Shown: piece after piece, positions 1 through 64,000 of the stretch
Numbering within the stretch: position 1 is the stretch's first letter
Layout: each line of letters opens with the position of its first letter
From: a virus
Reading direction: 5' to 3' (one strand)
Length of the DNA: 64,000 bases
Virus record (IMG/VR): IMGVR_UViG_3300046492_000237
Span: 28,690 to 92,689 of that record
Made by a program: the position numbers and the translations under genes
Notes under the pieces: model-generated
What the model was told of the DNA's origin: nothing
What the model saw: only the letters and a program-made list of their open reading frames with translations
Databases searched by the model: none

Positions 1-1
1 A

Positions 2-277
2 ATGGCCCAACGAGTGAGCTTCTGGTTTCGCCACCGGTACCGCCTGCCGCCGACTGATCCGCGCTTCCTCGATATGACCCTCGAGGACATGGAAGCTGAA
101 TACTGGGCCGTCCACTACTTCGAAACGAAAGACGACAGCAGCGAGGAGTTCGAGGACGACGACTTTGATGAGGCGGCCATTCTGGCGCAGATCGAAGCCG
201 ACGCACTGGAAGCCGAAAAACGACGTGAGGCCGAGCAAGGCCCACCCGACCCGGGTGACTGGGAACCAATTGAGTAA
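2..277 (+). CDS. Tail assembly chaperone-like protein (5' end possibly truncated)
   Basis: Small acidic ORF directly upstream of the tape measure gene. Confidence 0.55.
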   Translation: MAQRVSFWFRHRYRLPPTDPRFLDMTLEDMEAEYWAVHYFETKDDSSEEFEDDDFDEAAILAQIEADALEAEKRREAEQGPPDPGDWEPIE

Positions 278-285
278 CTGATCGC

Positions 286-2898
286 ATGAGCATCAAAATC
301 CCCGTTAGCGCCGAACTGAACCAGCAGCAGATCACCGGCCAAATTGATCAGGTCCGTGACGCACTGAACAACCTCGGTCGCGATGCTCAGGGTGCTGGCA
401 AGGTCAAATTTGACCCGATCAGCAATGTCAGCCTTGAGAACGTCAAGAAGATGCGCGCCGAGTTTGACGCCATCGTCAAGATGTCTCCGGGCCTGCGAAA
501 GGCGCTCGATGCTGCCGGTCAGGGCGGAAAGTCGTTTGATGAAGTCCGCTGGGGCAAGGTCTGGACCGATGACAAGCAGCGCCGTGAGCATGCCGCAACG
601 CTGCTGCGCCGTTTGGCTCCGAAGCAGATCTATGATCGCCCAGACCCAACGGTTCCACCGGTAAACGATCGTGGCGGGCCGGGCGGTATGGCCACGCCCG
701 GAACTGGTGGGTGGCGCCGCGCGGCGCTGGGTGGCGCTGCTGGTATTGCCGGTGGTGTGGCCAGCCAGATTGGCGGGATCGGCGGCGGAATTGCTTCTGG
801 GGCGCTTGCTGGCGGTCTGGCTGGCGGTCCTATTGGTGCTGCTGTCGGCGGTTTGGCTGGCGCCATCACCAGCTTGCTTGGCGCGATCGGCGAGGCTCGC
901 GATATCGCCATCGGCTTGGATACGCTGAAACGGACGCTCGGCGACACCAACGTGTCGTTCAAGGACCTGCAAGACAGCACGCGAAGCCTTGCCGACGAAT
1001 ACAGCCTTGCTGATGCAGAAGCCTCCGCGCTAACCAAGCGCTATGCCACTCTGGCAAACTCTGGCAAGGATACAGGCGCGCTGCGCAACGAGGTAGGTGT
1101 CGGTGTCGGGTTCTCACGTTCATTCGGCCTTGACCCGGCTGCGGGCGTTGGCTTCTTTGGCCAGATGCAGGGCATGGGGATCACCCGTGGTGCTGATGAC
1201 AGCAAAAAGCTTGCGCTGCTGATCGGTGAAAGCGTCGCCAAGGCCGGTGACCTGCCGCGTCTTGGCGACGTGCTGGCCGGACTCTCTCGCTTTATGGAAG
1301 GCGCCGCGAGAACCAGCCTGACAAATCCGAACTCGGCAGCATGGCTTTCGCGCTTCGCCGGGCTGGAAAACAGCGGGCTGGCCGGTATGGATCCGACCAC
1401 CGCCGCCAGCATCATCGGCAGCATTGACGGCAGCATCCGGCAGGGTGGCATCACCGAAGCCGGCAAAAACTTCATGAATGGTGTGTTGCAGCGCGATCAG
1501 GGCCTGAACACCATCCAATCCGCAATTCAGCTCGAAGGCGGCGCGTTCGGTACCGGTCGGTCAACCTTCGGCGCAGACTCGCCTATGTCGCGCTTTTATG
1601 CGCGATTCGGCGGCGGCTCGCCGCTAAGTTCTTGGGGCGCCGATGAAAGCAACATCAGCGTGCTGCAGCGCAATCTGGTCAAGCAGTACAGCGGCAAGCC
1701 TCCGGAACTGATGCTCGATGCGTTCAAAAACACCTTCGGCACCAGTTACGGGCAGTCGGCGGCGTGGATGGCCAGTGATCCCCAGCAGAACGACAGCATG
1801 CTCAAGCGTATGCAGCGGCTCGGCATCAACTGGAAGGACGTGAACGCGACCGGCGTGTCGAAAATGAGCCAGATTGAGGCTAACGGCAGCCTGTCGGAAA
1901 TGGACAAGGACAACCAGATCCGCAAGGCTGCCGCGAACTATCAGGAGGACACCGTAGGTTCCGAGGCGCGCCGGGCGAGCATTGACGGCTCGAACGCCAT
2001 GGTTCGTCTGGCGAACGAAGGCCTGCCGATGATCAGCTCTATTCAGGCTGGCGTGCTCAAGCTGGCGGGCCTTGACGGTTTTAGTCCGCAGAAGGCTGCG
2101 CTCAAGAGCGAGCACGAACGTCGGATGTCGGAAATCGACAACGGCCCACTGGCGGCCGAGCGCGCCAAGGCCGTGCAGAACTACAAGAAAGTGGTTCCCC
2201 TGTGGAAGCAGGTCAGCGGCGTCGGTCTGAACGATGAGGAGCAGCAGGCGAAGGATTGGCTCGACAACGCCAACAGCAATATTTCTGCGGCGCGCGAAGC
2301 AGAGGACGCCAAGTACAACAGCGGTCTGGATGTTCTGAACACCAACCCAAGTCCGGGGATCTCCTCGGCAGCAGTTAAGCCGACCGAGGATCTGCTGGCG
2401 CGCGCTGCTGAGTCCGACAAAAAGGCTGGGCTGCCACCGGGCACCACCGCTGCGCTCATGATGCAGGAAAGCGGTTTCAACTCGCAGGCTGTGAGCTCTG
2501 CTGGCGCACTCGGCATGCACCAGATCATGCCGTCGAACATCAAGACGCTATCCAACCGTGCCGGGCGCAATCTGGACCCGACCAACACCGCCGATTCGTT
2601 CTACATGTACGACGAGTTGATGGCTGAACGCAAACGCAAGTACGGCAGCGATACCGACAAGATGTTGCGCAGCTATCACGGCGGCTATGACGAAACCGAG
2701 TGGGGCAAAATCAATGCCGACTACATCCCGGCGATCGAGCGGCGCAAGCGTGAACTTGCAAAAAGCGGCGCCGGTACATCCGTGTCGCACAAGGTTGAGG
2801 TTGATGTCACCATGCGCGACCAGTCGGGCAACCCTATGAATAACGCCGCCATTAACACAACGGTCGGCAAACCAGTCGTCAGCGGGGCTGCTGAATAA
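286..2898 (+). CDS. Tape measure protein with C-terminal lytic transglycosylase (SLT) domain
   Basis: 870 aa, Ala/Gly-rich with hydrophobic GGxxG stretch; C-terminal MQESGFN..AVSSAGALGMHQIMP..SYHGG SLT motifs; precedes baseplate genes. Confidence 0.9.
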   Translation: MSIKIPVSAELNQQQITGQIDQVRDALNNLGRDAQGAGKVKFDPISNVSLENVKKMRAEFDAIVKMSPGLRKALDAAGQGGKSFDEVRWGKVWTDDKQRREHAATLLRRLAPKQIYDRPDPTVPPVNDRGGPGGMATPGTGGWRRAALGGAAGIAGGVASQIGGIGGGIASGALAGGLAGGPIGAAVGGLAGAITSLLGAIGEARDIAIGLDTLKRTLGDTNVSFKDLQDSTRSLADEYSLADAEASALTKRYATLANSGKDTGALRNEVGVGVGFSRSFGLDPAAGVGFFGQMQGMGITRGADDSKKLALLIGESVAKAGDLPRLGDVLAGLSRFMEGAARTSLTNPNSAAWLSRFAGLENSGLAGMDPTTAASIIGSIDGSIRQGGITEAGKNFMNGVLQRDQGLNTIQSAIQLEGGAFGTGRSTFGADSPMSRFYARFGGGSPLSSWGADESNISVLQRNLVKQYSGKPPELMLDAFKNTFGTSYGQSAAWMASDPQQNDSMLKRMQRLGINWKDVNATGVSKMSQIEANGSLSEMDKDNQIRKAAANYQEDTVGSEARRASIDGSNAMVRLANEGLPMISSIQAGVLKLAGLDGFSPQKAALKSEHERRMSEIDNGPLAAERAKAVQNYKKVVPLWKQVSGVGLNDEEQQAKDWLDNANSNISAAREAEDAKYNSGLDVLNTNPSPGISSAAVKPTEDLLARAAESDKKAGLPPGTTAALMMQESGFNSQAVSSAGALGMHQIMPSNIKTLSNRAGRNLDPTNTADSFYMYDELMAERKRKYGSDTDKMLRSYHGGYDETEWGKINADYIPAIERRKRELAKSGAGTSVSHKVEVDVTMRDQSGNPMNNAAINTTVGKPVVSGAAE

Positions 2899-4406
2899 TG
2901 GATATCAAGGTTCACCTACCGCGCTATCAGGTGCTGGTCACGAAAACGGTAAAGCGCAAGACCGTGGACGGTTACATGCCTACTTCTGCGCGCTTTCAGG
3001 GCACACCGGATGCGATCGACCTCGCGCCGTGGCTTGGCGATGGGTCGTCGATATCGACGGTCAAGGGCATCAATCAGGCCGCCGGTGGATTCTCCATCAC
3101 TGTCCCTGACATGCCGATCACCACCACAACCGGCGGCCTCGATACGCTATACGGCGTAATTGAGCCGATGGACCTTGTTCAGATCAAGGTTCAGCACTCG
3201 CCGTCGACGTGGGCCGGGAATAAGGCCCCGGTGATCATGCGCGGGTTCGTCTCGAAGGTCAGCCGGCAGGAAGGGATGTCGCCTGATGGTAAGCCTGGGC
3301 GATTCGTCACCATCAACGGGCAGGACTACGGGAAGATCTGGCAGATCATTCAGATTTTCTACGGGCCATCGTACATCTTTGGCGAAGACATCCTGTCGGC
3401 ATTCAAGTTGATGGATAAGTTCGGCGCGGGCTTCAAAAACGCCATGAGCAACGTCGAGTTCCTGCAAACGGCCATCGACAAGATCATCAACCCGTTCCTG
3501 CAACGCCTTCTGCCAGAGGGCAGCGGGTTCCCGCTGATCACACTGAACACCGACCACGTCGTCGAGGGTGCGGTCGGTATCGCCGGGATCCAGTCAGCTG
3601 AGGGCACGATCTACCAGCTGATGCGCAATTATCTGGACGTCGGCCCATTCAACGAGCTGTTTCTCGCTGATGATGATGCTGGTGTCCACTGCATCTATCG
3701 GCAGAACCCGGCGATCGGGCTGGATGGCTATCCGCTCGCGCCAGATGTTACAGATGCACCGGCGGCGGATCCGCTGATCGTTCCGGACGCCAACACCCTG
3801 AACATCATCGACATCCCTGCCGAGGACGTGATTGCGCTGGATGTGTCCCGCTCCGATGAGGGCGTGGGGAACTATTACTGGGTGTCGGCTCCGGGGTTCA
3901 GCCTGAACAGTGACACCCTGCAGCGCCAGATGGGTTACAGCAGCGCGGAACGGGCGACCATTGACCTGTCGGAGTACCCGAACAGCGCATCGGCACTGTA
4001 CGGTACCCGGCTGATGTGGATCGACACCAAGCTGGGCGGCCCTGCGGTCACCAACACAAAATCGGGATTGACCGAGCCAGAGCAAGAGCAGCGGGACGGC
4101 AATCTCTTTGACTGGCTGCGCACTCGCCGTGAGTTTCTGGTGGCGCAGAACCGCGACAACAGCATTCTCGAAAGCGGCACGTTGCGCATGCGTGGAAACG
4201 AGAACATCCGCGCCGGGAACTATGTCCGGGTGCTGCGTGGCAACTTTTCATCGGTGTTCTATGTGACCTCGGTTTCGCACAACATCCTGCCATTGCGAGG
4301 CTTTTACAGCACGCTGACCCTGTCGCGCGGCACCGGGTTTGCCAACCGTGTGCGCATGGCTGGCGGCGTCGATTCTCCTTATCTCAGCGAGCTGACCGGT
4401 CTATGA
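2898..4406 (+). CDS. Baseplate hub protein
   Basis: Lies between tape measure and spike; hub-like C-terminus (GNENIRAGNYV..FYVTSVSH..STLTLSRG). Confidence 0.7.
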   Translation: MDIKVHLPRYQVLVTKTVKRKTVDGYMPTSARFQGTPDAIDLAPWLGDGSSISTVKGINQAAGGFSITVPDMPITTTTGGLDTLYGVIEPMDLVQIKVQHSPSTWAGNKAPVIMRGFVSKVSRQEGMSPDGKPGRFVTINGQDYGKIWQIIQIFYGPSYIFGEDILSAFKLMDKFGAGFKNAMSNVEFLQTAIDKIINPFLQRLLPEGSGFPLITLNTDHVVEGAVGIAGIQSAEGTIYQLMRNYLDVGPFNELFLADDDAGVHCIYRQNPAIGLDGYPLAPDVTDAPAADPLIVPDANTLNIIDIPAEDVIALDVSRSDEGVGNYYWVSAPGFSLNSDTLQRQMGYSSAERATIDLSEYPNSASALYGTRLMWIDTKLGGPAVTNTKSGLTEPEQEQRDGNLFDWLRTRREFLVAQNRDNSILESGTLRMRGNENIRAGNYVRVLRGNFSSVFYVTSVSHNILPLRGFYSTLTLSRGTGFANRVRMAGGVDSPYLSELTGL

Positions 4407-5170
4407 GCACGAAAACACGCGGTAAGGTAGTTGCGATTCACCCTGAGGACCATTCGTGCGATGTCCGCCTTCTGCGCGACGGCTGTCTGCTGGCGGGCCT
4501 TCAAATTCTGTCGCAATCGGCCAGCACCAACACCGGCCTCAACGATCTGGCCGTGCCGACTACGCCGCCGGACAATCAATGGACCCAACGCACCGATCGG
4601 GACATCATCGCCATCGTGGACTGGTGCGATGGCGTGCCCTACGTTGAGGGTTTCCTATTTCCGCAAATTTGCCAGATGACGTTCAAGGAGCAGAACCGGA
4701 AGATCGATCGTCACGCCTCGGACTTCTATCACACGGTTGATGCGGCCGGTAACGCGGAGTGGTATCACCCGAGCGGAACCTATCTGCGGATGGGCGAGAA
4801 TCCGGCGCATGAGGATCTGACCGGCAAGGACGCCGACAAGAAGTGGGCAATCACCAAGAACACCGCGCGCGCTCCGCATGTGCGGCTGGTGGTGGCCAGT
4901 GGTGGTGCTGCGGCACTCACGATCAATGCTGATCCGGCGGGCAACCTGACCATCACCAGCGCTGCGGGAACGGCCACGCTGGTGTTCCCCGGCGGTACGA
5001 CCATTGATACGCCGCTGACCACTATGACCGGCGACCTAAAAGTTGATGGAAACATCAAGGCAGATGGCGAGATCGAGGACCACACCCGCTCGATGCAAGG
5101 CGACCGCGAGATCTACAACGTCCATACCCACCCGGCTAACGCCACTCAGGCGCCGAACCAACAGATGTAA
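4403..5170 (+). CDS. Baseplate central spike (gpV/gp45-like)
   Basis: N-terminal OB-fold-like region, beta-helix repeats and terminal NVHTH metal-binding motif. Confidence 0.85.
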   Translation: MSTKTRGKVVAIHPEDHSCDVRLLRDGCLLAGLQILSQSASTNTGLNDLAVPTTPPDNQWTQRTDRDIIAIVDWCDGVPYVEGFLFPQICQMTFKEQNRKIDRHASDFYHTVDAAGNAEWYHPSGTYLRMGENPAHEDLTGKDADKKWAITKNTARAPHVRLVVASGGAAALTINADPAGNLTITSAAGTATLVFPGGTTIDTPLTTMTGDLKVDGNIKADGEIEDHTRSMQGDREIYNVHTHPANATQAPNQQM

Positions 5171-5174
5171 ATCC

Positions 5175-5190
5175 GTCGTGACGCCATTAT
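5175..5190 (+). promoter_or_regulatory. Putative late promoter GTCGTGAC-GC-CATTAT (leaderless)
   Basis: Copy of the GTCGTGAY-NN-xAxxxT motif; ATG begins 7 nt after the hexamer, with no Shine-Dalgarno. Confidence 0.6.
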
Positions 5191-5196
5191 GGCGTC

Positions 5197-6351
5197 ATGG
5201 ACCTATCTACGCCCGCATCGCAGAAAGCAGACGAGTGCCCCATTACTTTTGTGATGGAGGACGAGTCTGCCGGTACGTCTGACGAATTGACCCTTTTGAT
5301 CCGCCCAGAGGAGCTGTCCATCGGCTTCCCTAGTCGCCTGTCCGTCAATCAGACGCTGGGTGGCGGCTGGGCTGATAGCTTCGGTGAGGGGATCGAAGAA
5401 GGCACCTACTCCGGCACCTTGGGATGGCGCGCTACCAGCTCGGACAGTGGTGGCGGTGAACGTCTGGCCAAGATGAAAGAGTTTACTTACAGCGACTGGC
5501 ATGCACGTCGTTCTGCCGCCGTGGTGAAGGGTGATGACCCTAGCATGGTCCGGCTGATTCTGGTCGACACGCTGAACAATTACTCCCGCGTCATCGCTCC
5601 TCGGATCTTCGAGCTGAAACGCAGCAAGAGCCGTCCGTTGCTGTGCCAGTACCGGTTCAATTTTGTGATGCTGTCGAAGGATGTTACCCGACAAGACCTG
5701 CTTATGTCCGACACCGGATTCGGCAGCATCCTCGGCACGATAGGCGCGTGGATCGACAGCTTTACCGCGTCGATCAACAACATCACCGATCGCATCCGCG
5801 AGGCGTACAAGTGGATCGATAAAACGATCATCGCGCCGATCAAGAAATTCGTTGCAACCACCATGCGACTGTACACGGCTGTGAAAAATCTGGTGACTGC
5901 GGGCGTCGGCATCATTCGCCAAGTCGGCAGCATTGCGACATTGGCGACTCAGGCGATCACCAACGTGCTGCGCGCGGCGGCGATCGTGGTGAATATCCCG
6001 AACATCGGCAAGGCGGCGATCATGAACGTGGTCCGCGAGTACACGAACCTGTTCTGCCTGCTGAAAAATGCCAAGAAGGTGCTTGATTACGAGGACTACT
6101 CGGACATCTACGGCGCATCTAACTGTTCGTCAACCGGCGGCGGTCGTTCGATCTCGGTCTATTCCGGATCGACCAACAACACCTTCGCCGCCGTGGCCAA
6201 GGAGACGCCATCTCCGGTGCTTGTGACTCAGGCCGCCTCGACCAGCATGAAGACGATCGCCAGCACTGATCTGGTGACCACGCCACTGCCGGCCGCCGTT
6301 ATCGCCAGCAACCTCAACGTGATCAACTCCGGCCTGTCGGTGACCACATGA
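5197..6351 (+). CDS. Tail/baseplate structural protein (tube-initiator-like)
   Basis: Inside the baseplate cluster; LLIRPEELSI..RLSVNQTLGGGWAD-type N-terminus. Confidence 0.5.
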   Translation: MDLSTPASQKADECPITFVMEDESAGTSDELTLLIRPEELSIGFPSRLSVNQTLGGGWADSFGEGIEEGTYSGTLGWRATSSDSGGGERLAKMKEFTYSDWHARRSAAVVKGDDPSMVRLILVDTLNNYSRVIAPRIFELKRSKSRPLLCQYRFNFVMLSKDVTRQDLLMSDTGFGSILGTIGAWIDSFTASINNITDRIREAYKWIDKTIIAPIKKFVATTMRLYTAVKNLVTAGVGIIRQVGSIATLATQAITNVLRAAAIVVNIPNIGKAAIMNVVREYTNLFCLLKNAKKVLDYEDYSDIYGASNCSSTGGGRSISVYSGSTNNTFAAVAKETPSPVLVTQAASTSMKTIASTDLVTTPLPAAVIASNLNVINSGLSVTT

Positions 6352-6971
6352 CCGACTTCACCAAGCAGTATTCGGGCTATCGGTTCGTCAATACCCAGCG
6401 CGGCGATACGCTGCAGATGGTGGCGTTTCGCGAACTCGGCAGCGCAAATGACTGGGCGAAGCTGGCATGGTTCAACAGCCTGCTTCCGCCGTTCATTACC
6501 GATGATCCTGAGCTGGCGGGCGATCGCGTCCTGCTGTCCGGTCAGCAGATCAAAATCCCATCGACCGTGGCTGAGTCAGAGTCATCGACAAGCGATGTCG
6601 ACAATGTCCTGCTCACCGACTGCCGCCTGCGCAATGGGCGCCTTTCGGTTGATTTGGAAACTGGTGACTTCGAGGTCGTGTCGGGACGCGACAATCTCAA
6701 ACAGGCCATCACGTTCCGGATCGTCACCGACCCGGGCGAGCTGATTTTTCACCCGGCATATGGGTGCAAGATCAGTCGGCGCCGTGGCACCAAGAATGCG
6801 GCCGTGGCCACTCTCTTGGGCCGTATGGACCTTCAAGACGCGCTGGTTCAGGAGACTCGCCTGCGCCGGATCAACAGTATTACCACCACCAGCAGCGGCG
6901 ATGTTTTGTCGGGATCCGTCGACGTCACGCCGATTACTGGCGACTCAGTGAAAGTGGATGTGAGCGTATAA
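6348..6971 (+). CDS. LysM-like plus gp25/GPW-like baseplate protein
   Basis: TQRGDTLQ..W..LA..N LysM-like N-terminus; GRDNLKQAI..GELIFHPAYG gp25-like C-terminus. Confidence 0.75.
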   Translation: MTDFTKQYSGYRFVNTQRGDTLQMVAFRELGSANDWAKLAWFNSLLPPFITDDPELAGDRVLLSGQQIKIPSTVAESESSTSDVDNVLLTDCRLRNGRLSVDLETGDFEVVSGRDNLKQAITFRIVTDPGELIFHPAYGCKISRRRGTKNAAVATLLGRMDLQDALVQETRLRRINSITTTSSGDVLSGSVDVTPITGDSVKVDVSV

Positions 6972-8087
6972 ATGGCCTTTCAGGTAAAAGACTTCGTTTC
7001 GATTACCGCATCCATGATCAACTGGATGCGGGCGACTACCCGCCGGGTCAGCGATTACAATATCGGCTCGGTCGTTCGAACCATGCTCGAGGCCGTAGCG
7101 GCTGAAATCGATGAGCTGTATCAGCAGTTTTTCATCGGCGTCAAAGAAGCGATCCCGGTCTCGGTCTATAACTCTTTCAGCTTCGAAAAGCTGGCCGCCA
7201 TCAGCGCAAACGGACTTATCCGCGTCACCCTCACGCCGTCGGATACTGCCGGGCTGATCTCTGCGGGCACCACCTTCTCTGCTACTGGACTCCCGACCAC
7301 TTACACGTCGCTGACGGATGTCGTCGTAGGCATTGGTATGTCGTTTGTGGATGTATCGGTCAAGGCTGATGCTGCCGGCTCGATCGGCAATATCTCGGCG
7401 CTGCAAGAGTTCACGCTGAACCCGGCGCCGGACAACTTCGTCAGCGCGACCAACCTGAGCGGCTTTGCTTCGGGCGTCGATGCTGAAACTGATGATGAGC
7501 GGAAAATCCGTTTCGCCGCTTACATCGCATCGATCAGCCGATCGACAAATGCTGCGCTGCGTTACGGCATGAGTACCGCAACGCTGGTTGACTCCGATGG
7601 CAACATCACAGAGCGCGTGGCTACTGCGATCACCGTCGAGCCATACCTCGATGACTCGAACCAGCCGATCGCCAAAGTCGATTGCTACATCCATAACGGG
7701 GTTGGCGGGACTTCCACCGCGCTGCTGGCGAGAACCACCGAGATTGTCGATGGATATTACGACGCGAATGGTGTGGCCGTGGCCGGCTACAAAGCCGCAG
7801 GGATCAAAACCACGGTGTTCATCGCCGCCGAGGAGTTGGTCAGCGTCACCGGTGAACTTGTCCCTGAAGCTGGCTTCGATGAACCGACCCTGATCACCAA
7901 TGCCACGACCACGGTCTATGCCTACCTGCAAAACCTGCCGATCGGGGGAACGGCCGTCCTCGCCGAGATCATTTACCTGATCAAGGATATCGATGGGGTT
8001 TACGACTTCCAGCCATCCTTGCCAGCGGCAAACGTCACCGTTGATAAAACCAAGAAGCTGATGCCCGGGAGTATCAACATCACATGA
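6972..8087 (+). CDS. Baseplate J/gp47 wedge protein
   Basis: DYNIGSVVRTMLEA and GVDAETDDE motifs typical of baseplate J. Confidence 0.9.
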   Translation: MAFQVKDFVSITASMINWMRATTRRVSDYNIGSVVRTMLEAVAAEIDELYQQFFIGVKEAIPVSVYNSFSFEKLAAISANGLIRVTLTPSDTAGLISAGTTFSATGLPTTYTSLTDVVVGIGMSFVDVSVKADAAGSIGNISALQEFTLNPAPDNFVSATNLSGFASGVDAETDDERKIRFAAYIASISRSTNAALRYGMSTATLVDSDGNITERVATAITVEPYLDDSNQPIAKVDCYIHNGVGGTSTALLARTTEIVDGYYDANGVAVAGYKAAGIKTTVFIAAEELVSVTGELVPEAGFDEPTLITNATTTVYAYLQNLPIGGTAVLAEIIYLIKDIDGVYDFQPSLPAANVTVDKTKKLMPGSINIT

Positions 8088-10366
8088 ATCTGGTTCAGAA
8101 ACTCCTCGGCCTGTTGCACCGCGTTTTTGATCCGGACCCTGAACAGTTTCTGGCTCTGACTTTCCAATACGACGGCGGCATGGTTTGGACCGTAGCAGAT
8201 AACGTCCTGACTACTGCCGTGTCCGGCGGAACCGGCCAAAATCTGTCGATCAACTTGGTCGATTACACGATCAGCGGCCTGATCAACTTTATTGCCCAGC
8301 AAGACGGCTACACGGTGACCACCAACGCCGCGCCGGACAAGCTCGCCCTTTCCGCGCGCACACTCATCGACGGCAGCAAAAACCAGTTTGCGTCCAATGG
8401 CGATCATCTTTACGCGTATGCCAGCCTGATCTGGGTGTTCATGAGCGCTGTCGCCAGCGAATTGCGTGCGGCCGGCGCGCAGATCCCGCAGGCAATCCGC
8501 CAGATGACCGTGACCGAAGCTTCGGATGACTGGATCGATGAGCTGGGCGGCTATTACGGCGTAAAGCGCCAGCAAGGCGAATCCGATGCCAGCTACGGCC
8601 CACGCATCATTGCCGAAGTCGTGCGCCCCCGCTGCAACAACATCGCCATGGAAGCAGCCATCTCGCTTTACACCGGCCAGAGCACCAAGGTGACCGACGT
8701 TGTCATCTACGGCGCCAGCTTCCCGAAGTATGACAGCACAATTTTCCGCGACAGCATGTATCAGTACCAGTCGGTATCGGCCCCCCAATACGGGCTGTTC
8801 GACGTCGAGTACGGATATGACCTGCTGGGCGGCGATGACATCACCGACTTCGCGGCAAGGGTGCGCGGCATCATCGACACGCTGCGCGCTGCGGGTACTC
8901 ACCTGCGATCGCTGGTGCTGAAGGCTGGTTCGTTCAGCGACACGCTGACGCCGCCGGTTGATGAGGCCATGCCGCTGCGCGTGACCTTCAATCATGCCGA
9001 TACCCTGACCGCGCCGAATGATGACCTGTTCACGTTTGACGCGGCTCTGGGCGCATTCAACGATACGGCCGCCGCTGGTACTGAAAGCGAATTCAACGCG
9101 ATCCACTACAACCAGCGGTACAACAGCGTTCGGACGCGAAACAGCGCGATCAACTTCGCTGGCGGCACCGTTGAAACATTCCCGGTTCTGGCGAAAGAGT
9201 GGCTGTTCACCACCGGCACGCTTCCTGCCGACGTCAGTTTCGCGCGCGCAAGCGTTGGCGCTCGATTCAACGCGCAAGGCGTGCTTGAGTTCGTGGGCGC
9301 AGATCTCCCGCGCTTTGACTACGACCCGTACACCAGAACCACGCGTGGCCTGATGATCGAGGAGGCCCGTACCAACCTGCTTCCATATTCCAGCGACTTC
9401 ACCAACGCCGCGTGGGGTAAGACCGCCTGCGCTGCATCTGTCAGCACCATGAATGGGCCTGACAACGCCACCGCCGCGTCGCTGATCGTACCGAACACCA
9501 GCAACACCACGCACCTCGTTGGGTCCGCCGCGATCGCGGTAACCGCATCGAAAGCCTACACCGAATCGATCTTTGTGAAAGCCGCAGGCTACACGCAAGT
9601 TCGCCTGCTGATGGCTGACAACATTGGCCAGCTGATCGACACGGTATTCGACACGGCAACTGGGACGGTAATCGCCGGCAGCACGGCAGCTGTCATCACG
9701 CGAATGGCGAATGGCTGGTACCGCGTAGCGCTGACAGCGACCACCAACGTCGGCGCATCGACGCTGAACCTGCAGGCATGGGTCTATTCCGCCGGGACCG
9801 GGACTTTCGCCGGCAACGGGACGTCTGGCCTGTACCTGTGGCATGCACAGATGGAGCTCGGCGGGTTTGTCACTACACCGATCGTTACCGCAGGATCCGC
9901 TGCAACTCGCGCGGCAGACCTGCCAACGATCGCCAGTGTGCTGCCGTGGTACAACGCATCGGTGGGCACCTTTATCGTCCATGCCACCGACCGCATGCCT
10001 TCGACCGCCAACGGTTACACCCTTTCGATCGGCAGTGACAGCTCGAACTACATGGCGTTTGGTCAGGTCACCACCGCCGGGCCGACTGGCACCGCTGCCT
10101 TTATCAAGGCGGGTTCCGGGCTGGTGGGGCCAGACCTGTTCAACCGCAGCAAAATGGCGCTCGCGTGGAACGTATCCGCTGTGAGTCAGGCAGCGGACGG
10201 TGTAGCGCTTGGCGGTGCCACGCACAGCGGAATCCCGGTCGTCAGCAGCATCTGGCTGGGTCGCGGGCACTCAGGAGGCCCGACGGTTACCTGCTACATC
10301 CGCAAGATGACGTATTGGGCGGCGCGCTTCCCCGACGGAACCCTGAAAATCATGACCGAGGCCTGA
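8084..10366 (+). CDS. Baseplate wedge (gpI-like) fused to fibre/carbohydrate-binding domains
   Basis: WIDELGGYYGVKR..ESDASY..RII wedge motif; C-terminal PRFDYDP..GLMIEEARTNLL and lectin-like beta-rich region. Confidence 0.7.
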   Translation: MNLVQKLLGLLHRVFDPDPEQFLALTFQYDGGMVWTVADNVLTTAVSGGTGQNLSINLVDYTISGLINFIAQQDGYTVTTNAAPDKLALSARTLIDGSKNQFASNGDHLYAYASLIWVFMSAVASELRAAGAQIPQAIRQMTVTEASDDWIDELGGYYGVKRQQGESDASYGPRIIAEVVRPRCNNIAMEAAISLYTGQSTKVTDVVIYGASFPKYDSTIFRDSMYQYQSVSAPQYGLFDVEYGYDLLGGDDITDFAARVRGIIDTLRAAGTHLRSLVLKAGSFSDTLTPPVDEAMPLRVTFNHADTLTAPNDDLFTFDAALGAFNDTAAAGTESEFNAIHYNQRYNSVRTRNSAINFAGGTVETFPVLAKEWLFTTGTLPADVSFARASVGARFNAQGVLEFVGADLPRFDYDPYTRTTRGLMIEEARTNLLPYSSDFTNAAWGKTACAASVSTMNGPDNATAASLIVPNTSNTTHLVGSAAIAVTASKAYTESIFVKAAGYTQVRLLMADNIGQLIDTVFDTATGTVIAGSTAAVITRMANGWYRVALTATTNVGASTLNLQAWVYSAGTGTFAGNGTSGLYLWHAQMELGGFVTTPIVTAGSAATRAADLPTIASVLPWYNASVGTFIVHATDRMPSTANGYTLSIGSDSSNYMAFGQVTTAGPTGTAAFIKAGSGLVGPDLFNRSKMALAWNVSAVSQAADGVALGGATHSGIPVVSSIWLGRGHSGGPTVTCYIRKMTYWAARFPDGTLKIMTEA

Positions 10367-10377
10367 CAAGGCTTCGC

Positions 10378-10393
10378 GTCGTGACAACAGACT
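10378..10393 (+). promoter_or_regulatory. Putative late promoter GTCGTGAC-AA-CAGACT
   Basis: Intergenic motif copy upstream of the fibre genes. Confidence 0.55.
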
Positions 10394-10417
10394 GCGCGTA
10401 ACGCACGGAGAACCTAC

Positions 10418-10873
10418 ATGACCGGCTTCAACCTAAAAGACCATTACGATAAGGCGCCAAGCGGCCTGTTTCTGCTGAAGGTTTACCGCGCTGGCGAACT
10501 GATCGAGGTCTTTGAAGAAAAGAACCTGATTGTTGACCTGTCCAAGCAAATCCACGCAAAGCTGCTCGGCGGCGCAGTGGCAAACCAGTCTGTAACCCAG
10601 ATCGGCTTTGGCACCAACAACACGGCGCCTGCCGTGGGTAACACCTCGTTGACCAGCCCGTATCTGAAGGCCTTGGACAGCGTGACCTATCCGCTGACGA
10701 ATCAGGTGTCTTTCAACTTCTCGCTGGGCACCACCGAAAACAACGGCGTCAACATCGGTGAATTCGGCCTGTTCACCGCAGGCGGCACTTTGTACGCCCG
10801 CAAAACGCGCACCACTGTTCTTCCAAAAGCGTCCGACCTTTCGTTCGCGGGCTCTTGGATCATTTCTTTCTGA
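10418..10873 (+). CDS. Tail fibre-collar-like structural protein
   Basis: IGFGT..P..NTSL and IGEFGLFT..LYARK motifs. Confidence 0.65.
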   Translation: MTGFNLKDHYDKAPSGLFLLKVYRAGELIEVFEEKNLIVDLSKQIHAKLLGGAVANQSVTQIGFGTNNTAPAVGNTSLTSPYLKALDSVTYPLTNQVSFNFSLGTTENNGVNIGEFGLFTAGGTLYARKTRTTVLPKASDLSFAGSWIISF

Positions 10874-10884
10874 GGCCCTGATTA

Positions 10885-11880
10885 ATGGCAAACCAACCGG
10901 AAGTCGCCGTCTACGACAGTGGCGTATACCAGATCGAGGTTTCCGACCCGGTAGATGGTGGCGTCGGCGCGAAAACGAACGCACCGCTGCTGGCGCTGGC
11001 GAACCGTACCGCGTACCTGAAAGCGCACCTTGACGCTATCGAGGGCGGCACCTTCCTTCTGCCCGGCTATGCGCAACTTGATTCGCCAGCCCTGATCAAC
11101 TCGCCAACCGCACCGACTCAAGCTGCTGGCGACAACTCGACCAAGATCGCAACCGATGCGTTCGTGCAGACGGCTGTCAACGGATCGGTAAGCGTCAGCG
11201 TCGCTGGCGGCACAACTACCACGCTGACCCAAGCACAATTTGGTGCTTCGAGCATCGTGTTGACTGGCGCGGTCACAGCAAACAAGGCAGTCGTTTTGCC
11301 TGACGGCCCGCGACGCTGGCTGATCACCAACAACACTACCGGCGCGTTCACAATCACGCTGAAAACAGCGGCCGGCACCGGCGTCTTGGTCACCCAAGGA
11401 AAGACCACGCTTGTATTCGCCGACGGGACCAATGTCCGTTTGCAGCAGAGCGACTTTATCAGTCCTGCTTTGCTGGGAACGCCAACCGCGCCAACTGCGG
11501 CCCCGGGCACCAGCACCACGCAACTGGCGACCACCGAGTTCGTCACACTGGTGCAGGGCCTGTCGGTTCCGCAGGACAGCTCGGTTGGTGCCGCTCAATT
11601 GCCTACCGGCACCAGCGCTCAGCGTCCAGCCAACGGCCCCGGCAAGCTGCGCTTCAACTCCGATATTAATCGTCCTGAAATCAATAACGGAGCGGCGTGG
11701 GGATCGCTTGGTGGTGCAACTGGCGGCGGCAACGACGCGGTGTTCTATCTGAACGATCAGACCATCAATAACGACTACACCGTCGCCGGAAATCAGAACG
11801 CAATGACTGCCGGCCCTATCGCCATCGCCAACGGCAAGACTGTCACGGTTTCGACCGGTGCCGTCTGGACCGTGGTTTAA
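10885..11880 (+). CDS. Tail fibre protein
   Basis: LALANRTAYLK N-terminal anchor; two SPAL.G/SPTAPT..T.IAT repeats. Confidence 0.85.
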   Translation: MANQPEVAVYDSGVYQIEVSDPVDGGVGAKTNAPLLALANRTAYLKAHLDAIEGGTFLLPGYAQLDSPALINSPTAPTQAAGDNSTKIATDAFVQTAVNGSVSVSVAGGTTTTLTQAQFGASSIVLTGAVTANKAVVLPDGPRRWLITNNTTGAFTITLKTAAGTGVLVTQGKTTLVFADGTNVRLQQSDFISPALLGTPTAPTAAPGTSTTQLATTEFVTLVQGLSVPQDSSVGAAQLPTGTSAQRPANGPGKLRFNSDINRPEINNGAAWGSLGGATGGGNDAVFYLNDQTINNDYTVAGNQNAMTAGPIAIANGKTVTVSTGAVWTVV

Positions 11881-11891
11881 GGAGTCTGTAA

Positions 11892-12302
11892 ATGAGCATT
11901 ACCATTCCGGGCACCGGGCCAATGACGCTTCCGTCTGCCAGTGCTCTGGCCGCGAGCCCGGCAACAGGCGATCGTTCTGCAGCCATTGCCACCATGCAAA
12001 AATTCGCTGATGAGTTCCCTGCCAGCTTAGCTTCAAACGGATATCAAAAGCTGCCAAATGGATTGATTATTCAATGGGGGCTTAGCTCAACATCATCCGC
12101 AGGAACTAACACGATCAGCCTTCCTACTGCATTCAGTAATACTGGCTATAGAATTAGTTGCAGTCCATTAGACGTCTCTGTTCCGAATAATGTTTCGTGC
12201 TCGCCAAACAGCACAACTGCATTCAACTCATCTGGATGGGGCCCTACAGCTTCTAATGCGAGAGTTACAACATCGTTTACGTGGATTGCCATCGGCTACT
12301 AA
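11892..12302 (+). CDS. Fibre-tip protein (gp53-like QKLPxGLIIQWG domain)
   Basis: NGYQKLPNGLIIQWG..WIAIGY. Confidence 0.75.
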   Translation: MSITIPGTGPMTLPSASALAASPATGDRSAAIATMQKFADEFPASLASNGYQKLPNGLIIQWGLSSTSSAGTNTISLPTAFSNTGYRISCSPLDVSVPNNVSCSPNSTTAFNSSGWGPTASNARVTTSFTWIAIGY

Positions 12303-12311
12303 GGATCACTC

Positions 12312-12776
12312 ATGAGCACAGCAAAAGTAAACCGCTTGCAGCTCGGCCAGTCCGGCACTGCAACGCAGAACTTCACCCTGACAGCTGAAGCTGCTGACGG
12401 GACGATGAAGCTGGCGCGTGGTGTGGCGGGCGGGACCACTCAGGACATCATGATAATCAATGCTGCTGGCGAGGTTGATTTTCCTCAGCTTGTGCGACTG
12501 TATGGCGTAAGCGGATATCAAAAACTTCCGGGCGGTCTCATCGTTCAATGGGGGCCAACGCCAACGACAACGCCGGGCGGCGGATCTTTTGTTGTCACAT
12601 ACCCGATCATTTTTCCGAACGGCTTCCTTTCCGTCATTGCGCAAGGCGGCGCGACCAGCGCTGCATCCATTCCATATTCTGGTTTGGACGTTTCAGCAAG
12701 CCCCCGGACAAACTTCAGATTCTGGGTTGCAAGCAATGGCGCGCTACCCGGTAACTACATTGCACTCGGCTTCTAA
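12312..12776 (+). CDS. Fibre-tip protein (gp53-like domain)
   Basis: SGYQKLPGGLIVQWG..YIALGF. Confidence 0.75.
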   Translation: MSTAKVNRLQLGQSGTATQNFTLTAEAADGTMKLARGVAGGTTQDIMIINAAGEVDFPQLVRLYGVSGYQKLPGGLIVQWGPTPTTTPGGGSFVVTYPIIFPNGFLSVIAQGGATSAASIPYSGLDVSASPRTNFRFWVASNGALPGNYIALGF

Positions 12777-12791
12777 AATCAGGAGAAAATC

Positions 12792-13130
12792 ATGTTCGCT
12801 TCAATTTCCGCCCGTGGGTTCTTCGACCCAGAGATTCATACCTCGATGCCGAATGACGCGATCGAGATGCCTGAAGGCCTTCACGCAACCCTGATGAACG
12901 GCCAGTCCGAAGGCAAGATCATTACATGGGGAAAGGAAGGCCTTCCGTACCTCGCTGAGCGCCCAGCGCTGACAACCGACGAGCTGAATACCATCGCGCT
13001 TTCCAGCCGTGAAACAGCATATCGCCTCGAAGCAGATCCACTGTTTTTCCAAGTCCAGCGTGGCGACGTCGAGAATCAGGTCTGGCTCGACAAGATCGCT
13101 GAAATCAAAGCCCGCTATCCGAAGGTGTAA
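12792..13130 (+). CDS. Tail fibre assembly chaperone
   Basis: GFFDPEIH..MPNDAIE..GQSEGKII and EADPLFF..EIKARYP motifs. Confidence 0.75.
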   Translation: MFASISARGFFDPEIHTSMPNDAIEMPEGLHATLMNGQSEGKIITWGKEGLPYLAERPALTTDELNTIALSSRETAYRLEADPLFFQVQRGDVENQVWLDKIAEIKARYPKV

Positions 13131-13132
13131 CC

Positions 13133-13564
13133 ATGTCCGTCTCTCTACGTGCTGACAACGGCGGCGCAACCGGCGCCCTGCAGCTGAATGGCTCTGACAA
13201 GCTGGTGCTCAATGCCGATGGCACGATTAGCGGCACGGTTAACCCAGCAACAGGCCTGCGCAGCATGGCGCTGGCTACCATGCAAAAATTTGCGGATGAG
13301 TTTGGAGCGTTACAGCAGAATACCGGATGGCAAAAGCTTCCAAGCGGTCTGATTATCCAATGGGGTTTTTCAACTCCGGCTGGTGCTGGTGTGATTGCCG
13401 CTGTAACTCTTCCAGTTGCTTATCCTAACGCACATCTTGTTGCTATGGGATCATCTTCCAATAACGTTGGATATGCTGGAGCAACAAAAATCAATACATC
13501 CCAAATTGGCGTGTTTGGAAGTCAAGCGACCAATAACGTTTTCTGGATGTCGATCGGTTTTTAA
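13133..13564 (+). CDS. Fibre-tip protein (gp53-like domain)
   Basis: GWQKLPSGLIIQWG..WMSIGF. Confidence 0.75.
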   Translation: MSVSLRADNGGATGALQLNGSDKLVLNADGTISGTVNPATGLRSMALATMQKFADEFGALQQNTGWQKLPSGLIIQWGFSTPAGAGVIAAVTLPVAYPNAHLVAMGSSSNNVGYAGATKINTSQIGVFGSQATNNVFWMSIGF

Positions 13565-13574
13565 TAGAAGTAGC

Positions 13575-13590
13575 GTCGTGATGCCACCAT
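13575..13590 (+). promoter_or_regulatory. Putative late promoter GTCGTGAT-GC-CACCAT
   Basis: Intergenic motif copy upstream of the lysis cassette. Confidence 0.55.
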
Positions 13591-13622
13591 CCGCTTAGTC
13601 AACCAACTAAGCGGATTTTTTC

Positions 13623-13931
13623 ATGACTCCATTCCGTCGCATCAAAGCCCTTGTCGATACGTCGGCGTGGATCCTGATCGCCCCCTCTCTGCTCGCCCTG
13701 TTCTACATCGACGAGTCGATGCTCACCACGCTGGTGCAATGGCTGGTGTTCGCTCCGGTGCTGGCCGGCGTAGCTGTCATCGTCAGCCGCATCGTTTTCC
13801 CGCAGATCCATTTGACCGCCTTGGTCAACGAGGCGCTGCGCGGTAACCGTGCCGCTGCGACCGTGGCTGGCGCTCTGGTGATCTTTGTCGCCATTCTGGT
13901 GCTGGCGCTTGCTATCTGGTCGCGCGCCTGA
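13623..13931 (+). CDS. Putative holin
   Basis: 102 aa with three hydrophobic segments, directly before the endolysin. Confidence 0.65.
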   Translation: MTPFRRIKALVDTSAWILIAPSLLALFYIDESMLTTLVQWLVFAPVLAGVAVIVSRIVFPQIHLTALVNEALRGNRAAATVAGALVIFVAILVLALAIWSRA

Positions 13932-14629
13932 TGAGCCGCTTCCTGATCGCCCTGCTGGTGCTGCTATCAGTGCCGGCTGCCGCTGAATCCGTCCCTGCGC
14001 GCGCTGAGATCTACCTGCCGACTCTGGTTGGCGCTCAGCGCTCGATCTGGCCGGACGCCCCAACCCCGTCGTTTCTGGCGGGGCAGGTCGAACAGGAATC
14101 GTGCATCACGCTCAAGCATTCCAAATGCTGGAACCCTACCGCGCAGCTGAAGACCTCTCGCGAGTGGGGGCGTGGCCTTGGTCAGGTCACCACGGCTTAT
14201 CGCGCCGACGGCACCATTCGCTTCGATAAGCAGGAGGAGTTGCGGCAGCAGTTCCCGTCGCTTCGCGGATGGACCACGGCAAGATGGGCAGACGCCACCT
14301 TCCAGATGACCGCCATCGTCGAGATGGACAAGTCGATTTACACCCGGCAACGCGATGCGGCCACGCCCCGTGATCGTCTGGCGTTCACTCTGTCCGCCTA
14401 CAACGGCGGCGAGGGGGGCGTTCTTCAGGATCGCCGGCTTTGCGCCAACACAAAGGGCTGCGACCCGACGCGATGGGCTGGCCACGTCGAGCGCACCAGC
14501 TTGAAGAACAAGGTTGCCAGCGCCGGCTACGGAAAATCATTTTTCGAGATCAATCGCGAGTACGTCACCAACATCCTTGATGTCAGGCGGCACAAATATG
14601 AACCCTACTTTCAGGGCGAGCCTAAATGA
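13931..14629 (+). CDS. Endolysin, lytic transglycosylase with N-terminal signal peptide
   Basis: QVEQES, GLGQ and SAYNGG SLT motifs; MSRFLIALLVLLSVPAAA-ES signal. Confidence 0.85.
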   Translation: MSRFLIALLVLLSVPAAAESVPARAEIYLPTLVGAQRSIWPDAPTPSFLAGQVEQESCITLKHSKCWNPTAQLKTSREWGRGLGQVTTAYRADGTIRFDKQEELRQQFPSLRGWTTARWADATFQMTAIVEMDKSIYTRQRDAATPRDRLAFTLSAYNGGEGGVLQDRRLCANTKGCDPTRWAGHVERTSLKNKVASAGYGKSFFEINREYVTNILDVRRHKYEPYFQGEPK

Positions 14630-14853
14630 ATCCAGTACAACGTGATGAATTTCGAGAACTCGAGATCACGGTGCAGCAAATGGACGGCAACGTAATCCGC
14701 TTGCAAGAGCAGGTGAAGTCGATGCAAAAAACCATTGAAGACTTGGTGTCGCGCGCAGAATTCGCGCCGGTCAAACTGATCGCCTACGGACTGGCCACCG
14801 CCGTCGGCTCATCGGTCATTTTCGCCATCTTGGCCAAGGTGATTATCAAATGA
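14626..14853 (+). CDS. Small coiled-coil plus transmembrane protein in the lysis cassette
   Basis: Overlapping start/stop with neighbours; C-terminal hydrophobic helix. Confidence 0.55.
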   Translation: MNPVQRDEFRELEITVQQMDGNVIRLQEQVKSMQKTIEDLVSRAEFAPVKLIAYGLATAVGSSVIFAILAKVIIK

Positions 14854-15320
14854 CAGTTCGCATGGCTTTCCGCGATCGCGCCTTCCTGTTCGTCAGCATG
14901 TATCTGGCAGCCCTGTTCATCTCGCTGGCGCTGCTGGGCTGGCTGGTGTTCATTGGCGGAAACCCGCTCACTGTCAAGAATTACGGCGCCGTCAGCTCGA
15001 CCGGCTTCCCCAACGACCGCTTCCACGCGGGCGACGTGGCCGGCATCAAGCGCCAGCTGTGCGCTGACAAGGATATGGCCATCCAGCTGTTTCCCGCCCT
15101 GAAAGATTCTCGCGGCTTCCTGTTCCCCCTGCCGGTTACCATGAGCGAGACCATGTCCGGCTGCCATGACAACATTTACGGTTTCGTCATCCCCAACCTC
15201 CCCGCCGGTGAATACACCTACGTCAGCACTATCCGGTTCCAAAACAACTTGGTTGGGCGGGACGAGGCAACGACCTTCCCGCCCATCCGAGTGAGGATCA
15301 TGTATGAGCGCAATAACTGA
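14850..15320 (+). CDS. Membrane-anchored periplasmic protein in the lysis cassette
   Basis: N-terminal TM helix followed by a beta-rich domain with two Cys. Confidence 0.55.
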   Translation: MTVRMAFRDRAFLFVSMYLAALFISLALLGWLVFIGGNPLTVKNYGAVSSTGFPNDRFHAGDVAGIKRQLCADKDMAIQLFPALKDSRGFLFPLPVTMSETMSGCHDNIYGFVIPNLPAGEYTYVSTIRFQNNLVGRDEATTFPPIRVRIMYERNN

Positions 15321-15738
15321 CATCGCCCTCGGCACTGCATCGAGCGCCACGAAAAAAGCAATCCTGCCATGGCTGATTTTGGCGGGGGTCATGGCCCTTG
15401 GTGCGTCCGGCGCGTCCGGCATGTACGCCGGGTATGAGATCGCCACCGCTCGGCATGCCGATGATCAAAAAAAGCTGTTACAGGCATCGGCCGACACGGC
15501 GGATGCGCTGAAAGAAGCGCTGAAAGAAGCGCGGCAGCGTGGTGATGACGCGACCGGCGTGTTCCTCGAGGAGTTGCGCGGGATGCGGGTGGTGAACACC
15601 ACTATCAACAAGGAGGTGCAGACCGAAGTGCAGAAGCTGGTCTACACCGACTGCGTGCTGCCAGACAGCGGCGTCGAGCTCCTGCAGCGGCACGTCGATA
15701 TGGTCAACATGAGGCTTCTGGAGAGCGACAAAAAATGA
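15304..15738 (+). CDS. Inner-membrane spanin (Rz-like)
   Basis: TM helix, coiled coil and a C-terminal Cys; precedes a lipoprotein gene. Confidence 0.7.
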   Translation: MSAITDIALGTASSATKKAILPWLILAGVMALGASGASGMYAGYEIATARHADDQKKLLQASADTADALKEALKEARQRGDDATGVFLEELRGMRVVNTTINKEVQTEVQKLVYTDCVLPDSGVELLQRHVDMVNMRLLESDKK

Positions 15739-15992
15739 AAGGCATTCTGATTTTGGCGGTACTGCTGCTGGCTGGCTGCGGGACCACTTACGAGGTACGG
15801 GTCGCCGGGGATGTAGCAAAACTCGACCCGGCATCCGCTGAAGTGTGTGAGCCCGTACCGACCTCGCCGGTTAAGGGGAAAGCCAGCATGGGCGAGCTGT
15901 ACACCTTTTCCGACAAGATGATCGCGCTCTATGGCGAATGCGCTCTGCGCGATCGAGGAAAGCTCCGCTGGATCAAATCGCAGGGTCACTGA
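15735..15992 (+). CDS. Outer-membrane spanin lipoprotein (Rz1-like)
   Basis: Lipobox LLAGC; Pro/Cys-containing C-terminus (YGECALR). Confidence 0.8.
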   Translation: MKGILILAVLLLAGCGTTYEVRVAGDVAKLDPASAEVCEPVPTSPVKGKASMGELYTFSDKMIALYGECALRDRGKLRWIKSQGH

Positions 15993-16222
15993 CGGCGCAA
16001 GTGCTTCCCGGCCGCCTCAAGGCCTGCCTTGCACTCAACGCAGATCGTGTAGCCGTATTCGCGGCGCTTGCCCTGCATCGGGTTGTCGCATTCTTCGGTG
16101 GTGCAAATCTCCGGGCCGTAGCCTTTTTCGCCCGGTTTGTACGTTGGTTCTGGCGTGCGCGTCCGGTTGTTGCGCGTCCATTCTTCCAGCTCGACAGCCT
16201 GTGCATGATCTTCGTTTGACAT
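15986..16222 (-). CDS. TraR/DksA-like C4 zinc-finger protein
   Basis: EDHAQ..ELE acidic N-terminus; C-x4-C..P..RR..G.TICVEC. Confidence 0.75.
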   Translation of the reverse strand: MSNEDHAQAVELEEWTRNNRTRTPEPTYKPGEKGYGPEICTTEECDNPMQGKRREYGYTICVECKAGLEAAGKHLRRQ

Positions 16223-16290
16223 AAATCCTACTCAAAAAGAGACGCCGGGGATCCGACGTCTTGGTTTATTCAGTTTGCTGTCACGCCGAA

Positions 16291-17589
16291 TCAGGCGACC
16301 AGCGCTGGCGACCATGGGGTATGGTTTCCGAAAAGTGCTGCATCCAGCCACGTCGACCACTTACCCATCGCCTCTTTCATCTGGGGCAGGTAGTCGGCCC
16401 GGTCGTAATTCTTCGAGCCGGTGTCACTCTTGGCGTGCTGCTGGATCAGATCGCGGGTGAAGCGCTCGACACCGGCATCATGCGTGCGAGACTTCCACGT
16501 CCGGCGAAGATCTCGCGTCTGGAAATGGGCGACCGTCACACCGTCGCTGTCCAGCCAGCGCGATATCGCCTGATTGACACTGCGATGGTCGATCAGAGCC
16601 GATTGGCTTCCGCCACGGGCTGGGAACAAAGGCCCGTCGCCATGGACCGCAATCAGGTCGCGCAGCACCTCAACGACCTGTGACGGCAGCGGGATGATGT
16701 GCTGGTGCTTGCGTCCTTTGGTCTTGTGCGCTGGCATTTTCCACAACCCGGCGTCGAGGTCGATATCGGCACCGTCAATGCGCAAGGTTTCCTGCACGCG
16801 CTGGCCACATCCGATCAGCACGCGGATGCATGCGGCGATCTCGGCGGCGAACCCGGCGGTGCCGGTGGCTTCCCACAACAGACGCAGCTCTGGCCCGGAC
16901 AGGTTGCGGTCGCGAGTGTTGATCGCCCCGGCATCCTTGGCCACGTCAGACGCAGGGTTGCGCTCAACGCCCCAGTCCTGCCGCTCTTTCGCGGTGTAGT
17001 CGTTCGCCGACTTCATCGCCCAGCTGTATGCGGAGGCGATATAGCTTCGCGCCTTGTCAGCGGCGCCGCGATGTCCAGCGCTGAAGAACGTCGACACGTA
17101 GTTGACCACGTCCATCGGCGTCGGCTCGGAGGCGGCTCGATCGCGGCCAAGGGCATCAGCAGCGTTGTTGGCTGCCAGTAGCAGCACACGCTCGACCTCA
17201 TCAGCGCTCACCTTACCCTTCGCACGCATGCTGGCGATGTAAGCCTCGAACATCAGGCCAACGGTCGCCCTGAGCTGCGCAGGCTCGCTCCTGACTGGCT
17301 TGCGGTCTGCTGTCGGGTCCTGACCTTCCGCAACCTTCGCAAACTCCTTGCGCGCCAGCTCGCGAGCCTTGTCCGGCGTCAGGTCGGTGCAGCGCGCCAA
17401 TGTCAGCTTGCGCTGGGTGCGGGCTGCATCCTTTGTGCGGTAGCGGATCACGTATGTTTTGCGGCCGCTGGCTTGAGTGCGAACGCCGAAGCCTTCCAGC
17501 TCGCTATCCCACAACCAGCTATCACCCTTTTCAGGGGTTGGCGCATTATCAACGATCGTCTTGGTCAGTTTAGGCATGATAAACCCCAC
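16291..17589 (-). CDS. int: Tyrosine integrase with Arm DNA-binding domain
   Basis: WDSELEGFGVR arm domain; catalytic GQR, K, RDLRR, QH and NYDR; start may be the ATG at 17577. Confidence 0.92.
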   Translation of the reverse strand: MGFIMPKLTKTIVDNAPTPEKGDSWLWDSELEGFGVRTQASGRKTYVIRYRTKDAARTQRKLTLARCTDLTPDKARELARKEFAKVAEGQDPTADRKPVRSEPAQLRATVGLMFEAYIASMRAKGKVSADEVERVLLLAANNAADALGRDRAASEPTPMDVVNYVSTFFSAGHRGAADKARSYIASAYSWAMKSANDYTAKERQDWGVERNPASDVAKDAGAINTRDRNLSGPELRLLWEATGTAGFAAEIAACIRVLIGCGQRVQETLRIDGADIDLDAGLWKMPAHKTKGRKHQHIIPLPSQVVEVLRDLIAVHGDGPLFPARGGSQSALIDHRSVNQAISRWLDSDGVTVAHFQTRDLRRTWKSRTHDAGVERFTRDLIQQHAKSDTGSKNYDRADYLPQMKEAMGKWSTWLDAALFGNHTPWSPALVA

Positions 17590-17604
17590 TCATTTGCTTG
17601 TGCG

Positions 17605-17622
17605 TTGATCATAAATGATTAA
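17605..17622. promoter_or_regulatory. Palindromic operator TTGATCA-TAAA-TGATTAA upstream of int
   Basis: Matches the repeated TTRMTCA-N4-TGAKYAA family. Confidence 0.7.
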
Positions 17623-17654
17623 CGTGGTTATTGCCAATATTTTTGCCATAGCGC

Positions 17655-17691
17655 AAAAAAGCCACTGAGCCAGATCCCGGCGCAGTGGCTT
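17655..17691 (-). terminator. Intrinsic terminator
   Basis: GCCACTG..CAGTGGC stem followed by a T-tract on the minus strand. Confidence 0.6.
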
Positions 17692-17706
17692 GAGTATTGA
17701 CCAAAT

Positions 17707-18579
17707 TCAGGCCAGTGTTTTTTCAGGATCAAGCCGATCAAGGCGCTCAATTTCAGCGATGATCAACGCGCCGGCTCTTACCAGCTGTTCGCGGCGCGGT
17801 ATTTCTGATTTTTTGGAGGCCCAACCTACACCCGGAACCGAGGATTGCCCCGGCATGGCGTAATCTGCGGCTGCCTGAGCGATCTCGCTATTTGTGTGGC
17901 TGTCGTCATGTTCGCGGCTGTAGCACTTTTCGGAGATCTGGCGAACTCTCTCATTCACCAGATCGCGCCATGGAATCCCCTCGCCATACCGCATCAGGTC
18001 TTGTAGTCGAGCAACCTCATTGTCAGCAGCCTGCGCGGCCTTCTCTGCGCCGCGCACTCGCTCGATCAGCTCAGGCAGCGCATTAACGGCATCGATCGCC
18101 AAGAAGGCATCGCGGCGCTGCAGAAGCGTGCCAATTTTAAGATCGTAGCTCTCTGTGAAGGTTCTTCCCTCGATGCTACCACCAGCCAATCGGCCTTCTT
18201 GCCACTCTCCCGGCTTATGGCAAGCCTGATCGATCATCTTTTCCAGATGAGTGACGATATCGACCTTTTCAGGTGTCAGACCGGCGAAGTGGTCTGGCTT
18301 GATGTCTTGGAACGCCAGAGCCTCAATATCCCGGATCGTATCGATCACGGCTTTGGCTGTTTCCTGCCGCTGAGTGAGCGGCACTGACAGAACCGGAACG
18401 CTGACAGACAGCAGAACCTGAGCAACGCTGGCGATCGCCTCGCGCGGACGGCTACCCTCTGGCCGTAGCCACTGGCCCACGATCTTTCTGATTGCGATAA
18501 TTCCTTCGGCCGTGGTCAATTCCGGCGCAGAAACATCTGATTGAGCATTTTCCACCTGCAATCCCCTTATCCAGAGCAA
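17707..18579 (-). CDS. Mosaic phage hypothetical protein
   Basis: Common phage C-terminal domain ER.RQI...HDD..AA.YA..LVRAGALIIAEIERLDR; start uncertain. Confidence 0.6.
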   Translation of the reverse strand: MLWIRGLQVENAQSDVSAPELTTAEGIIAIRKIVGQWLRPEGSRPREAIASVAQVLLSVSVPVLSVPLTQRQETAKAVIDTIRDIEALAFQDIKPDHFAGLTPEKVDIVTHLEKMIDQACHKPGEWQEGRLAGGSIEGRTFTESYDLKIGTLLQRRDAFLAIDAVNALPELIERVRGAEKAAQAADNEVARLQDLMRYGEGIPWRDLVNERVRQISEKCYSREHDDSHTNSEIAQAAADYAMPGQSSVPGVGWASKKSEIPRREQLVRAGALIIAEIERLDRLDPEKTLA

Positions 18580-18580
18580 T

Positions 18581-18605
18581 AAAAAGCGGGGTACATGACC
18601 CCGCT
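18581..18605 (-). terminator. Intrinsic terminator after the HU gene
   Basis: AGCGGGGT-CATGT-ACCCCGCT-TTTT on the minus strand. Confidence 0.65.
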
Positions 18606-18629
18606 GACAGCATCAGATATCAGTCGATA

Positions 18630-18902
18630 TCAATTCACCGCGTCTTTCAACGCCTTGGCCGGCACAAACTTCAGCGCGACCTTGGCATCGATCACGATCG
18701 CTTCGCCGGTGCGCGGGTTGCGACCGGGACGCTCAGGCTTGTTCGTGGCTTTCAACTTGCCAATCGATGGCAACAGGACTTCGCCATCGGCGCGGAGGCG
18801 CGCGACAGTGTCCGAAAACAACGCATCAAGCACTCGGCCAACAGTAGCCTGTGACTCATTGGTCTTCGTAGCGATGCTGGCGACAAGTGCGAGCTTGCTC
18901 AT
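18630..18902 (-). CDS. HU/IHF-family DNA-binding protein
   Basis: R.GRNPRTGEAI.I.AK...KF.P.KALKDAVN signature. Confidence 0.92.
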   Translation of the reverse strand: MSKLALVASIATKTNESQATVGRVLDALFSDTVARLRADGEVLLPSIGKLKATNKPERPGRNPRTGEAIVIDAKVALKFVPAKALKDAVN

Positions 18903-18926
18903 GGTGTTTCTCCAGTGGGTTGCGGG

Positions 18927-20153
18927 TTAAAAAACGTCTTCTTTGGATGGATCCAACACAGTGGTCGGCTCCGGCTCTTGCTCTGGCTCCACATTGCCAG
19001 CGCCATCCGCAACAACATCAGCGGTATCGGTGCCAGTGGCTGCGGCTTCAGCAGTGGTAGCTGTAGTGACAGCAGCATCAGCGGCCTGATCGACAGCCTT
19101 GGTCATGTCGGCGGACACCTGCTCTTTCGCGGTGGCAGCGTCAGCATCAGAGCCAGCACCAGTTGGCAATGCCTCGTTGGTAGCATCTTTCGGCTGTTCG
19201 CCTTTGGCCTTGTCGGCCTTATCAGCCGCCGTCTGGCGCTTCACCGGTGCAGATTTGGTCGGCGGCGCAGTCTTCGCGGTTGCCGCCAAAGCGTTGCCCG
19301 TCTGCTCAGCTGCTACCTCGGCTTCCGGCGCACCGAAGAACTCGCTCGCTGGCGTACCTTCCTTGAGCGCGGCGTAAACGCCCTGCAGGTTGATCAGTTC
19401 GTCGAGCAGGATGTCGTCAAGCGAGTGACCGAGGTACGTCTCAAGGTGCGAGACCGTGACGCCGTAGCCGCCGAAGACACCAATCATTTTCCGGGCACGA
19501 ACCGCCAAAGGCTCAGTATTCGCCCCGGCGATGGTCTTCTTGCACTCCTCGGACGCGGACTCGATCATCCACTTCGGCATCATCGCCAAGATCCGGCCAC
19601 GCATCTGCTTGCTGGCGACGTTGGCAATGCGGTTGTCGATGTCCTTCTGGTCGCGCAGCTTGCGTGGGCCGTCTTTGGTGTCGATGACGTGCAGGACGGT
19701 CAACTGGCGAATCTGCCGGTTGTTGGTCTGCTTGTCCCATGCGTAGATCTCGACCTCGGAGCGGCCAAAATCACGCGGCTCAGGGCCGGCCTCGGTGCGC
19801 GACAGCTCGCGGTGACCGTATTCGAAGTTGCCATAGACTCGGGCAATTTCCTCGGCAAAGCGGATGCTGAGGCCGGTAACCTTGCTGCCGCCCTGCGGGA
19901 TCGTATAGAACGCCACGTTGGCGAATGCAGGGATTGAGCAAGCCTCTTTCAGCTCCTCGAAAGCCGACATCAGGTTGCGCGGAAAGCGCTTCGCCATGAT
20001 CAGCTGGCCCTGCGCTTCGGCGATGGCCCGTTCCTGCTCGATGGACACCGCACCGGCGTTGATACCTGCAGCCATTGGATGTCGGTTGCCCATGGACAAC
20101 TGATTGCCTTGCTGGGCTGTGCGCTCAATCAGTTCCTGCGTACCTTGCGTCAT
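18927..20153 (-). CDS. Putative single-strand annealing/recombination protein
   Basis: RAIAEAQ..MAKRFPR and G.SIRFAEEIAR motifs; in the RecE-like operon; acidic tail ending EDVF. Confidence 0.55.
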   Translation of the reverse strand: MTQGTQELIERTAQQGNQLSMGNRHPMAAGINAGAVSIEQERAIAEAQGQLIMAKRFPRNLMSAFEELKEACSIPAFANVAFYTIPQGGSKVTGLSIRFAEEIARVYGNFEYGHRELSRTEAGPEPRDFGRSEVEIYAWDKQTNNRQIRQLTVLHVIDTKDGPRKLRDQKDIDNRIANVASKQMRGRILAMMPKWMIESASEECKKTIAGANTEPLAVRARKMIGVFGGYGVTVSHLETYLGHSLDDILLDELINLQGVYAALKEGTPASEFFGAPEAEVAAEQTGNALAATAKTAPPTKSAPVKRQTAADKADKAKGEQPKDATNEALPTGAGSDADAATAKEQVSADMTKAVDQAADAAVTTATTAEAAATGTDTADVVADGAGNVEPEQEPEPTTVLDPSKEDVF

Positions 20154-20202
20154 GAATTGTACCTTTCGTTACTGGTTCGTTAATTGTAAATGATTATGCA
20201 GC

Positions 20203-21609
20203 TTATGCCGTGGTTTGCACGTTAAATTCTTCACCATTGACCGTAGTGACGAAAAGTTGCAAGCCTGACTCGAGAACCTGATCGCGGAATGCCACAAAAG
20301 CGTCAGGATCCAAGCATTCCAGCCGGTCGACGCAGCAGATGCCGAGGGCACCGGTGCGCAGCTTGGCGATCTCGACCGCGATCTCGACCTGCTGCGCGGT
20401 GTTGAGTCGATCGAACACAACGCCGCCACGGTAGATTTCACCATCACGAACCTCAACGCCGGGAATCGGCAGCGCGGCGAGCAGTTCCAGTTTGTAGGCG
20501 TCGATGTCTTCGAGGGCCTTGGTCTGGGATGCAGCATCCTGCTTGAGTTCTTCCAGTTCCTCTTCCATCTGCTTGATGGTGCCCAGCGCCTGTTCACGCT
20601 TGGCGTGCGCGCTGCGGTTGGTGCGGATGGCTTCGAGCGTCTGGTTGATCGGGCCGACAGTTTCCGAGTGTTTCTGGATGGTCTTCTCGCGCTGGGTGCC
20701 CGCGTTGGTTTCCATCGTGCGTTCGGCGGTCTGGATCGCTTCGATTGCCGCTGTTGCAGCGGCGTTGATGGCTTCAACTTCTGCTGAGCCCTCGGTTTTC
20801 AACTCATCAATCTTGCGCTGCACCTCGGCGCGGATACCATCAACTTTTCCCTGAGCGTCGCTGCGCAGCTTGTCGATCTCGGCTTGGTTGGCCTTTTTGA
20901 TCCCGTCGAGTTTGTTCCGGACACGGTCCAGCTCAGCATCCTTGGCGGTGGTTGCCTGCTCCAACGCAGCGCGCAATTCGTCTTCATTGCCATCTGCGCC
21001 ACCGGGCACATCTGGCATGGCCAGTTGCAGCTGGTTGATCGTGCTGTCCTTTTCTTTGACTGCGCGATTGGTGCCAGTGCGGTCGGCATACACCCGGGCG
21101 CGGATCTCATCGATGATCGCCAGTCCATGGATCGAGCCGTCCATGATCGGTTCCATACCGCCAATACTTTCCAGCCGCTCGGCATCAATCTCGATCGGCA
21201 TGGCTTCGAGCAGAACCTTCACCCGGTCTTTGGGCTGGGCGGTCAGGAAGGCAACAGGGTTGACGCTCAGGCTATCAACCAGCGACTTCATGAACTCGGC
21301 AGGCTTGGGGACCTTCTTGCCATCGGCGTCGGTAACACTGGTGGTGCTGCGCAGGCCGGTTACGCGCTTCTTGATCTCGGCGCCGTCGTCGAGAACCAGA
21401 ACGACCTCGCCTTCTTCGGCACCCAGACGCAGCAGCGTGGCGTCGTGGCCTTGGCCGGTGGCGGCCTTGATCGCCTCGAGGACGCTGGTCTTGCCCTCGC
21501 CATTTTTGCCACGGATCTCGTTGAAGCCTTCCGGGCTGAACTCCAACTCATCAATGCCGAGGATGTTGGAGATTTTGAGGTGGGAAATTTGCAGCAATTT
21601 ATCAGTCAT
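20203..21609 (-). CDS. SMC/Rad50-like ABC ATPase
   Basis: Walker A GKNGEGKT, long coiled coil, LNTAQQ signature, CCVDRLE Walker B-like motif. Confidence 0.8.
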   Translation of the reverse strand: MTDKLLQISHLKISNILGIDELEFSPEGFNEIRGKNGEGKTSVLEAIKAATGQGHDATLLRLGAEEGEVVLVLDDGAEIKKRVTGLRSTTSVTDADGKKVPKPAEFMKSLVDSLSVNPVAFLTAQPKDRVKVLLEAMPIEIDAERLESIGGMEPIMDGSIHGLAIIDEIRARVYADRTGTNRAVKEKDSTINQLQLAMPDVPGGADGNEDELRAALEQATTAKDAELDRVRNKLDGIKKANQAEIDKLRSDAQGKVDGIRAEVQRKIDELKTEGSAEVEAINAAATAAIEAIQTAERTMETNAGTQREKTIQKHSETVGPINQTLEAIRTNRSAHAKREQALGTIKQMEEELEELKQDAASQTKALEDIDAYKLELLAALPIPGVEVRDGEIYRGGVVFDRLNTAQQVEIAVEIAKLRTGALGICCVDRLECLDPDAFVAFRDQVLESGLQLFVTTVNGEEFNVQTTA

Positions 21610-21641
21610 TGGTTGGTTTCCTTCAGGTGCTATGTCGGGTG

Positions 21642-22691
21642 TTAAATGGCGAATTCTTCTTCACGCATTGCCCAGAACGGCAATTTGGCTTCGAGCATGT
21701 CGCCTTCGGCGGCGCCCAGCCAAAGGTTGTTCTGCTCGCAGTGGATCAGCCGAGCCAAGTCGCGCTTGTAAAGGCGGCGACCGCGCTCGATCTGGAAGTC
21801 ATTCAGGTAGTGGACGGCCACGTCATGCGGGCGCCCGTTCTGTGCGGCGATAAAAGCGAACCCACGCGGCGCGTCGCGCCCGTACAGACCTCGGAGGATG
21901 TCCAGATACCACGCGGCCTGAACTTCGTAGCGGCGCTGGGCGATGGTTTTGCCGAAGCCTTCGAGACTCACGTCGTCGGTAGTCTTGAGGTCGACAACCC
22001 ACATGCCGTCATGAGTGATGGCGTCAGTTCGGCATTTGCGCAGAACCGGCACCTTGACCACTTTCTGGGTGTCGTGGTCGATGTAGTCTTCCTCAGTTTC
22101 GAGGAAAAACGATCGCTCTACCGTGGCGCCGCTCAACAGGCCGCCGGCCCATGGGTCACGATCGACTGCGCGCAGCATGCCGAGCATGCCTTTATAGGCC
22201 TTTGCCGGGATGGCGATCTTGCCGACCATGCTTTCTTCATGCATTTGCTTGAGGAAATAGATGATCTTTTCACGCGGGTAGCCGGCTTCCTCTACCAGTC
22301 GGCGCGCCAACTCAGGCTTGGATCCGCCAGTCATCAGCGACTCATCGATCAGGACGCGCTTCATGTCGTCGACCGTGTCCAGTGCTTGAGGGAAGGCTGA
22401 CTTGTCGAAGTCGACCGCGTAGGTCTTTTCGAAGGTGCCCGGCTCTAAAACCAGCTTGTGGGTGCCGTCACCAACAGCAAAGCAGTGCTTGAATTCCTGC
22501 TCCTCGCGATCCGGGTTGATGTACTGATCCCAGTAGTTCAAGCCGCTGACAGCGATCGCATCCAGCTTGCTTTTACTGACCCCGGGGCCGGAATGGTACT
22601 CATCGTTTGTAAGCACGACTTCGCCGTGCAGTTTGGGTAGGTTCAAGGTCTGATCTCGGTTGAACTCTGGAGGTGCGCAGAATACGCGCAA
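21642..22691 (-). CDS. RecE/exonuclease VIII-like PD-(D/E)XK nuclease
   Basis: NDEYH..GVSKSKLD, KCRTD, VDLKTT and YEVQAAWY motifs. Confidence 0.88.
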   Translation of the reverse strand: MRVFCAPPEFNRDQTLNLPKLHGEVVLTNDEYHSGPGVSKSKLDAIAVSGLNYWDQYINPDREEQEFKHCFAVGDGTHKLVLEPGTFEKTYAVDFDKSAFPQALDTVDDMKRVLIDESLMTGGSKPELARRLVEEAGYPREKIIYFLKQMHEESMVGKIAIPAKAYKGMLGMLRAVDRDPWAGGLLSGATVERSFFLETEEDYIDHDTQKVVKVPVLRKCRTDAITHDGMWVVDLKTTDDVSLEGFGKTIAQRRYEVQAAWYLDILRGLYGRDAPRGFAFIAAQNGRPHDVAVHYLNDFQIERGRRLYKRDLARLIHCEQNNLWLGAAEGDMLEAKLPFWAMREEEFAI

Positions 22692-22822
22692 ATTTGATTA
22701 ACGCGCAAGTCATCACGACCATTTTTGTGCAGCTTATATAGTTTCGCTTTTTTCGTGCCGGGGGCGATTTATTCGTTACACCCGTTAATCAAATCCGATA
22801 CACTTGGCCGGCAGTCAATCGA

Positions 22823-23080
22823 GTGAGCACTACCATGAACGAACAGAACAGAACAGAAACAGAAGGCGATGCGCCGGATGGCTTCGATCAGATCTTCTAC
22901 CAGTATCTTGATCAGCTTGAGCGTCGGGCACATGCGGTCAATATGACGTTGACCGATCTTTGTCGTGATTCTGGAGTATCGAGGGCGACCCCGGATCGTT
23001 GGCGTAAAAGTCTGCCGAAAACGATCCAGAACGTTTGCGACCTCGAAGCCATCGTTAAAAAGGCTGAGCGGAAAAAATAA
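22823..23080 (+). CDS. Small HTH transcriptional regulator (Cro/CI-like)
   Basis: MTLTDLCRDSGVSRATPDRWR helix-turn-helix; at a divergent junction. Confidence 0.7.
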   Translation: MSTTMNEQNRTETEGDAPDGFDQIFYQYLDQLERRAHAVNMTLTDLCRDSGVSRATPDRWRKSLPKTIQNVCDLEAIVKKAERKK

Positions 23081-23096
23081 CCCCTAACTTTGGGGC

Positions 23097-24791
23097 GTGG
23101 ACCTATCAATAAAGCCACGCTTGTGCCGAATGAAAATTCAACCCCGCGACTATCAGCAATCGCTGATGGATCAGGTTCGTGTTGCCTTTAGAGAAGGAAA
23201 GCGCAGTCCGTTGGTAGTTGCTGCCACCGGCGCGGGAAAAACCGTGGTGTTCAGCGCTATCGCTGACAGTGCTGCGGAAAAGGGGCATGAGGTGCTGATT
23301 CTGGCGCACCGTGACACCCTCATTAAGCAGGCAAGCGCCAAGCTCAGGCAGAACGGCGTGAAGCACGGCATCATCATGGCGGGCTTCACGCAAGACCTTC
23401 GCCAGAAGGTGCAGGTTGGGTCGGTGCAAACGCTGGCCCGGCGACTGTCAAAGCTGCGCTGGAAGCCGAAACTCATCATTATCGATGAGGCTCACCTGTC
23501 AGCTGCAAAAACCTACCGCGACATCCTCAAGGCTTTCCCCGACGCGCTGGTGCTGGGCTTCACGGGATCGCCGTGCCGGCTCGACAACAAGCCTCTGGGC
23601 AAAGAGGCTGGCGGTATTTATGACGACCTGATTCAGGCCATCTCCATCAAGCAGCTCATTGCGCGTGGCTTCTTGGTGCAGCCGCAGGTGTTCGGCGCCG
23701 CCGAGGCGCTGGATCTGTCCGGCATCAAAAAGAGCATGGGTGACTACGCCACCGCCGAACTGGCGGCCGTCGTCGACAAACCCAAGATCACCGGCGACGC
23801 TGTCGCGCAATACCTCAAGATCTGCCCGGATGTCCCGGCGGTGGCGTGGTGCGTCACGGTTGAGCACGCCCAGCACGTTGCTGACGCCTTCAATGCAGCG
23901 GGGATCTCGGCGCTGATGCTCTGCGGCGAGCACGACAGCGATTACCGCGACAAGGCGCTCAAGGCGCTGGAAACCGGCGAGATCAAGGTCATTTCGTTTG
24001 TCGGGATTTTGATCGAGGGCGTCGACCAGCCCGCGATCGGGGCAATCATCCTGCTGCGTCCGACCATGTCTCTCGCCAGTTACCTGCAGGTGATCGGTCG
24101 CGGCCTTCGCCCATACACCGATGCCAACGGCGTCAAGAAAGAATGCTGCTACGTGCTTGATCATGCTGGGCTCTGGCAGCGCCATGGCTTCGCCGATGAG
24201 GAACGCGAGTGGGAATTGAACACCGAGGTCAAGAAGGGCGCCAAGAAAAAGGAAAAGGAGACGACTGTCGACCTTATCCAGTGTCGCGGCTGCTTTGCGG
24301 TGTTCTCCCCGGTGCAGGCTGCCGAGGCCGGCCAGAAGCTGATCGAGGAGCGCCCGGGCTATCTCGGCGCGCCATGCTGCCCGAACTGCAAGAAGGCGAT
24401 CGAGATCAAGGTCCGCAAGCTTGAGCAGGTTGATGGCGAGCTGATCAAGATCACGCCGGAAATGCGTGCGGAAATGGAGGCTGACCGCAAAAAGACATCG
24501 CTTGAGCAGCGCCGCATGCAGGGCCAGACCCAGACGCTCGAGGACCTGAAGGCCTACGGCGCGAAGATGGGCCGCTCTGCGCAGTGGGCGGAACACGTTT
24601 GGAATGCTCGCCAGCGCAAGAAAGAACCCAAGAAATCGCCGCCAGTCATCGAGCTGCCGCCGGTCCCTACCGATGAACAGCTGGCCGTCATGACACTGGA
24701 GGAGCTGGAGAAAGTCCGCGCCGAACAGGGCTGGCCCCTCAGCTGGCCAACTGAATTTTATCGCAGCAATCAGTCGAACCTCAATTTCTAA
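23097..24791 (+). CDS. DEAD/DEAH SF2 helicase (RadD/YejH-like) with zinc ribbon
   Basis: TGAGKT, DEAH, QVIGRGLR, CxxC..CxxC; likely start at ATG 23130. Confidence 0.92.
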   Translation: MDLSIKPRLCRMKIQPRDYQQSLMDQVRVAFREGKRSPLVVAATGAGKTVVFSAIADSAAEKGHEVLILAHRDTLIKQASAKLRQNGVKHGIIMAGFTQDLRQKVQVGSVQTLARRLSKLRWKPKLIIIDEAHLSAAKTYRDILKAFPDALVLGFTGSPCRLDNKPLGKEAGGIYDDLIQAISIKQLIARGFLVQPQVFGAAEALDLSGIKKSMGDYATAELAAVVDKPKITGDAVAQYLKICPDVPAVAWCVTVEHAQHVADAFNAAGISALMLCGEHDSDYRDKALKALETGEIKVISFVGILIEGVDQPAIGAIILLRPTMSLASYLQVIGRGLRPYTDANGVKKECCYVLDHAGLWQRHGFADEEREWELNTEVKKGAKKKEKETTVDLIQCRGCFAVFSPVQAAEAGQKLIEERPGYLGAPCCPNCKKAIEIKVRKLEQVDGELIKITPEMRAEMEADRKKTSLEQRRMQGQTQTLEDLKAYGAKMGRSAQWAEHVWNARQRKKEPKKSPPVIELPPVPTDEQLAVMTLEELEKVRAEQGWPLSWPTEFYRSNQSNLNF

Positions 24792-24803
24792 GGTAACCAC
24801 ACC

Positions 24804-25256
24804 ATGTCATCCGTAAACAGCGTCACCATCGTCGGTCGTGTCGGTCAGGATCCAGAAGTCCGCTTCCTGCCGAACGGCGACGCCATCTGCAACCTGTCCG
24901 TGGCCACCAGCAAGCAATGGATCGACAAAGCCTCTGGCGAAAAGAAGGAAAAAACCGAGTGGCACCGCGTCGTGCTGTTCGGGAAAACCGCCGAGCTGGC
25001 GGGCAAGTGGACCAAGAAGGGCACCGTGGTTTATGTCCGGGGCGAGCTGGAAACCCGCGAGTGGGAGAAGGACGGAATCAAGCGCTACACCACCGAGATC
25101 AAAGGGCTCGACTTCGATCCGTTCATCAGCGGCGTAAAAGCCGAACCGAACCAGACTCAAAGTCGTGACGGTAACAATCAGACCTCGCAGCAACGTTCTC
25201 AGGCCGCGCCGCAGCAATCCGCGCCGCCGCCGAAGGACAACGATATTCCGTTCTGA
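24804..25256 (+). CDS. ssb: Single-stranded DNA-binding protein
   Basis: [23 protein letters not shown]-terminal DIPF. Confidence 0.97.
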
Positions 25257-25326
25257 CGCCGCCCCACATTGAGCAATGGAGGGGTGGTTTTCGACTCTGG
25301 GGCCCCCTCCTACAAGGAAGCCGTAA

Positions 25327-25542
25327 ATGAAAGACAGTATCTTGAAGGCGTATCAAGAAGAACGCGACACCTTGAAGGCTGGGTCTCCACCGCTGACAGC
25401 GCACGATCATACCGTTGCTGTCATTGCCGCGTTGTATTCCGAGAATGACCTGCGACAGGCCGCCGCAATGCGTGGCGCGTATGAGCGCAAGCAGCGCCGT
25501 GAAGGTCTTGCAGCCAAGCGCAAAGGGAAGGCTGTCAAATGA
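25327..25542 (+). CDS. Hypothetical protein
   Basis: Shine-Dalgarno AAGGAAG; coupled to the next ORF. Confidence 0.55.
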   Translation: MKDSILKAYQEERDTLKAGSPPLTAHDHTVAVIAALYSENDLRQAAAMRGAYERKQRREGLAAKRKGKAVK

Positions 25543-25868
25543 GCCCGGTTATCCTTTGTCCACGGGTTGAAGGCTACGAAACCCTCGAAAGCGTGCTCGA
25601 TGCCGCGTATGCGCAAGCTGCGCATGGAAAGGGAAAAGAACGCCACGCCAATAACCTGCCGTTTCACAAACAGCGCATGCAGTCGATCAGCGATCTTCTC
25701 GATTCCGATGAAGGCATGGCTTATCAGGTCATCAAGAAAATGACCGAGGGCCTGCAGTTCACAGATCCGGCCGCGCGCGAGAAAGAATTGCTCGGCGCCA
25801 TCGTCTACATCGCCGGTATCGTCGTCCGCCAGCGTCAGTCTTTGGCGGGCACACCCGATGGCCAGTGA
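25539..25868 (+). CDS. Conserved phage hypothetical protein
   Basis: AYAQAA.GKGKERHA motif. Confidence 0.65.
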   Translation: MSPVILCPRVEGYETLESVLDAAYAQAAHGKGKERHANNLPFHKQRMQSISDLLDSDEGMAYQVIKKMTEGLQFTDPAAREKELLGAIVYIAGIVVRQRQSLAGTPDGQ

Positions 25869-26304
25869 AGGCGTAATCCAGAAAGAGATAATCGGCGCTC
25901 TCGGCTTCTTTTCTCGCTTATTTCGCCTGAATGGCGGCAAAGCTTGGATGTCGAACCTCGGTCCCAAGGGCGTCGTAACGCTCGCCGATGGCTCCAAGCT
26001 GATCAAAGCGCCGCGCCCGGTCGGGCTCGGCTTCACCATGACCAACGGTGACAGCGTTCCGGGGCAGAGCGACCTTGGCGGCTGGACCAAGGTGACCATA
26101 ACGCCGGAGATGGTTGGCAAAGACATTGCCGTTTTTACCGCCATTGAAACCAAGCGTTCGAAGGGTGGAAAGGCATCCGACGACCAGCTCAATTTCGTTG
26201 ACCAAGTGCAGCGCCAAGGCGGTATTGCGGGCATTGCCAACAGCGTCGACGCCGCTCGAAAAATTATTGAGCAATGGGCTAGCAAAATCGGCGCTATTTT
26301 GTAG
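25858..26304 (+). CDS. VRR-NUC nuclease
   Basis: SE..IQ, GQSDLGG, AIETK, Q..F..V...GG.AG motifs. Confidence 0.85.
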   Translation: MASEGVIQKEIIGALGFFSRLFRLNGGKAWMSNLGPKGVVTLADGSKLIKAPRPVGLGFTMTNGDSVPGQSDLGGWTKVTITPEMVGKDIAVFTAIETKRSKGGKASDDQLNFVDQVQRQGGIAGIANSVDAARKIIEQWASKIGAIL

Positions 26305-26364
26305 TATCATCGCGGCGTTTCCTATTGCTTAAAGTGTTGTGGCCCGGGCTTGGGCCGTGTTGTT

Positions 26365-26478
26365 GTGGGCTAGGGTCCGGTTAGCTCCCGAACTCGAAAA
26401 GCGCATCCTGATGGCGCCGCCCATTTTTTTTATCAGTCAGACTTCAGGGGTCAGGATGAACACTTTAATGGGCGGGGA
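26365..26478 (+). ncRNA. Putative structured regulatory leader of the primase gene
   Basis: Alternative complementarities: GTGGGC/GCCCAT, CATCCTGA/TCAGGATG, CCGCCCATT/AATGGGCGG; T8 tract. Confidence 0.45.
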
Positions 26479-26484
26479 CATTCA

Positions 26485-29364
26485 ATGAATGACCACGCGG
26501 CAATCAACAAGTTCCTAGAAGCGATGGCGGAACAAGACATCGTTCCGAGCCAGAACCTTAATTTCGAAGGGAAGCTTGAGCGTTTCCACGTTCAGGGTGA
26601 TGCTCTCGGCAGCCGTAATGGCTGGGCTATCCTTCACATTGACAATGCACCAGCTGGTCAGTTCGGTTGCAACAAGCGTTACGGCGATCATAAGTTCTCT
26701 TGGAGCGCGGGCATCAGTGCCACTCCGATGACTGAAGCCGAAAAGAAAAAACAGCGCGAGGACTGGGCAAGGCAGAAGGCCGAAACCGAGAAGCGCCGAG
26801 CTGCCGAGCGTGATGCTGCCGCTGTTCGAGCGCAGTCAGTCTGGGACGCCAGCGTCCCAGCCACTGATGATCATCCCTATCTCGTTCGCAAAGGCGTCAA
26901 GGCGCACGGCCTGCGCGTGGGCAAATGGGAATTCATCAATTCGGATACAGGTGAAGTCACCTGCCTGACTGATCAGGCGCTGCTGGTTCCGCTTTGCGAC
27001 AAGACCCGTAAGGTTCACAGCCTGCAGGGTATTTTCCCCGGGAAGATCCTTGGCCGTGGCGATGGCGCGCGCGACAAGGACTATCTGAAATTCGGCGCCA
27101 AGGTTGGCATGTTCCACGCCATCGGCAAACCGCAGATGGTCGACGGCAACCCGGTCTTCGTTATCTGCGAAGGCTATGCCACCGGCGCATCCATCCATGA
27201 AGAAACCAGTCATCTGGTGCTGGTCACTTTCGATGTGACCAACCTGCTCACGGTTGCCAAGGCAATCCGTGACAGCAAACCAGATGCGATCATCGTGTTT
27301 GCCGTCGATAACGATGTCTGGACCAAAAAGCCAGTCGAAAACCCGGGCGTCCATTACGCAACGATCGCGGCCAAAGCCGTTGGCGGCCTGCTGGCCATTC
27401 CGCCATTCGTCCATGCCGACGGGACCCAAGATGCGGCCGGCAAGTGGTCTGGCCCTACTGACTTCAATGATTTGCAGGTGCGTGACGGGGCTGGCGCGAT
27501 AAAGGCCATCTTCGACGACGTCATTGCAAACCGTAACCTGTCGCCAGAGCCAGAGCCTGAGTCGCCGATGCCTTGGGAGGACGGGCCTCCCGACTACCTC
27601 ACCGAAGACATCCCGCCATCGTCGATGGATGATTCAAACAGTGGCGCGTCATCTCCACCGGTAGAGCCACCGGCGGCCACCGGCGGCGGCCCAAAAGACC
27701 CGATCGTTCCTGCTGACAAGGATGAAGACGATCTGGTTAAGAACGCCCACTTCACGATCCTCGGCTATGACGGACAGACCTATTTCCTGTTCCAGCACGA
27801 AAAGAAACAGGTGCTGGAGATCACCAAAAAGGACCTGAGCGATGTTGGCCTGATCGAGCTGGCCGACCTCTACTGGTGGGAGATGAATTTCGGCAACGGC
27901 AACGGCGGGATCGACAAGAAGGCCGTTGCTCAGTGGCTGTTCCGCACGGCGAACGGTCGCGGTATCTACGATCCTTCGCGGATCCGTGGGCGTGGTGCAT
28001 GGGCTGATAAAGGGCGCGCGGTGTTCCACCACGGCTCCTACCTGACCGTAAATGGCGAGCACACCGACATAACAGCCATCAAATCAGCCTACGTCTACCC
28101 GATGGCGCGCGAACTGCCGCAGCCGTCAGAGACGCCGCTGACCGATGCGGAAGGCGACCATCTCGTCGGCGTTGCCGATATGGTCCGCTGGAACATGCCG
28201 GGCAGCGCGGCGCTGATGGCCGGCTTCGTGATGCTGGCTCCGATCTGCGGTGCGCTGACATGGCGTCCCCACATCTGGCTGACAGGCGTGGCCGGCTCTG
28301 GCAAGTCAACCGTTCAGAACAAGTTCTGCGCGGCCCTGCTGCGCGGTGTTGGCCAGTACTACTCTGGCGACAGCACCGAGGCCGGTATCCGTCAGGATCT
28401 CAAGGCAGACGCGCTGCCGGTGCTTATCGATGAGGCTGAGTCGAACAACGAACGCGACAAGCAGCGGATCGAGAACGTCATCGGCCTGATCCGGAAAACC
28501 TCGACCGAGTCGCAGATGCACACGGCCAAGGGCACCGTTTCCGGAAACAGCCAGCACTTCCAAATCCGGTCGATGTTCTGTCTGGCCTCGATCAACGTCA
28601 ACCTGCCGACCAAGGCCGATATCGACCGCCTGACCATTCTTTCGATCAAGAAAGCCAAAGAGGGTGACGTCGACAACTGGCCTGAGCTCGAGGCTGAGCT
28701 GAACAAGATCGATCAGGACGAAACCATGTCCAGCCGGCTGCTGGCGCGCGCGCTGAAGCTGATGCCGGTCATCCTCGACTCGGTGAAGGTGTTCCGCAAG
28801 GCTGCCGCCATCCACTTCAAGGATCAGCGCTACGGTGACCAGTTCGGCACCCTGTTGGCGGGCTGCTGGTGCCTGATGAAAAGCTACGTGCCGCAGGAAT
28901 ATGAGGCACTGGCCATGATCAAGGGCTACAACTGGCAGGAGCACACTGAGGATCAGGATCAGGACGACTCGGCCAAGGCGCTTGAGGCGCTGCTGAGCGC
29001 GAAGATTCGTCTTCCGGGTAATCTGGGTGACCTCACGGTCTACGAGCTGATACGCGAGTCGACAACGTCGTTCCGCCACGGTAGTGGCGTTGACATGGAC
29101 GTGGCTGACCAAACACTGCGCCGTCACGGGATCCTCGTTGAGAGCGGGCGCCTGTTGTTCGGCACCGGCGTGAGCAACCTCAAAGAGCTGATCGCCAAGA
29201 TGCCCGCCATCACCAACTTGCGCGACCAGCTGCTGCGCGTGAAGGACGCCGATCGAGTGGGCACGAAGAGCTTCAACGGCACCAAGTCAAAATGCGTGTC
29301 CATCCCGTTGGTGCCGATCCTCGGCGAAGCGGTAAAAGAGGAGGACGACGGCAAACCGTTCTGA
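26485..29364 (+). CDS. Primase-helicase (TOPRIM plus P-loop ATPase; P4 alpha/TraC-like)
   Basis: HPYL.RKG, ICEGYATG, AVDND, TDFND; GVAGSGKST, LIDEAE. Confidence 0.9.
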   Translation: MNDHAAINKFLEAMAEQDIVPSQNLNFEGKLERFHVQGDALGSRNGWAILHIDNAPAGQFGCNKRYGDHKFSWSAGISATPMTEAEKKKQREDWARQKAETEKRRAAERDAAAVRAQSVWDASVPATDDHPYLVRKGVKAHGLRVGKWEFINSDTGEVTCLTDQALLVPLCDKTRKVHSLQGIFPGKILGRGDGARDKDYLKFGAKVGMFHAIGKPQMVDGNPVFVICEGYATGASIHEETSHLVLVTFDVTNLLTVAKAIRDSKPDAIIVFAVDNDVWTKKPVENPGVHYATIAAKAVGGLLAIPPFVHADGTQDAAGKWSGPTDFNDLQVRDGAGAIKAIFDDVIANRNLSPEPEPESPMPWEDGPPDYLTEDIPPSSMDDSNSGASSPPVEPPAATGGGPKDPIVPADKDEDDLVKNAHFTILGYDGQTYFLFQHEKKQVLEITKKDLSDVGLIELADLYWWEMNFGNGNGGIDKKAVAQWLFRTANGRGIYDPSRIRGRGAWADKGRAVFHHGSYLTVNGEHTDITAIKSAYVYPMARELPQPSETPLTDAEGDHLVGVADMVRWNMPGSAALMAGFVMLAPICGALTWRPHIWLTGVAGSGKSTVQNKFCAALLRGVGQYYSGDSTEAGIRQDLKADALPVLIDEAESNNERDKQRIENVIGLIRKTSTESQMHTAKGTVSGNSQHFQIRSMFCLASINVNLPTKADIDRLTILSIKKAKEGDVDNWPELEAELNKIDQDETMSSRLLARALKLMPVILDSVKVFRKAAAIHFKDQRYGDQFGTLLAGCWCLMKSYVPQEYEALAMIKGYNWQEHTEDQDQDDSAKALEALLSAKIRLPGNLGDLTVYELIRESTTSFRHGSGVDMDVADQTLRRHGILVESGRLLFGTGVSNLKELIAKMPAITNLRDQLLRVKDADRVGTKSFNGTKSKCVSIPLVPILGEAVKEEDDGKPF

Positions 29365-29378
29365 TAGCCGTAAACGAC

Positions 29379-29403
29379 AAAGCCCGCAGACGCGGGCTTT
29401 TTT
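29379..29403 (+). terminator. Intrinsic (possibly bidirectional) terminator between convergent operons
   Basis: AAAGCCCGC-AGAC-GCGGGCTTTTTT. Confidence 0.85.
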
Positions 29404-30375
29404 GTGGGATGGATTCAGTCTGGCTTGATCGGTCGACCCAGAATACCGAAGTCAGCCCAGAGTGCTTCACGCTCTCCGCAGTGTGTGCATTCACGGATTT
29501 TCATGCTGATGTATCGAACCCAGATGTGTTTCTCGGTGCAGGGCGCACCGTTCGGGCGCCACTCCCAGATATCCGTGTTTGGGATCTCGGCCACGGTGCC
29601 GGGCGTCCATTTGTCTGCTTTGACTCGCATTGCGTACCCCATAAAAAAGCCCGGCACTGGCCGGGCGGTCTGCAGGTCGGTGTTACGGGATCCAGACCTG
29701 CCAAGTGAAGTCGGTCCAGTCGGCGTGCTCGACGAGGGCCTTTTCCAGTTCGGCTTTGGCGAAGGCCGCTGCCGACCAATATGGCATCACGCTGGTGTCC
29801 ATGCTCAGGCGGATCACCGGGCGCTGCGTGGCGCCGGGCTCGAACGGCAGATCGATGATCAGACGGACATTCCATCGGCGCTGTGCGTTGGTGAAGGTGC
29901 GAGGCCCAACAAATACGCCAACGCCCTGCTTGTGCTTGCTATGGACAAAGTTACTCAGGAGCCTCATGCGGCCTCCTGACTGAAGGACCGGGCTTCCTGC
30001 CATGTTTCCCAGCGCACCTGCACTCCACGATTGGAGTAGCGGCCACGCCCGTTGATATGCAGACGCGTGACTCGGGCAATCAGGTCTACGCCGTATTTGC
30101 GGCAATACCACTGTTCAAAAAGTTCGCGCTCGGTCATTTGTGTGGCGGTCCTAAAATTACTTCAACCTTGACCATGGCGGCCCGGACTCGCGCCCGGCTT
30201 GCGGCCGCGTCGATCTTGTTCTGCGCTTCAGCTCGAGCCCAAAATTGTTCCATCTGGACGAACCGATCTTCATGGGACGATTGAGCTGGTGCCGAGGTAT
30301 TTGCTCGTTTGGAGATATCCCGGTCCATCTGCCGGGCTTGCGGGCTGTCCGCGTATTCGATTGCTTCGCTCATGC

Positions 30376-30912
30376 TCATTTGCTCAGTTCGATATCGGCA
30401 TCATTCCAGCCGGCCATCCACCACCCGCGAAGTACTCGGTCAAGACCGGATGGCGGTGAATTGTTCGCATTGCAGGCTCGAGCCTGCTTGCCTTCGGCGT
30501 AGGCGTCTTCTGGCTTGACCTTAACGTCACATGGCCCGGTCAGTGCAATCTCGATCCGGCGTAGAGTGACCGCTTCGGCCACTTCCAGACGAAAGGAGTC
30601 GGTCACCCTGATCGACTTCCCATGCCCGGCGATGCGCAACCACCCACCACCACCCTCCGCCCGGGCAGCTTGCGTGTAGCTCATCATCAGTGAGCGTTTC
30701 ACCAAAAGGCCGGGCGAGCAGCAGACAAAGTCAGCGGCGAACTCAGCGGCGAGGAGGCGAATCGTCATTCGAGCATGCAGATAAAGCGATCGCCCATCGA
30801 TCAGATCCGCCATGACGATGCGATCGTCTGCACGGAACCACTTGACGCTGTCGATTGAGAACTGGGTGATGGTGTCGCCGAGCCGGGCCTTTAGAGCCCT
30901 GCGCGCCGCCAT
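30376..30912 (-). CDS. LytTR-like DNA-binding domain fused to an Rmf-like C-terminal domain
   Basis: VKWFRADDRIV..DGRSL..LLAAEF..FV..LLV; AYAEG..A...P....WMAGW. Confidence 0.55.
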   Translation of the reverse strand: MAARRALKARLGDTITQFSIDSVKWFRADDRIVMADLIDGRSLYLHARMTIRLLAAEFAADFVCCSPGLLVKRSLMMSYTQAARAEGGGGWLRIAGHGKSIRVTDSFRLEVAEAVTLRRIEIALTGPCDVKVKPEDAYAEGKQARACNANNSPPSGLDRVLRGWWMAGWNDADIELSK

Positions 30913-31618
30913 TAGAGGTCATGCCCGATGGCGATCGGCTGCATGCGTTTTGCGAAGTCTTCTGGCTCACGGAAAAACAGCTTTCCACTGGCGATATCGC
31001 GGTACGCCCGACCAACCAGCCCCTTGGCCTGACCTGCACCGGTAATGGTGCCCAACACGGCATATTCACCGCCCTTGCTAACGCTGGTGAAGCGCTCAAC
31101 GCCTTGCAGGGCATCACGCTCGGCGGTCACCTTGGTCAGTGCCGCCAATGCCCACGCCATGAGGCCTGACTGATCAACTGGGCGCACGTTGCGGGCATTG
31201 CCGACCAGCCAGCTTTGCAGCTCAGCAGCTTCGGCGCTGTCGCGCTTGCGGGCTGCAATGGTGGCCTCATCGACCAGTTGATCCGGCGCCGCGGCGACCA
31301 TCTTGGCGAAGTTGCTCGCCATGTTTTCGCGGTTTCGGGCTTGGGTCTGGCAGCACTGCGGCTCGATCAAGCCAACAAATGGCGCGTTGGCCATCTCCGG
31401 AGTGGCGGTCGTTGGCAGCATTTTCCAGTGAATAGGCTTTTCCATGGTTTTCCCCTTTTTTAGATCGATGAGTGAACGAAGGCGATACCGCAAACGACCA
31501 GAATCAGCAGCGCCGAGACCCAGAGATGGGCCTTTGTTATTTCCGCTTCGTGGTGCCGCTTAGTTTGGTTGCGCATCGACTTCGCTCCTGCGTTTATGAT
31601 GCCCAAATAATAACGCCG

Positions 31619-31636
31619 TTACTCATATTTGAGCAA
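31619..31636 (-). promoter_or_regulatory. Operator overlapping a sigma70 promoter (TTGCTC-18-TATTAT)
   Basis: TTACTCATATTTGAGCAA palindrome. Confidence 0.75.
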
Positions 31637-31878
31637 CGGCGCATGTAGAACTGTTTGGAATATGCAATTAGCTATTTTCGCAATCAACCTTATTAAAACC
31701 GGGTGGCAGCGGGATTGGGCTGTACTGCTTGGAAAGGATCATCTGACGCACCTTCTCACATCCGTCCATTGTCATGCTGGGTGGCAATTCGAGTTTCTGA
31801 GTCACTACGCATTTTTCAAGTGCAGCGTTGACGCAAGCGGCGAAAATCAGGCTGATCATGGGTTGGCTTCCTTGTTGA

Positions 31879-32493
31879 TTATGGGGCGTTGCAGGCGCCG
31901 CAGTTCGGGCAGGCACCATAGTTCTGTGATTCTGTAAGGAATCGACCGCACGGCTCGCAGCGGTAGGTATAACGGGTGCGCTTGCGTTTGAATCGCTTGA
32001 TACTGGATCCGCTCAGGGCTTCGGCGAGACTCAGCTTTCCTTGATGGACCAGACGCCGGGTTTTCGTCTCGATGTAGGCCACCGGCCAGATGATTTCGTT
32101 TTCACTCAGGTGGTTGGCGTGCTCGAGTGAAATGCGGTGCGCCTGCTCGAGCCTTGGAGATGTGCCGATTGGCCACCGCGCCCAGATCAGATCGTTGCCG
32201 TTCCACTCACCCTTGACTTGCACCACACACTGGCAGCCTTCGACCAGCATCGGCGCAGCCTCTTCGGCGCGCACATACTGGCAGTCGACGCCGAGGTGTG
32301 CGCGCTGGTCGATGTAGGCCTTCGGCCAAGGAATGTCATCGCCGCAGCGATCTTCGTGCAGCTTCTGCGCGCGATCGCGGGTGAATACCTCAGCCTTGTC
32401 CAGATCGGTGCAGTAACCGCCGCCCAGCGCCCAGAACATAAGGCCGTCGCCGGTATTGCCGTGCGGGCTCTGCAGGTAAAATTCGTCAATCAT
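31879..32493 (-). CDS. Conserved phage protein with C-terminal zinc ribbon
   Basis: FYLQ..G..LMFW..GGY.TDL.KA; CEPCG..CPNCG. Confidence 0.7.
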   Translation of the reverse strand: MIDEFYLQSPHGNTGDGLMFWALGGGYCTDLDKAEVFTRDRAQKLHEDRCGDDIPWPKAYIDQRAHLGVDCQYVRAEEAAPMLVEGCQCVVQVKGEWNGNDLIWARWPIGTSPRLEQAHRISLEHANHLSENEIIWPVAYIETKTRRLVHQGKLSLAEALSGSSIKRFKRKRTRYTYRCEPCGRFLTESQNYGACPNCGACNAP

Positions 32494-34658
32494 TGAGCCA
32501 CCTCAACGGGCGCCTGCTCGATCGCCGTACCCAGCGCCTTCATCGCCATAATCGCCTTGGCGGCGTGGTTGATCATGTAGAGGTTGCCGTAGACGCTTTC
32601 GCGCACTTTCTCAACGCTCTCGTTGTCGACTTCAGCCATGTGCAGGTCATCACCGACTTCCTGCACGAATATCATGGCGGCCTCGGTGTATTCGATATCC
32701 TCGGCCTCCTGCATCATGTCGTAGAGGTTCGTCCAGCTCAGGTCAACTTCGTGCTCGCGCATCGAGTCGACAAAGGCCATGACCGCAGCGTAGATCTCAC
32801 GGGACTGAAGGTCGGTGTTGTTGACCCACTCCGGCCACTTCTCCATTTCCTCATCAGACGAGATTTCAACGATCCGTGAGCAGGCGCCGCTAACCACCTG
32901 ATCGCGCCAGCGATCCTGATCGAACTCGACCTCTTTGCACTTCGAGTCCAGCTTGCTGTGGATGTAATACTGGACGTCGTTCCCCGCCAGAAACTCCATC
33001 CCGTAATGGCTGCCGACCACAAAGGACATGTTTTCGATATCACCGACGACGCTGATTCCGAAGCGGGTGATCAGGATGTCGAAGGCATAAAAGGTGCTGC
33101 GCGGATCCTTGCAGCGCCACGCCTCGACCAGCCCTGTCGAGATCTGGGTGTAGCGGTGGTCAAACAGGTTTTCAGCAGCGCGGGCCTTGTAGCGATCTTC
33201 GGTCGCCTTGCGTTCGGCGATGTATTCCGCATGTGATTTTTCAGTGTTCATCAGCAATCCCAGTTCAGGCCTTCGTAATATTCTGGAGTACCGCAGTTCG
33301 TGTCTTCGATCGGCGCCTCACCGGCGGCGACCAGTTCATCGACCTTTTCCTTTGCCGCCTTGGCGGTGGCCAGTGCGTATTCGAGGTGCCGCAGATGGCG
33401 AACCTTGCGTTGCTGGAAGGAATGCAGCGCCTGCTTGCGATCGGCATAGCAGCGCTGAATCCGGGAAGGATCTTTGCTGACCTTGCGGCGCTGTTTCATC
33501 AGCCACTTCTCACCGAAAACATGCGCGTTATCAGCTTCGTATTTACTGGCCACGTACCAATAGAACGGCGTCTGACCGACCACCACGAACGTGTCGCAGA
33601 CCAGCGTGACGCCGTCCGGGCCGCCCTCGGCGCGATAGCGATAGTGGTCTGGTCCAATTTTCACTTTTGTATTCATGCGAATTGTTCCTCGGCTTCCCGC
33701 TGCGCGGCCTTGTATTTTTTGAGGGCTTCCTTGTAGCTGGCCTTCGCGGCCTTTTGAGTCGGTGCCCATTCGCCTTCGACGTCGCGTCCGTAGTAGCTGG
33801 CATGGCTCGATCGATACATACGGTATGAGTAGCCATTGCTCCAGCTGCCGCGATGTTCGAACTTCGGCTTGTTGATCCCAAGCCACTCATGGAAGTAGAG
33901 GCCGCAGTCGTCATGCTGGAACTTGTCATAGTTCGACCGGCGCGGTGGCTTCGGCAGCTTCTCGGTCAGTTCGCCATAGACGATGCCATCGGTTGGGTGA
34001 TGCGGGCGCGGACGGCGCTTCGGATCATCGTCAAGCACCACGCCGATATAGGCGTTGATGGCGGACATGATGATACCGGGCTTGCCGTAGGCCACCACGC
34101 GGCGGCCAACCACGGCTGGCACCGCGTAATATTCGCGGATGTAGGACAGGCTCATTTGACTGGAGCCAGACCGGCCGCCGCGAAGGCTTCATTGACCTTA
34201 GCGTTCAGCGTGTCACGGGTGATGGTCTGGACTTTGTAGTCAACCATTTTCTGGATACTCGGTTCCATACCGTCTTGCCACTTGGTCAGCCGCTCCTCGA
34301 TCAGCTCGACCATTCTGGTTTCAACGTGATCCTTGAATACCTGCTCAACCTTCGCCTTGATGGCGACGGCCAAACCGCCACCCTCACGAACCTCCAGAAC
34401 CTTCTGCCAGCCTTTCCGCTCGAACAGTAATGCCATGATGCCTTCGGCATCTATTTGCTTGGTGGCTTCGTCGACTTGAGCTTTGAGCACGCCAGTGACT
34501 TGCTCGGTCAGCTGGCCCTTAACGAATTTGCCGGCGGCCTCGGCCAGTACAGCGGATTGCAGCTGGACGCGGGCCTCGGTGCCTTCAGGAAACAGCGCGT
34601 TCAATGCCGAGGTGTTCAGTCGCAGGATTACTTGTTCGCCAATGTTCATGTGGATTCC

Positions 34659-34817
34659 TCAGTTAAGGTGCCAGCCATTGCAATACTTGCAGCGCGGGCA
34701 AACGGTTTTTGATACGTGAGTGCGGCGGTAGATCTGTTCCACTGCAGCGCGCGCCGTCTCGGCCGAAGTGAAACGGCGGCGCGGGTGGCACAGCGGCTTT
34801 TCTTTGACTTCGGCCAT
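34659..34817 (-). CDS. Small zinc-finger protein (52 aa, not in the ORF track)
   Basis: MAEVKEKPLCHP..CKYCNGWHLN; GGAG Shine-Dalgarno. Confidence 0.6.
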   Translation of the reverse strand: MAEVKEKPLCHPRRRFTSAETARAAVEQIYRRTHVSKTVCPRCKYCNGWHLN

Positions 34818-34826
34818 GATGGCTCC

Positions 34827-35372
34827 TTATGCGTAGTCTTCGGCGTCGAAGGATTTCATCGCGGCATCGAAGCCGTCAGGATCCTTTTCGGTTAAGCTGT
34901 AATCAGCGACAAGATCAGACCCTTCGCCAAGAATCATCAGGATGCGATGGCTGTTCCCGGCTGCGTTGCTGACCTCGATGCGAACCTCGTCGAGGTTGAA
35001 AATCAGCTCCATCGCCGATTTGGCATCAGAAACTTTGGTTTCTTCGTCGCCATCGTCGATCGCGGTGACCTTCCAGCCGTTGAATTCGAGCCACGCCAGC
35101 AGGTTGGCAACGATGCGGCGCTCCATCTTTGCGCTGTAGTGCATCTCACGCCCCTTGTAGAGCAGCGCATCGATTTCCAGATCTGGCGGCTCGACCGGCA
35201 TGAACACGGTCGGCGCCGAGAATTCAAGAGCAGCGCGCGCCTTGTCTGCCAGCGCGGTGTTGCCGGTGGCGTCGTGCAGCGGGATCAGCAGCGCGATCAT
35301 GGCGCTCAACTGGTTGCGCTGGGCAATCACAGTGGCAAGTTCGGCCTTGAGGTTTTTTTCGGTAGTGGACAT
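34827..35372 (-). CDS. Hypothetical protein with acidic C-terminal domain
   Basis: GAGG Shine-Dalgarno before the ATG at 35372. Confidence 0.65.
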   Translation of the reverse strand: MSTTEKNLKAELATVIAQRNQLSAMIALLIPLHDATGNTALADKARAALEFSAPTVFMPVEPPDLEIDALLYKGREMHYSAKMERRIVANLLAWLEFNGWKVTAIDDGDEETKVSDAKSAMELIFNLDEVRIEVSNAAGNSHRILMILGEGSDLVADYSLTEKDPDGFDAAMKSFDAEDYA

Positions 35373-35400
35373 GGTTGAATCCTCGGATTGGTGCAGGCTC

Positions 35401-35432
35401 TGGTACCGGAAAAGCCCCAATTAAGGGGCTTG
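35401..35432 (-). repeat. Hairpin plus CCGGTACCA element, copy 1
   Basis: AGCCCC-TTAATT-GGGGCT-TTT-CCGGTACCA. Confidence 0.75.
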
Positions 35433-35588
35433 TGTTTCGAGGACTTCAACGAGTTCGTAACCGTCATCGAAGCCTTCCGCGTAGTGCTCGAAGCGCTCGA
35501 CCGCTTCGCCATCGCTCTCTGCGTCGCAGTAGAAACGTCGGGCCACTTGGCTGTCGCCAACGGTGTAAATGATCGTATAGCCTTGCAT
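35421..35588 (-). CDS. Small acidic protein (55 aa, not in the ORF track)
   Basis: MQGYTIIYTVGDSQ..AEGFDDGYELVEVLETQAP; stop codon lies in the hairpin loop. Confidence 0.6.
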   Translation of the reverse strand: MQGYTIIYTVGDSQVARRFYCDAESDGEAVERFEHYAEGFDDGYELVEVLETQAP

Positions 35589-35837
35589 TTCGAACCCCTT
35601 AAATCGCTTCGTCTTCGATGATTTCCATGAACAACTTCACGGCCGGCTCTTTTTCCTCGAACGAGCCCTGCATGAAGTCATTGCGCAGAACCGCGTAACG
35701 ACCAGTGCTTTCAATCTGGCAGAGCCGAACGGCGATGGTGCGCGTCTCGAGCGACACCGCGACCTCAGCGATAACGATCGCAGTGTCGGCAAGGTTGATT
35801 TTGATCTGGTCGCGTTTCATGGTGCGGCTCCTTTGGC

Positions 35838-35868
35838 TGGTACCGGCTTGGCCCCAATCAAGGGGCCG
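35838..35868 (-). repeat. Hairpin plus CCGGTACCA element, copy 2
   Basis: GGCCCC-TTGATT-GGGGCC-AAG-CCGGTACCA. Confidence 0.75.
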
Positions 35869-36275
35869 TTGCATCAGAAGTTGTAGTCGTGGAATTTGCA
35901 GGGCTTGTCGCTCATGCGGTGCATGCCGTAGGCAGATTTCCAAGTCATGCAGCGGTTCGAGTGCGATGGCTTGACCCGGCGCATGCGGATGACCGGCGCG
36001 CTTTCGTCCTGCTCGTAAATCCATTTCTGGGTGTGCTGGTTGTGGCAGTGGCCTGCAAAGCCGCCCGGCGTGATTTCCGGTTTCCAGTCAGGCGAAAGAG
36101 TGGCCTTCATCTTGCGGATCTCAACGGTGGTTTCCGAGATCGCGCGGATCACTTCGTAGGGTTCGATATCGGTGTGCAGGACGAGGTTGGCGTAGGCTTC
36201 GATGCGTGGAGTGGCTGCAGGCTTGGTCATGGTTGGAACTCCGTGTTCGTGTTTGATGGAGCAATAATAGCCGCA

Positions 36276-36293
36276 TTACTCAAATTTGATCAA
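36276..36293 (-). promoter_or_regulatory. Operator overlapping a sigma70 promoter (TTGATC-18-TATTAT)
   Basis: TTACTCAAATTTGATCAA. Confidence 0.75.
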
Positions 36294-37028
36294 TACCTTT
36301 TTTCGCTTTTTATGAAATTTCTTTCGTTCATCACCGGACTGGAGCAGCGTCGCCTGATACGCCAGCGCCAGCTCAAGATTGGCGGCCTTCTGCTCGGGGG
36401 TATCGGTATCGGTCTTCAGTTCACGCAGACGCTCGCTCGCCATGAATCCGCGCTTGGTCAGCGTGTAGCCGGACCCACCGCAGCCCCGGCACTTGATATC
36501 GGCATGACGACCAAAACCCCGGCATTGTCTGCAAGGGTTGTGTTCGAAGGCTGGCTTGGCCATCAGTAGTTGTACGAGACGCGGGTTTTCACCGAGAACT
36601 CACCGCGCCCGGTCGGCCACGCATCTGCATAAACGCTGGCGCAGCCGCAGCAGTCGTGTTCGTGGTGGCAGCCGTAGCTGCTGTAGTGATCCTCGATCGC
36701 GCGGCGTAACCAATGGGAGAAAGTCGTCGGGATCGATGTCTGGTTGCGGTTACCGTTCGCGCGGTTGCGGCGGTATGACTTCCGGGCTTCCAGCATCTGG
36801 GTAGCGGTCAGCGACACCACGAAAGCCCGGGTCAGGCCTTCGGATGGATCCTCGCCGTCTGGCGTGTTGATGGTGTAGGGGCCAGTTGCACGGGCGTTGC
36901 ACACTGGCGCCCACTGGTCGAGGTGCTGGCAAGAGCCAACATAGCTGCGAGTGATGCGGGTTTCGATACGGATAGGCGTTTTCATGAGGTTGCTCCATTT
37001 CATGTTCAATGGAGCAATCATATACCCA

Positions 37029-37046
37029 TTACTCAAATATGAGCAA
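37029..37046 (-). promoter_or_regulatory. Operator overlapping a sigma70 promoter (TTGCTC-18-TATGAT)
   Basis: TTACTCAAATATGAGCAA. Confidence 0.75.
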
Positions 37047-38178
37047 GCACATTCGTTCGCAACTTATCTTCGAACTTTTCATTTCCCGATTCTGCGAGTT
37101 CGGCGCGCAACCGAGCAATCTCCAGCTGCAGTGCGTCATCGCCGTTGATGACCTCGCCGTGCAGGTCAATCGCGCTGCGCAGTGAGATCTTGGCGATGGT
37201 CCCGGCCTTCATGTTCTCAAACACAAGGCGCGGATCTGCAATCACCTTTTGGATGGCGGCGCCCTGCTCCAGCATCGACACCATGTCGCTCATCACCATC
37301 AACAGCTGCGGGCCAGTCAACGGCATATCCGGGTTGATGATGCCGCACTCGATCGCGGCTTTCCCGATCGCGGCAGCGAGGATGTTCCTCTCATCAAGGA
37401 TGCAGGCCAGATGATCTAGCACGACGTCATCGGCATAGGCGTTTCGGGCTGGCAGCCATTTTGGCGCGCCGGGCAGCAGCTGGTCTTCTACGAAAAACTC
37501 CCAGCAGCTGTTATCCGGGCGCTTTGGCCCACGGCGGAACAAGACGCCGGGGAACAGCTCGACTGTCGGGATTGGCTCGAATTCAATATGGTCAATGCTC
37601 GAGCCGAGCTGCGTGATCATCACCGCTTTGCACTCATCGCACAGCGCCATTGAACCCAGCTGGCCATCGCCGATCAGTGGCGTCACCTCTTTGGCGATGA
37701 CGGTTGGAGCTCGAGAGCATTGCTCCATTTTTCGCCCACCGCCGAGCGTGAACGCGTTCTGCCCGGTTGGCAGCAGCGCCTGACAGCGATCGAGGGTTGG
37801 GGGAATCAGTGGTTCAGTCATGATTTTGCTCCTGTCGTGCGCGGATTTTATCGGCTCGCTCCATCAGCTGGGCCAGCGCCTTGTGAAACTGCATCCCGGT
37901 GCTGATGCAGGTGAATTTAGTGACTCTGTCACCGAGTGCTACCAGCGCCTCCGCAGGATCGCAGATGCGGAAGCAGCGATCGCGTCCGGGCCAGACTACC
38001 GGCAGCCATTTTTCGCCGGTGTAGTGCGTGGCTTCCAAGTACCAGCCCGGACCAAAGCGATACTGGAACTCATAAGAGGCGCTTTCGAGGCTCAACTCGA
38101 TCGGCTTGACCTCGAACCAGTCGAGAACTATGTCGTGGCGGTTGACGATCGCGGTTTTCGGTTTCTCGGTGCTCATGC

Positions 38179-38382
38179 TCACAGCCCGTGGTTGGTCGAT
38201 TTGAAATGGTGAGTGCAGAAGACGCTCGCCACGCCTCCGTCGTAGGTGTAAACCTGCCGCCATGGCAAGCCGACCTGTTCGCACTTCATCGCCTCGGCAA
38301 TGATCGCGTCGTTGGTCATGTGCGTCGGGCCGGCGCAGCCGCTCAGGGCGAGCAGGGTCAGCAGTGCGATCAGGGTTTTCAT
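38179..38382 (-). CDS. Small lipoprotein
   Basis: MKTLIALLTLLALSG-C lipobox; two further Cys. Confidence 0.7.
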   Translation of the reverse strand: MKTLIALLTLLALSGCAGPTHMTNDAIIAEAMKCEQVGLPWRQVYTYDGGVASVFCTHHFKSTNHGL

Positions 38383-39607
38383 GGTGACGCTCCTTACTGG
38401 GTGGGTTGCGTGCGTTGCGATTCCAGCGAGGCTTGGCAGGCCCGGTGGCGGACTTCGTCAATCTCGAACGCCGGGCGCAGGTCGGTGGGCAGACGCTCGC
38501 CGGTGCTGACCAGCCGGTTGATTTCGGCAACGAGCGCCTTGGTGTCGAGCAGACGCTCGAACTTTCGGCCAATGATCGGCACGGATCCGTGCTCCGGGAG
38601 ATCTGCGCCATGTTCAAACAGCGTCCAGCCGATAGTGTTTCGGCCAATGGCGTGAAAGAATCGGCCACCCAGCACCGTCGAGCGCTCGCGGCTGCCGTGG
38701 ATGGTGAACAGCATCTTGCCGGACGTGATCTGCTTGTATGGCTTGCCCGGGTTACCGCAGGCGATGCAGTTCTTGCTTTTCGGGTTGATCAGGGCGCAGC
38801 GCGAGCACTGGACGAAGTCCCAGCGCACCTTGCCGTTGGTTTCAGTTCCCATCTTTCGATTCCTGCTGCGAGGCCACGAACTCAGCCAGCAGCTGCTGAC
38901 GCTCGGCTTCGGCCTTCTTACTGTCGATGCCGAAAAACTCGGCGATGAATTCAAGCTTGCCGCGCGGGCGGGTGGCCACATGGAGGCTATCGGTGCCTTC
39001 GTGGTATTGAGCCAGAATGATGCCCTGTTCCTGCAGCCACTCCAGAAACTCGCCGATCTTCTGGCTGCCAGCGGCCTTGGCTTCGACTTCCTTGGCCAGC
39101 TCAGGGAAGCGCGGTTCGCAGGTGCTGTAGTGGGTGACTGGAATCGGCTCAATTACGCCGCCGGCCAGATGTTTTGCGCGCCCCCAGTTGAGGTCACCTG
39201 CACGGGCTTCATTCTTGAAGCCATCAGACCATTCAACGATGACGCGATCGTTCTTGTCGACCGGGTAGACGCCATGATCAGCGGTGTTTTCGTGGCGAGT
39301 CCAGACCATCTGCTCACCCTTCAGCGCGTGAAAGCGTTCGTTCTTCATTGCTGGTGTTCCTGTTCAAGTTGATCACGGATGATGCGGGCCGAGCGGGCGA
39401 GGTAGTAGGACGCGGCTTTCTGCCAGCCAATCCAACTGTCGTCGGTGCCACGGTCGAAGTAGTGCGAGAACTGGCCGTTTACCTTCACGGCGCCGAGCGG
39501 CCAGCCCTCGGATTTTGCGTAGGCCTCGAAGTCGGTGCGCGAGCTGCACATCAGCTCAATGATTTGCGGCGGCTTGTGCGACGGGATCAGGCGTGGAGTG
39601 GTGGCCA

Positions 39608-40666
39608 TCAGTTCGCTTCCCATCCGGATGCAGCGGCGATATCTGCCGGGATCTGGACTACGGCGCCGAGCTTCGACATAACGACCGCACGGCACACGGC
39701 GAGGAGAACGGTTTCGCAGCCATCCTGATCGGCGGTGGGCGCGCCATCATCACCGTAGATTTCAGCGTCCCAGCCGAAAGGCTCAACGTCTTTAACCGGT
39801 GCAGACAGCCAGACATGGTACTTTTCGATCAGCGGGCCGCCGATTTCCCAGTCGAGCGGATCCCAGCAGCCATGGTCATCAGTCCACATGTTCTGAATGC
39901 CGGGGCCGTCCTCGAGCCAGCACCAGCGCAGCTGATCAGCCAAACCCTCGGCACTGGCCACCGCGTAACGCAGCGCCGGGCCGGTCAGTTTGGATGTGCG
40001 CATCGAGACCATTTCAACGGGCTCAGGTTGCGGTGCTTTGTCTCGAACGGTATCCGGCATGCCGAGGCGTAGCACGTTGCCCGCCACGTCGAGAATCATG
40101 GCGAACGGCTTCTTGCTGCGAGCGATATCCATCACGCGCTGATCACGGGTGCGGTTCGCCAGCCGGGTCTCGTATTCCGGGCGGCTCTCGCCTTCGCGAC
40201 GCGGCTCCGGAGCAGGGGTAACGGCGGCAGACACGAACCGGCCGAACATGGTGTGGCTCGCGGTCGGCTTGGCTACGATAACGACCTCGACTTCGGGCAA
40301 CTTGGTATCCAGAAGGACTTGGCAGGTGGTCAGCACCATCAGCGAGCCATGCTGGAAACGCTCGATGTTCACGTCGCGCTCGGCGCGGTTCTGGCTGGCC
40401 AGCACGGCGGCGGCTGGAACTCCGGCGTTGGTGAATTCTGCGGCGACCATTTCGCAATGCTCGGCTGTGTTGCAAAACACGATAGCGCGCTTGCCGTTGG
40501 AATACTTGAGGTACGGGGCAACAATTCTCTGGGCGATGCCGACGCCCGGCGGCACATCATCAAGGTTGATAGGCGATGCCATGTATTTAACCGGGGTCAG
40601 ATAGCCCTGATCGATCAGAGCGGCCATGGTGACGGATTCGAGTGGTTCAACGCGGGCCTTGGTCAT
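39608..40666 (-). CDS. Helicase C-terminal (RecA2) domain fused to a NinX/DUF2591-like domain
   Basis: LIDQGYL, AIVFC....H, ILDVAGNVLRLG.P; LTGPALRYAVA..DW..GGPLIEK..CRAVV.SKLG; AAGGAG before the ATG at 40666. Confidence 0.65.
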   Translation of the reverse strand: MTKARVEPLESVTMAALIDQGYLTPVKYMASPINLDDVPPGVGIAQRIVAPYLKYSNGKRAIVFCNTAEHCEMVAAEFTNAGVPAAAVLASQNRAERDVNIERFQHGSLMVLTTCQVLLDTKLPEVEVVIVAKPTASHTMFGRFVSAAVTPAPEPRREGESRPEYETRLANRTRDQRVMDIARSKKPFAMILDVAGNVLRLGMPDTVRDKAPQPEPVEMVSMRTSKLTGPALRYAVASAEGLADQLRWCWLEDGPGIQNMWTDDHGCWDPLDWEIGGPLIEKYHVWLSAPVKDVEPFGWDAEIYGDDGAPTADQDGCETVLLAVCRAVVMSKLGAVVQIPADIAAASGWEAN

Positions 40667-41562
40667 TTCGATGCTCCTTGAATTTGGACTGGTGCGCCGC
40701 CTTCGACGCGAACGGTGTTGCGAACCACGGTCAGGATGCTGCGATCGCTGAAGTAGTAGCGATCCTTGTCGGCGCGGTGGTCGCGGGTCATGTGTGAGCA
40801 CTGGGCCTGCGCGGCGCGGCGGACTTTGCCGGCGGTTTGGTGCTCGCGGTTGATTTTGTTCGCAGTGCTCACAGTTGAGCCTCGCTGCCGTCGGAGTTGC
40901 GGAAAGTCAGCACGACAGCATCGCCATTCGCGTCTACGGATGGTGTTTCGATTCCGCCTGTCAGCAACGCGGTGTTGATTGGGCCACCGATGTTTAGCGG
41001 AACGCCGAAGTACTTTGCCAGCATCGCCGTGGTCATCATCGACGCGCCTTCCCCCGCGCCCCCTTCCCGGGTAAGAAGCGGCAGCGAATCGGGCGACCAC
41101 TGGATAACTTCCCGTGCAGGTGACTGACGCTTGCTGCGACCGAGGCACTGGACATGCAAGGTCGGCGACTGGATCGGGCGAACATCACGGTGGCAGAAGT
41201 GGCGACCATAGACGCTCATGCCCAGCACCGAACCATCAGGCCGGCGGTAAACGGTGGCGCCGATCGAATTCTGGTAGGAAGCGATCAACATGCCGGCCTT
41301 GGTGTGGCCGATGATCAGGCGGTCGAGTTCGAGCTGGGTGATCTCGCAGATGAAGCCAGCGGAAAGCGCGGTCTTGCGTTTGATCATGCCCCAAGCCTCG
41401 GCCGGGAACATCAGGCCATCACCGGCGTCAACGTATTCCTGCGCGATGGATGCGGCCGGCTTGTTGGCGAGGGCCAGCGCGCCGCTGATGTCCTGCAGTT
41501 CGTTGATCAGGTCGCTGACTGGTGCGGCGATATCGACTGGCTTCATGGTGATGCTCCCTTGT

Positions 41563-41594
41563 TGGTACCGGTTAACCCCCAGTTAAGGGGGTTG
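41563..41594 (-). repeat. Hairpin plus CCGGTACCA element, copy 3
   Basis: AACCCCC-TTAACT-GGGGGTT-AA-CCGGTACCA. Confidence 0.75.
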
Positions 41595-41837
41595 AGGTGG
41601 GCGGGGTTGGTTAGGTGCGCGAGACTTCGACTGAGTGAACCATTTCTGACTTTTCACCAACACTTCCAGCAATTTCAGAATCTTTGAAAAAGGCGGTGAA
41701 CGCCCGCTCTACCGAAAGAGCAAAACCACCGGTATTCGTTGGAAAAGTAAAAATTGCCTTTCCTTTTGCATCCTTGAAAATTACTTGCTTCATGGCTCTG
41801 CTCCGTTGTGCGTTTCAATGGAGTGATTGTAGGCGCA

Positions 41838-41855
41838 TTAATCAAATATGAGCAA
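41838..41855 (-). promoter_or_regulatory. Operator overlapping a sigma70 promoter (TTGCTC-18-TACAAT)
   Basis: TTAATCAAATATGAGCAA. Confidence 0.75.
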
Positions 41856-42927
41856 GCGCCTTTTGCGGATTTATTGATGAACGGCTGTTTTCAGCGCAGC
41901 GCCTGCATTGCGAGAGCGTGGAATTTCTCGAAAAACAGCGGCGCGAGCGTGTCGTAATCCGGGCGGCCGATCAGCGGGAAACCGATCTCCAGATCAAGGT
42001 TGTCGGTCAGGCTTTGGGTGTGATCGTGGACGGCGGTGCATTCGGTTCGGTAATGCATCCGGGCGAACTGCTCCTCGACACCTTTCACCACAGCGACATA
42101 AAAGGTGCTCATTTCGAGGTGGCGGGTACCCTTCTCGGCGCCGTTGATGCGGCCATCAGCGTTGCTCATCAGGTAGCGGTTGACGGCGAAGGACAGGTGC
42201 AGCCAGATGGCGTGCTTGAATTGTTGCTCGAGAGTCATGAGGTTGCTCCGGGGTTTGTTGGTTGTTGTGCCCGCAGCCAGCGCGCGTATCGGCTTTCAGG
42301 CTGGCCCGCTGGCAGGGTACGTTCGATCATCTGCACCAGCGCCAGACGCAGCGGGAACGTGCCCTGCATCAGAACGGTGGTGCGCAGTTCGTGCCGGGCG
42401 CCGTTGGTTGCCTTGGCAGTGATGGCAGCGATGGCATGGAACATCTGGTCGGTCGGCTCGATTCCGTAGGAACGCAGTTCCGCGTCGACCAGCCAGCGCG
42501 CTGGGCCTCGATTCAGCTTTTCAAAGGCGGCCTCGATCGCCGGGCAGGTCTCCGGCACCATGTCGAACGACAGGGCTTCAGCCGGAGTGACCTTTGTATC
42601 TTCGCGGAATGCCATGGCGACCTATTCCTTTGGCTTGCTGATCGTGGCGAGGTTATAGCTGCGCAGCAGGTCTTTCTTGATGGCTGCGATTGTTCCAGCG
42701 CTGAGGCCATCGCGGATGACGACCGGGTTGATGATTTCGCGGCCACCCAATGCAGTCAGCTGGATCAAGACGCCGGACCCGGTCAGGGTATCGCCGGCCT
42801 TTTCGATTTCACGGCTGGCAGCAGCGTAACTGCCGGCGAGCTGGGCTTTCAGCTCGATGTTCTGGCGCGCCAAATCCTGATAGGTCGGCTTTTTCGGTTT
42901 GGTGCTGGACATGGAGGATCTCCTTGG

Positions 42928-42960
42928 TGGTACCGGAAAAGCCCCGGGAAGGGGCTTTGG
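42928..42960 (-). repeat. Hairpin plus CCGGTACCA element, copy 4
   Basis: AAGCCCC-TTCCC-GGGGCTT-TT-CCGGTACCA. Confidence 0.75.
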
Positions 42961-44050
42961 TGTTCGGGCGGTGGCTATAGAAAGAAGCCTTCGATGACCT
43001 GCAGGGGAACGCCTGTCTTTTCGGTCCACTCAGCGGCGTAGGCTTCCGCTGCTGCCTTGGCCTTGACCTTCTGTTCCTCGTTGCCATCGGTGTACTGGAA
43101 CACTTTGCAGCCATCCCAGCCGGCGGCTTTCAGCGTTCTCTCTTGCTCGCGGCGGCGTTCGCGGCCACCGCCGATGACGTTCTGTTCTTCGGGAAGGCGG
43201 TAGCGGACGCGGGCGGCATAGTGGGAAAGGGTTGGCATTGGGTGTGGCTCCGTTGGTGGATTTGTTGATAGATCAGCGGCCGCCGAGTGCGTAAACCTCG
43301 AACTTGTTACCCTTCCGCCGAACGCTCATGGCCGCGCGGTTATAGCCATGGGCTGAGCACTCTTTACTAAGGAACGCATAAGCCTTTTTCATCGGCAGCG
43401 GTTTCGTCATTGCGTTCAGCTTGGCCGAGGTGGCGATCATGAAGTTCACGTAATCGATTACTGGCTGCTGGTAGGGCCGTGGGGAATGCTGCTGGGTATG
43501 CAGCTTGCGATGCTCCTCGCGCTCGGCAAGTTCGCCGATGGTGCCTTTATTGAGCGGATCCGCAGCGCGCCATTCGATGGCGTCGGACTCTACCCAGAAC
43601 TTGGCTACGATTACGCCCGCTCGGTAGCCGACCCATACGCTACTGGCCCCGGGCTTTTTCAGTTCTTCGATGGTGCGGAAGGCTGGGGCTTCTTTAGCCG
43701 GCTCGGCAACTGGTGCTGCTGGTGCTGGCGCATCGCAGGTCATGTCGTAGTGATCGGCGATCAGGGCAATGGCTTCGGTCTTGGTCAGCGACTTCGGAGT
43801 GGCGGCCAGATACTGAGCATTGGTCAGCACCCAGCGGATGCGGGACTTGCCAACGCTGTATTTGAATGCGCAGCGCAGTACGCCGGAAGTGACGCGGCCG
43901 TTCTCACGGTATTCGATGCCCATGGTGTCCACGCCGGATTCCTTGGCGCGGTTGATCATCTTGTCAGCGGTGATTTGAGCAGCTTCTTGATGAGTGTTCA
44001 TGGTCGTTTCCCTGTTCGGTTGATTGCTTGGATGGGTGAATCATACGGCG

Positions 44051-44068
44051 TTACTCAAATTTGATCAA
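44051..44068 (-). promoter_or_regulatory. Operator overlapping a sigma70 promoter (TTGATC-17-TATGAT)
   Basis: TTACTCAAATTTGATCAA. Confidence 0.75.
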
Positions 44069-44222
44069 TGCCCTTGTGATAACAATTCGTTCTAAGCCAA
44101 AAGCCCCCAGCCCCAGCGAGGCATATGCCCTCACGGCCTGACCGCGCCGCCGAACGGACACATTTGCACATATCTAAAAAAGTTCCGCGTCCAAAATGGC
44201 TAACGGACGACCTGACCGCCAT

Positions 44223-44827
44223 GGTCACCCGCCCGCCGACCCCCTCGCGCACCCAAAACGGAACCCCTCGCCATGGGTGGATTGCGGTCGATTTGAGGGT
44301 GCTGGTCACCCAAAAGGAGCGGTTACCGGGTCGGTTTTTGGTGGTAACCGGTTACCGGAAGGGCAAAGGTAACCATGCTCAGATATGAGTAAGCACACCT
44401 GTAAATGCTGGGCAGTTACCGGCAAAGTTACCTCCGGTTACCGCTACACGGTTACCTTTGATGCAGTTACCTCGAAACCGCCTGCAATTGCTGGGGTAAC
44501 CGATTTGCGGTTACCGCCGGTTACGCCGCGTATTTGATGATAGCGCCAGCAATATAAGGGGTAACCGAGGCATGTCAGTTTTGCGGTAACCGGGTAACCC
44601 GGATCGAAAGCAAATATAAATTAACCCTCGGAAATATCATCCCTGACATCACCCCCTACAACCCCCTCCAAAAATTACATGGTTATATATATCCAGTTAC
44701 TGGTTACCTTGACCCTTATTATTATTATTTATTGAGTATCTAGTGATATATATAAAGGGCTTTTTGGGGTAACCAGAAAGGTAACCAAGGGGTAACCCGA
44801 CCGCTTTTCCGGGGTTACCCGGTTACC
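44223..44827. repeat. Iteron cluster with AT-rich core; candidate replication origin
   Basis: 17 exact GGTWACC copies plus AGTTACC/GGTCACC variants around an AT-rich tract at about 44610-44765; non-coding; at the strand switch. Confidence 0.75.
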
Positions 44828-44889
44828 TCTGGCAAAACACGGGGTAGCAGCTTGCCAGTGCGCGCCGCAGGCTTGCTTGTAATCGCTGA

Positions 44890-45552
44890 ATGGTTAATCA
44901 TTCTTGGGGTACACCACCCAACCCGACGAACGGTGATTGGATCCCGAAGCCAAACCGCATGGATAACCGTATGATCGCCGGAAATCCCATTGACCCACAG
45001 GTGGCAGTGATGCAATCGAAACCGATTGAATACTTCACGTATCCCGAGCTGCCTGATCGTCCGATGTTCGAGTGCGCAGCACTCAGGGCAACCCTGCAAG
45101 TCGAGCGCTGTGCAGGTATGTGGACCGAGGCCAATGGGAAGAACCCGCCGGAACGTCTGGCCAAGTGCCGCAACTGCCCGATCGGCGCGCTGCATGCCGG
45201 GGAAGTGGAGTTCGACGTGTCAGTGCTGCGGGGAACCGGGATCTGTTCACGGTGCCACCGGGGCGGGATGCGGTTGATCGGGGGTGATATCTGCGTCAGC
45301 TGCTGGAACAGGGCTCGCGAAGTCATCGTCGGACGCAATGCCAAGGGCAAACCGCCCAAGATTCACCCGCCGCTGGCACCACGGTCGATCACCGTCCGGT
45401 CAGGCGGCCAGAACATCACGATCAAACGTGAGCACTCGGTCAGCACCGATGAGCTGGTGGTGGCCGGTTTGAGAGATTGCACCCGGCAGGTTTTGTTCGG
45501 ATTCAGTGCAACGAGAAAGGTTCCTATTTGCGTCCAAGGGGAGTTATTTTGA
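44890..45552 (+). CDS. Multi-Cys zinc-finger protein
   Basis: CRNC, CSRC, CVSC motifs; start uncertain. Confidence 0.65.
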   Translation: MVNHSWGTPPNPTNGDWIPKPNRMDNRMIAGNPIDPQVAVMQSKPIEYFTYPELPDRPMFECAALRATLQVERCAGMWTEANGKNPPERLAKCRNCPIGALHAGEVEFDVSVLRGTGICSRCHRGGMRLIGGDICVSCWNRAREVIVGRNAKGKPPKIHPPLAPRSITVRSGGQNITIKREHSVSTDELVVAGLRDCTRQVLFGFSATRKVPICVQGELF

Positions 45553-45953
45553 TGGAAGAAATTAAAAATTGCGCGAATTCCCAGAATCCGGGCAGCGTTA
45601 TCGACTTCGATGCCGAAAAACGTGCGCGCGAGGCTAAGTCTGACCAATCTGCGCAAGAACCAGTCTTCACGCTCATGCCGCACATCTGCCGCCACTGCTT
45701 CGGTCGATTGGCGAGCCGTTTGAACGATGGGCTGCAGGAGTACCGCTGCACGAATTGCGAGACGGTGACCGTGGCCCTTTCGCATGAGGAGGCCTGCTGC
45801 TGCGGGATGAAGATCCGCAAGCGCAACGGCGCCGGGCGCAGTGGTGGCCCGATGGTCGATGCGGGGATCCGCTGCATCCCAAATCCAGAGAAAAGTCCAG
45901 CATTTCCAAGCGCTTACGTCGCTTGCGAGGTGGTCAAAATCAAGCGCCCCTGA
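45552..45953 (+). CDS. Cys-rich zinc-binding protein
   Basis: HICRHCFGR, CTNC, CCCG; GGGAG before the ATG at 45552. Confidence 0.65.
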   Translation: MEEIKNCANSQNPGSVIDFDAEKRAREAKSDQSAQEPVFTLMPHICRHCFGRLASRLNDGLQEYRCTNCETVTVALSHEEACCCGMKIRKRNGAGRSGGPMVDAGIRCIPNPEKSPAFPSAYVACEVVKIKRP

Positions 45954-46040
45954 TTCGCAATCAGGGCGTCTGCAACAAAAAACTCTTATAAATCAACGTC
46001 ATTGCGTGCGCCGCTGGATTCTAGGGCGCACATAGGGCGC
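45948..46040 (+). repeat. Bipartite element, copy A
   Basis: CCCTGA-TTCGCAA-TCAGGGCGTC...GGGCGC-ACATA-GGGCGC. Confidence 0.75.
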
Positions 46041-46139
46041 AGATCTTTTTCGCTTAATCCGGCGCATTTGCTAAGGCATTGATCATATTTGATTGATATA
46101 CTGGCGCCCTTCGCTGCACTCACGATTCGGGGGAACACC

Positions 46140-46568
46140 ATGGATTCATCACCGCAACCACGCCTGCCAGTTGTGTACATCGCCGGGCCTTACCGCGCCG
46201 CGACGCAAGCCGGCATCGAGCTGAACATCCAAGCCGCTCGGTCGATGGGTCTGCAAGCCATTCGCCGTGGCTGGTCGCCGATCATCCCGCACTGCAACTT
46301 CGCGCTGCTGGATCTGGTCGACCCTGCCATTGGCGACAGCTTCTGGCTGGCCGCGACCATGGAACACATGCGCCGGGCCGACGTGGTGCTGCTGGTGCCG
46401 GGCTGGGAGAATTCGACCGGCACTCAGGCCGAGGTGCGGGAAGCGCGCCGCCTGAACATCCCGGTTTTCTACGCGCTGGACAAACTCACGGACGGCGCCG
46501 AGTACATGGTCCAGTGCGCAAAGATTCGTGACTTGGTCTCCGTCGTGATGGCAGGTTCGCAGGCATGA
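46140..46568 (+). CDS. Nucleoside 2-deoxyribosyltransferase-like (DUF4406/DUF1937-type) protein
   Basis: VYIAGPY, PIIPH, PGWENS.G...E...A...IPVF. Confidence 0.8.
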   Translation: MDSSPQPRLPVVYIAGPYRAATQAGIELNIQAARSMGLQAIRRGWSPIIPHCNFALLDLVDPAIGDSFWLAATMEHMRRADVVLLVPGWENSTGTQAEVREARRLNIPVFYALDKLTDGAEYMVQCAKIRDLVSVVMAGSQA

Positions 46569-48232
46569 ACACGACCACCCAACCCTTCACACTGCATCTG
46601 GGCGACTGCCTCGATGTGCTGCGCACTCTGCCGGATAACTCGGTGGATAGCGTCGTGACCGATCCGCCGTATGCGTTGCCCGGCGGTTTCATGGGCAAAA
46701 CATGGGACAACTTCGACGGTCGCGAGGATGCTGGGTTTGGTTACTGGCTCGCCGGCTTCACCGATGGTGAGGGCCATTTCCGCGTCCAGAAGCACGAACG
46801 CGGTTCGCACACTTGCGTATTCCAGATCAAGACTCGCGACGATGATCGCGCCGTGCTTGAGCGCATCAAGCGCTTCCTCGGCGTCGGAGTGATTTACGAG
46901 GGCGAAGGCAGCGGCAATGCCAACCCGCAGTGCGCATACATCGTCCAAGACAAGGAGGGCTGCGCTCGCGTTGTCGCCTTGTTCCGCAAGTACCCGCTGA
47001 CCGCCAAGAAGGCGCTCGACTTCGAGATTTGGGCCGAGGCTGTCGAGGAGTGGCTTGAGCGACCGAGAGGCAATCGTTGGCAGGGTATGGCTGACCAAGC
47101 GCGCGCTGCATCGCTGAAAGCTCGACTCGAAGACGTTCGCCGATACACGGGAATCCCTTGGTCTGGGCATAACTTTCAAGATTGGGTGCGCCAATGGGCA
47201 ACCGAGTGCCTTCGAGTGCTGAAGCCCGGCGGCCACATGCTGGCTTTCGGCGCTCCGCGCCAGTATCACCGCCTTGCGGCTGGTATCGAGGACGCCGGCT
47301 TCGAGATCCGCGACCAGATCATGTGGGTGTTCGGCTCAGGCTTCCCGAAGTCGCACAACCTCAAGGGTGACCACGCTGGTTGGGGCACCGCGCTCAAGCC
47401 AGCACACGAACCGATTTGCATGGCGCGAAAGCCGCTGATCGGCACGGTGCTGGCAAACGTTACGGCGTTCGGGACTGGTGCGATGAACATCGACGCCTGT
47501 CGGATCCAGACTGGCGACAACCTGAACGGTGGCGCTTACGTCGACGGCGGTCGTAAGTCGGTCTCGGATTCGATGCGTCAGGGCAGCGGCATGAACGCCG
47601 TTGGCTCATCGGCGGGCGAATACGTCCAGCCCTCCGGTCGATGGCCAGCCAACCTGATCCACGATGGCAGCCCGGAGGTGGTGGCGATGTTCCCCGCCGA
47701 GGCCGGCGCATCTGCTCCGGTCAAGGGCTCCGAGCCAACCGCCAATGGATTCAGCGGGTCTGTGAAGTTCAGCGGGTTGATTGGGCGCGTCGAGGGCGCA
47801 TTTCACGGTGACAGCGGCAGTGCCGCACGGTTTTTCTACTGTGCCAAGACCAGCCGACGCGACCGCAACGAGGGGCTGGTCGATCCCGGGCCGCAGTTCA
47901 AGCGCGGCACCACGCTACGCAAGGTCGAGAACACCGACACCAAGGGCAACAACCATCCGACCGTCAAGCCGACTGAGCTGATGGCGTACCTGCTGCGACT
48001 GGTCACGCCGGTTGGCGGCACAACGCTCGATCCGTTCCTCGGCAGTGGTAGCACCGGCAAGGCCGCGATGCTCGAAGGCTTCGAGTTCATTGGGATCGAG
48101 AAGGAAGCGCCGTACATGGCCATCGCCAGCGCGCGGATCTGTCACGCTCACGCCGCTGCCGTCGCCGCCGCTGATCTGGCGGACGCTGTCGCCAACCCAG
48201 TGCAGGCCGACCTGTTTGGGCTGCTGGCATGA
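46565..48232 (+). CDS. N4/N6 DNA methyltransferase with an in-frame LAGLIDADG insertion
   Basis: GDCL, TDPPY, RVLKPGG, HPTVKP, LDPFLGSGSTG; insert YWLAGFTDGEGHF. Confidence 0.9.
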   Translation: MNTTTQPFTLHLGDCLDVLRTLPDNSVDSVVTDPPYALPGGFMGKTWDNFDGREDAGFGYWLAGFTDGEGHFRVQKHERGSHTCVFQIKTRDDDRAVLERIKRFLGVGVIYEGEGSGNANPQCAYIVQDKEGCARVVALFRKYPLTAKKALDFEIWAEAVEEWLERPRGNRWQGMADQARAASLKARLEDVRRYTGIPWSGHNFQDWVRQWATECLRVLKPGGHMLAFGAPRQYHRLAAGIEDAGFEIRDQIMWVFGSGFPKSHNLKGDHAGWGTALKPAHEPICMARKPLIGTVLANVTAFGTGAMNIDACRIQTGDNLNGGAYVDGGRKSVSDSMRQGSGMNAVGSSAGEYVQPSGRWPANLIHDGSPEVVAMFPAEAGASAPVKGSEPTANGFSGSVKFSGLIGRVEGAFHGDSGSAARFFYCAKTSRRDRNEGLVDPGPQFKRGTTLRKVENTDTKGNNHPTVKPTELMAYLLRLVTPVGGTTLDPFLGSGSTGKAAMLEGFEFIGIEKEAPYMAIASARICHAHAAAVAAADLADAVANPVQADLFGLLA

Positions 48233-50697
48233 ACGCCTGCAGCTGGATTCACGATGTGGTCACGCTGGCCGATGGCCGCAAGATCGCCAGCAACAGCGAG
48301 GAGTGGCGCGCCGAGTGTGAGGCGCGCCACGTCCTGCGCATGAACCACACGGCGCGCACTGAATTCATGGCGTTCATCGAGCAGCGACGCGGCGCTTCTG
48401 CTGCCGAAAGCCTGCGCGCCTGCATCGAGGCGACCGAACCTGCCTACGTGCTGGAGCTGCCGAACAAGGCCCAGCGCAACGCCTATCTGCGCACGGTCGA
48501 GCTGAATCAGGGCGAGAACGCATCCGAGCACCTGCGCAACCGCTGCATGGACTTGCATGGCCAGCGTGAAGCCGCTTGTGCAGCGTCTGCCGCGTAACGC
48601 ATAATTGAGCAATGACGCCGTTATCCCAACGGCTAACGGTGAATACATGAGTAATTTTGACTGCGCTGGCATCGACCCGATCATTGTCCTGCTGATGTTC
48701 TACATCGCTGCGCGCTATGGCTTCCGCTGCTGGAACCGGCTGATGCGCCACCTCAACGTTCGCAAGCACGGATGGCCGCCAGAACACCTCGCCGCTGATG
48801 GCGACTTCCGGAGGGGCGGCCAATGATCATCCCAGTGTTTGCCTTGATGTTCTTGGCCCAGCATATCCTGCGCGGGCCACGCCGATGAGACTGCAAGTGA
48901 TGGCCGTCACCGGCCGCTTCCAATACGCATGGACCAACGTGCGGAATGTCCGTTCTGGCTACCTGCGTGCCCAGCAGTGCGATGACCGTGGCAAGGATCG
49001 GCTCTACTGCCGCATTCGGTGGCTGAAATGAAAATCCTTGTCCTGCTGTACGCGCTGGATCTGCCGATCGAGTTCGAGATTCGCCGTCACCTGCTGTTGC
49101 GTATCCGGGGGCTTCGATGAGCCTGACCGGTCGCACCAAGTACCGCACCGGCTGGTTCGGCTGGCTGATCCTGCAGGTTGAGGTGATCGATCGCCGCTAC
49201 GACGACGAGGGTGAAGCCATCTGGCGAGACGCCAAGGCTGAAGACTTCGCCCCCAACCACGTCCGCCAGATCTTTCGTGATGCTCCAATGCCCTACCCGG
49301 GCCAGCGCCCACAAACCGAGCAATAGACCATGACCCAAACGACCACGATGAAACGCCTGTACGCCGACGATGGCAGCTACGCCGGTGTCGCCGAAGTAAC
49401 CACCGAAAACTGCATGGTCGCGCTGTACCGGCACCGCCCGGGCGCCCGTATGGAACTGACCCGTATGTCCATGGCCGTGCGCCTTGGGATCACCCGCATT
49501 CTTCTGGAGCGCCGCGCATGACCGTCATGAAAACCGAGATCTTCGAAACGCTCAATCAGCGGATCACCGTCGAAACGCCCGTGGTCACCCGCGAGCAGCT
49601 GCACGCCGCGCTGAGCTGCTTCGTGGGGCGACTGGTTACGCCAGAGCTTAAAAGGGATATGCAGGTGACGGTCGCTACGCTGCTCGCGCCGAAGATCACT
49701 ATCGAGGAATGCTCGCCGCCGAGCAGCCTGCTGATCCACCTGCCGCTCTACCAGCACATCTCGGTCGGGCATCGTCAAGTACGCGCGCTGAAGGTCGCCG
49801 CCGTCATCCCGAACCCGCGCGGCATCGAACTGCACTTCGAGAACACCCGCTACGCGCCTATTCAGGTATCCAACCGCTGGAACATCGACTGGGCGCCAGA
49901 GCCGGGCGGCTACTACGGCCATGCCCAGAATGGCGAGCCGTTCTACATGAGCGCCGATGGCTTCAACGAGAACTACACCATGATCGAGGTCGGCGCATGA
50001 ACCTGCCCCGCGCGCTCGACATCCTGATTCCTCGCTTCATGACTGAGGACGCAGCAGTTGATCTCCACTTCTGCGGTCAATGCAATAAGCCGCACCCGCA
50101 ACCGGTCTGTTCGATGAAGGATATCGAACCCGGGGAAGTCTTCGCGGGCATCATGACCGTGCGGTTCTTCAACCTGTTCGGCCTGTCGCTGTTCCCGCAC
50201 TATGACGGCGTGATGCGACCATGGGTCAACCCACACGACAAGGCTGAGCCCTGATGGCGAAGGACATTGATGAAACTCGGCAGGACCGGTCGGCCGACCG
50301 CGACGCCATTCAAGCGCAGATGGATGAGTACCTGCGCCATGGGGGCCTGATCAGCAAGTTGGACTGGTCGGGCAAAGTGATCGGCCTTGAGACCGAAGCG
50401 CCGTCCGCGCCGCGCCAGATCCCAAAGGGCATGAACTTCAATCCACCGATCAATAGCGATCGAACGGCAAAGCTTGCTCCTACAGTGCCAGCCCCGGCCA
50501 GCAAGGCTTTGCCCGTCAAAAAGGTCGAGTTCGCTCCCATAGTGGAAATCGCACCGGCGGTGGTCACTCGCCGGGTTAAGCCTGCGCCGACCGCCACCAT
50601 CATCGACATCGTGCCTGAGCTGCGCCGCATCCGTGCAGAAGCCCAGCGCGCACTGGCCCGGCTGAATGCTGCTGCCGAAAGGCGAATCGCGTGACAA

Positions 50698-50789
50698 CCC
50701 TGACCAGTGATCAGGGCGTCAGCGGCGCAAACCACCGCAGACGCTGACCGCCTGCACAACCACCGACAGTTCGGGCGCCATAAGGGCGC
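50698..50789 (+). repeat. Bipartite element, copy B
   Basis: CCCTGA-CCAGTGA-TCAGGGCGTCA...TTCGGGCGC-CATAA-GGGCGC. Confidence 0.8.
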
Positions 50790-51842
50790 GAAGCCATGGA
50801 GAACCGTATGATCGAGACACCTGAAAACTGGGAGGTGCTGGCCAAGTCGCTGAACGATCCGTGCGCCAGCCACCAGTGCAAGACCTGCAGCGGCAAGGGC
50901 ATTCACAACTGCCCCGGCTCGAAACCGGCGCCAGTTCGCTCGATTGCCGAGGATGAGGAACTGCTGGCCAAGGCCGATCGATGAGCAGCGTATTCCACGG
51001 CGAGCCGGGCGGTCATGCACGGTCTGTGCGCGACGTGACCTTCGGCACACCGAAGCGGCCATCGACCGGAACTGTCAAAGGCCATAAGCCGCTGCTGACC
51101 GACGCCGAGATCCTTGAAATGCGTGCGCTCAGTGAGTTCTCCGGATGGACTCGCGAGCAGCTTATGGCGCGTTTCGTCGTCGATTACGACATGGTTTACC
51201 GCGTGCTGTCGGGCGTGACCCGATCGCGCTTGGTCGCCACCCGCAAACACCTACCGAAGAATCTGGAGCCCGCATGATCGACAAAGAGCTTTCGCTGATC
51301 GTCTACCCGGTTGAGGTTGGGGATGAACCCCAGTTCTGGGTTGCCGAGTCCCAGCACTTCAAGTACCTGCATCCGCTCGACGGCAAGGAGGAGACTTTCC
51401 GCTTTCAGCAGAAGGGCGACACCGCCGATGAGGCGCGGCAGAACGCGCAGAAGCAACTGGACTGGTTCAATGGCGATCGAGGCAACTGCATCACCGAGAT
51501 CCAAGACTTCACCGCCGAGCAGCTGGCCAAGGTGACGCCGGTATGAGCCAAAGAGCGGAGTACCTCGACTACGCGACTCTTGACAGCGGAATGATGCATC
51601 GCGTGCGGGTGCGCGCCGAGACCGTCGATATCGGCCCGGCGAAGGACGTTCCTTGCGGCCCGGTAGCTGTCGCCCTGAGCCACTTGAACTACGGCTGGTA
51701 TTCGTGGCGCCAGAAAGCCGAGTTCGGATTCATGCGGCTGGTTCGTCGCAAGCCAGTCGCGGCACAAGCGGCCGCACTCATCTCGCACGACCGGATCCTC
51801 AACGGGCAGATTGCGTCGCGCGGGTTGGTTTCTTTTTACATC

Positions 51843-51935
51843 ACCTGATACGGAATCAGGGCGTCACGCAGTAGATAAACCAATAAACACTGATGATTTC
51901 AACGCAACACTTCACTTCGGGCGCCGAGAGGGCGC
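51843..51935 (+). repeat. Bipartite element, copy C
   Basis: ACCTGA-TACGGAA-TCAGGGCGTCA...TTCGGGCGC-CGAGA-GGGCGC. Confidence 0.8.
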
Positions 51936-52749
51936 AAAAACCAAGGGGTATGCATGAACACTCAAGACAAGTTGAATATGGCTTCAGCACTCGGCAACAC
52001 CATCGCCGGGCTTCTGTCGGTTTCCCAAAACAATAGCTCTGCCGTGCAGGCATCTGTTTGCAGCCTGATTACCGCAATGGCAGCCAAGGCTCAGGGGCTC
52101 TTGACTGCTGATGAGCTGAAGATCACCGCAAAAAGTCCGGAGGATGTCGCCGAGATTGTTGACGCCTATCGAGGATTCGGTGCTGGCATCGCTCGCGAAC
52201 TCCTGTCCGCTGAGGGCGCATTCCACTCCTCCGACTGCTCGACCAACAATCGCGGCGTACCGGAACTGCTCGGCAAGTGCGACTGCTCGATCGCGCCGTG
52301 TGAGCACAACGCCCCAGCCGCCGACTGCCCGTGCATGAGCGAGGGGACGAGAAATCAGGGGTTGGGTCACAACATGAACTGCAACTTCGAGCACTTCCTC
52401 GCCTACACTGGTCTGCACAGTGAGTCGCCTGAGACCATCGCCAAGATCAAGATCGGCTTCGCTGATCAGTGGCGACCGTGCGATCTGGTGGCAGAAGTTG
52501 AGTTCGTTCCGGACGATATCGGCAAGGCCGCCCCGATAATTTCCAGCGCCGATCTGGTCGAGTACCTGAGTGGGCGATATCAAGCCGGCCAGATTGATCA
52601 TGTGGTGCGCGTCGTCAGCAGCGGCATGGGGCAGGCCTCGTTCTACATTCGCCCGCACAGCGCCAATGGCGTTACCTCGCAATTCTTCGCCGTCAAGGCC
52701 TGATACGCTCTCCCCGCCGGCCCATCCGTGGCCGGCCTTCCCCTGCGTC

Positions 52750-52765
52750 GTCGTGACAATACCCT
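52750..52765 (+). promoter_or_regulatory. Putative late promoter GTCGTGAC-AA-TACCCT
   Basis: Intergenic motif copy upstream of the TerS-like gene. Confidence 0.55.
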
Positions 52766-52799
52766 CGCTCAATACCCTACCCAACCCACGGACTGAATA

Positions 52800-53318
52800 G
52801 TGTCAAACGACGATCTCGAAACCACGATTGCGTATGCCCGCGCGCTGTACGAGGGCACGCACGGCATGACCATCTCAGAGCTGTCTGAGATCACCCAGAT
52901 CGCCCCGCGCACGCTGAAGATTTACAGCAGCGACCAGAAGTGGAAAAAGGAACTCGAAACCAAGACCGGCGCGACCACGCAGAAGGCTGTCGAGGCCGCC
53001 GCGCATTTCTCCGGTCAGCAGCTGATGCGCGAGAAGGAAGGCGAGGACACGCCGGCCGAAGACAATGCGCTGGTCGAGCCTTTGCCATCTGAGCGCGACG
53101 AGCTGCTGAAGCGGCACAAGGCCGAATGGAAAGTGCCGCGCACCATGGCGAACGAGTCGGTGAACCTGCGCACCACGAATCCGATGGCCGCATTCGAGCG
53201 CGCCAAGATGGCCAAGATCACCGCCGAGAGCCTGAAAATCATTCAGGACGGTGAGCGCCGAGCCTACGGCATCGATAAGCCGGACGGCGACCATACCCTG
53301 CTTCTGCAAAGGACCTGA
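52800..53318 (+). CDS. Terminase small subunit-like protein
   Basis: N-terminal HTH ending in W.K; KIIQDGERRAYGID C-terminal motif; next to the ParB-methylase. Confidence 0.55.
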   Translation: MSNDDLETTIAYARALYEGTHGMTISELSEITQIAPRTLKIYSSDQKWKKELETKTGATTQKAVEAAAHFSGQQLMREKEGEDTPAEDNALVEPLPSERDELLKRHKAEWKVPRTMANESVNLRTTNPMAAFERAKMAKITAESLKIIQDGERRAYGIDKPDGDHTLLLQRT

Positions 53319-53321
53319 TCG

Positions 53322-54827
53322 ATGGACATGAAACAGATGATGGGGCTCGACGTCGAGATCCCGCAAATCACCCTGCGTCCAATCGACAGCATGGTCGCCT
53401 ACCACAACAACTCGCGCACGCACTCGATCGGTCAGCTGGCCGAGATTGGCGCAAGCCTGCTGGAATTCGGCTGGACCAATCCGATTCTGGCCGATGCGCT
53501 GGGCACCGTCGCCGGCCACGGACGCACCATGGCCGCCGCCGAGCTGTATCGCCAAGGCAAGCAGATCCTGTTCCCTAACGGTTCGCCTATTCCGATCGGC
53601 ATGGTGCCGGTGGTCGACTGCACCGGTTGGAGCGATGCGCAGCGCCGCGCCTACATCATCGCCGACAACAAGCTGGCCCTGAACGCGGGGTGGAATATGG
53701 AGCTGCTTAGCATTGAGCTGACCGAACTGGGCGAGATCGGTTTCGACCTGTCGCTTACCGGCTTCAACGAGGATGAACTCGCCGACATCCTCACGATCGA
53801 GGAGCAGGAATTGCCGGACGCTGATCCTGATGCGGCGCCCGCGCTTGAGGACAACGCCGTTTCCGTGCTCGGCGACGTCTGGGTACTCGGGCCGCACCGG
53901 GTCTGCTGCGGCGACAGCACCAGCCTTGATGACTGGGATCGCCTGATGCAGGGTGAGCGCGCCGACATCTGCTGGACTGACCCGCCGTACAACGTGGATG
54001 TAGGCCGGAAAAACCGCCTGATGGATACCGTCGATGGCCAGTCGCGCGCGGCAACCGGCTCGCTGAAGAACGACAAGATGAGCGACGCCGACTTCGGCGA
54101 GTTCATGCTCGACTTCTACAAGGCCACGATCGAGCAGCTGAAGGCCGGCGCGCCGATCTACGTGGCGCACGCCGATCGCACCGGGGACATTTTTCGCAAT
54201 GCCTTCATCGCCGCCGGCTTCCACTTCAGCCAGACGATCATCTGGCGCAAGAACAACCATGTGCTCGGCGTGGCCGATTACCAGTCGATCCACGAACCAA
54301 TCCTGTACGGCTGGCGCCCGGGCTCGAAGCACAAGTGGCACGGCGGCCGCAAGAACAAGACCGTCATCGAGATTGGTGAGGGTGGCCCGATCAGCCAGAC
54401 CGAGGATGGCCGCTGGGTGATCAAGGTCGGTGATCAGGTGCTGATCGTCGATGGTCAGGCCACCCTGCAGGAAAGTCAGTCGTCGATGATCTACGAGCCG
54501 AAGCCGGCCAAGTCAGGCCTGCACCCAACCCAGAAGCCCGTTGCACTGGTCGAGCGGATGCTGAAGAACAGCGCTCGCGGCGGAGATCTGGTGGTCGACG
54601 CGTTCGGCGGTTCCGGTACCACGCTGCTGGCAGCCGACCGCATGGGTATGTCTGCCCGACTGATGGAACTCGACCCGCGCTTTGCCGACGTCATCGTGCG
54701 GCGCTGGCAGGATTACACCGGGCGCCGTGCGTGCCATGCCGTGACTGGCGAGCTGTTCCCGGGCGAAGGCGAAGTGCGTCCGGATCCTCTACCAGACGCA
54801 GAGATGGGCGATGAGGATATTTTCTGA
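53322..54827 (+). CDS. ParB-domain N4/N6 DNA methyltransferase
   Basis: EFGWTNPIL, AGHGR, AYIIADNKL; TDPPYN, HPTQKP, DAFGGSGTT. Confidence 0.92.
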   Translation: MDMKQMMGLDVEIPQITLRPIDSMVAYHNNSRTHSIGQLAEIGASLLEFGWTNPILADALGTVAGHGRTMAAAELYRQGKQILFPNGSPIPIGMVPVVDCTGWSDAQRRAYIIADNKLALNAGWNMELLSIELTELGEIGFDLSLTGFNEDELADILTIEEQELPDADPDAAPALEDNAVSVLGDVWVLGPHRVCCGDSTSLDDWDRLMQGERADICWTDPPYNVDVGRKNRLMDTVDGQSRAATGSLKNDKMSDADFGEFMLDFYKATIEQLKAGAPIYVAHADRTGDIFRNAFIAAGFHFSQTIIWRKNNHVLGVADYQSIHEPILYGWRPGSKHKWHGGRKNKTVIEIGEGGPISQTEDGRWVIKVGDQVLIVDGQATLQESQSSMIYEPKPAKSGLHPTQKPVALVERMLKNSARGGDLVVDAFGGSGTTLLAADRMGMSARLMELDPRFADVIVRRWQDYTGRRACHAVTGELFPGEGEVRPDPLPDAEMGDEDIF

Positions 54828-55027
54828 TGAGCGACATTCAGCTGGTGGAGCTGGGCACGCTATCACCCGGCGACTGGGTTCGCTTCATCGGCGGCGATAT
54901 CGGCATCATCCGCGACAAAGTCACGGTGCCCGGGTACCGGCAATCCTACGTCGAGGTACCCGGCGATCGTTACCCGGTGCGAATCACGCCGCTCGACGCC
55001 AAGGTCGAACACCTGCCCGACCATCAT

Positions 55028-55108
55028 CCCTGACTACCAATCAGGGAATCAGCCAGATGACGCGCCGCTTTGAGCGCGTTTTCTGTTTTTCGGGCGCCAA
55101 TAGTCCGC
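55028..55108 (+). repeat. Bipartite element, copy D (short spacer, degenerate)
   Basis: CCCTGA-CTACCAA-TCAGGG...TTCGGGCGC-CAATA-GTCCGC. Confidence 0.65.
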
Positions 55109-55124
55109 AACGTCAATTAGCCTA

Positions 55125-55154
55125 TTGCTCAAATCCGGTTAATGCGCGCATAAT
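55125..55154 (+). promoter_or_regulatory. Operator-like site with sigma70 promoter (TTGCTC-18-CATAAT)
   Basis: TTGCTCAAATCCGGTTAA variant palindrome. Confidence 0.6.
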
Positions 55155-58100
55155 CCTTCCATCAACAACGCAACGGGGCAGGAACATGAACCAGCGCATC
55201 ATCAACTTCATCGTCACTCCCGATGAGAACGGTCACGCGGTACTGATCGCCGGGGCCGACAACAAACCGGTGGCCAGCACCGACATCCCGCGCATCGGGC
55301 ACATCAACGAAGTTATCGGCGTGAACCAGCGCAACGCCCGCCGTGTCGCCGCCTGCCTGAACGCGTGCGATGGCATCGACAGCGAGGCGTTGGAAGCGAT
55401 GCCGGCCAGCTTCAACACACTCCTTTCCGATGCATTCATGAGCGTGCTCAAGTTGCCGGAAGTAGCGACAACCATTCATGATGAGCAGGCCCGCGACTTT
55501 ATCGCCGCGTGGAACGCCATGCCGCTCACTGGCCCGACCATCGTCGCAATGCAAGCGTCCGGCGACCTGCTGCCGCCAGTTGAGATCGAGCAGATCGCGT
55601 GGCTGCAAAAGGCGCACACCCTGCACCGTCAGGTTTCGATGCTGTACGTGGTCGATGGCTACGAGGTGACGGTTACGTTGGATGAAAATCCAATCTCCGA
55701 AGCCTTTCATGGCGAAACCCTGCGCGAGGCGATCAGCAACGCCATGGCCGGGCACGACCTTGATGCGCGACCGCATCCGTACACCGACAATCAGCTGCGT
55801 TACCCGGAAGATGCGCAGCGCACCAAGATGCTCAACACCCTGAAAGGTATCCGCGCGCACATTGAAAAAATCAGCCCAGACCACTGGTGGATCGATACGC
55901 CGGACCGTGGCGGTTTCGACACTGATGAGCTGGATGCCATTATCTCTGAATTTGAAGGCGGTGACGTATGAAAGACCGATCGAAAGACATGCTGGAAGTG
56001 TCCAGCTCCGGGCACGGCGATGCTCGCGGCAGTTTTGTGCGTGACGAATATTTTGTTCGCTTCGCCGGTGATGACATTGCCCTCGCCTCAGACATTGCCG
56101 ACACCGAGACAGGTCAGGCATCCGAGGCCAACGCACGTCGCATTGCGGCCTGCTGGAACGCCTGCGCCGGGATCAGCACCGAGGTGCTGGAACTGAACGC
56201 AACCGCCGGCGGCGTGGCCACGCTGGAACGTCAGCGCAATGTGGCTCTGGACGCACTCAATACGCTGATCCTTTTCACCAAGCCGACCAAAACCAATGCC
56301 GTGGCACTGCACCGCGCTATTTCAGTCGCTGGGCAATACTCGCTTTCTGGGCAGAAAACCGAGCGGGACACCGTCAGATATGTTGAGGCCTGCAAGATAG
56401 CGATCATCGACGTCGCCATGTCGAAAAGGCCGGTCGATGAGATCCGCAGCGCGATCGGCTTCGAGCTGGGTCTGATGCACGCTGAAATCGTGAGCGACAA
56501 CAGCGATTTCATCGACAAGCACTGGCGCCCTGTAGCCGCCCGGCGAGACGCATTGCTGGAGGCGCTGCAAAAACTGAACAGTCAGTTCTGCGCCAAGTTC
56601 GATGAAGGTCTAGAACTCACAGATGCCGACGCCGATCTGGTCGCCGAGATTGGCATCGTTCTGGCCGGCGCCAATAACCAGAAGCCTGCAGCCGGTGGCG
56701 CCTCATGAAACCAATCCCGATATCGGCAGCCGAGCGCATCGCCAAGGATTACGGTTACGACCAAGTGATCATCATCGCGCGCAAGGTCGGTAACCCCCCG
56801 GATCCACATGGCGAGCACTGCACGACCTACGGCGTCACCAAGGCCCACTGCGAGGTTGCTGCCCGTGCAGGCGACTTCCTGAAATACAAGGTGATGGGCT
56901 GGGTGAAGGACGAGGACACTGGGAAATGAGCCTGCCAGTCCACTACTTCACCAACAATAAAACCCGCATGTGTCGCGTTATCAGCGGGCGCGGCCCTGAC
57001 CACACGGCCAACCTGCTCGAAGCCGAAAAGGATGGGTTTAAGGAGGTCACTCCATTTGAATTCGACGACTTCCGCGCTGAAACCCAGAAGGCCAAAGACG
57101 CTGGCTGGAACCCGAACCGCATGCGCTACGCCACGTTCATGGCCAAGCAGGCTGCCAAATGATCCGCTGCTGCCGCGACCGCTGCGAGCCCGGCACCGAA
57201 TGCGGCTGCCCTGCCTGCGCCGCGAAGAAATACCCGCAGTACACCACCAAACCAGACAGCGAACAGATGGTCGGCATCTGCCCTGCGTGCCACGGCGCGC
57301 TGGTCATCCGTAACGGCGCCACCGTCCATGCCAGCAGACAAACCACTTGCCCGGGAGTTATCAGGCGATGAGCGAGAACAAAGAACCGAATGCGATTTAC
57401 TGGCCTGCCGGCGGAAAGCTGCTCGCCCGCATTACCAAAAACGGGAAAATGGTTGCAATCTTCAAGGTCGCACCAACCGATGAAATTGGTCACGCCATGG
57501 CCGCAGCCATTGATGAAGCCAAAGACGTCACCCAGATCCTGCTCAGCGTAACCCCGGGTCCCGATGGTGAAGGCCAAGAGAACTACGCCAAATCGGTTGA
57601 CGATGTCGTGGCATTGCTCGGCGAGCAGAGCGACCAGATCGAAGCGCTAGAAACCCAACGCCTGCGCGCCGATACGGCTGAGGCTGAGGTGGCGAAGTTG
57701 ATCGATAAATTGTCATACGAAGAACGCGATCACCATACTACCAACCTTAGTCGGGACGCTTGGCGCAATAAATACGAAGAGTTGTTGAATCTCATCAAAC
57801 GAGCACAAAGTTTCGTGGCTTTCGTACACAAGTGCTGCCGTAAAAACAAAGAATATGCGCCGTTACACTGGCAGGAAATGGTAGAGCTTGATCGTGATCT
57901 GTCGGGCACCACCGCCCTCAACCCCAACCCCGAGGCAGAAAGTCATGAGTGATAAATGGGCAGATCACAAAGAAAAGTTCTGCGGCTGCAAAGACGCTAG
58001 CCGCTTGAATTCTTGCAAAGGTCTGGCGAATTGTGCGCTTCCTGCAAATCATCCTGAGCGAAATACGCTGGCTACTATCGAGCTGACCATGACCAATAAC

Positions 58101-59675
58101 CCAACGATTGACGGCCTGCTTCTGGAAACGCTGAAGAAATGGCGCCGCGACTTCGATGCATGCCAGCGCGTGATCTGGCTGGCCGGCGGCTTTGACCCGG
58201 CCTATTGCAAAGATGCTCAGGCCTGCATTGCCGAGATGGACGCTTTCCTCGATGAGCGTGCGGTCCACCCATCCAGCGGCCCCGCCGGCCCGCGCGAGCG
58301 CTTCGAGAAGTGGGTCATGGCCAAGAAGCATCCGGTGCTGGGCTTCCTCGACGGTCACTGGCTCAAGCGTGGAGATGACCGCGAAGGCTACGCCAACGAG
58401 TACGTGCAGGGCCTGTGGGTTGCGTTCAAGGAGTTTGACTTGCCACCGCTGATCAAGACCCTGCGCGAAAATGGCGACCTGATCGCAGCTGAGGCGACCA
58501 TCGCTCAGTTGCAGCAGCGTATTGCGCAGCTGGAGAGCGGGCAGTCTGAGAAAATCCATCCAGAGCTTGGTTCAGCACCGTCAGCTCACATGACTTGGCT
58601 TTTGGAGAAGGTCGTAAATCCCGGCGACTACCCTGAAAAAGTTCTGCACGAACAAATCCGATCGACGCTTGAGGTGTTAAACAAAAATCCTTCTGCGACG
58701 CCGGAACCACTCGGCTGGGTTTCCCAGTATGAACTGAACAGGATCCGCAACAAGCAGGCGCACTGGGCAACACTATGGGCAACAGATGGCAGTGAGAATC
58801 CATCGCGCATGGACCCGACGTTTGCGCTGTACGCCTACCCTCAAGAGCCTGCGGCAGTTGCATGGCGAGACATGGCAACCGCGCCAAAAGATGGAACGCT
58901 GCTGATCCTGCTGGTCGAGTTCGAGGAGCATTCCACCGAGGACGAAAAGCAGGCGCCGACCATCGGGGCGAACAACTTCACCAATGACGGGCAGGACGAG
59001 TGGGTATTTGCCGGCTGGTGCTGGAGTCATGACCACTGGACGCAGGGCGTCGGTAAGCCGATCGGGTGGCGCCCATTGATCGCTTCGGTACCGGAACCAA
59101 CCCAGCTCTTGTCGCGAGCCTTCACCACGCTGGAATCTGGTGATGGCACGTACAAGATCGTCGCTCAGTTCCAGAACCGCGATGATGCGTGGGAAGCCTA
59201 CGGGCTGATCTGCGGCTTCAAAAAACCTATCCCGCCAATCAGTGCAGGGCATTGCCGTAATGGCGACGCCTGCTTGTGCGGCGGGGATACCGCTGGTGTG
59301 CGCGCCACCTGTGGCAACTGGGTGAAGCCGTGAGCATCAACGACTACGACATCGAGCTGCTGCAGCTCGCCGCGCAGGCCGCTGGTTACGAACTGATCCC
59401 GTGGGATAACGCGATCGGGTTCGTGATCCGTGACAGCGCCGGCCACCCGCAACGGTGGAACGCTCTGATCAACGATGGCGACTGCTTTCGCATGGTGCTC
59501 GAGTGCGATATCAGCATCGAGATTGATGCTGATGAGCGTCGCACCATTGCCACATACGGTGACGGCGAGCGCTGCCAGCAATACTGGGACGGTCTTGTTA
59601 CCGGAAAAGCCACGGCGACCCGCCGCGCAGCTGTGCGTGCGGCCGCCGAAATTCAGAAGGCAAAGCGATGAAAGA

Positions 59676-59768
59676 CCCTGATAGTTAATCAGGGCGTCAG
59701 CTGCTCGCAGTCCGCGCCATCCGGCAACTGTCAATGATTGTTCAATAGTTCGGGCGCCAGCCGGGCGC
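59676..59768 (+). repeat. Bipartite element, copy E
   Basis: CCCTGA-TAGTTAA-TCAGGGCGTCA...TTCGGGCGC-CAGCC-GGGCGC. Confidence 0.8.
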
Positions 59769-60005
59769 TCAGGAGGATGAACCAATGGCGATATCGCCCG
59801 ACCAGAAAGAAGCGATTATGTCGGCGCGCGGCGTCAGTGCTGCGCCGATCGCCAAATGCAACACCCGTCGTTACACTCTGACCTTTGCCGACGGCAAACA
59901 GGCAACAATGCTCGACATGAACAGCGAGCCGCTTGATCAGATCACCCGAAGCGTCACCAACATGTTCCAGCCGGGCTATCTGCTATCGATCGCCTTGCAG
60001 TAAAA

Positions 60006-60021
60006 GTCGTGACCATAAGCT
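60006..60021 (+). promoter_or_regulatory. Putative late promoter GTCGTGAC-CA-TAAGCT
   Basis: Intergenic motif copy. Confidence 0.5.
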
Positions 60022-60380
60022 GAAGTCCTTTGATTACCCAACCCACGCAAAAGGTAACCCCGAGATGAAAAGTTTCCGAAGTTTTGGTTTTGCACTGGCC
60101 ATGGCCTGCGTTGGCCTCGCCCGCTACGTCGCTGAGCCGCTGTTGCGCTTCTGCGAGCCGATGTTCAGCTACGTCTCCCGTGGCTTCGACGCCATGGCGT
60201 GCGGCGTGGCCAAGCTGACCCGCGAGCTGGTGCATTCGTTCACCGGCTCCGAGCAGCGAGCGACGGGCTTCGGTTGTGGTCTGGATCGCGAAGGTAACGG
60301 CTTCCGTCAATCCTCGGCAGCCGATATCGGCGCGCAACCGCGCGTGTCGCTCGCAATCTGAATCACCACAAAAGTGTTGA

Positions 60381-60408
60381 AAAAGCCCGCATCTGTGCGG
60401 GCTTTTTT
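60381..60408 (+). terminator. Intrinsic terminator
   Basis: AAAAGCCCGCA-TCTG-TGCGGGCTTTTTT. Confidence 0.85.
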
Positions 60409-60599
60409 GTTTATGATGATCGCAGCGACGACCCGTTGGTGAGCGCACGCAACGTGATTAAGCCCATAGGGAGCTCTTGATGCTGGTGTCCAGCAAATGG
60501 CGCGCGTAGTTGACCATCTACACTTGCAACAGTAAGGCCCGCAGCCCTTTGAGCAAGCGCGCAGGGTAGCCGTTTAAGATGCCGCTACCGATCCGTAAC

Positions 60600-60623
60600 A
60601 GCCCGCCAATGAGCGGGCTTTTT
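60600..60623 (+). terminator. Intrinsic terminator
   Basis: AGCCCGC-CAATGA-GCGGGCT-TTTT. Confidence 0.75.
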
Positions 60624-60629
60624 ACGCCC

Positions 60630-60645
60630 GTCGTGATGCGACGAT
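60630..60645 (+). promoter_or_regulatory. Putative late promoter GTCGTGAT-GC-GACGAT (leaderless)
   Basis: ATG begins 7 nt after the hexamer, with no Shine-Dalgarno. Confidence 0.6.
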
Positions 60646-60651
60646 TGCACC

Positions 60652-63600
60652 ATGACCGAACTTATCGCTGCTCCGGCAGGCCAACGTCGTGTGGCGCTGC
60701 TCATCAAAGCCAAGATCGCCCATCAGGCCGGTTACTACCTGCTGAACGGCCGCTGGCACTCCATCCACCAGCACAAGCCGGCGCCGAAGGGTGTCCCGGT
60801 GGCCGCGCACCCGAAGGCAGCGCATGCCGAGCATGTGAAGCCGTTCCCGTTGCCAGATGAGCAGATCGAAGCGCTCAAGCTTCCGCCTGAGAACGTCAAC
60901 TCCGGCACGTACAACAAGCAGCTCGACAGTCTGCTCGGTTATGCGGCAAACGGCGATGCTACGGCGATCCTCGGCATGAACCTCGGCACCAACACCTACG
61001 GCAAGAAATTGGCGAAAGTGGCCAACTACCTGCTGCAGGGGATGGGCGTAACCGAGGAGTATCAGGTCGCACCCGGTCAAAAGGCTGGTGAGCACCACGC
61101 GGTCAAGCAGACCCCGGCGCCGGTCGAGACGCCTGCTCCTGCAGCGAATGAACCAGTGATCGCAGCTGCGGCGGTCATCGAGGCCGCCAAAGCCGACGAT
61201 CCTGTGGTCGAGGCCGTTGTCGAGACGCCTGCTGCACCGTTCATGGCTTACCCGTCGTCTGGGCCGCTGGCCATGCCTGAGTTCGTTGAGGGCAAAACCA
61301 CCACCGGCGTCGTGGATTACTACCAGACTCAGGCGATGAAGGTCATCGACATGGCCGAGTCTGGCGACCTTGACGGTCTGGTCCAGATGAAGCAGTCCGG
61401 CATGGTGCCGAACAGCAAGGGTAAGATCAGCAATACGTGGGCGGGCAAGACCGAGAACAGCAAAAAGCTGATCGCGCTGCACGACAACGCGGTCGAGCTG
61501 ACTGTCGAGAATGCCCTTGATGCGCTGCCGCCAGCTGCTGCCGTCGCAGAACCGGAACCGGTGGTGGTTGAAGCACAAGTGGTCGCGGCCCCGGTCGTCA
61601 GCACTGACCTGACGTCGCAGATCCCATGGGAAAAACTCAGCTCGCCTGAGACCAAGGGTGACGGCTCGCCGAACAAGGAAGGGATCAACGCCAACAAGAA
61701 GCTGGCTGCGATCAAGGCCGCTGCCGAGGCTGGCGATATCGCCACGCTCGAAGGCATGAAGTTCGGGATCAACACCTACGGCAAGAAACTCAATCAGGCC
61801 AAGGCGATCGCGCTGGCGTCGCTTGAGGAAATCCCGGCAGCACCGGAACCTGTCTCCGTGGTTACCGAGCCGGTTACCCCGCCACCAAACACTCTTGCCA
61901 TGCAGCTGGCCGACGCGAAAGGCCCGCTCGGTAAAATGGCCGTGGCTGAGCAGCACGTCGTCAAGAATGGCAAGTCGCCCGAGACCTACAAGCAGATCGC
62001 CGAGGCGCATGAGGATCTTGGCAACGCTGATTCCGCTGAGCACTGGAACGCCAAGGCTGCAGATCTGGCGACCATGAACGTCCTGTCCGGCGCGATGGCG
62101 GCAGACGGCACCGTCAATGGATCCACCAAGATCGCGGTTGCGCACATACTGAACAGCGCTGATTCGCTCAAGGCTCAGGCTCAGGCTATCGACGCGCTCA
62201 ATGAGCTCGGACATACCGGCGCTTCCAAGGCGATCCAGATGGCGATGGATGCCACGCTGCTGGACACCTTCAAGACCAACGTTTCTGCCAGCGATGAAGA
62301 GCACGAAGCGATGGCCGTAGCCAAAGATTATCTGGCTACCGGCGGCCCGTCAGCAGCCAAGGTTGACCACATCATCTCCACGCTCGAGGAGAACGGGTTC
62401 ACCACCGGTGCTCAGGAATACAAAGAGGCCTACGGTCTGGACGAGGGTCCAAATGATGGCGATACCAAGCAAGGCGCTGATGGCCAGCTGGTGTTCCAGA
62501 ACGGGCGCTGGCACAAGGTCAAGACCGATGAGGCCGAGGCCGCTCCGGTTCCGCTGAGCGCGATTGAGCATCAGGCGGTGATGGGCTACCTCAACAGCGC
62601 CGAGGCCGATGAACTTGAGCACGCTGCCGGTAAGGCCATTTTCCAGACCTTGTCCGAGGAGGAGAAGCAGGCGCTGAACGTCGAGGCGCTGAACTCCAAG
62701 CCGAAAGCTGAGCTGCATCCGCTGGACGCCATTCCGCTGCCGGATCTGTCGCAACAGCTGACGCAGGCTGGCGTTGACAAGGTGATGGCCGGGCTTGAAA
62801 AGCTCAAAGAAAATGCGAAGACCGAAGGCGCCAGCGCCTTCAAAGGCACGCTGAAGAAAATGTCGGCCAGCGGCAAGCTGATCACCAAGCTGCCGGGGAA
62901 ATACGGCAAATTATCTCTGAAAGTCGTGGGGCTCGCGAACAGTCCAGAGCACTATGGATCTCTAGTTCACCAGTACGTTGAAGACCTGAAGACCGTGGCT
63001 GGCGGCAAGAATGTGAAACCCAAGCCGGCACCAGCCCCGGCGCCGACGCCGCAGCCATATGGCCAGCCGCCGATCGAGTCGATGGACAACTGGAAACAGG
63101 TCGGCCCGCAGGGCGGCTCCAACCCGGGCGGTAAGTTTGTCGATGAGGCTGGCGTCGAGTGGTACTGCAAGTTCCCGAAAAGCGAAGACATCGCGAAGTC
63201 CGAGGTGCTGGCGTCCAAGCTGTATGGCGCTGCGGGGATTGAAGGACAGGACGCCAAACTCATCACCAAGGATGGCAAGATCGGCATCGCCAGCAAGTGG
63301 GCCGACGTCACCAAGGCTCCGGCTGCCACTCTGGCCAAGGCCGATGGCGCCGCCGCCGGGTTCGCGGTCGATGCGTGGCTGGGCAACTGGGACGTGGTTG
63401 GTCTGGAATACGACAACCTGCAGCTGGATCCGAGCGGAAAGGCCGTGCGCGTCGATGCTGGCGGCTCGCTCGAGTACCGCGCGCAGGGTGGCAAAAAGAC
63501 CTTCGGCGATACCGTGCTTGAGATCGACAGCCTGCGCGACAGCAAGATCAACCCGCAGGCCGCCAAGGTCTTCGGCAAACTGTCGCAGGCGGACATCACC

Positions 63601-63999
63601 GCGTCAGTGGCGAAAGTCCTGAAGGTCAGCGACTCGCAGATCTACTCGATGGTCAACGCTTATGGCCCGGGTACTCCCGAGGACAAGAAAAAGCTCGCGG
63701 AAACCCTGATCGCGCGCAAGGCCGATCTGTTGGCGAAGTACCCGAAAGCCAAAAAGACGAAGGTCATCACGTTCAAGCCCGAGAAGATCAGTGAGCCGCC
63801 GAGCTTCATGAGCTGGGGTAGCAGCGGCGCGCCCGGCCCGTCGAGCAAGCTGTTCCTCAACGAAGCCAACGAAGCGGCCGTGCAAGCGATCTACGCGGCA
63901 GCCAAGACCGGCAGCGCGGAAGCGGTCAAGGCCCTGAGCGCCGACACGTTCAACAAAAACACCGGCGAGGTCATTGGCAGCGCGCCGGTGCTCGATCAC
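60652..63999 (+). CDS. Giant multidomain protein (partial, >=1116 aa) with a HipA/PI3-PI4K-like kinase domain
   Basis: Frame +1 read by hand: MTELIAAP..LLIKA..; kinase motifs QGGSNPGG, WYCKF, SEVLASKLY, DAWLGNWD, DNL, RVDAGG at about 63085-63490; runs off the window. Confidence 0.8.
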   Translation, partial: MTELIAAPAGQRRVALLIKAKIAHQAGYYLLNGRWHSIHQHKPAPKGVPVAAHPKAAHAEHVKPFPLPDEQIEALKLPPENVNSGTYNKQLDSLLGYAANGDATAILGMNLGTNTYGKKLAKVANYLLQGMGVTEEYQVAPGQKAGEHHAVKQTPAPVETPAPAANEPVIAAAAVIEAAKADDPVVEAVVETPAAPFMAYPSSGPLAMPEFVEGKTTTGVVDYYQTQAMKVIDMAESGDLDGLVQMKQSGMVPNSKGKISNTWAGKTENSKKLIALHDNAVELTVENALDALPPAAAVAEPEPVVVEAQVVAAPVVSTDLTSQIPWEKLSSPETKGDGSPNKEGINANKKLAAIKAAAEAGDIATLEGMKFGINTYGKKLNQAKAIALASLEEIPAAPEPVSVVTEPVTPPPNTLAMQLADAKGPLGKMAVAEQHVVKNGKSPETYKQIAEAHEDLGNADSAEHWNAKAADLATMNVLSGAMAADGTVNGSTKIAVAHILNSADSLKAQAQAIDALNELGHTGASKAIQMAMDATLLDTFKTNVSASDEEHEAMAVAKDYLATGGPSAAKVDHIISTLEENGFTTGAQEYKEAYGLDEGPNDGDTKQGADGQLVFQNGRWHKVKTDEAEAAPVPLSAIEHQAVMGYLNSAEADELEHAAGKAIFQTLSEEEKQALNVEALNSKPKAELHPLDAIPLPDLSQQLTQAGVDKVMAGLEKLKENAKTEGASAFKGTLKKMSASGKLITKLPGKYGKLSLKVVGLANSPEHYGSLVHQYVEDLKTVAGGKNVKPKPAPAPAPTPQPYGQPPIESMDNWKQVGPQGGSNPGGKFVDEAGVEWYCKFPKSEDIAKSEVLASKLYGAAGIEGQDAKLITKDGKIGIASKWADVTKAPAATLAKADGAAAGFAVDAWLGNWDVVGLEYDNLQLDPSGKAVRVDAGGSLEYRAQGGKKTFGDTVLEIDSLRDSKINPQAAKVFGKLSQADITASVAKVLKVSDSQIYSMVNAYGPGTPEDKKKLAETLIARKADLLAKYPKAKKTKVITFKPEKISEPPSFMSWGSSGAPGPSSKLFLNEANEAAVQAIYAAAKTGSAEAVKALSADTFNKNTGEVIGSAPVLDH

Positions 64000-64000
64000 C

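Follow-up and report, generated by a model that had tools for sequence, protein, structure and literature searches.

What is a bipartite DNA element doing, repeated at gene junctions, in a phage that has kept its integrase and lost its true integration site? The phage is a 92-kb Pseudomonas-type myovirus (G000 below), from which a window of 64,000 nucleotides was analysed. The first-pass annotation of this window had described five copies of an inverted repeat (IR, CCCTGA-N7-TCAGGG) followed by two direct repeats (DR, GGGCGC-N5-GGGCGC), and had proposed either a middle-gene activator or antitermination site or a recombination site resembling lambda att. All five copies lie where it had placed them, on the + strand: copy A at 45948..46040 (IR 45948-45966, DR 46024-46040), copy B at 50698..50789 (IR 50698-50716, DR 50773-50789), copy C at 51843..51935 (IR 51843-51861, DR 51919-51935), copy D at 55028..55108 (IR 55028-55046, DR 55092-55108) and copy E at 59676..59768 (IR 59676-59694, DR 59752-59768). 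Their spacings, measured from the start of the right IR arm to the start of the first direct repeat, are 63, 62, 63, 51 and 63 bp, as it had reported. A sixth copy, F, with a spacing of 51 bp, occupies genome positions 5387-5467 and is missing from the window because the contig is circularly permuted.

Both motifs are concentrated in the elements. The IR at ≤1 mismatch gave 12 strand-matches, compared with 1.0 expected, at six places, five of which are elements and the sixth (53231) a chance match in coding sequence. The exact DR occurs five times (0.10 expected), four times in elements and once, at 47783, inside a methyltransferase gene; copy D, as described earlier, has a degenerate second repeat. 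In three copies the TGA of the left arm indeed ends the upstream open reading frame (ORF), at 45953, 51848 and 55033. Copy A follows the stop codon of ORF 45477-45953, with an operator/promoter-like stretch downstream of it, and its orthologues lie 3′ of the same conserved gene in the relatives G003, Dolphis, Touem01 and G004. Directly 3′ of copy B come the next gene's ribosome-binding site and start. Copy C has a broken outermost IR pair, and its spacer is the same in G000, G001, G002 and G003. Copy D carries an intrinsic-terminator-like hairpin in its linker (55059-55090) and a sigma-70-like promoter downstream. The genes neighbouring the elements are accessory ones, for example methyltransferases, toxin-like genes and other modification genes. 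Two details of the earlier description needed correction. The 7-bp spacer is variable except for its last two bases, which are conserved as R-A, and five further conserved bases follow the right arm; the linker keeps its length but is not wholly free in sequence, several linkers containing an IHF-type motif or terminator hairpins. A match to a described Rfam family, which had been named as an outcome that would remove the novelty, was looked for across the whole window, with 0 matches at the gathering threshold, and neither tRNA nor tmRNA was found in the window. Our literature search found no description of such an element.

Related phages carry the same element. The clade consists of ~90-kb Pseudomonas-type myoviruses, among them Dolphis and Touem01, which are in culture, and an integrated prophage. 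We found 42 copies in eight related genomes, those of both cultured phages among them, and seven in one prophage; genomes of the clade have four to seven each, and all 42 copies are oriented along the rightward operon. Spacing is conserved in three classes, 61-64 bp (35 copies), 51 bp (6 copies) and 73 bp (1 copy), which are steps of about one helical turn, and between Touem01 and G004 the spacing of orthologous copies changes from 62 to 73, exactly 11 bp. Of 26 non-redundant copies, 6 have a mismatch at the middle IR pair, and stems in Touem01, G004 and G005 pair poorly. These spacing classes, together with a hairpin pairing that is not strictly kept, uphold the earlier suggestion of a helically phased nucleoprotein site that would act at the DNA level. 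Between G000 and its closest relative, G001, core and spacer are 100% identical in five of six copies and the repeats 88-100% identical, as against 67-98% for the linkers. Copies have been gained and lost between relatives, yet orthologous ones are retained between genomes whose proteins are just 55-75% identical, and in genomes diverged far beyond the G000/G001 pair 4-7 of the 7 spacer positions agree between orthologues. The constancy of core, repeats and spacing against diverging linkers and flanks points to selection acting on the element.

We propose that both halves of the element are bound by a tyrosine integrase (Int; gene at 16291..17589, − strand), which matches Pfam Arm-DNA-bind_3 (2.9e-14) and Phage_integrase (4.3e-13) and has an N-terminal arm-type DNA-binding domain and, by alignment, a conserved catalytic Tyr region. 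About 1 kb from int lies a gene for an HU/IHF-family DNA-bending protein (18630..18902, − strand; Pfam Bac_DNA_binding, 7.4e-24), a candidate bender of the linker. An IHF-type motif at a fixed 23-25 bp before the DR is present in 11 of 30 non-redundant copies (0.013 expected), though weak in five of the six G000 copies; the full IHF consensus occurs in 6 of 30 (0.026 expected), within G000 in copy F alone, with copy A near it. In another relative, G005, Int is 75% identical to that of G000 in the arm domain and 26% identical elsewhere, and the G005 elements have the same repeats as those of G000 and a different core motif. Judged from sequence, this natural domain swap ties the repeats to the arm domain of Int and the core to the rest of the protein.

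The elements can also be compared with the genuine attachment sites of the clade. In four relatives (Touem01, G003, G004 and Dolphis) an attP is present next to int and consists of the 3′ part of tRNA-Arg(ACG), from the anticodon loop on. It is flanked on both sides by repeat clusters in both orientations, and the repeats are those of the dispersed elements of the same genome: GGGCGC in G003 and Dolphis, GGGCCCC in Touem01 and G004, a co-variation that follows phylogeny and so amounts to one event. In the prophage G006 the arm-type repeats are likewise those that flank genuine attP. A Dolphis-like prophage occupies a complete tRNA-Arg(ACG) gene, with the integrated junctions visible. The anticodon arm of that tRNA gene, which is the natural attB core, forms an inverted repeat around a 7-nt spacer and matches the element variant CCAGA-N7-TCTGG exactly, and element arms either repeat the attB/attP core sequence or depart from it at the middle pair. 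Starting at the spacer end, G000 elements agree with the attP core of the relatives at 12 of 14 bases, and the element core plus the five bases beyond it match the tRNA-Arg anticodon arm plus variable loop. The likeness has its exceptions. The right arm of the Touem01 and G004 elements (TCTTGT) is unlike their own attP core, and in real attL ~100 bp separate the core from the first P′ repeats, a distance outside the 51/62/73 series, so that the element geometry is not a simple copy. Furthermore, attP is absent in G000 and G001, and neither a tRNA piece nor a DR cluster adjoins int of G000, so the link of its repeats to arm-type sites rests on the relatives. Nevertheless, int is under strong purifying selection although both phages lack attP (G000 versus G001, dS 0.17 and dN/dS 0.065).

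On balance, each element is probably an orphan attL-like Int/IHF site at a module boundary, at which binding, bending and strand exchange may take place. The core would comprise two integrase core-type half-sites, inverted about a 7-bp overlap and modelled on the tRNA-Arg(ACG) anticodon arm; the linker would hold an IHF/HU bending site in many copies; and the direct repeats would be two tandem arm-type sites 11 bp apart. A heterobivalent integrase could then use its N-terminal arm domain to grip the tandem repeats and its C-terminal domains to grip the core, holding both simultaneously while IHF or the phage HU-like protein folded the ~60-bp linker, and we propose that the core-repeat distance comes in whole helical turns because the folded linker lets integrase do so. 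Such folded complexes would mark the boundaries of accessory-gene modules. Of the two original hypotheses, the lambda-att-like site is thus strongly supported in its architecture, by the attP-flanking repeats, the attB core design and the arm-binding integrase, and its recombination role is putative. The activator or antiterminator found no positive support, as the repeats do not look like promoters, having both orientations at attP and lying 3 to ~100 nt ahead of ribosome-binding sites.

In our view, site-specific recombination is the most likely role of the elements. No common 7-bp overlap is shared by all copies, and we therefore propose that a copy would pair mainly with its counterpart in a sister or co-infecting genome; rare pairing with a neighbouring copy could excise or insert a module. 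One junction is consistent with this. In G001, two neighbouring copies, E1 and E2, flank an extra 1-kb cassette that is absent from G000, and copy E of G000 is a hybrid: its left arm and spacer are those of E1, its linker and repeats those of E2, and the join falls in the right core arm that both have in common. The expectation that gene gain and loss would coincide with the element is therefore borne out at copy E and not at large, as most mosaic breakpoints of the region between G000 and G001 lie elsewhere. Neighbouring copies with different overlaps argue against frequent recombination between copies, and conserved intergenic repeats attract homologous exchange anyway, which counts against exchange by Int.

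The same proteins might instead bind without strand exchange, so that the folded complexes of Int (with IHF/HU) act on the rightward accessory operon as insulators, as regulators or as oriented roadblocks, in the manner of Cluster A mycobacteriophage stoperators or of integrase genes that repress themselves via arm-type sites. We regard this as unlikely, though a serious competitor. Every copy points with transcription and sits exactly at a gene end, the repeats either precede the next ribosome-binding site by 3-10 nt or lie just 5′ of sigma-70-like promoters, and element positions are stable between diverged genomes; purifying selection on int in genomes without attP suits a physiological role better than one in evolvability, and the separate overlaps disfavour inter-copy exchange. 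There is precedent in IntS, which represses its own promoter via att-region sites (PMC2951348), and in repressor-bound stoperators, which halt elongation (PMC9283540). A roadblock, however, needs neither a core with a 7-bp spacer, nor a bending site, nor strict helical phasing; intrinsic terminators already present in some linkers and not in others leave no uniform transcriptional logic; and both the retained catalytic motif of Int and the E1/E2 hybrid junction inside the core count against binding alone.

A regulatory role of the bound protein is possible, and the protein could also be another one altogether: an excisionase, a Cox/Apl-like or some other phage regulator on the repeats and attP, with a second factor on the IR, switching middle genes on or off as in the activator hypothesis of the first-pass annotation. 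P2 Cox and 186 Apl bind direct repeats one helical turn apart at attP and promoter regions, and that such repeats are typical of excisionase/Cox/Apl-type proteins too counts against assigning them to the integrase; several copies, moreover, have promoter-like sequences and a separate palindromic operator downstream. We nonetheless think a protein other than Int improbable here. Repeats on both attP arms in both orientations are the pattern of integrase arm sites rather than of directionality factors, the element core copies the attB core, the G005 swap links both parts to Int, and a candidate regulator was not identified. Still less credible is an element read as RNA or as a promoter, with the IR forming a hairpin for processing, stability or antitermination and the repeats a phage-specific or sigma-54-like promoter. 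The G000 IR does form a clean stem of 5-6 bp with a 7-nt loop directly past stop codons, G003 has both the T/A and the A/T version of the middle pair, and the repeats stand shortly before genes and formally fit GG-N10-GC. Against this stand the mismatched middle pairs and poor stems described above, 11-bp spacing steps that are a property of duplex DNA, the lack of an Rfam match, and the absence of an RNA polymerase among the large proteins scanned. A sigma-54 promoter was rejected: GG-N10-GC stands bare of TGGCAC/TTGC context, the repeats have both orientations at attP, and in copy E the start would come 3′ of the ribosome-binding site. It is equally hard to credit that the elements are inert scars, relics of past integration or excision or tRNA-gene fragments without present function. 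Such scars would fit the tRNA-like core with its five extra bases and the gain and loss of copies, but not the constancy of core, repeats and spacing amid diverging linkers and flanks, nor orthologous copies that survive at 55-75% protein identity.

An orphan attL-like site has several known counterparts in part. With lambda attL (B-O-C′, H′ IHF site, tandem P′1-P′3) and the tRNA-targeting Arm-DNA-bind_3 integrases of the P4 family, it shares core half-sites inverted about a 7-bp overlap, tandem arm-type repeats one helical turn apart and, in many copies, a candidate bending site that separates them from the core, a core equal to the tRNA anticodon arm that is the family's attB, and a phage-encoded heterobivalent tyrosine integrase with an IHF/HU-type protein. 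It differs in having six to seven copies per genome, remote from int and set between the genes of an accessory operon, each with its own overlap and no known attR/attB partner, in its shorter core-to-arm distance, and in being retained in a lineage without attP. Integron attC sites are likewise recombination-type sites in the same orientation at gene 3′ ends, with embedded stop codons, bounding variable accessory genes. IntI, however, is not known to have an arm-binding domain. The phage integrase has one, and this, a 19-bp core with tandem repeats phased as a duplex in place of long imperfect single-strand hairpins, and the lack of any attI/Pc platform that we could see argue against an attC cassette array; the phage modules are also multigenic, some with their own promoters and terminators. 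Cluster A stoperators are single short asymmetric repressor sites of 13-14 bp. They and the Cluster K start-associated sequences (SAS) and ESAS, the latter a 17-bp inverted repeat beside the SAS in mycobacteriophages (PMC9283540, PMC3203893), are, like the element, protein-site-like motifs spread mostly in one orientation over the short intergenic gaps of temperate phages and conserved at orthologous genes, but they neither copy att-site parts nor have helical-turn spacing classes. The promoter-early stem-loops (PeSLs) of T4-type phages are repeated composite intergenic motifs in plastic regions, made of a sigma-70 promoter and a terminator, that shuffle by homologous exchange, with circles possible (PMC2839356, PMC4122927). 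PeSLs coincide with insertion, deletion and replacement junctions, as the element does at copy E, yet the conserved parts of our element contain no promoter or U-tract terminator and copy integrase binding sites instead. A PeSL was ruled out, as no element has a promoter-like match inside it, the IR lacks a U-tract and the only terminator is found in copy D, within its non-conserved linker.

Integrase attachment sites belong to textbook knowledge, which allots a single site to each element. In the present case an entire clade has four to seven extra half-sites made of the same parts, in helical register, exactly between accessory genes, and two of its members lack attP while int is strongly selected, implying a second job for a lambda-type integrase. 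Tentatively, that job could be an integron-like phage module system, in which an arm-binding lambda/P4-type integrase with IHF/HU would serve an attL-like site per accessory module, excise modules as circles and insert them, and exchange them precisely between co-infecting relatives at sites whose overlaps match, and would be useful enough to outlast the loss of attP. Culturable phage-host pairs exist, so that either role can be tested directly. If the elements recombine, they would offer a concrete enzymatic mechanism for modular exchange among phage genomes; if they only bind, they would be a new kind of genome-wide boundary or silencing device.

The five copies (A–E, window 45948–59768) of a bipartite element reported in the first-pass annotation were all found where it had placed them on the plus strand, and the distances it gave between the right arm of the inverted repeat and the first direct repeat (63, 62, 63, 51 and 63 bp) were borne out, as was the use of the left-arm TGA as the stop codon of the upstream open reading frame (ORF) in three copies. 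The inverted repeat gave 12 strand-matches against 1.0 expected, and the exact direct repeat gave five against 0.10. A sixth copy, F (genome 5387–5467, spacing 51 bp), was placed after wrap-around, approximately 1.8 kb before the terminase gene. The element had not been recognized as a described one, and Rfam at gathering thresholds returned no match; ARAGORN found no tRNA.

The phage contig, from a rhizosphere metagenome, is 92,689 bp long, and the window covers bases 28690–92689. Its 127-bp terminal repeat is an assembly overlap, and assembly of the source run yielded the phage as a single 92.6-kb contig joining both ends of the stretch compared. The contig ends are spanned by a 1,389-aa ORF (window 60652–64000 and on to genome 948), the first 1,116 aa of which matched no Pfam or PHROG family and the counterpart of which in the cultured relative Dolphis is annotated as an ADP-ribosyltransferase. 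The phage is a myovirus and carries genes for the sheath, the portal and the large terminase. By primase, the named phages nearest to it are Touem01, Dolphis and Jeremy of Pseudomonas, ST4 of Aeromonas and PHB04 of Bordetella; in a megablast search of GenBank phages the region matched methyltransferase pieces only, with no close DNA relative. Mecenats66 has been shown to package by the headful mechanism from a preferred site; its terminase groups in a single clade with the Dolphis and PHB04 terminases, and the authors suggest the same mode of packaging for the three phages (PMC9503643). The six copies of the element all fall within a 23.5-kb rightward stretch of accessory genes that includes three DNA methyltransferases (one with a LAGLIDADG insert) and a nucleoside-deoxyribosyltransferase-like gene. 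According to Pfam, the LAGLIDADG endonuclease domain sits in frame within an N6/N4 DNA methyltransferase (window 46707–47193); it is missing from the otherwise 92–94% identical gene of the related viral contig G001. The 146-aa protein directly before copy B (window 50254–50694) matches the SutA RNA-polymerase-binding domain only weakly, below threshold (E 5e-5; 22.9 bits versus a cut-off of 29.3).

Two scans of viral contigs, one for the exact pattern and one anchored on proteins, identified the relatives G001–G005, and the genomes of Touem01 and Dolphis were examined in full. The exact-pattern scan gave 43 matches, two of which were true relatives; the other 41, chance hits or tRNA genes, provided the lead to the tRNA anticodon arm. 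The eight genomes together hold 42 copies, every one at a gene junction and oriented with the rightward operon (the G005 record carries both of its copies on the minus strand). Conservation of spacing, on which the looping architecture had been premised, extended to the relatives, with 61–64 bp in 35 copies, 51 bp in six and 73 bp in one; orthologous copies of Touem01 and G004 have spacings of 62 and 73 bp, exactly 11 bp apart. The geometry is constant, whereas the half-site sequence varies by lineage: the right arm reads TCAGGG or TCTGGG in our phage (G000) and G001–G003, and less strictly so in Dolphis, Touem01 and G004 have TCTTGT and G005 has TCTGAC, and the repeats are of GGGCCCC type in Touem01 and G004 and otherwise GGGCGC. 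Five of the six copies show 100% identity between G000 and G001 over the 19-bp core, spacer included, compared with 88–100% for the repeats and 67–98% for the linkers; the identity profile over the elements shifts at copies C and D under no clear rule. More distant pairs agree at 4–7 of the 7 spacer positions. The copy A spacer in G002 (1253–1271) is the reverse complement of that in G000 (window 45948–45966), with central CGC changed to GCG, as might result from the spacer inverting inside a perfect palindrome or from three base substitutions.

Genuine attachment sites in the relatives revealed what these half-sites resemble. A typical attP adjoins the integrase gene (int) in Touem01, G003, G004 and Dolphis; it consists of the 3′ part of a tRNA-Arg(ACG) gene, from the anticodon loop on, flanked on both sides and in both orientations by clusters of repeats that match the dispersed copies of the same genome. 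An integrase search of bacterial genomes gave no match, and a DNA pattern for the junction of tRNA end and P′ arm located a Dolphis-like prophage of approximately 94 kb on a contig labelled Microvirga lupini (G006 contig C1, about 680,900–775,020), an odd label for a phage group otherwise tied to Pseudomonas. This prophage is complete and integrated in tRNA-Arg(ACG) with attL and attR: at one end the complete tRNA gene abuts the P′ arm, at the other lie int, the P arm and the duplicated tRNA 3′ piece, and the interior holds seven dispersed elements. The junctions place the natural attB core at the anticodon arm, ACCAGA, CTACGAA, TCTGGG, itself an inverted repeat with a 7-nt spacer. This core is identical to one element-core variant, and the other variant differs only at the middle pair. 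Because the left arm of the element matches the tRNA (B-type) side and not the attP (C-type) side, the elements look like attL, with B-O-C′, a bend and then P′ sites. In the P arm of Touem01, one right-arm motif copy, real or perhaps a chance occurrence, stands 61 bp before a repeat pair beside the int start; no comparable motif was seen in the P arms of G003, Dolphis or the prophage.

A candidate site for the bend lies in the linker. The linker had been described as free in sequence, and between distant relatives it is near random, but of 30 non-redundant copies 11 have an IHF-type motif at a fixed distance of 23–25 bp ahead of the repeats (0.013 expected). The complete WATCARNNNNTTR sequence, which is the IHF consensus with its sixth base given as R, is present in 6 of the 30 (0.026 expected). 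Since the motif-to-repeat distance is fixed, the 11-bp steps fall between core and bending site. The tyrosine integrase (Int) of the phage has an Arm-DNA-bind_3 domain and a catalytic domain, and an HU/IHF-family gene lies 1 kb from int. It is established that the N-terminal domains of integrases recognize arm-type sites and that the two co-vary (PMC3203893). The Int of G005 is 75% identical to that of G000 over the first 88 residues and 26% in the rest, and the G005 elements retain GGGCGC repeats and 62–63-bp spacing with a different core motif; by sequence, G005 appears to be a natural swap of Int parts. The best-supported reading is that the element is an orphan attL-like Int/IHF site.

Comparison of window 17589–18600 with Dolphis 40047–40582 and G003 65950–66450 indicated complete loss of attP from G000 and G001: the tRNA-Arg piece is gone, as are the two arm clusters, and the operator and int are kept. 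The rearranged region beside int that they share contains no tRNA piece and no repeat cluster, and a 290-aa minus-strand ORF of no known family occupies the former attP place (window 17589–18600). The dispersed elements are the only integrase-type sites found in these two genomes. The catalytic tyrosine region of Int is kept in all orthologues, and int shows a dS of 0.17 and a dN/dS of 0.065 between G000 and G001.

One junction looks recombinant. G001 has seven copies, and in place of copy E it carries E1 (spacer TAGTTAA), a promoter-like stretch with three small genes, and E2 (spacer TGCTGAA). Copy E of G000 consists of the E1 left arm and spacer joined, within the shared right arm, to the E2 linker and repeats, the arrangement that a single crossover at or next to the border of the overlap would produce between two directly repeated sites. 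The proposal that gene gain and loss break at the elements held in part: a second difference, a gene lost from G000 with its first eight bases left behind, ends exactly at the left edge of the copy E core, and G000/G001 homology restarts exactly at the left edge of copy F, but most of the roughly ten insertions, deletions or replacements between these genomes lie elsewhere. In G002 a further copy lies between C and D, and one methyltransferase gene occupies a different inter-element interval in Dolphis from that in G000 and G003; the pairs Dolphis/G003, Touem01/G004 and Dolphis/prophage are too diverged for breakpoint mapping to decide. When contigs of two DNA runs were compared with the region, the matches came from the source contig and from a G001-like strain alone, and none of them showed an excision or a new joint at an element.

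Readings of the element as RNA or promoter fared poorly. As an RNA hairpin, its stem is mismatched at the middle pair in 6 of 26 non-redundant copies of GGGCGC-type genomes and poor in Touem01, G004 and G005; a compensatory change apparent in G003 was lost once more genomes were included, and spacing steps of 11 bp are a property of duplex DNA. Terminators occur in some linkers (copy D and several relatives); other linkers have none. A promoter role for the repeats is at odds with their presence in both orientations at attP and with a distance to the next ribosome-binding site that varies from 3 to about 100 nt; sigma-54 and pho-box-like readings were dropped on geometry and orientation, and no polymerase turned up among the large proteins scanned. 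Separate motifs are present. A palindromic operator with sigma-70-like hexamers, distinct from the element, follows copies A and D; this TGATCA-N5-TGATCA-type motif, probably the site of a Cro/CI-type regulator, recurs at the int/attP region and after some elements (window 17600–17640, beside int, and 46079–46098, after copy A; G001 65170–65200; Touem01 63585–63605). A distinct GTCGTGAC motif directly follows some copies in relatives and occurs within the accessory region (window 52740–52760; G002 8680–8700; Dolphis 72830, 83660 and 84110). The promoters of the region are therefore sequences other than the element. Touem01 also has a dense GGTAAC/GTTACC array (89,900–90,640) in a large intergenic region heading the rightward operon, which may be an origin or iteron-type region.

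From the identity of the element we favour a function as a recombination site, because Int keeps its catalytic motif, the 7-bp spacer of the core is retained and its ends are conserved, one hybrid junction exists and the region is highly mosaic. The main rival is that the elements are only bound, acting as boundaries or roadblocks, a role with which the strength of selection on int agrees, as does the single orientation of the copies. Full-text literature searches found no description of dispersed integrase half-sites; related concepts are PeSLs, stoperators, SAS/ESAS and integrase self-repression at att regions.

If the elements recombine, a copy would be expected to exchange chiefly with its counterpart in a sister or co-infecting genome, because every copy has its own overlap, and only rarely with a neighbouring copy. 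Cre-lox circularizes or resolves the genomes of phage P1. By analogy, and as speculation, same-copy exchange could help to circularize or resolve headful-packaged, terminally redundant genomes in this phage group.

Follow-up and report, generated by a model that had tools for sequence, protein, structure and literature searches.

A candidate homing cassette: a single-motif LAGLIDADG endonuclease in frame within a phage DNA methyltransferase

Homing endonucleases that lie within genes are normally tamed by an intron or an intein, and the locus described here raises the question of how such an enzyme can be carried in a methylase gene where neither device is apparent. Were such a copy to remain part of the finished protein, this would represent a third route, in which the element is accommodated in a tolerant surface loop. 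The window (the whole stretch of 64,000 nucleotides that was analysed) is part of the complete genome, 92.7 kb long, of a rhizosphere phage that belongs to the Pseudomonas phage Touem01/Dolphis type. The arrangement itself is not new, as it was published in 2023 for mycobacteriophage methylases. The gene and its upstream neighbour are composed as follows.

46089..46568, plus strand: upstream gene, DUF7768 / nucleoside deoxyribosyltransferase-like (Pfam)
46565..48232, plus strand: methyltransferase-endonuclease fusion open reading frame, 555 aa (open reading frame list, Pfam, PHROG)
46661..46708, plus strand: end of the N-terminal methylase segment, with motif IV DPPY at aa 33-36 and FM.K.WD at aa 42-48, ending at the left junction
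47174..48232, plus strand: C-terminal methylase part, with the pre-motif V helix, the variable target-recognition region and motifs X and I

The 555-aa reading frame, which encodes a beta-class N6/N4 DNA methyltransferase, matches N6_N4_Mtase in Pfam (PF01555, E 1.2e-30, aa 199-521) and the DNA methyltransferase family phrog_67 (E 3e-75), and the best Foldseek matches of its methylase part are CcrM (6pbd) and M.BceJIV. The host methylase is placed as a CcrM-like N6-adenine methyltransferase of the beta class. In the alignment the invariant methylase columns include D33, P34, P35, Y36, F42, M43, K45, W47 and D48, as well as motif X (HPTVKP, aa 464-469) and motif I (aa 489-497). The start ATG of the fusion overlaps the upstream stop codon (ATGA), and the upstream gene is syntenic with Pseudomonas phage Touem01 according to the annotation of that phage. 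As judged from the alignment, the insert occupies the variable loop that leads from motif IV (DPPY...FM.K.WD) to the pre-motif V helix.

46709..47173, plus strand: the insert, aa 49-203, a complete single-motif LAGLIDADG endonuclease with a short linker on either side
46724..47155, plus strand: span covered by whole free-standing LAGLIDADG proteins, aa 54-197 (representative search, conservation table)
46748..46774, plus strand: LAGLIDADG motif, aa 62-70, with the putative catalytic Glu69 at 46769-46771

A sequence-only reading of this DNA had flagged a LAGLIDADG domain in frame in the methylase, and the segment that it named, 46709-47173, corresponds exactly to codons 49-203. A profile of the family does recognise the insert (LAGLIDADG_1, PF00961, E 5e-17), with a match at aa 62-159 that covers positions 1-101 of the 102 in the profile. 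Free-standing single-motif proteins of 146-200 aa align to query residues 12-152 in the representative search, and because such relatives cover aa 54-197 of the protein, the 155-aa insert represents a whole endonuclease. It is a complete homing-endonuclease gene of the homodimer type (single-motif) that lacks its own start and stop codons, and outside methylases it is most closely related to homing endonucleases of the free-standing and intron types.

The putative catalytic acid was also read correctly as retained. E69, at the end of the motif, is invariant in the 60 embedded and 42 free homologues of the conservation table (60/60 and 42/42), and in the PDB phmmer search it is aligned with the acidic residue of the GEG/AEG motif in I-OnuI-family enzymes. 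G64, D67 and G68 are likewise invariant, G70 and K148 are each found in 59/60 embedded copies and K149 in 60/60, and the lysine pattern is the same in the 42 free copies. No degenerate copy occurs among the 60 cluster representatives of the embedded endonuclease, in which the catalytic and structural residues are constant down to 44% identity. Gln87 was considered as the equivalent of a catalytic residue of I-CreI and was dropped, being variable (33/60) in embedded and free copies. The label "HNH endonuclease" carried by the matching PHROG families is taken as a mislabel and not as a sign of an HNH enzyme.

Structure prediction, proposed earlier as a check, gave a confident LAGLIDADG core with AlphaFold2 (pLDDT 88-93 over aa 56-160), in which an alpha-beta-beta-alpha-beta-beta-alpha core is followed by two C-terminal helices. 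The insert matches the I-OnuI family in the PDB (phmmer, E 1.5e-16), and Foldseek returned I-OnuI, I-AabMI and I-TnaI. When two copies of aa 49-203 were predicted together the ipSAE was 0.69, against 0.00 for the best of three controls. Among proteins of solved structure, 20 of the 30 that are pairs of one chain attain this mark, as does 1 of the 23 that are single chains. The score may echo memory of solved I-CreI-type dimers and, similar homodimers having been solved, it speaks of likeness and not of binding. The runs agreed in at least 95% of contacts with a partner pLDDT of at least 81, and the predicted interface is formed by the LAGLIDADG helices with E69 beside E69.

That the insert could be a cryptic intein or intron, removed at the protein or RNA level, is suggested by its in-frame position in a conserved gene, as is usual for inteins, and by the His-Asn that ends the window copy. 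The sequence-only reading had pointed out that the insert begins with N and not with C/S/T, that the HN at its end is followed by F, and that there is no room for Hint domains, and these observations hold: only about 12 residues of the insert lie outside the endonuclease. Over 60 homologues the junction residues vary, the first being N, K or R and the end reading H (34) or N (21), then K, R or E, so that HN is not conserved, and the +1 residue is F or Y and never C/S/T. No Hint or intein family was matched in the 555-aa reading frame at E up to 1 in Pfam, no intron was matched in 45500-49000 at E up to 1 in Rfam, and the other-frame and antisense reading frames match no Pfam family. The sequencing runs listed as containing this sequence include no RNA run. 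Read in the methylase frame, the insert is open throughout and shows purifying selection over its whole length; between the window and its relative L085 it is 93% identical in amino acids and 76% in nucleotides, with dN 0.05 and saturated dS, and dN/dS is far below 1. In the related case of mycobacteriophage Taj the authors also found neither an intein nor an intron (PMC11855218). We regard removal of this kind as next to negligible in probability, and infer that the insert is never spliced out and that the product is a 61-kDa methylase-endonuclease fusion.

Comparison with the nearest endonuclease-free relative, the sibling phage L004, fixed the borders independently of the earlier reader. 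A complete phage and a sibling of about 95% identity that differ by the cassette constitute a natural experiment, in which the borders of the exchange are readable.

46708..47192, plus strand: block of 485 nt without counterpart in L004 (blastn HSP borders, base-level view)
46446..47296, plus strand: exchanged, conversion-like tract relative to L004 (mismatch positions, sliding identity, per-segment protein identities)

The left edge of the homology between the window and L004 is at 46707, and in place of 46708-47192 L004 holds 158 unrelated nt, which encode a 46-aa loop and junction codons. In a contig from rhizosphere run X4, 46673 is joined to 47193 across 186 other letters. The cassette thus stands in place of a conserved loop, and there is no clean empty site. 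The spacing of 10-30 aa that had been given as normal for this methylase family is only roughly right: the loop has about 10 aa in a Klebsiella phage methylase and about 75 aa in mycobacteriophage MooMoo, and the closest relatives have the conserved 46-aa loop, whose length is constant in 89/89 of those free of the endonuclease. That this loop is itself a decayed endonuclease was ruled out (hhalign probability 0.1%).

Mismatches to L004 are dense on both sides of the block. Upstream they extend over about 260 nt and reach the preceding gene, whose 3' end falls within the exchanged tract in the mismatch map; downstream they extend over about 104 nt. The borders of the tract are sharp, at about 46446 and 47296, and outside them identity to L004 is 93-98%. 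The same is seen in the proteins, where the nearest methylase (P0038, that of L004) is without the endonuclease and is 95-96% identical to the window in its distal part, but only 68% at aa 204-250 and 70% at aa 1-20. The endonuclease-bearing methylases P0002-P0005 show the reverse pattern, with 94-95% identity in the insert, 94% at aa 204-250 and 53-67% in the distal part. Linked flank types are found in four sister pairs, including P0005/P0056, P0006/P0045 and P0007/P0108, and L085 against L006/L062 provides a second sibling pair at the DNA level. The host phages are mosaic: over 13.5 kb, the window and L004 are separated by about six patches that diverge or do not align. Ordinary recombination could consequently have transferred the cassette with no nuclease at work, and the change may have been a gain or a precise loss.

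In the methylase tree the endonuclease-bearing enzymes are scattered among endonuclease-free ones, with at least six changes of insert state, of which starred branches make five unavoidable. One tight clade (99*) unites the endonucleases of P0001-P0007, whereas a single clade of the corresponding methylases, a group named post hoc, is rejected by the AU test (lnL lower by 213, p 0.0003). The reconstructed endonuclease and methylase trees thus disagree, and presence is patchy among close methylases. From these comparisons the cassette looks laterally mobile, and the window and its sibling give, to our knowledge, the first phylogenetic signs of lateral movement by a lone LAGLIDADG element. Embedded copies cluster in the endonuclease tree and may go back to a single capture. 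Over all pairs the mean identity is 51% for the endonuclease and 59% for the methylase core, the former being not better conserved, and the divergences of the two co-vary (Spearman 0.38).

No near-identical DNA donor was found: viral contigs reach at best 92% amino acid and 76% nucleotide identity, genome contigs gave one locus, in a Planctomycetales MAG (76%), and two metagenome scans gave nothing. Since the DNA of the best relative is only 76% identical to the insert, that exchange appears to be old. The pairs P0022/23, P0004/5 and P0027/28, which have the same endonuclease in diverged methylases, were set aside as proof of recent transfer because their N-termini are identical too, so that exchange of the 3' half would account for them just as well. 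In a search for the target site by synonymous conservation over 59 distinct endonuclease-free alleles no site stood out; third positions are degenerate throughout these alleles, and the most conserved 22-mer is the left junction, which gives at most a lead.

The sequence-only reading had suggested a resemblance to the ShiLan domain, and this link is wrong. ShiLan resembles the present case in its methylase family, its in-frame read-through, the absence of a splicing apparatus and a disjunct distribution that hints at homing (PMC9957025; PMC11855218). It is, however, an out-of-frame HNH element, whose 202 aa lie at another site and have no recognisable in-frame fold, the HNH being encoded in a different frame, whereas the 155-aa insert of the window is a LAGLIDADG in the methylase frame with its other frames empty. 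Judged by position and similarity, the insert corresponds instead to the LAGLIDADG endonuclease called "second" or "lone" that Taj gp79 shares with eight further methylases of cluster F; it was described by Gosselin et al. in 2023 (PMC9957025) and treated again by Arsenault et al. in 2025 (PMC11855218); bearers include Taj gp79, Wee gp78, Kersh, Akhila and Mantra (PMC9957025; PMC11855218). The methylase of Taj is 46% identical to that of the window over 92% of the protein (tblastn, E 1e-134), and the insertion point is identical, after FM.K.WD and before the helix that precedes LKPGG. The inserts of Taj, Wee and Kersh are 53-54% identical to the window insert over 99-100% (E 3e-46 to 1e-49), and that of Rhodobacter phage RcAqua gp52 is 35% identical, with junction columns that coincide with those of the window and Taj. 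As in the window, the Taj element is in frame, has no detectable intein or intron, and forms its own domain in an AlphaFold model. The differences are in the host, an actinophage for Taj and a Pseudomonas-type rhizosphere phage here, in the replacement here of a conserved 46-aa loop, and in the inheritance: for the Taj type the authors saw no strong case for transfer and called it vertically inherited, whereas in the Pseudomonas-associated clade it is scattered among endonuclease-free sisters, with linked foreign flanks. Thus the actinophage data suggested vertical descent, while the trees around the window suggest lateral moves.

The two explanations offered by the sequence-only reading fared differently, the non-splicing homing element giving the best fit and the domesticated module being less favoured. 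According to the latter, the endonuclease domain is kept for an advantage that it gives to the phage or to the methylase, whether as a DNA-binding module, a dimerisation module or a weapon against competing phage DNA, and is inherited mostly vertically, its patchiness being due to ordinary within-gene recombination. Purely selfish endonucleases often decay, and the strength and long duration of purifying selection, under which synonymous change has become saturated, together with the lack of degenerate copies, would be explained by domestication, as would the co-varying divergences, the possible single capture, the general mosaicism of the host phages and the vertical inheritance that was concluded for the actinophages (PMC11855218). 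On the other hand, the catalytic Glu and the Lys pair vary no more than they do in free-standing nucleases, and catalytic residues tend to be lost once a LAGLIDADG protein is domesticated, as in WhiA and the maturases. The incongruent trees with at least five state changes among close methylases also speak against it, as does the short, two-sided exchanged tract centred on the cassette, and relatives that function with almost no loop at the site indicate that the methylase does not need the domain. We therefore find domestication rather unlikely, though it deserves serious consideration.

A nuclease and a methylase on one polypeptide could also form a restriction-modification-like fusion, as in types IIG/IIC, where the nuclease restricts unmethylated DNA and the fused methylase protects. 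This idea was raised by Gosselin et al. and deemed unlikely (PMC9957025); LAGLIDADG sites are long, about 20 bp, and none are known in restriction-modification systems (PMC9957025). Given further that the closest methylases work without the domain and that its outside relatives are of the homing type, we consider such a function extremely improbable. The insert might, finally, be a dead passenger, left over in inactive form from an old invasion and persisting only because a frameshift or stop would kill the methylase. Its in-frame position does guard against nonsense mutations, but a reading frame does not prevent missense change, and both the dN of 0.05 with saturated dS and the invariance of catalytic and structural residues in copies down to 44% identity make this very unlikely.

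The insert is, in our view, probably a non-splicing homing cassette that is translated as a methylase-nuclease fusion with putative cleavage activity. Two fusion molecules would pair through their LAGLIDADG helices to give a nuclease with two active sites; CcrM-type methylases are dimeric themselves. During co-infection such a dimer could cut endonuclease-free methylase alleles in or adjoining the 46-codon loop, and the cassette-bearing allele would be immune as it is without this loop sequence. Repair from the cassette allele would then copy the endonuclease and some of the methylase flank, that is, homing with co-conversion, comparable to the co-conversion by free-standing phage endonucleases. 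The activity of the methylase is presumably retained in the fusion, because loop lengths anywhere between about 10 and about 155 residues are tolerated among relatives. A narrower proposal, which we put forward tentatively as a reasonable possibility, is that the cassette homes actively and independently of splicing, works only as a full-length fusion dimer, and spreads from phage to phage by swapping out the 46-aa loop, with its target in or adjoining that loop. If true, homing endonucleases would have, apart from introns and inteins, a third means of residing within an essential-looking reading frame, and in mixed infections the cassette might also serve as a weapon against sibling phages that have no endonuclease.

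The homing cassette proposed here shares features with several known systems. LAGLIDADG inteins, one of which lies in the same actinophage methylase family, are in-frame endonucleases in conserved proteins that spread by homing; the window insert differs in having no Hint domain and no junction nucleophiles and in being single- and not double-motif, and, unlike an intein, it would stay, so that the host protein would have to live with it. In the rps3 fusions of fungi the endonuclease is fused at the end of the host reading frame. These fusions, from the mitochondria of ophiostomatoid fungi (the I-OnuI and I-LtrI family), are likewise endonuclease genes fused in frame in a protein gene (PMC7902536), and the best solved matches to the insert are of the I-OnuI type, named "ribosomal protein 3/homing endonuclease-like fusion protein" in the PDB; they are double-motif monomers, whereas the window insert is single-motif and internal, with host protein on both sides. 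The free-standing phage homing endonucleases of T4, seg and mob, also do without intron or intein and act by a double-strand break and repair with flank co-conversion (PMC2988022, PMC2790892), and their endonuclease-bearing allele is immune through sequence difference, as proposed here. They are GIY-YIG or HNH enzymes with reading frames of their own between genes, whereas the endonuclease of the window, without start or stop, lies inside the product of its target gene, and offers a single-motif scaffold that is naturally fused to a DNA-modifying enzyme.

The fusion was found in the ORF list and by Pfam as a single open reading frame:

46565-48232, plus strand, methylase-endonuclease ORF of 555 aa

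The methylase domain (N6_N4_Mtase, PF01555, E 1.2e-30) spans aa 199-521, and LAGLIDADG_1 (PF00961, E 5e-17, aa 62-159) is nested in the same ORF with a nearly full-length match (profile 1-101 of 102). The sequence-only reading had described an in-frame LAGLIDADG endonuclease inside a DNA methyltransferase, to be abandoned if no LAGLIDADG profile matched; a PF00961 match was obtained, and the feature is confirmed as real, with the anatomy described. The flagged span 46709-47173 coincides exactly with codons 49-203. Two methylase motifs, IV (DPPY, aa 33-36) and I (aa 489-497), are intact, and PHROGs assigns the protein to phrog_67, DNA methyltransferase. The source virus record is complete (92,689 nt, direct terminal repeats) and the insert, with a G+C of 0.59-0.63 near that of the surrounding DNA, is its sole LAGLIDADG match. 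The methylase gene is flanked on one side by a DUF7768/nucleoside-deoxyribosyltransferase-like gene (46089-46568), syntenic with Pseudomonas phage Touem01 and overlapping it start to stop in ATGA, and on the other by a DUF7696 gene (48229-48597). A second N6_N4 methylase of about 501 aa lies about 5 kb downstream (53322-54827, plus strand, PF01555 E 1e-26) and has no LAGLIDADG domain.

A search of 1.84 billion representatives with the insert gave 3720 matches in three groups: free-standing single-motif proteins (146-200 aa, 40-47% identity, aligning over methylase aa 54-197), double-motif proteins of about 290-420 aa, and methylase-embedded copies, with 68 proteins having methylase motifs, the earlier set included. 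The endonuclease takes up all but about 12 residues of the insert. In the AlphaFold model (mean pLDDT 72) there is a confident LAGLIDADG core at aa 56-142, followed by two helices that are also present in free relatives, and a linker of low confidence at aa 38-53. Foldseek relates the methylase part to CcrM and M.BceJIV, and the insert to I-OnuI-family enzymes and I-TnaI; PDB sequences match the insert down to E 1.5e-16. Glu69, the acidic residue that closes the LAGLIDADG motif, is present in every copy, embedded (60/60) or free (42/42), and corresponds in alignment to the GEG/AEG residue of I-OnuI-family enzymes. G64, D67 and G68 are also invariant, while G70 and K148 are each kept in 59 of the 60 embedded copies and K149 in all 60. 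The PHROG families matching the insert, phrog_5046 and phrog_33155, carry the label 'HNH endonuclease', which is at odds with the fold found.

The claim that no intein or intron scaffold is present also held. Pfam gave no Hint or intein family in the 555-aa protein even at E 1, Rfam gave no intron match across 45500-49000, and the junction residues are unlike those of inteins and not conserved (N/K/R first; H/N then K/R/E last; F/Y at +1). The inserts of the window and of the DNA locus L085 are 93% identical as protein and 76% as DNA, with a dN of 0.05 (0.26-0.29 for the methylase parts) and saturated synonymous sites; the domain is therefore kept by selection as a protein in the methylase frame.

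The borders were fixed by the alignment to an insertion-free homologue that the same reading had proposed. The closest methylase in a collection of 5.8 billion proteins, P0038 (444 aa), lacks a LAGLIDADG domain and is encoded at L004 on a 93.5-kb IMG/VR virus. Two homology arms (blastn; L004 3433-6137 against window 43997-46707, 93.5%, and L004 6296-7737 against window 47193-48634, 91.9%) leave window 46708-47192 (485 nt) without counterpart, opposite 158 unrelated nt coding for a 46-aa loop, so the cassette is a replacement and not a pure insertion. The same endonuclease-free join is seen on a contig of an independent rhizosphere run, and the loop is conserved and of constant length in all 89 endonuclease-free relatives that could be parsed. 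With about 10 residues here in a Klebsiella phage methylase and about 75 in that of mycobacteriophage MooMoo, the site is, by comparison of homologues, tolerant of length variation. The 46-aa loop as a decayed endonuclease was ruled out (hhalign probability 0.1%). The MooMoo gp65 segment (L092:274-1902) is different and Cys-containing, and its short NRWQ.GA stretch, resembling the endonuclease tail GNRWQG.A, could be either a relic or a chance similarity. In RcAqua gp52 of a Rhodobacter phage (L003:2297-4030), which also has the embedded endonuclease, the stretch from DPPY to FM.K.WD is lengthened by a further insertion of about 27 aa.

The suggested link to the ShiLan domain led to the right papers and the wrong element. 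Unlike in ShiLan, no family was found for ORFs that overlap the insert in other frames or on the antisense strand. The counterpart is the 'second' LAGLIDADG endonuclease of Taj gp79 and eight other cluster F methylases, described as its own domain with no intein and no strong evidence of transfer (PMC9957025, 2023), and in 2025 as a lone LAGLIDADG that 'appears to be vertically inherited' (PMC11855218). By tblastn, inserts in Taj, Wee, Kersh and others are 53-54% identical to ours (E 3e-46 to 1e-49) and those of Rhodobacter phage methylases 35%, and the insertion point is the same. The feature is a Taj gp79-type lone-LAGLIDADG methylase insertion and not a ShiLan domain. The insertion type itself is thus already known, and what the window adds is new evidence of mobility, together with a ready pair of substrates, the cassette allele and the endonuclease-free allele.

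Relative to P0038, the window methylase is 95-96% identical over aa 251-555, falling to 68% at aa 204-250 and 70% at aa 1-20; against the endonuclease-bearing P0002-P0005 the pattern is reversed (insert 94-95%, aa 204-250 94%, distal part 53-67%). Mismatches to L004 are dense at 46446-46707 and 47193-47296 and sparse outside, giving a two-sided exchanged tract of about 850 nt with the cassette at its centre. A 99-row tree built from the distal part of the methylase places the window as the sister of P0038. On it, insert presence must change at least six times, and well-supported branches force five of these changes; the direction of change between cassette and loop is one that we infer. In the tree of endonucleases, those of P0001-P0007 group as a clade (99*) whose branches are very short, and an AU test rejected the six corresponding methylases, a group picked after the tree was seen, as one clade (lnL 213 lower, p 0.0003). 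Nearly all embedded copies lie on one side of the endonuclease tree, so they may derive from one original capture. Flank types are linked on each side of cassette or loop in four sister pairs, and L085 against L006/L062 is a further sibling pair at the DNA level. Flanks of the cassette type are similar to the consensus that the family shows in Klebsiella and Mycobacterium phage methylases, which suggests import of the cassette into the Pseudomonas-associated clade.

These phages are mosaic in general: over 13.5 kb, the window and L004 diverge in about six patches. Short divergent or unalignable patches are at 47755-47803, 41901-42200, 43301-43900, 48601-48800 and 52101-52700, one of them within the variable region of the methylase, so mosaicism occurs at many places besides the endonuclease. 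No near-identical donor DNA for the insert was found in viral contigs, genome contigs or metagenome scans. The single match among 185,579 species genomes was an embedded endonuclease, 76% identical (L090:6001-6483), on the 105-kb contig MKTT01000071.1 of the MAG 'Planctomycetales bacterium 71-10', possibly a prophage or possibly a mis-binned phage. Taking every pair together, conservation of the endonuclease does not exceed that of the methylase core, and divergence in one varies with divergence in the other; over long spans, vertical descent therefore dominates.

In the mechanism that we propose, the fusion would be translated whole with nothing removed, and two molecules would pair through their LAGLIDADG helices. 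Cleavage by the putative dimer would fall within or next to the loop-coding segment of endonuclease-free alleles, a segment absent from the cassette allele. Repair would then copy the cassette and its flanks, as when free-standing phage endonucleases spread by intronless homing (PMC2988022, PMC2790892). The predicted pair of two copies of aa 49-203 reached an ipSAE of 0.69 (best of three controls 0.00), a mark that 20 of 30 proteins solved as one-chain pairs also attained, against one of 23 solved as single chains, and is read as likeness only because similar dimers have already been solved. Contacts agree between runs by at least 95%, with a partner pLDDT of at least 81.

The protein pairs P0022/P0023, P0004/P0005 and P0027/P0028 have identical N-termini and endonucleases and a target-recognition region only 46-50% identical, which suggests swapping of the 3' half of the gene, the part that determines specificity.
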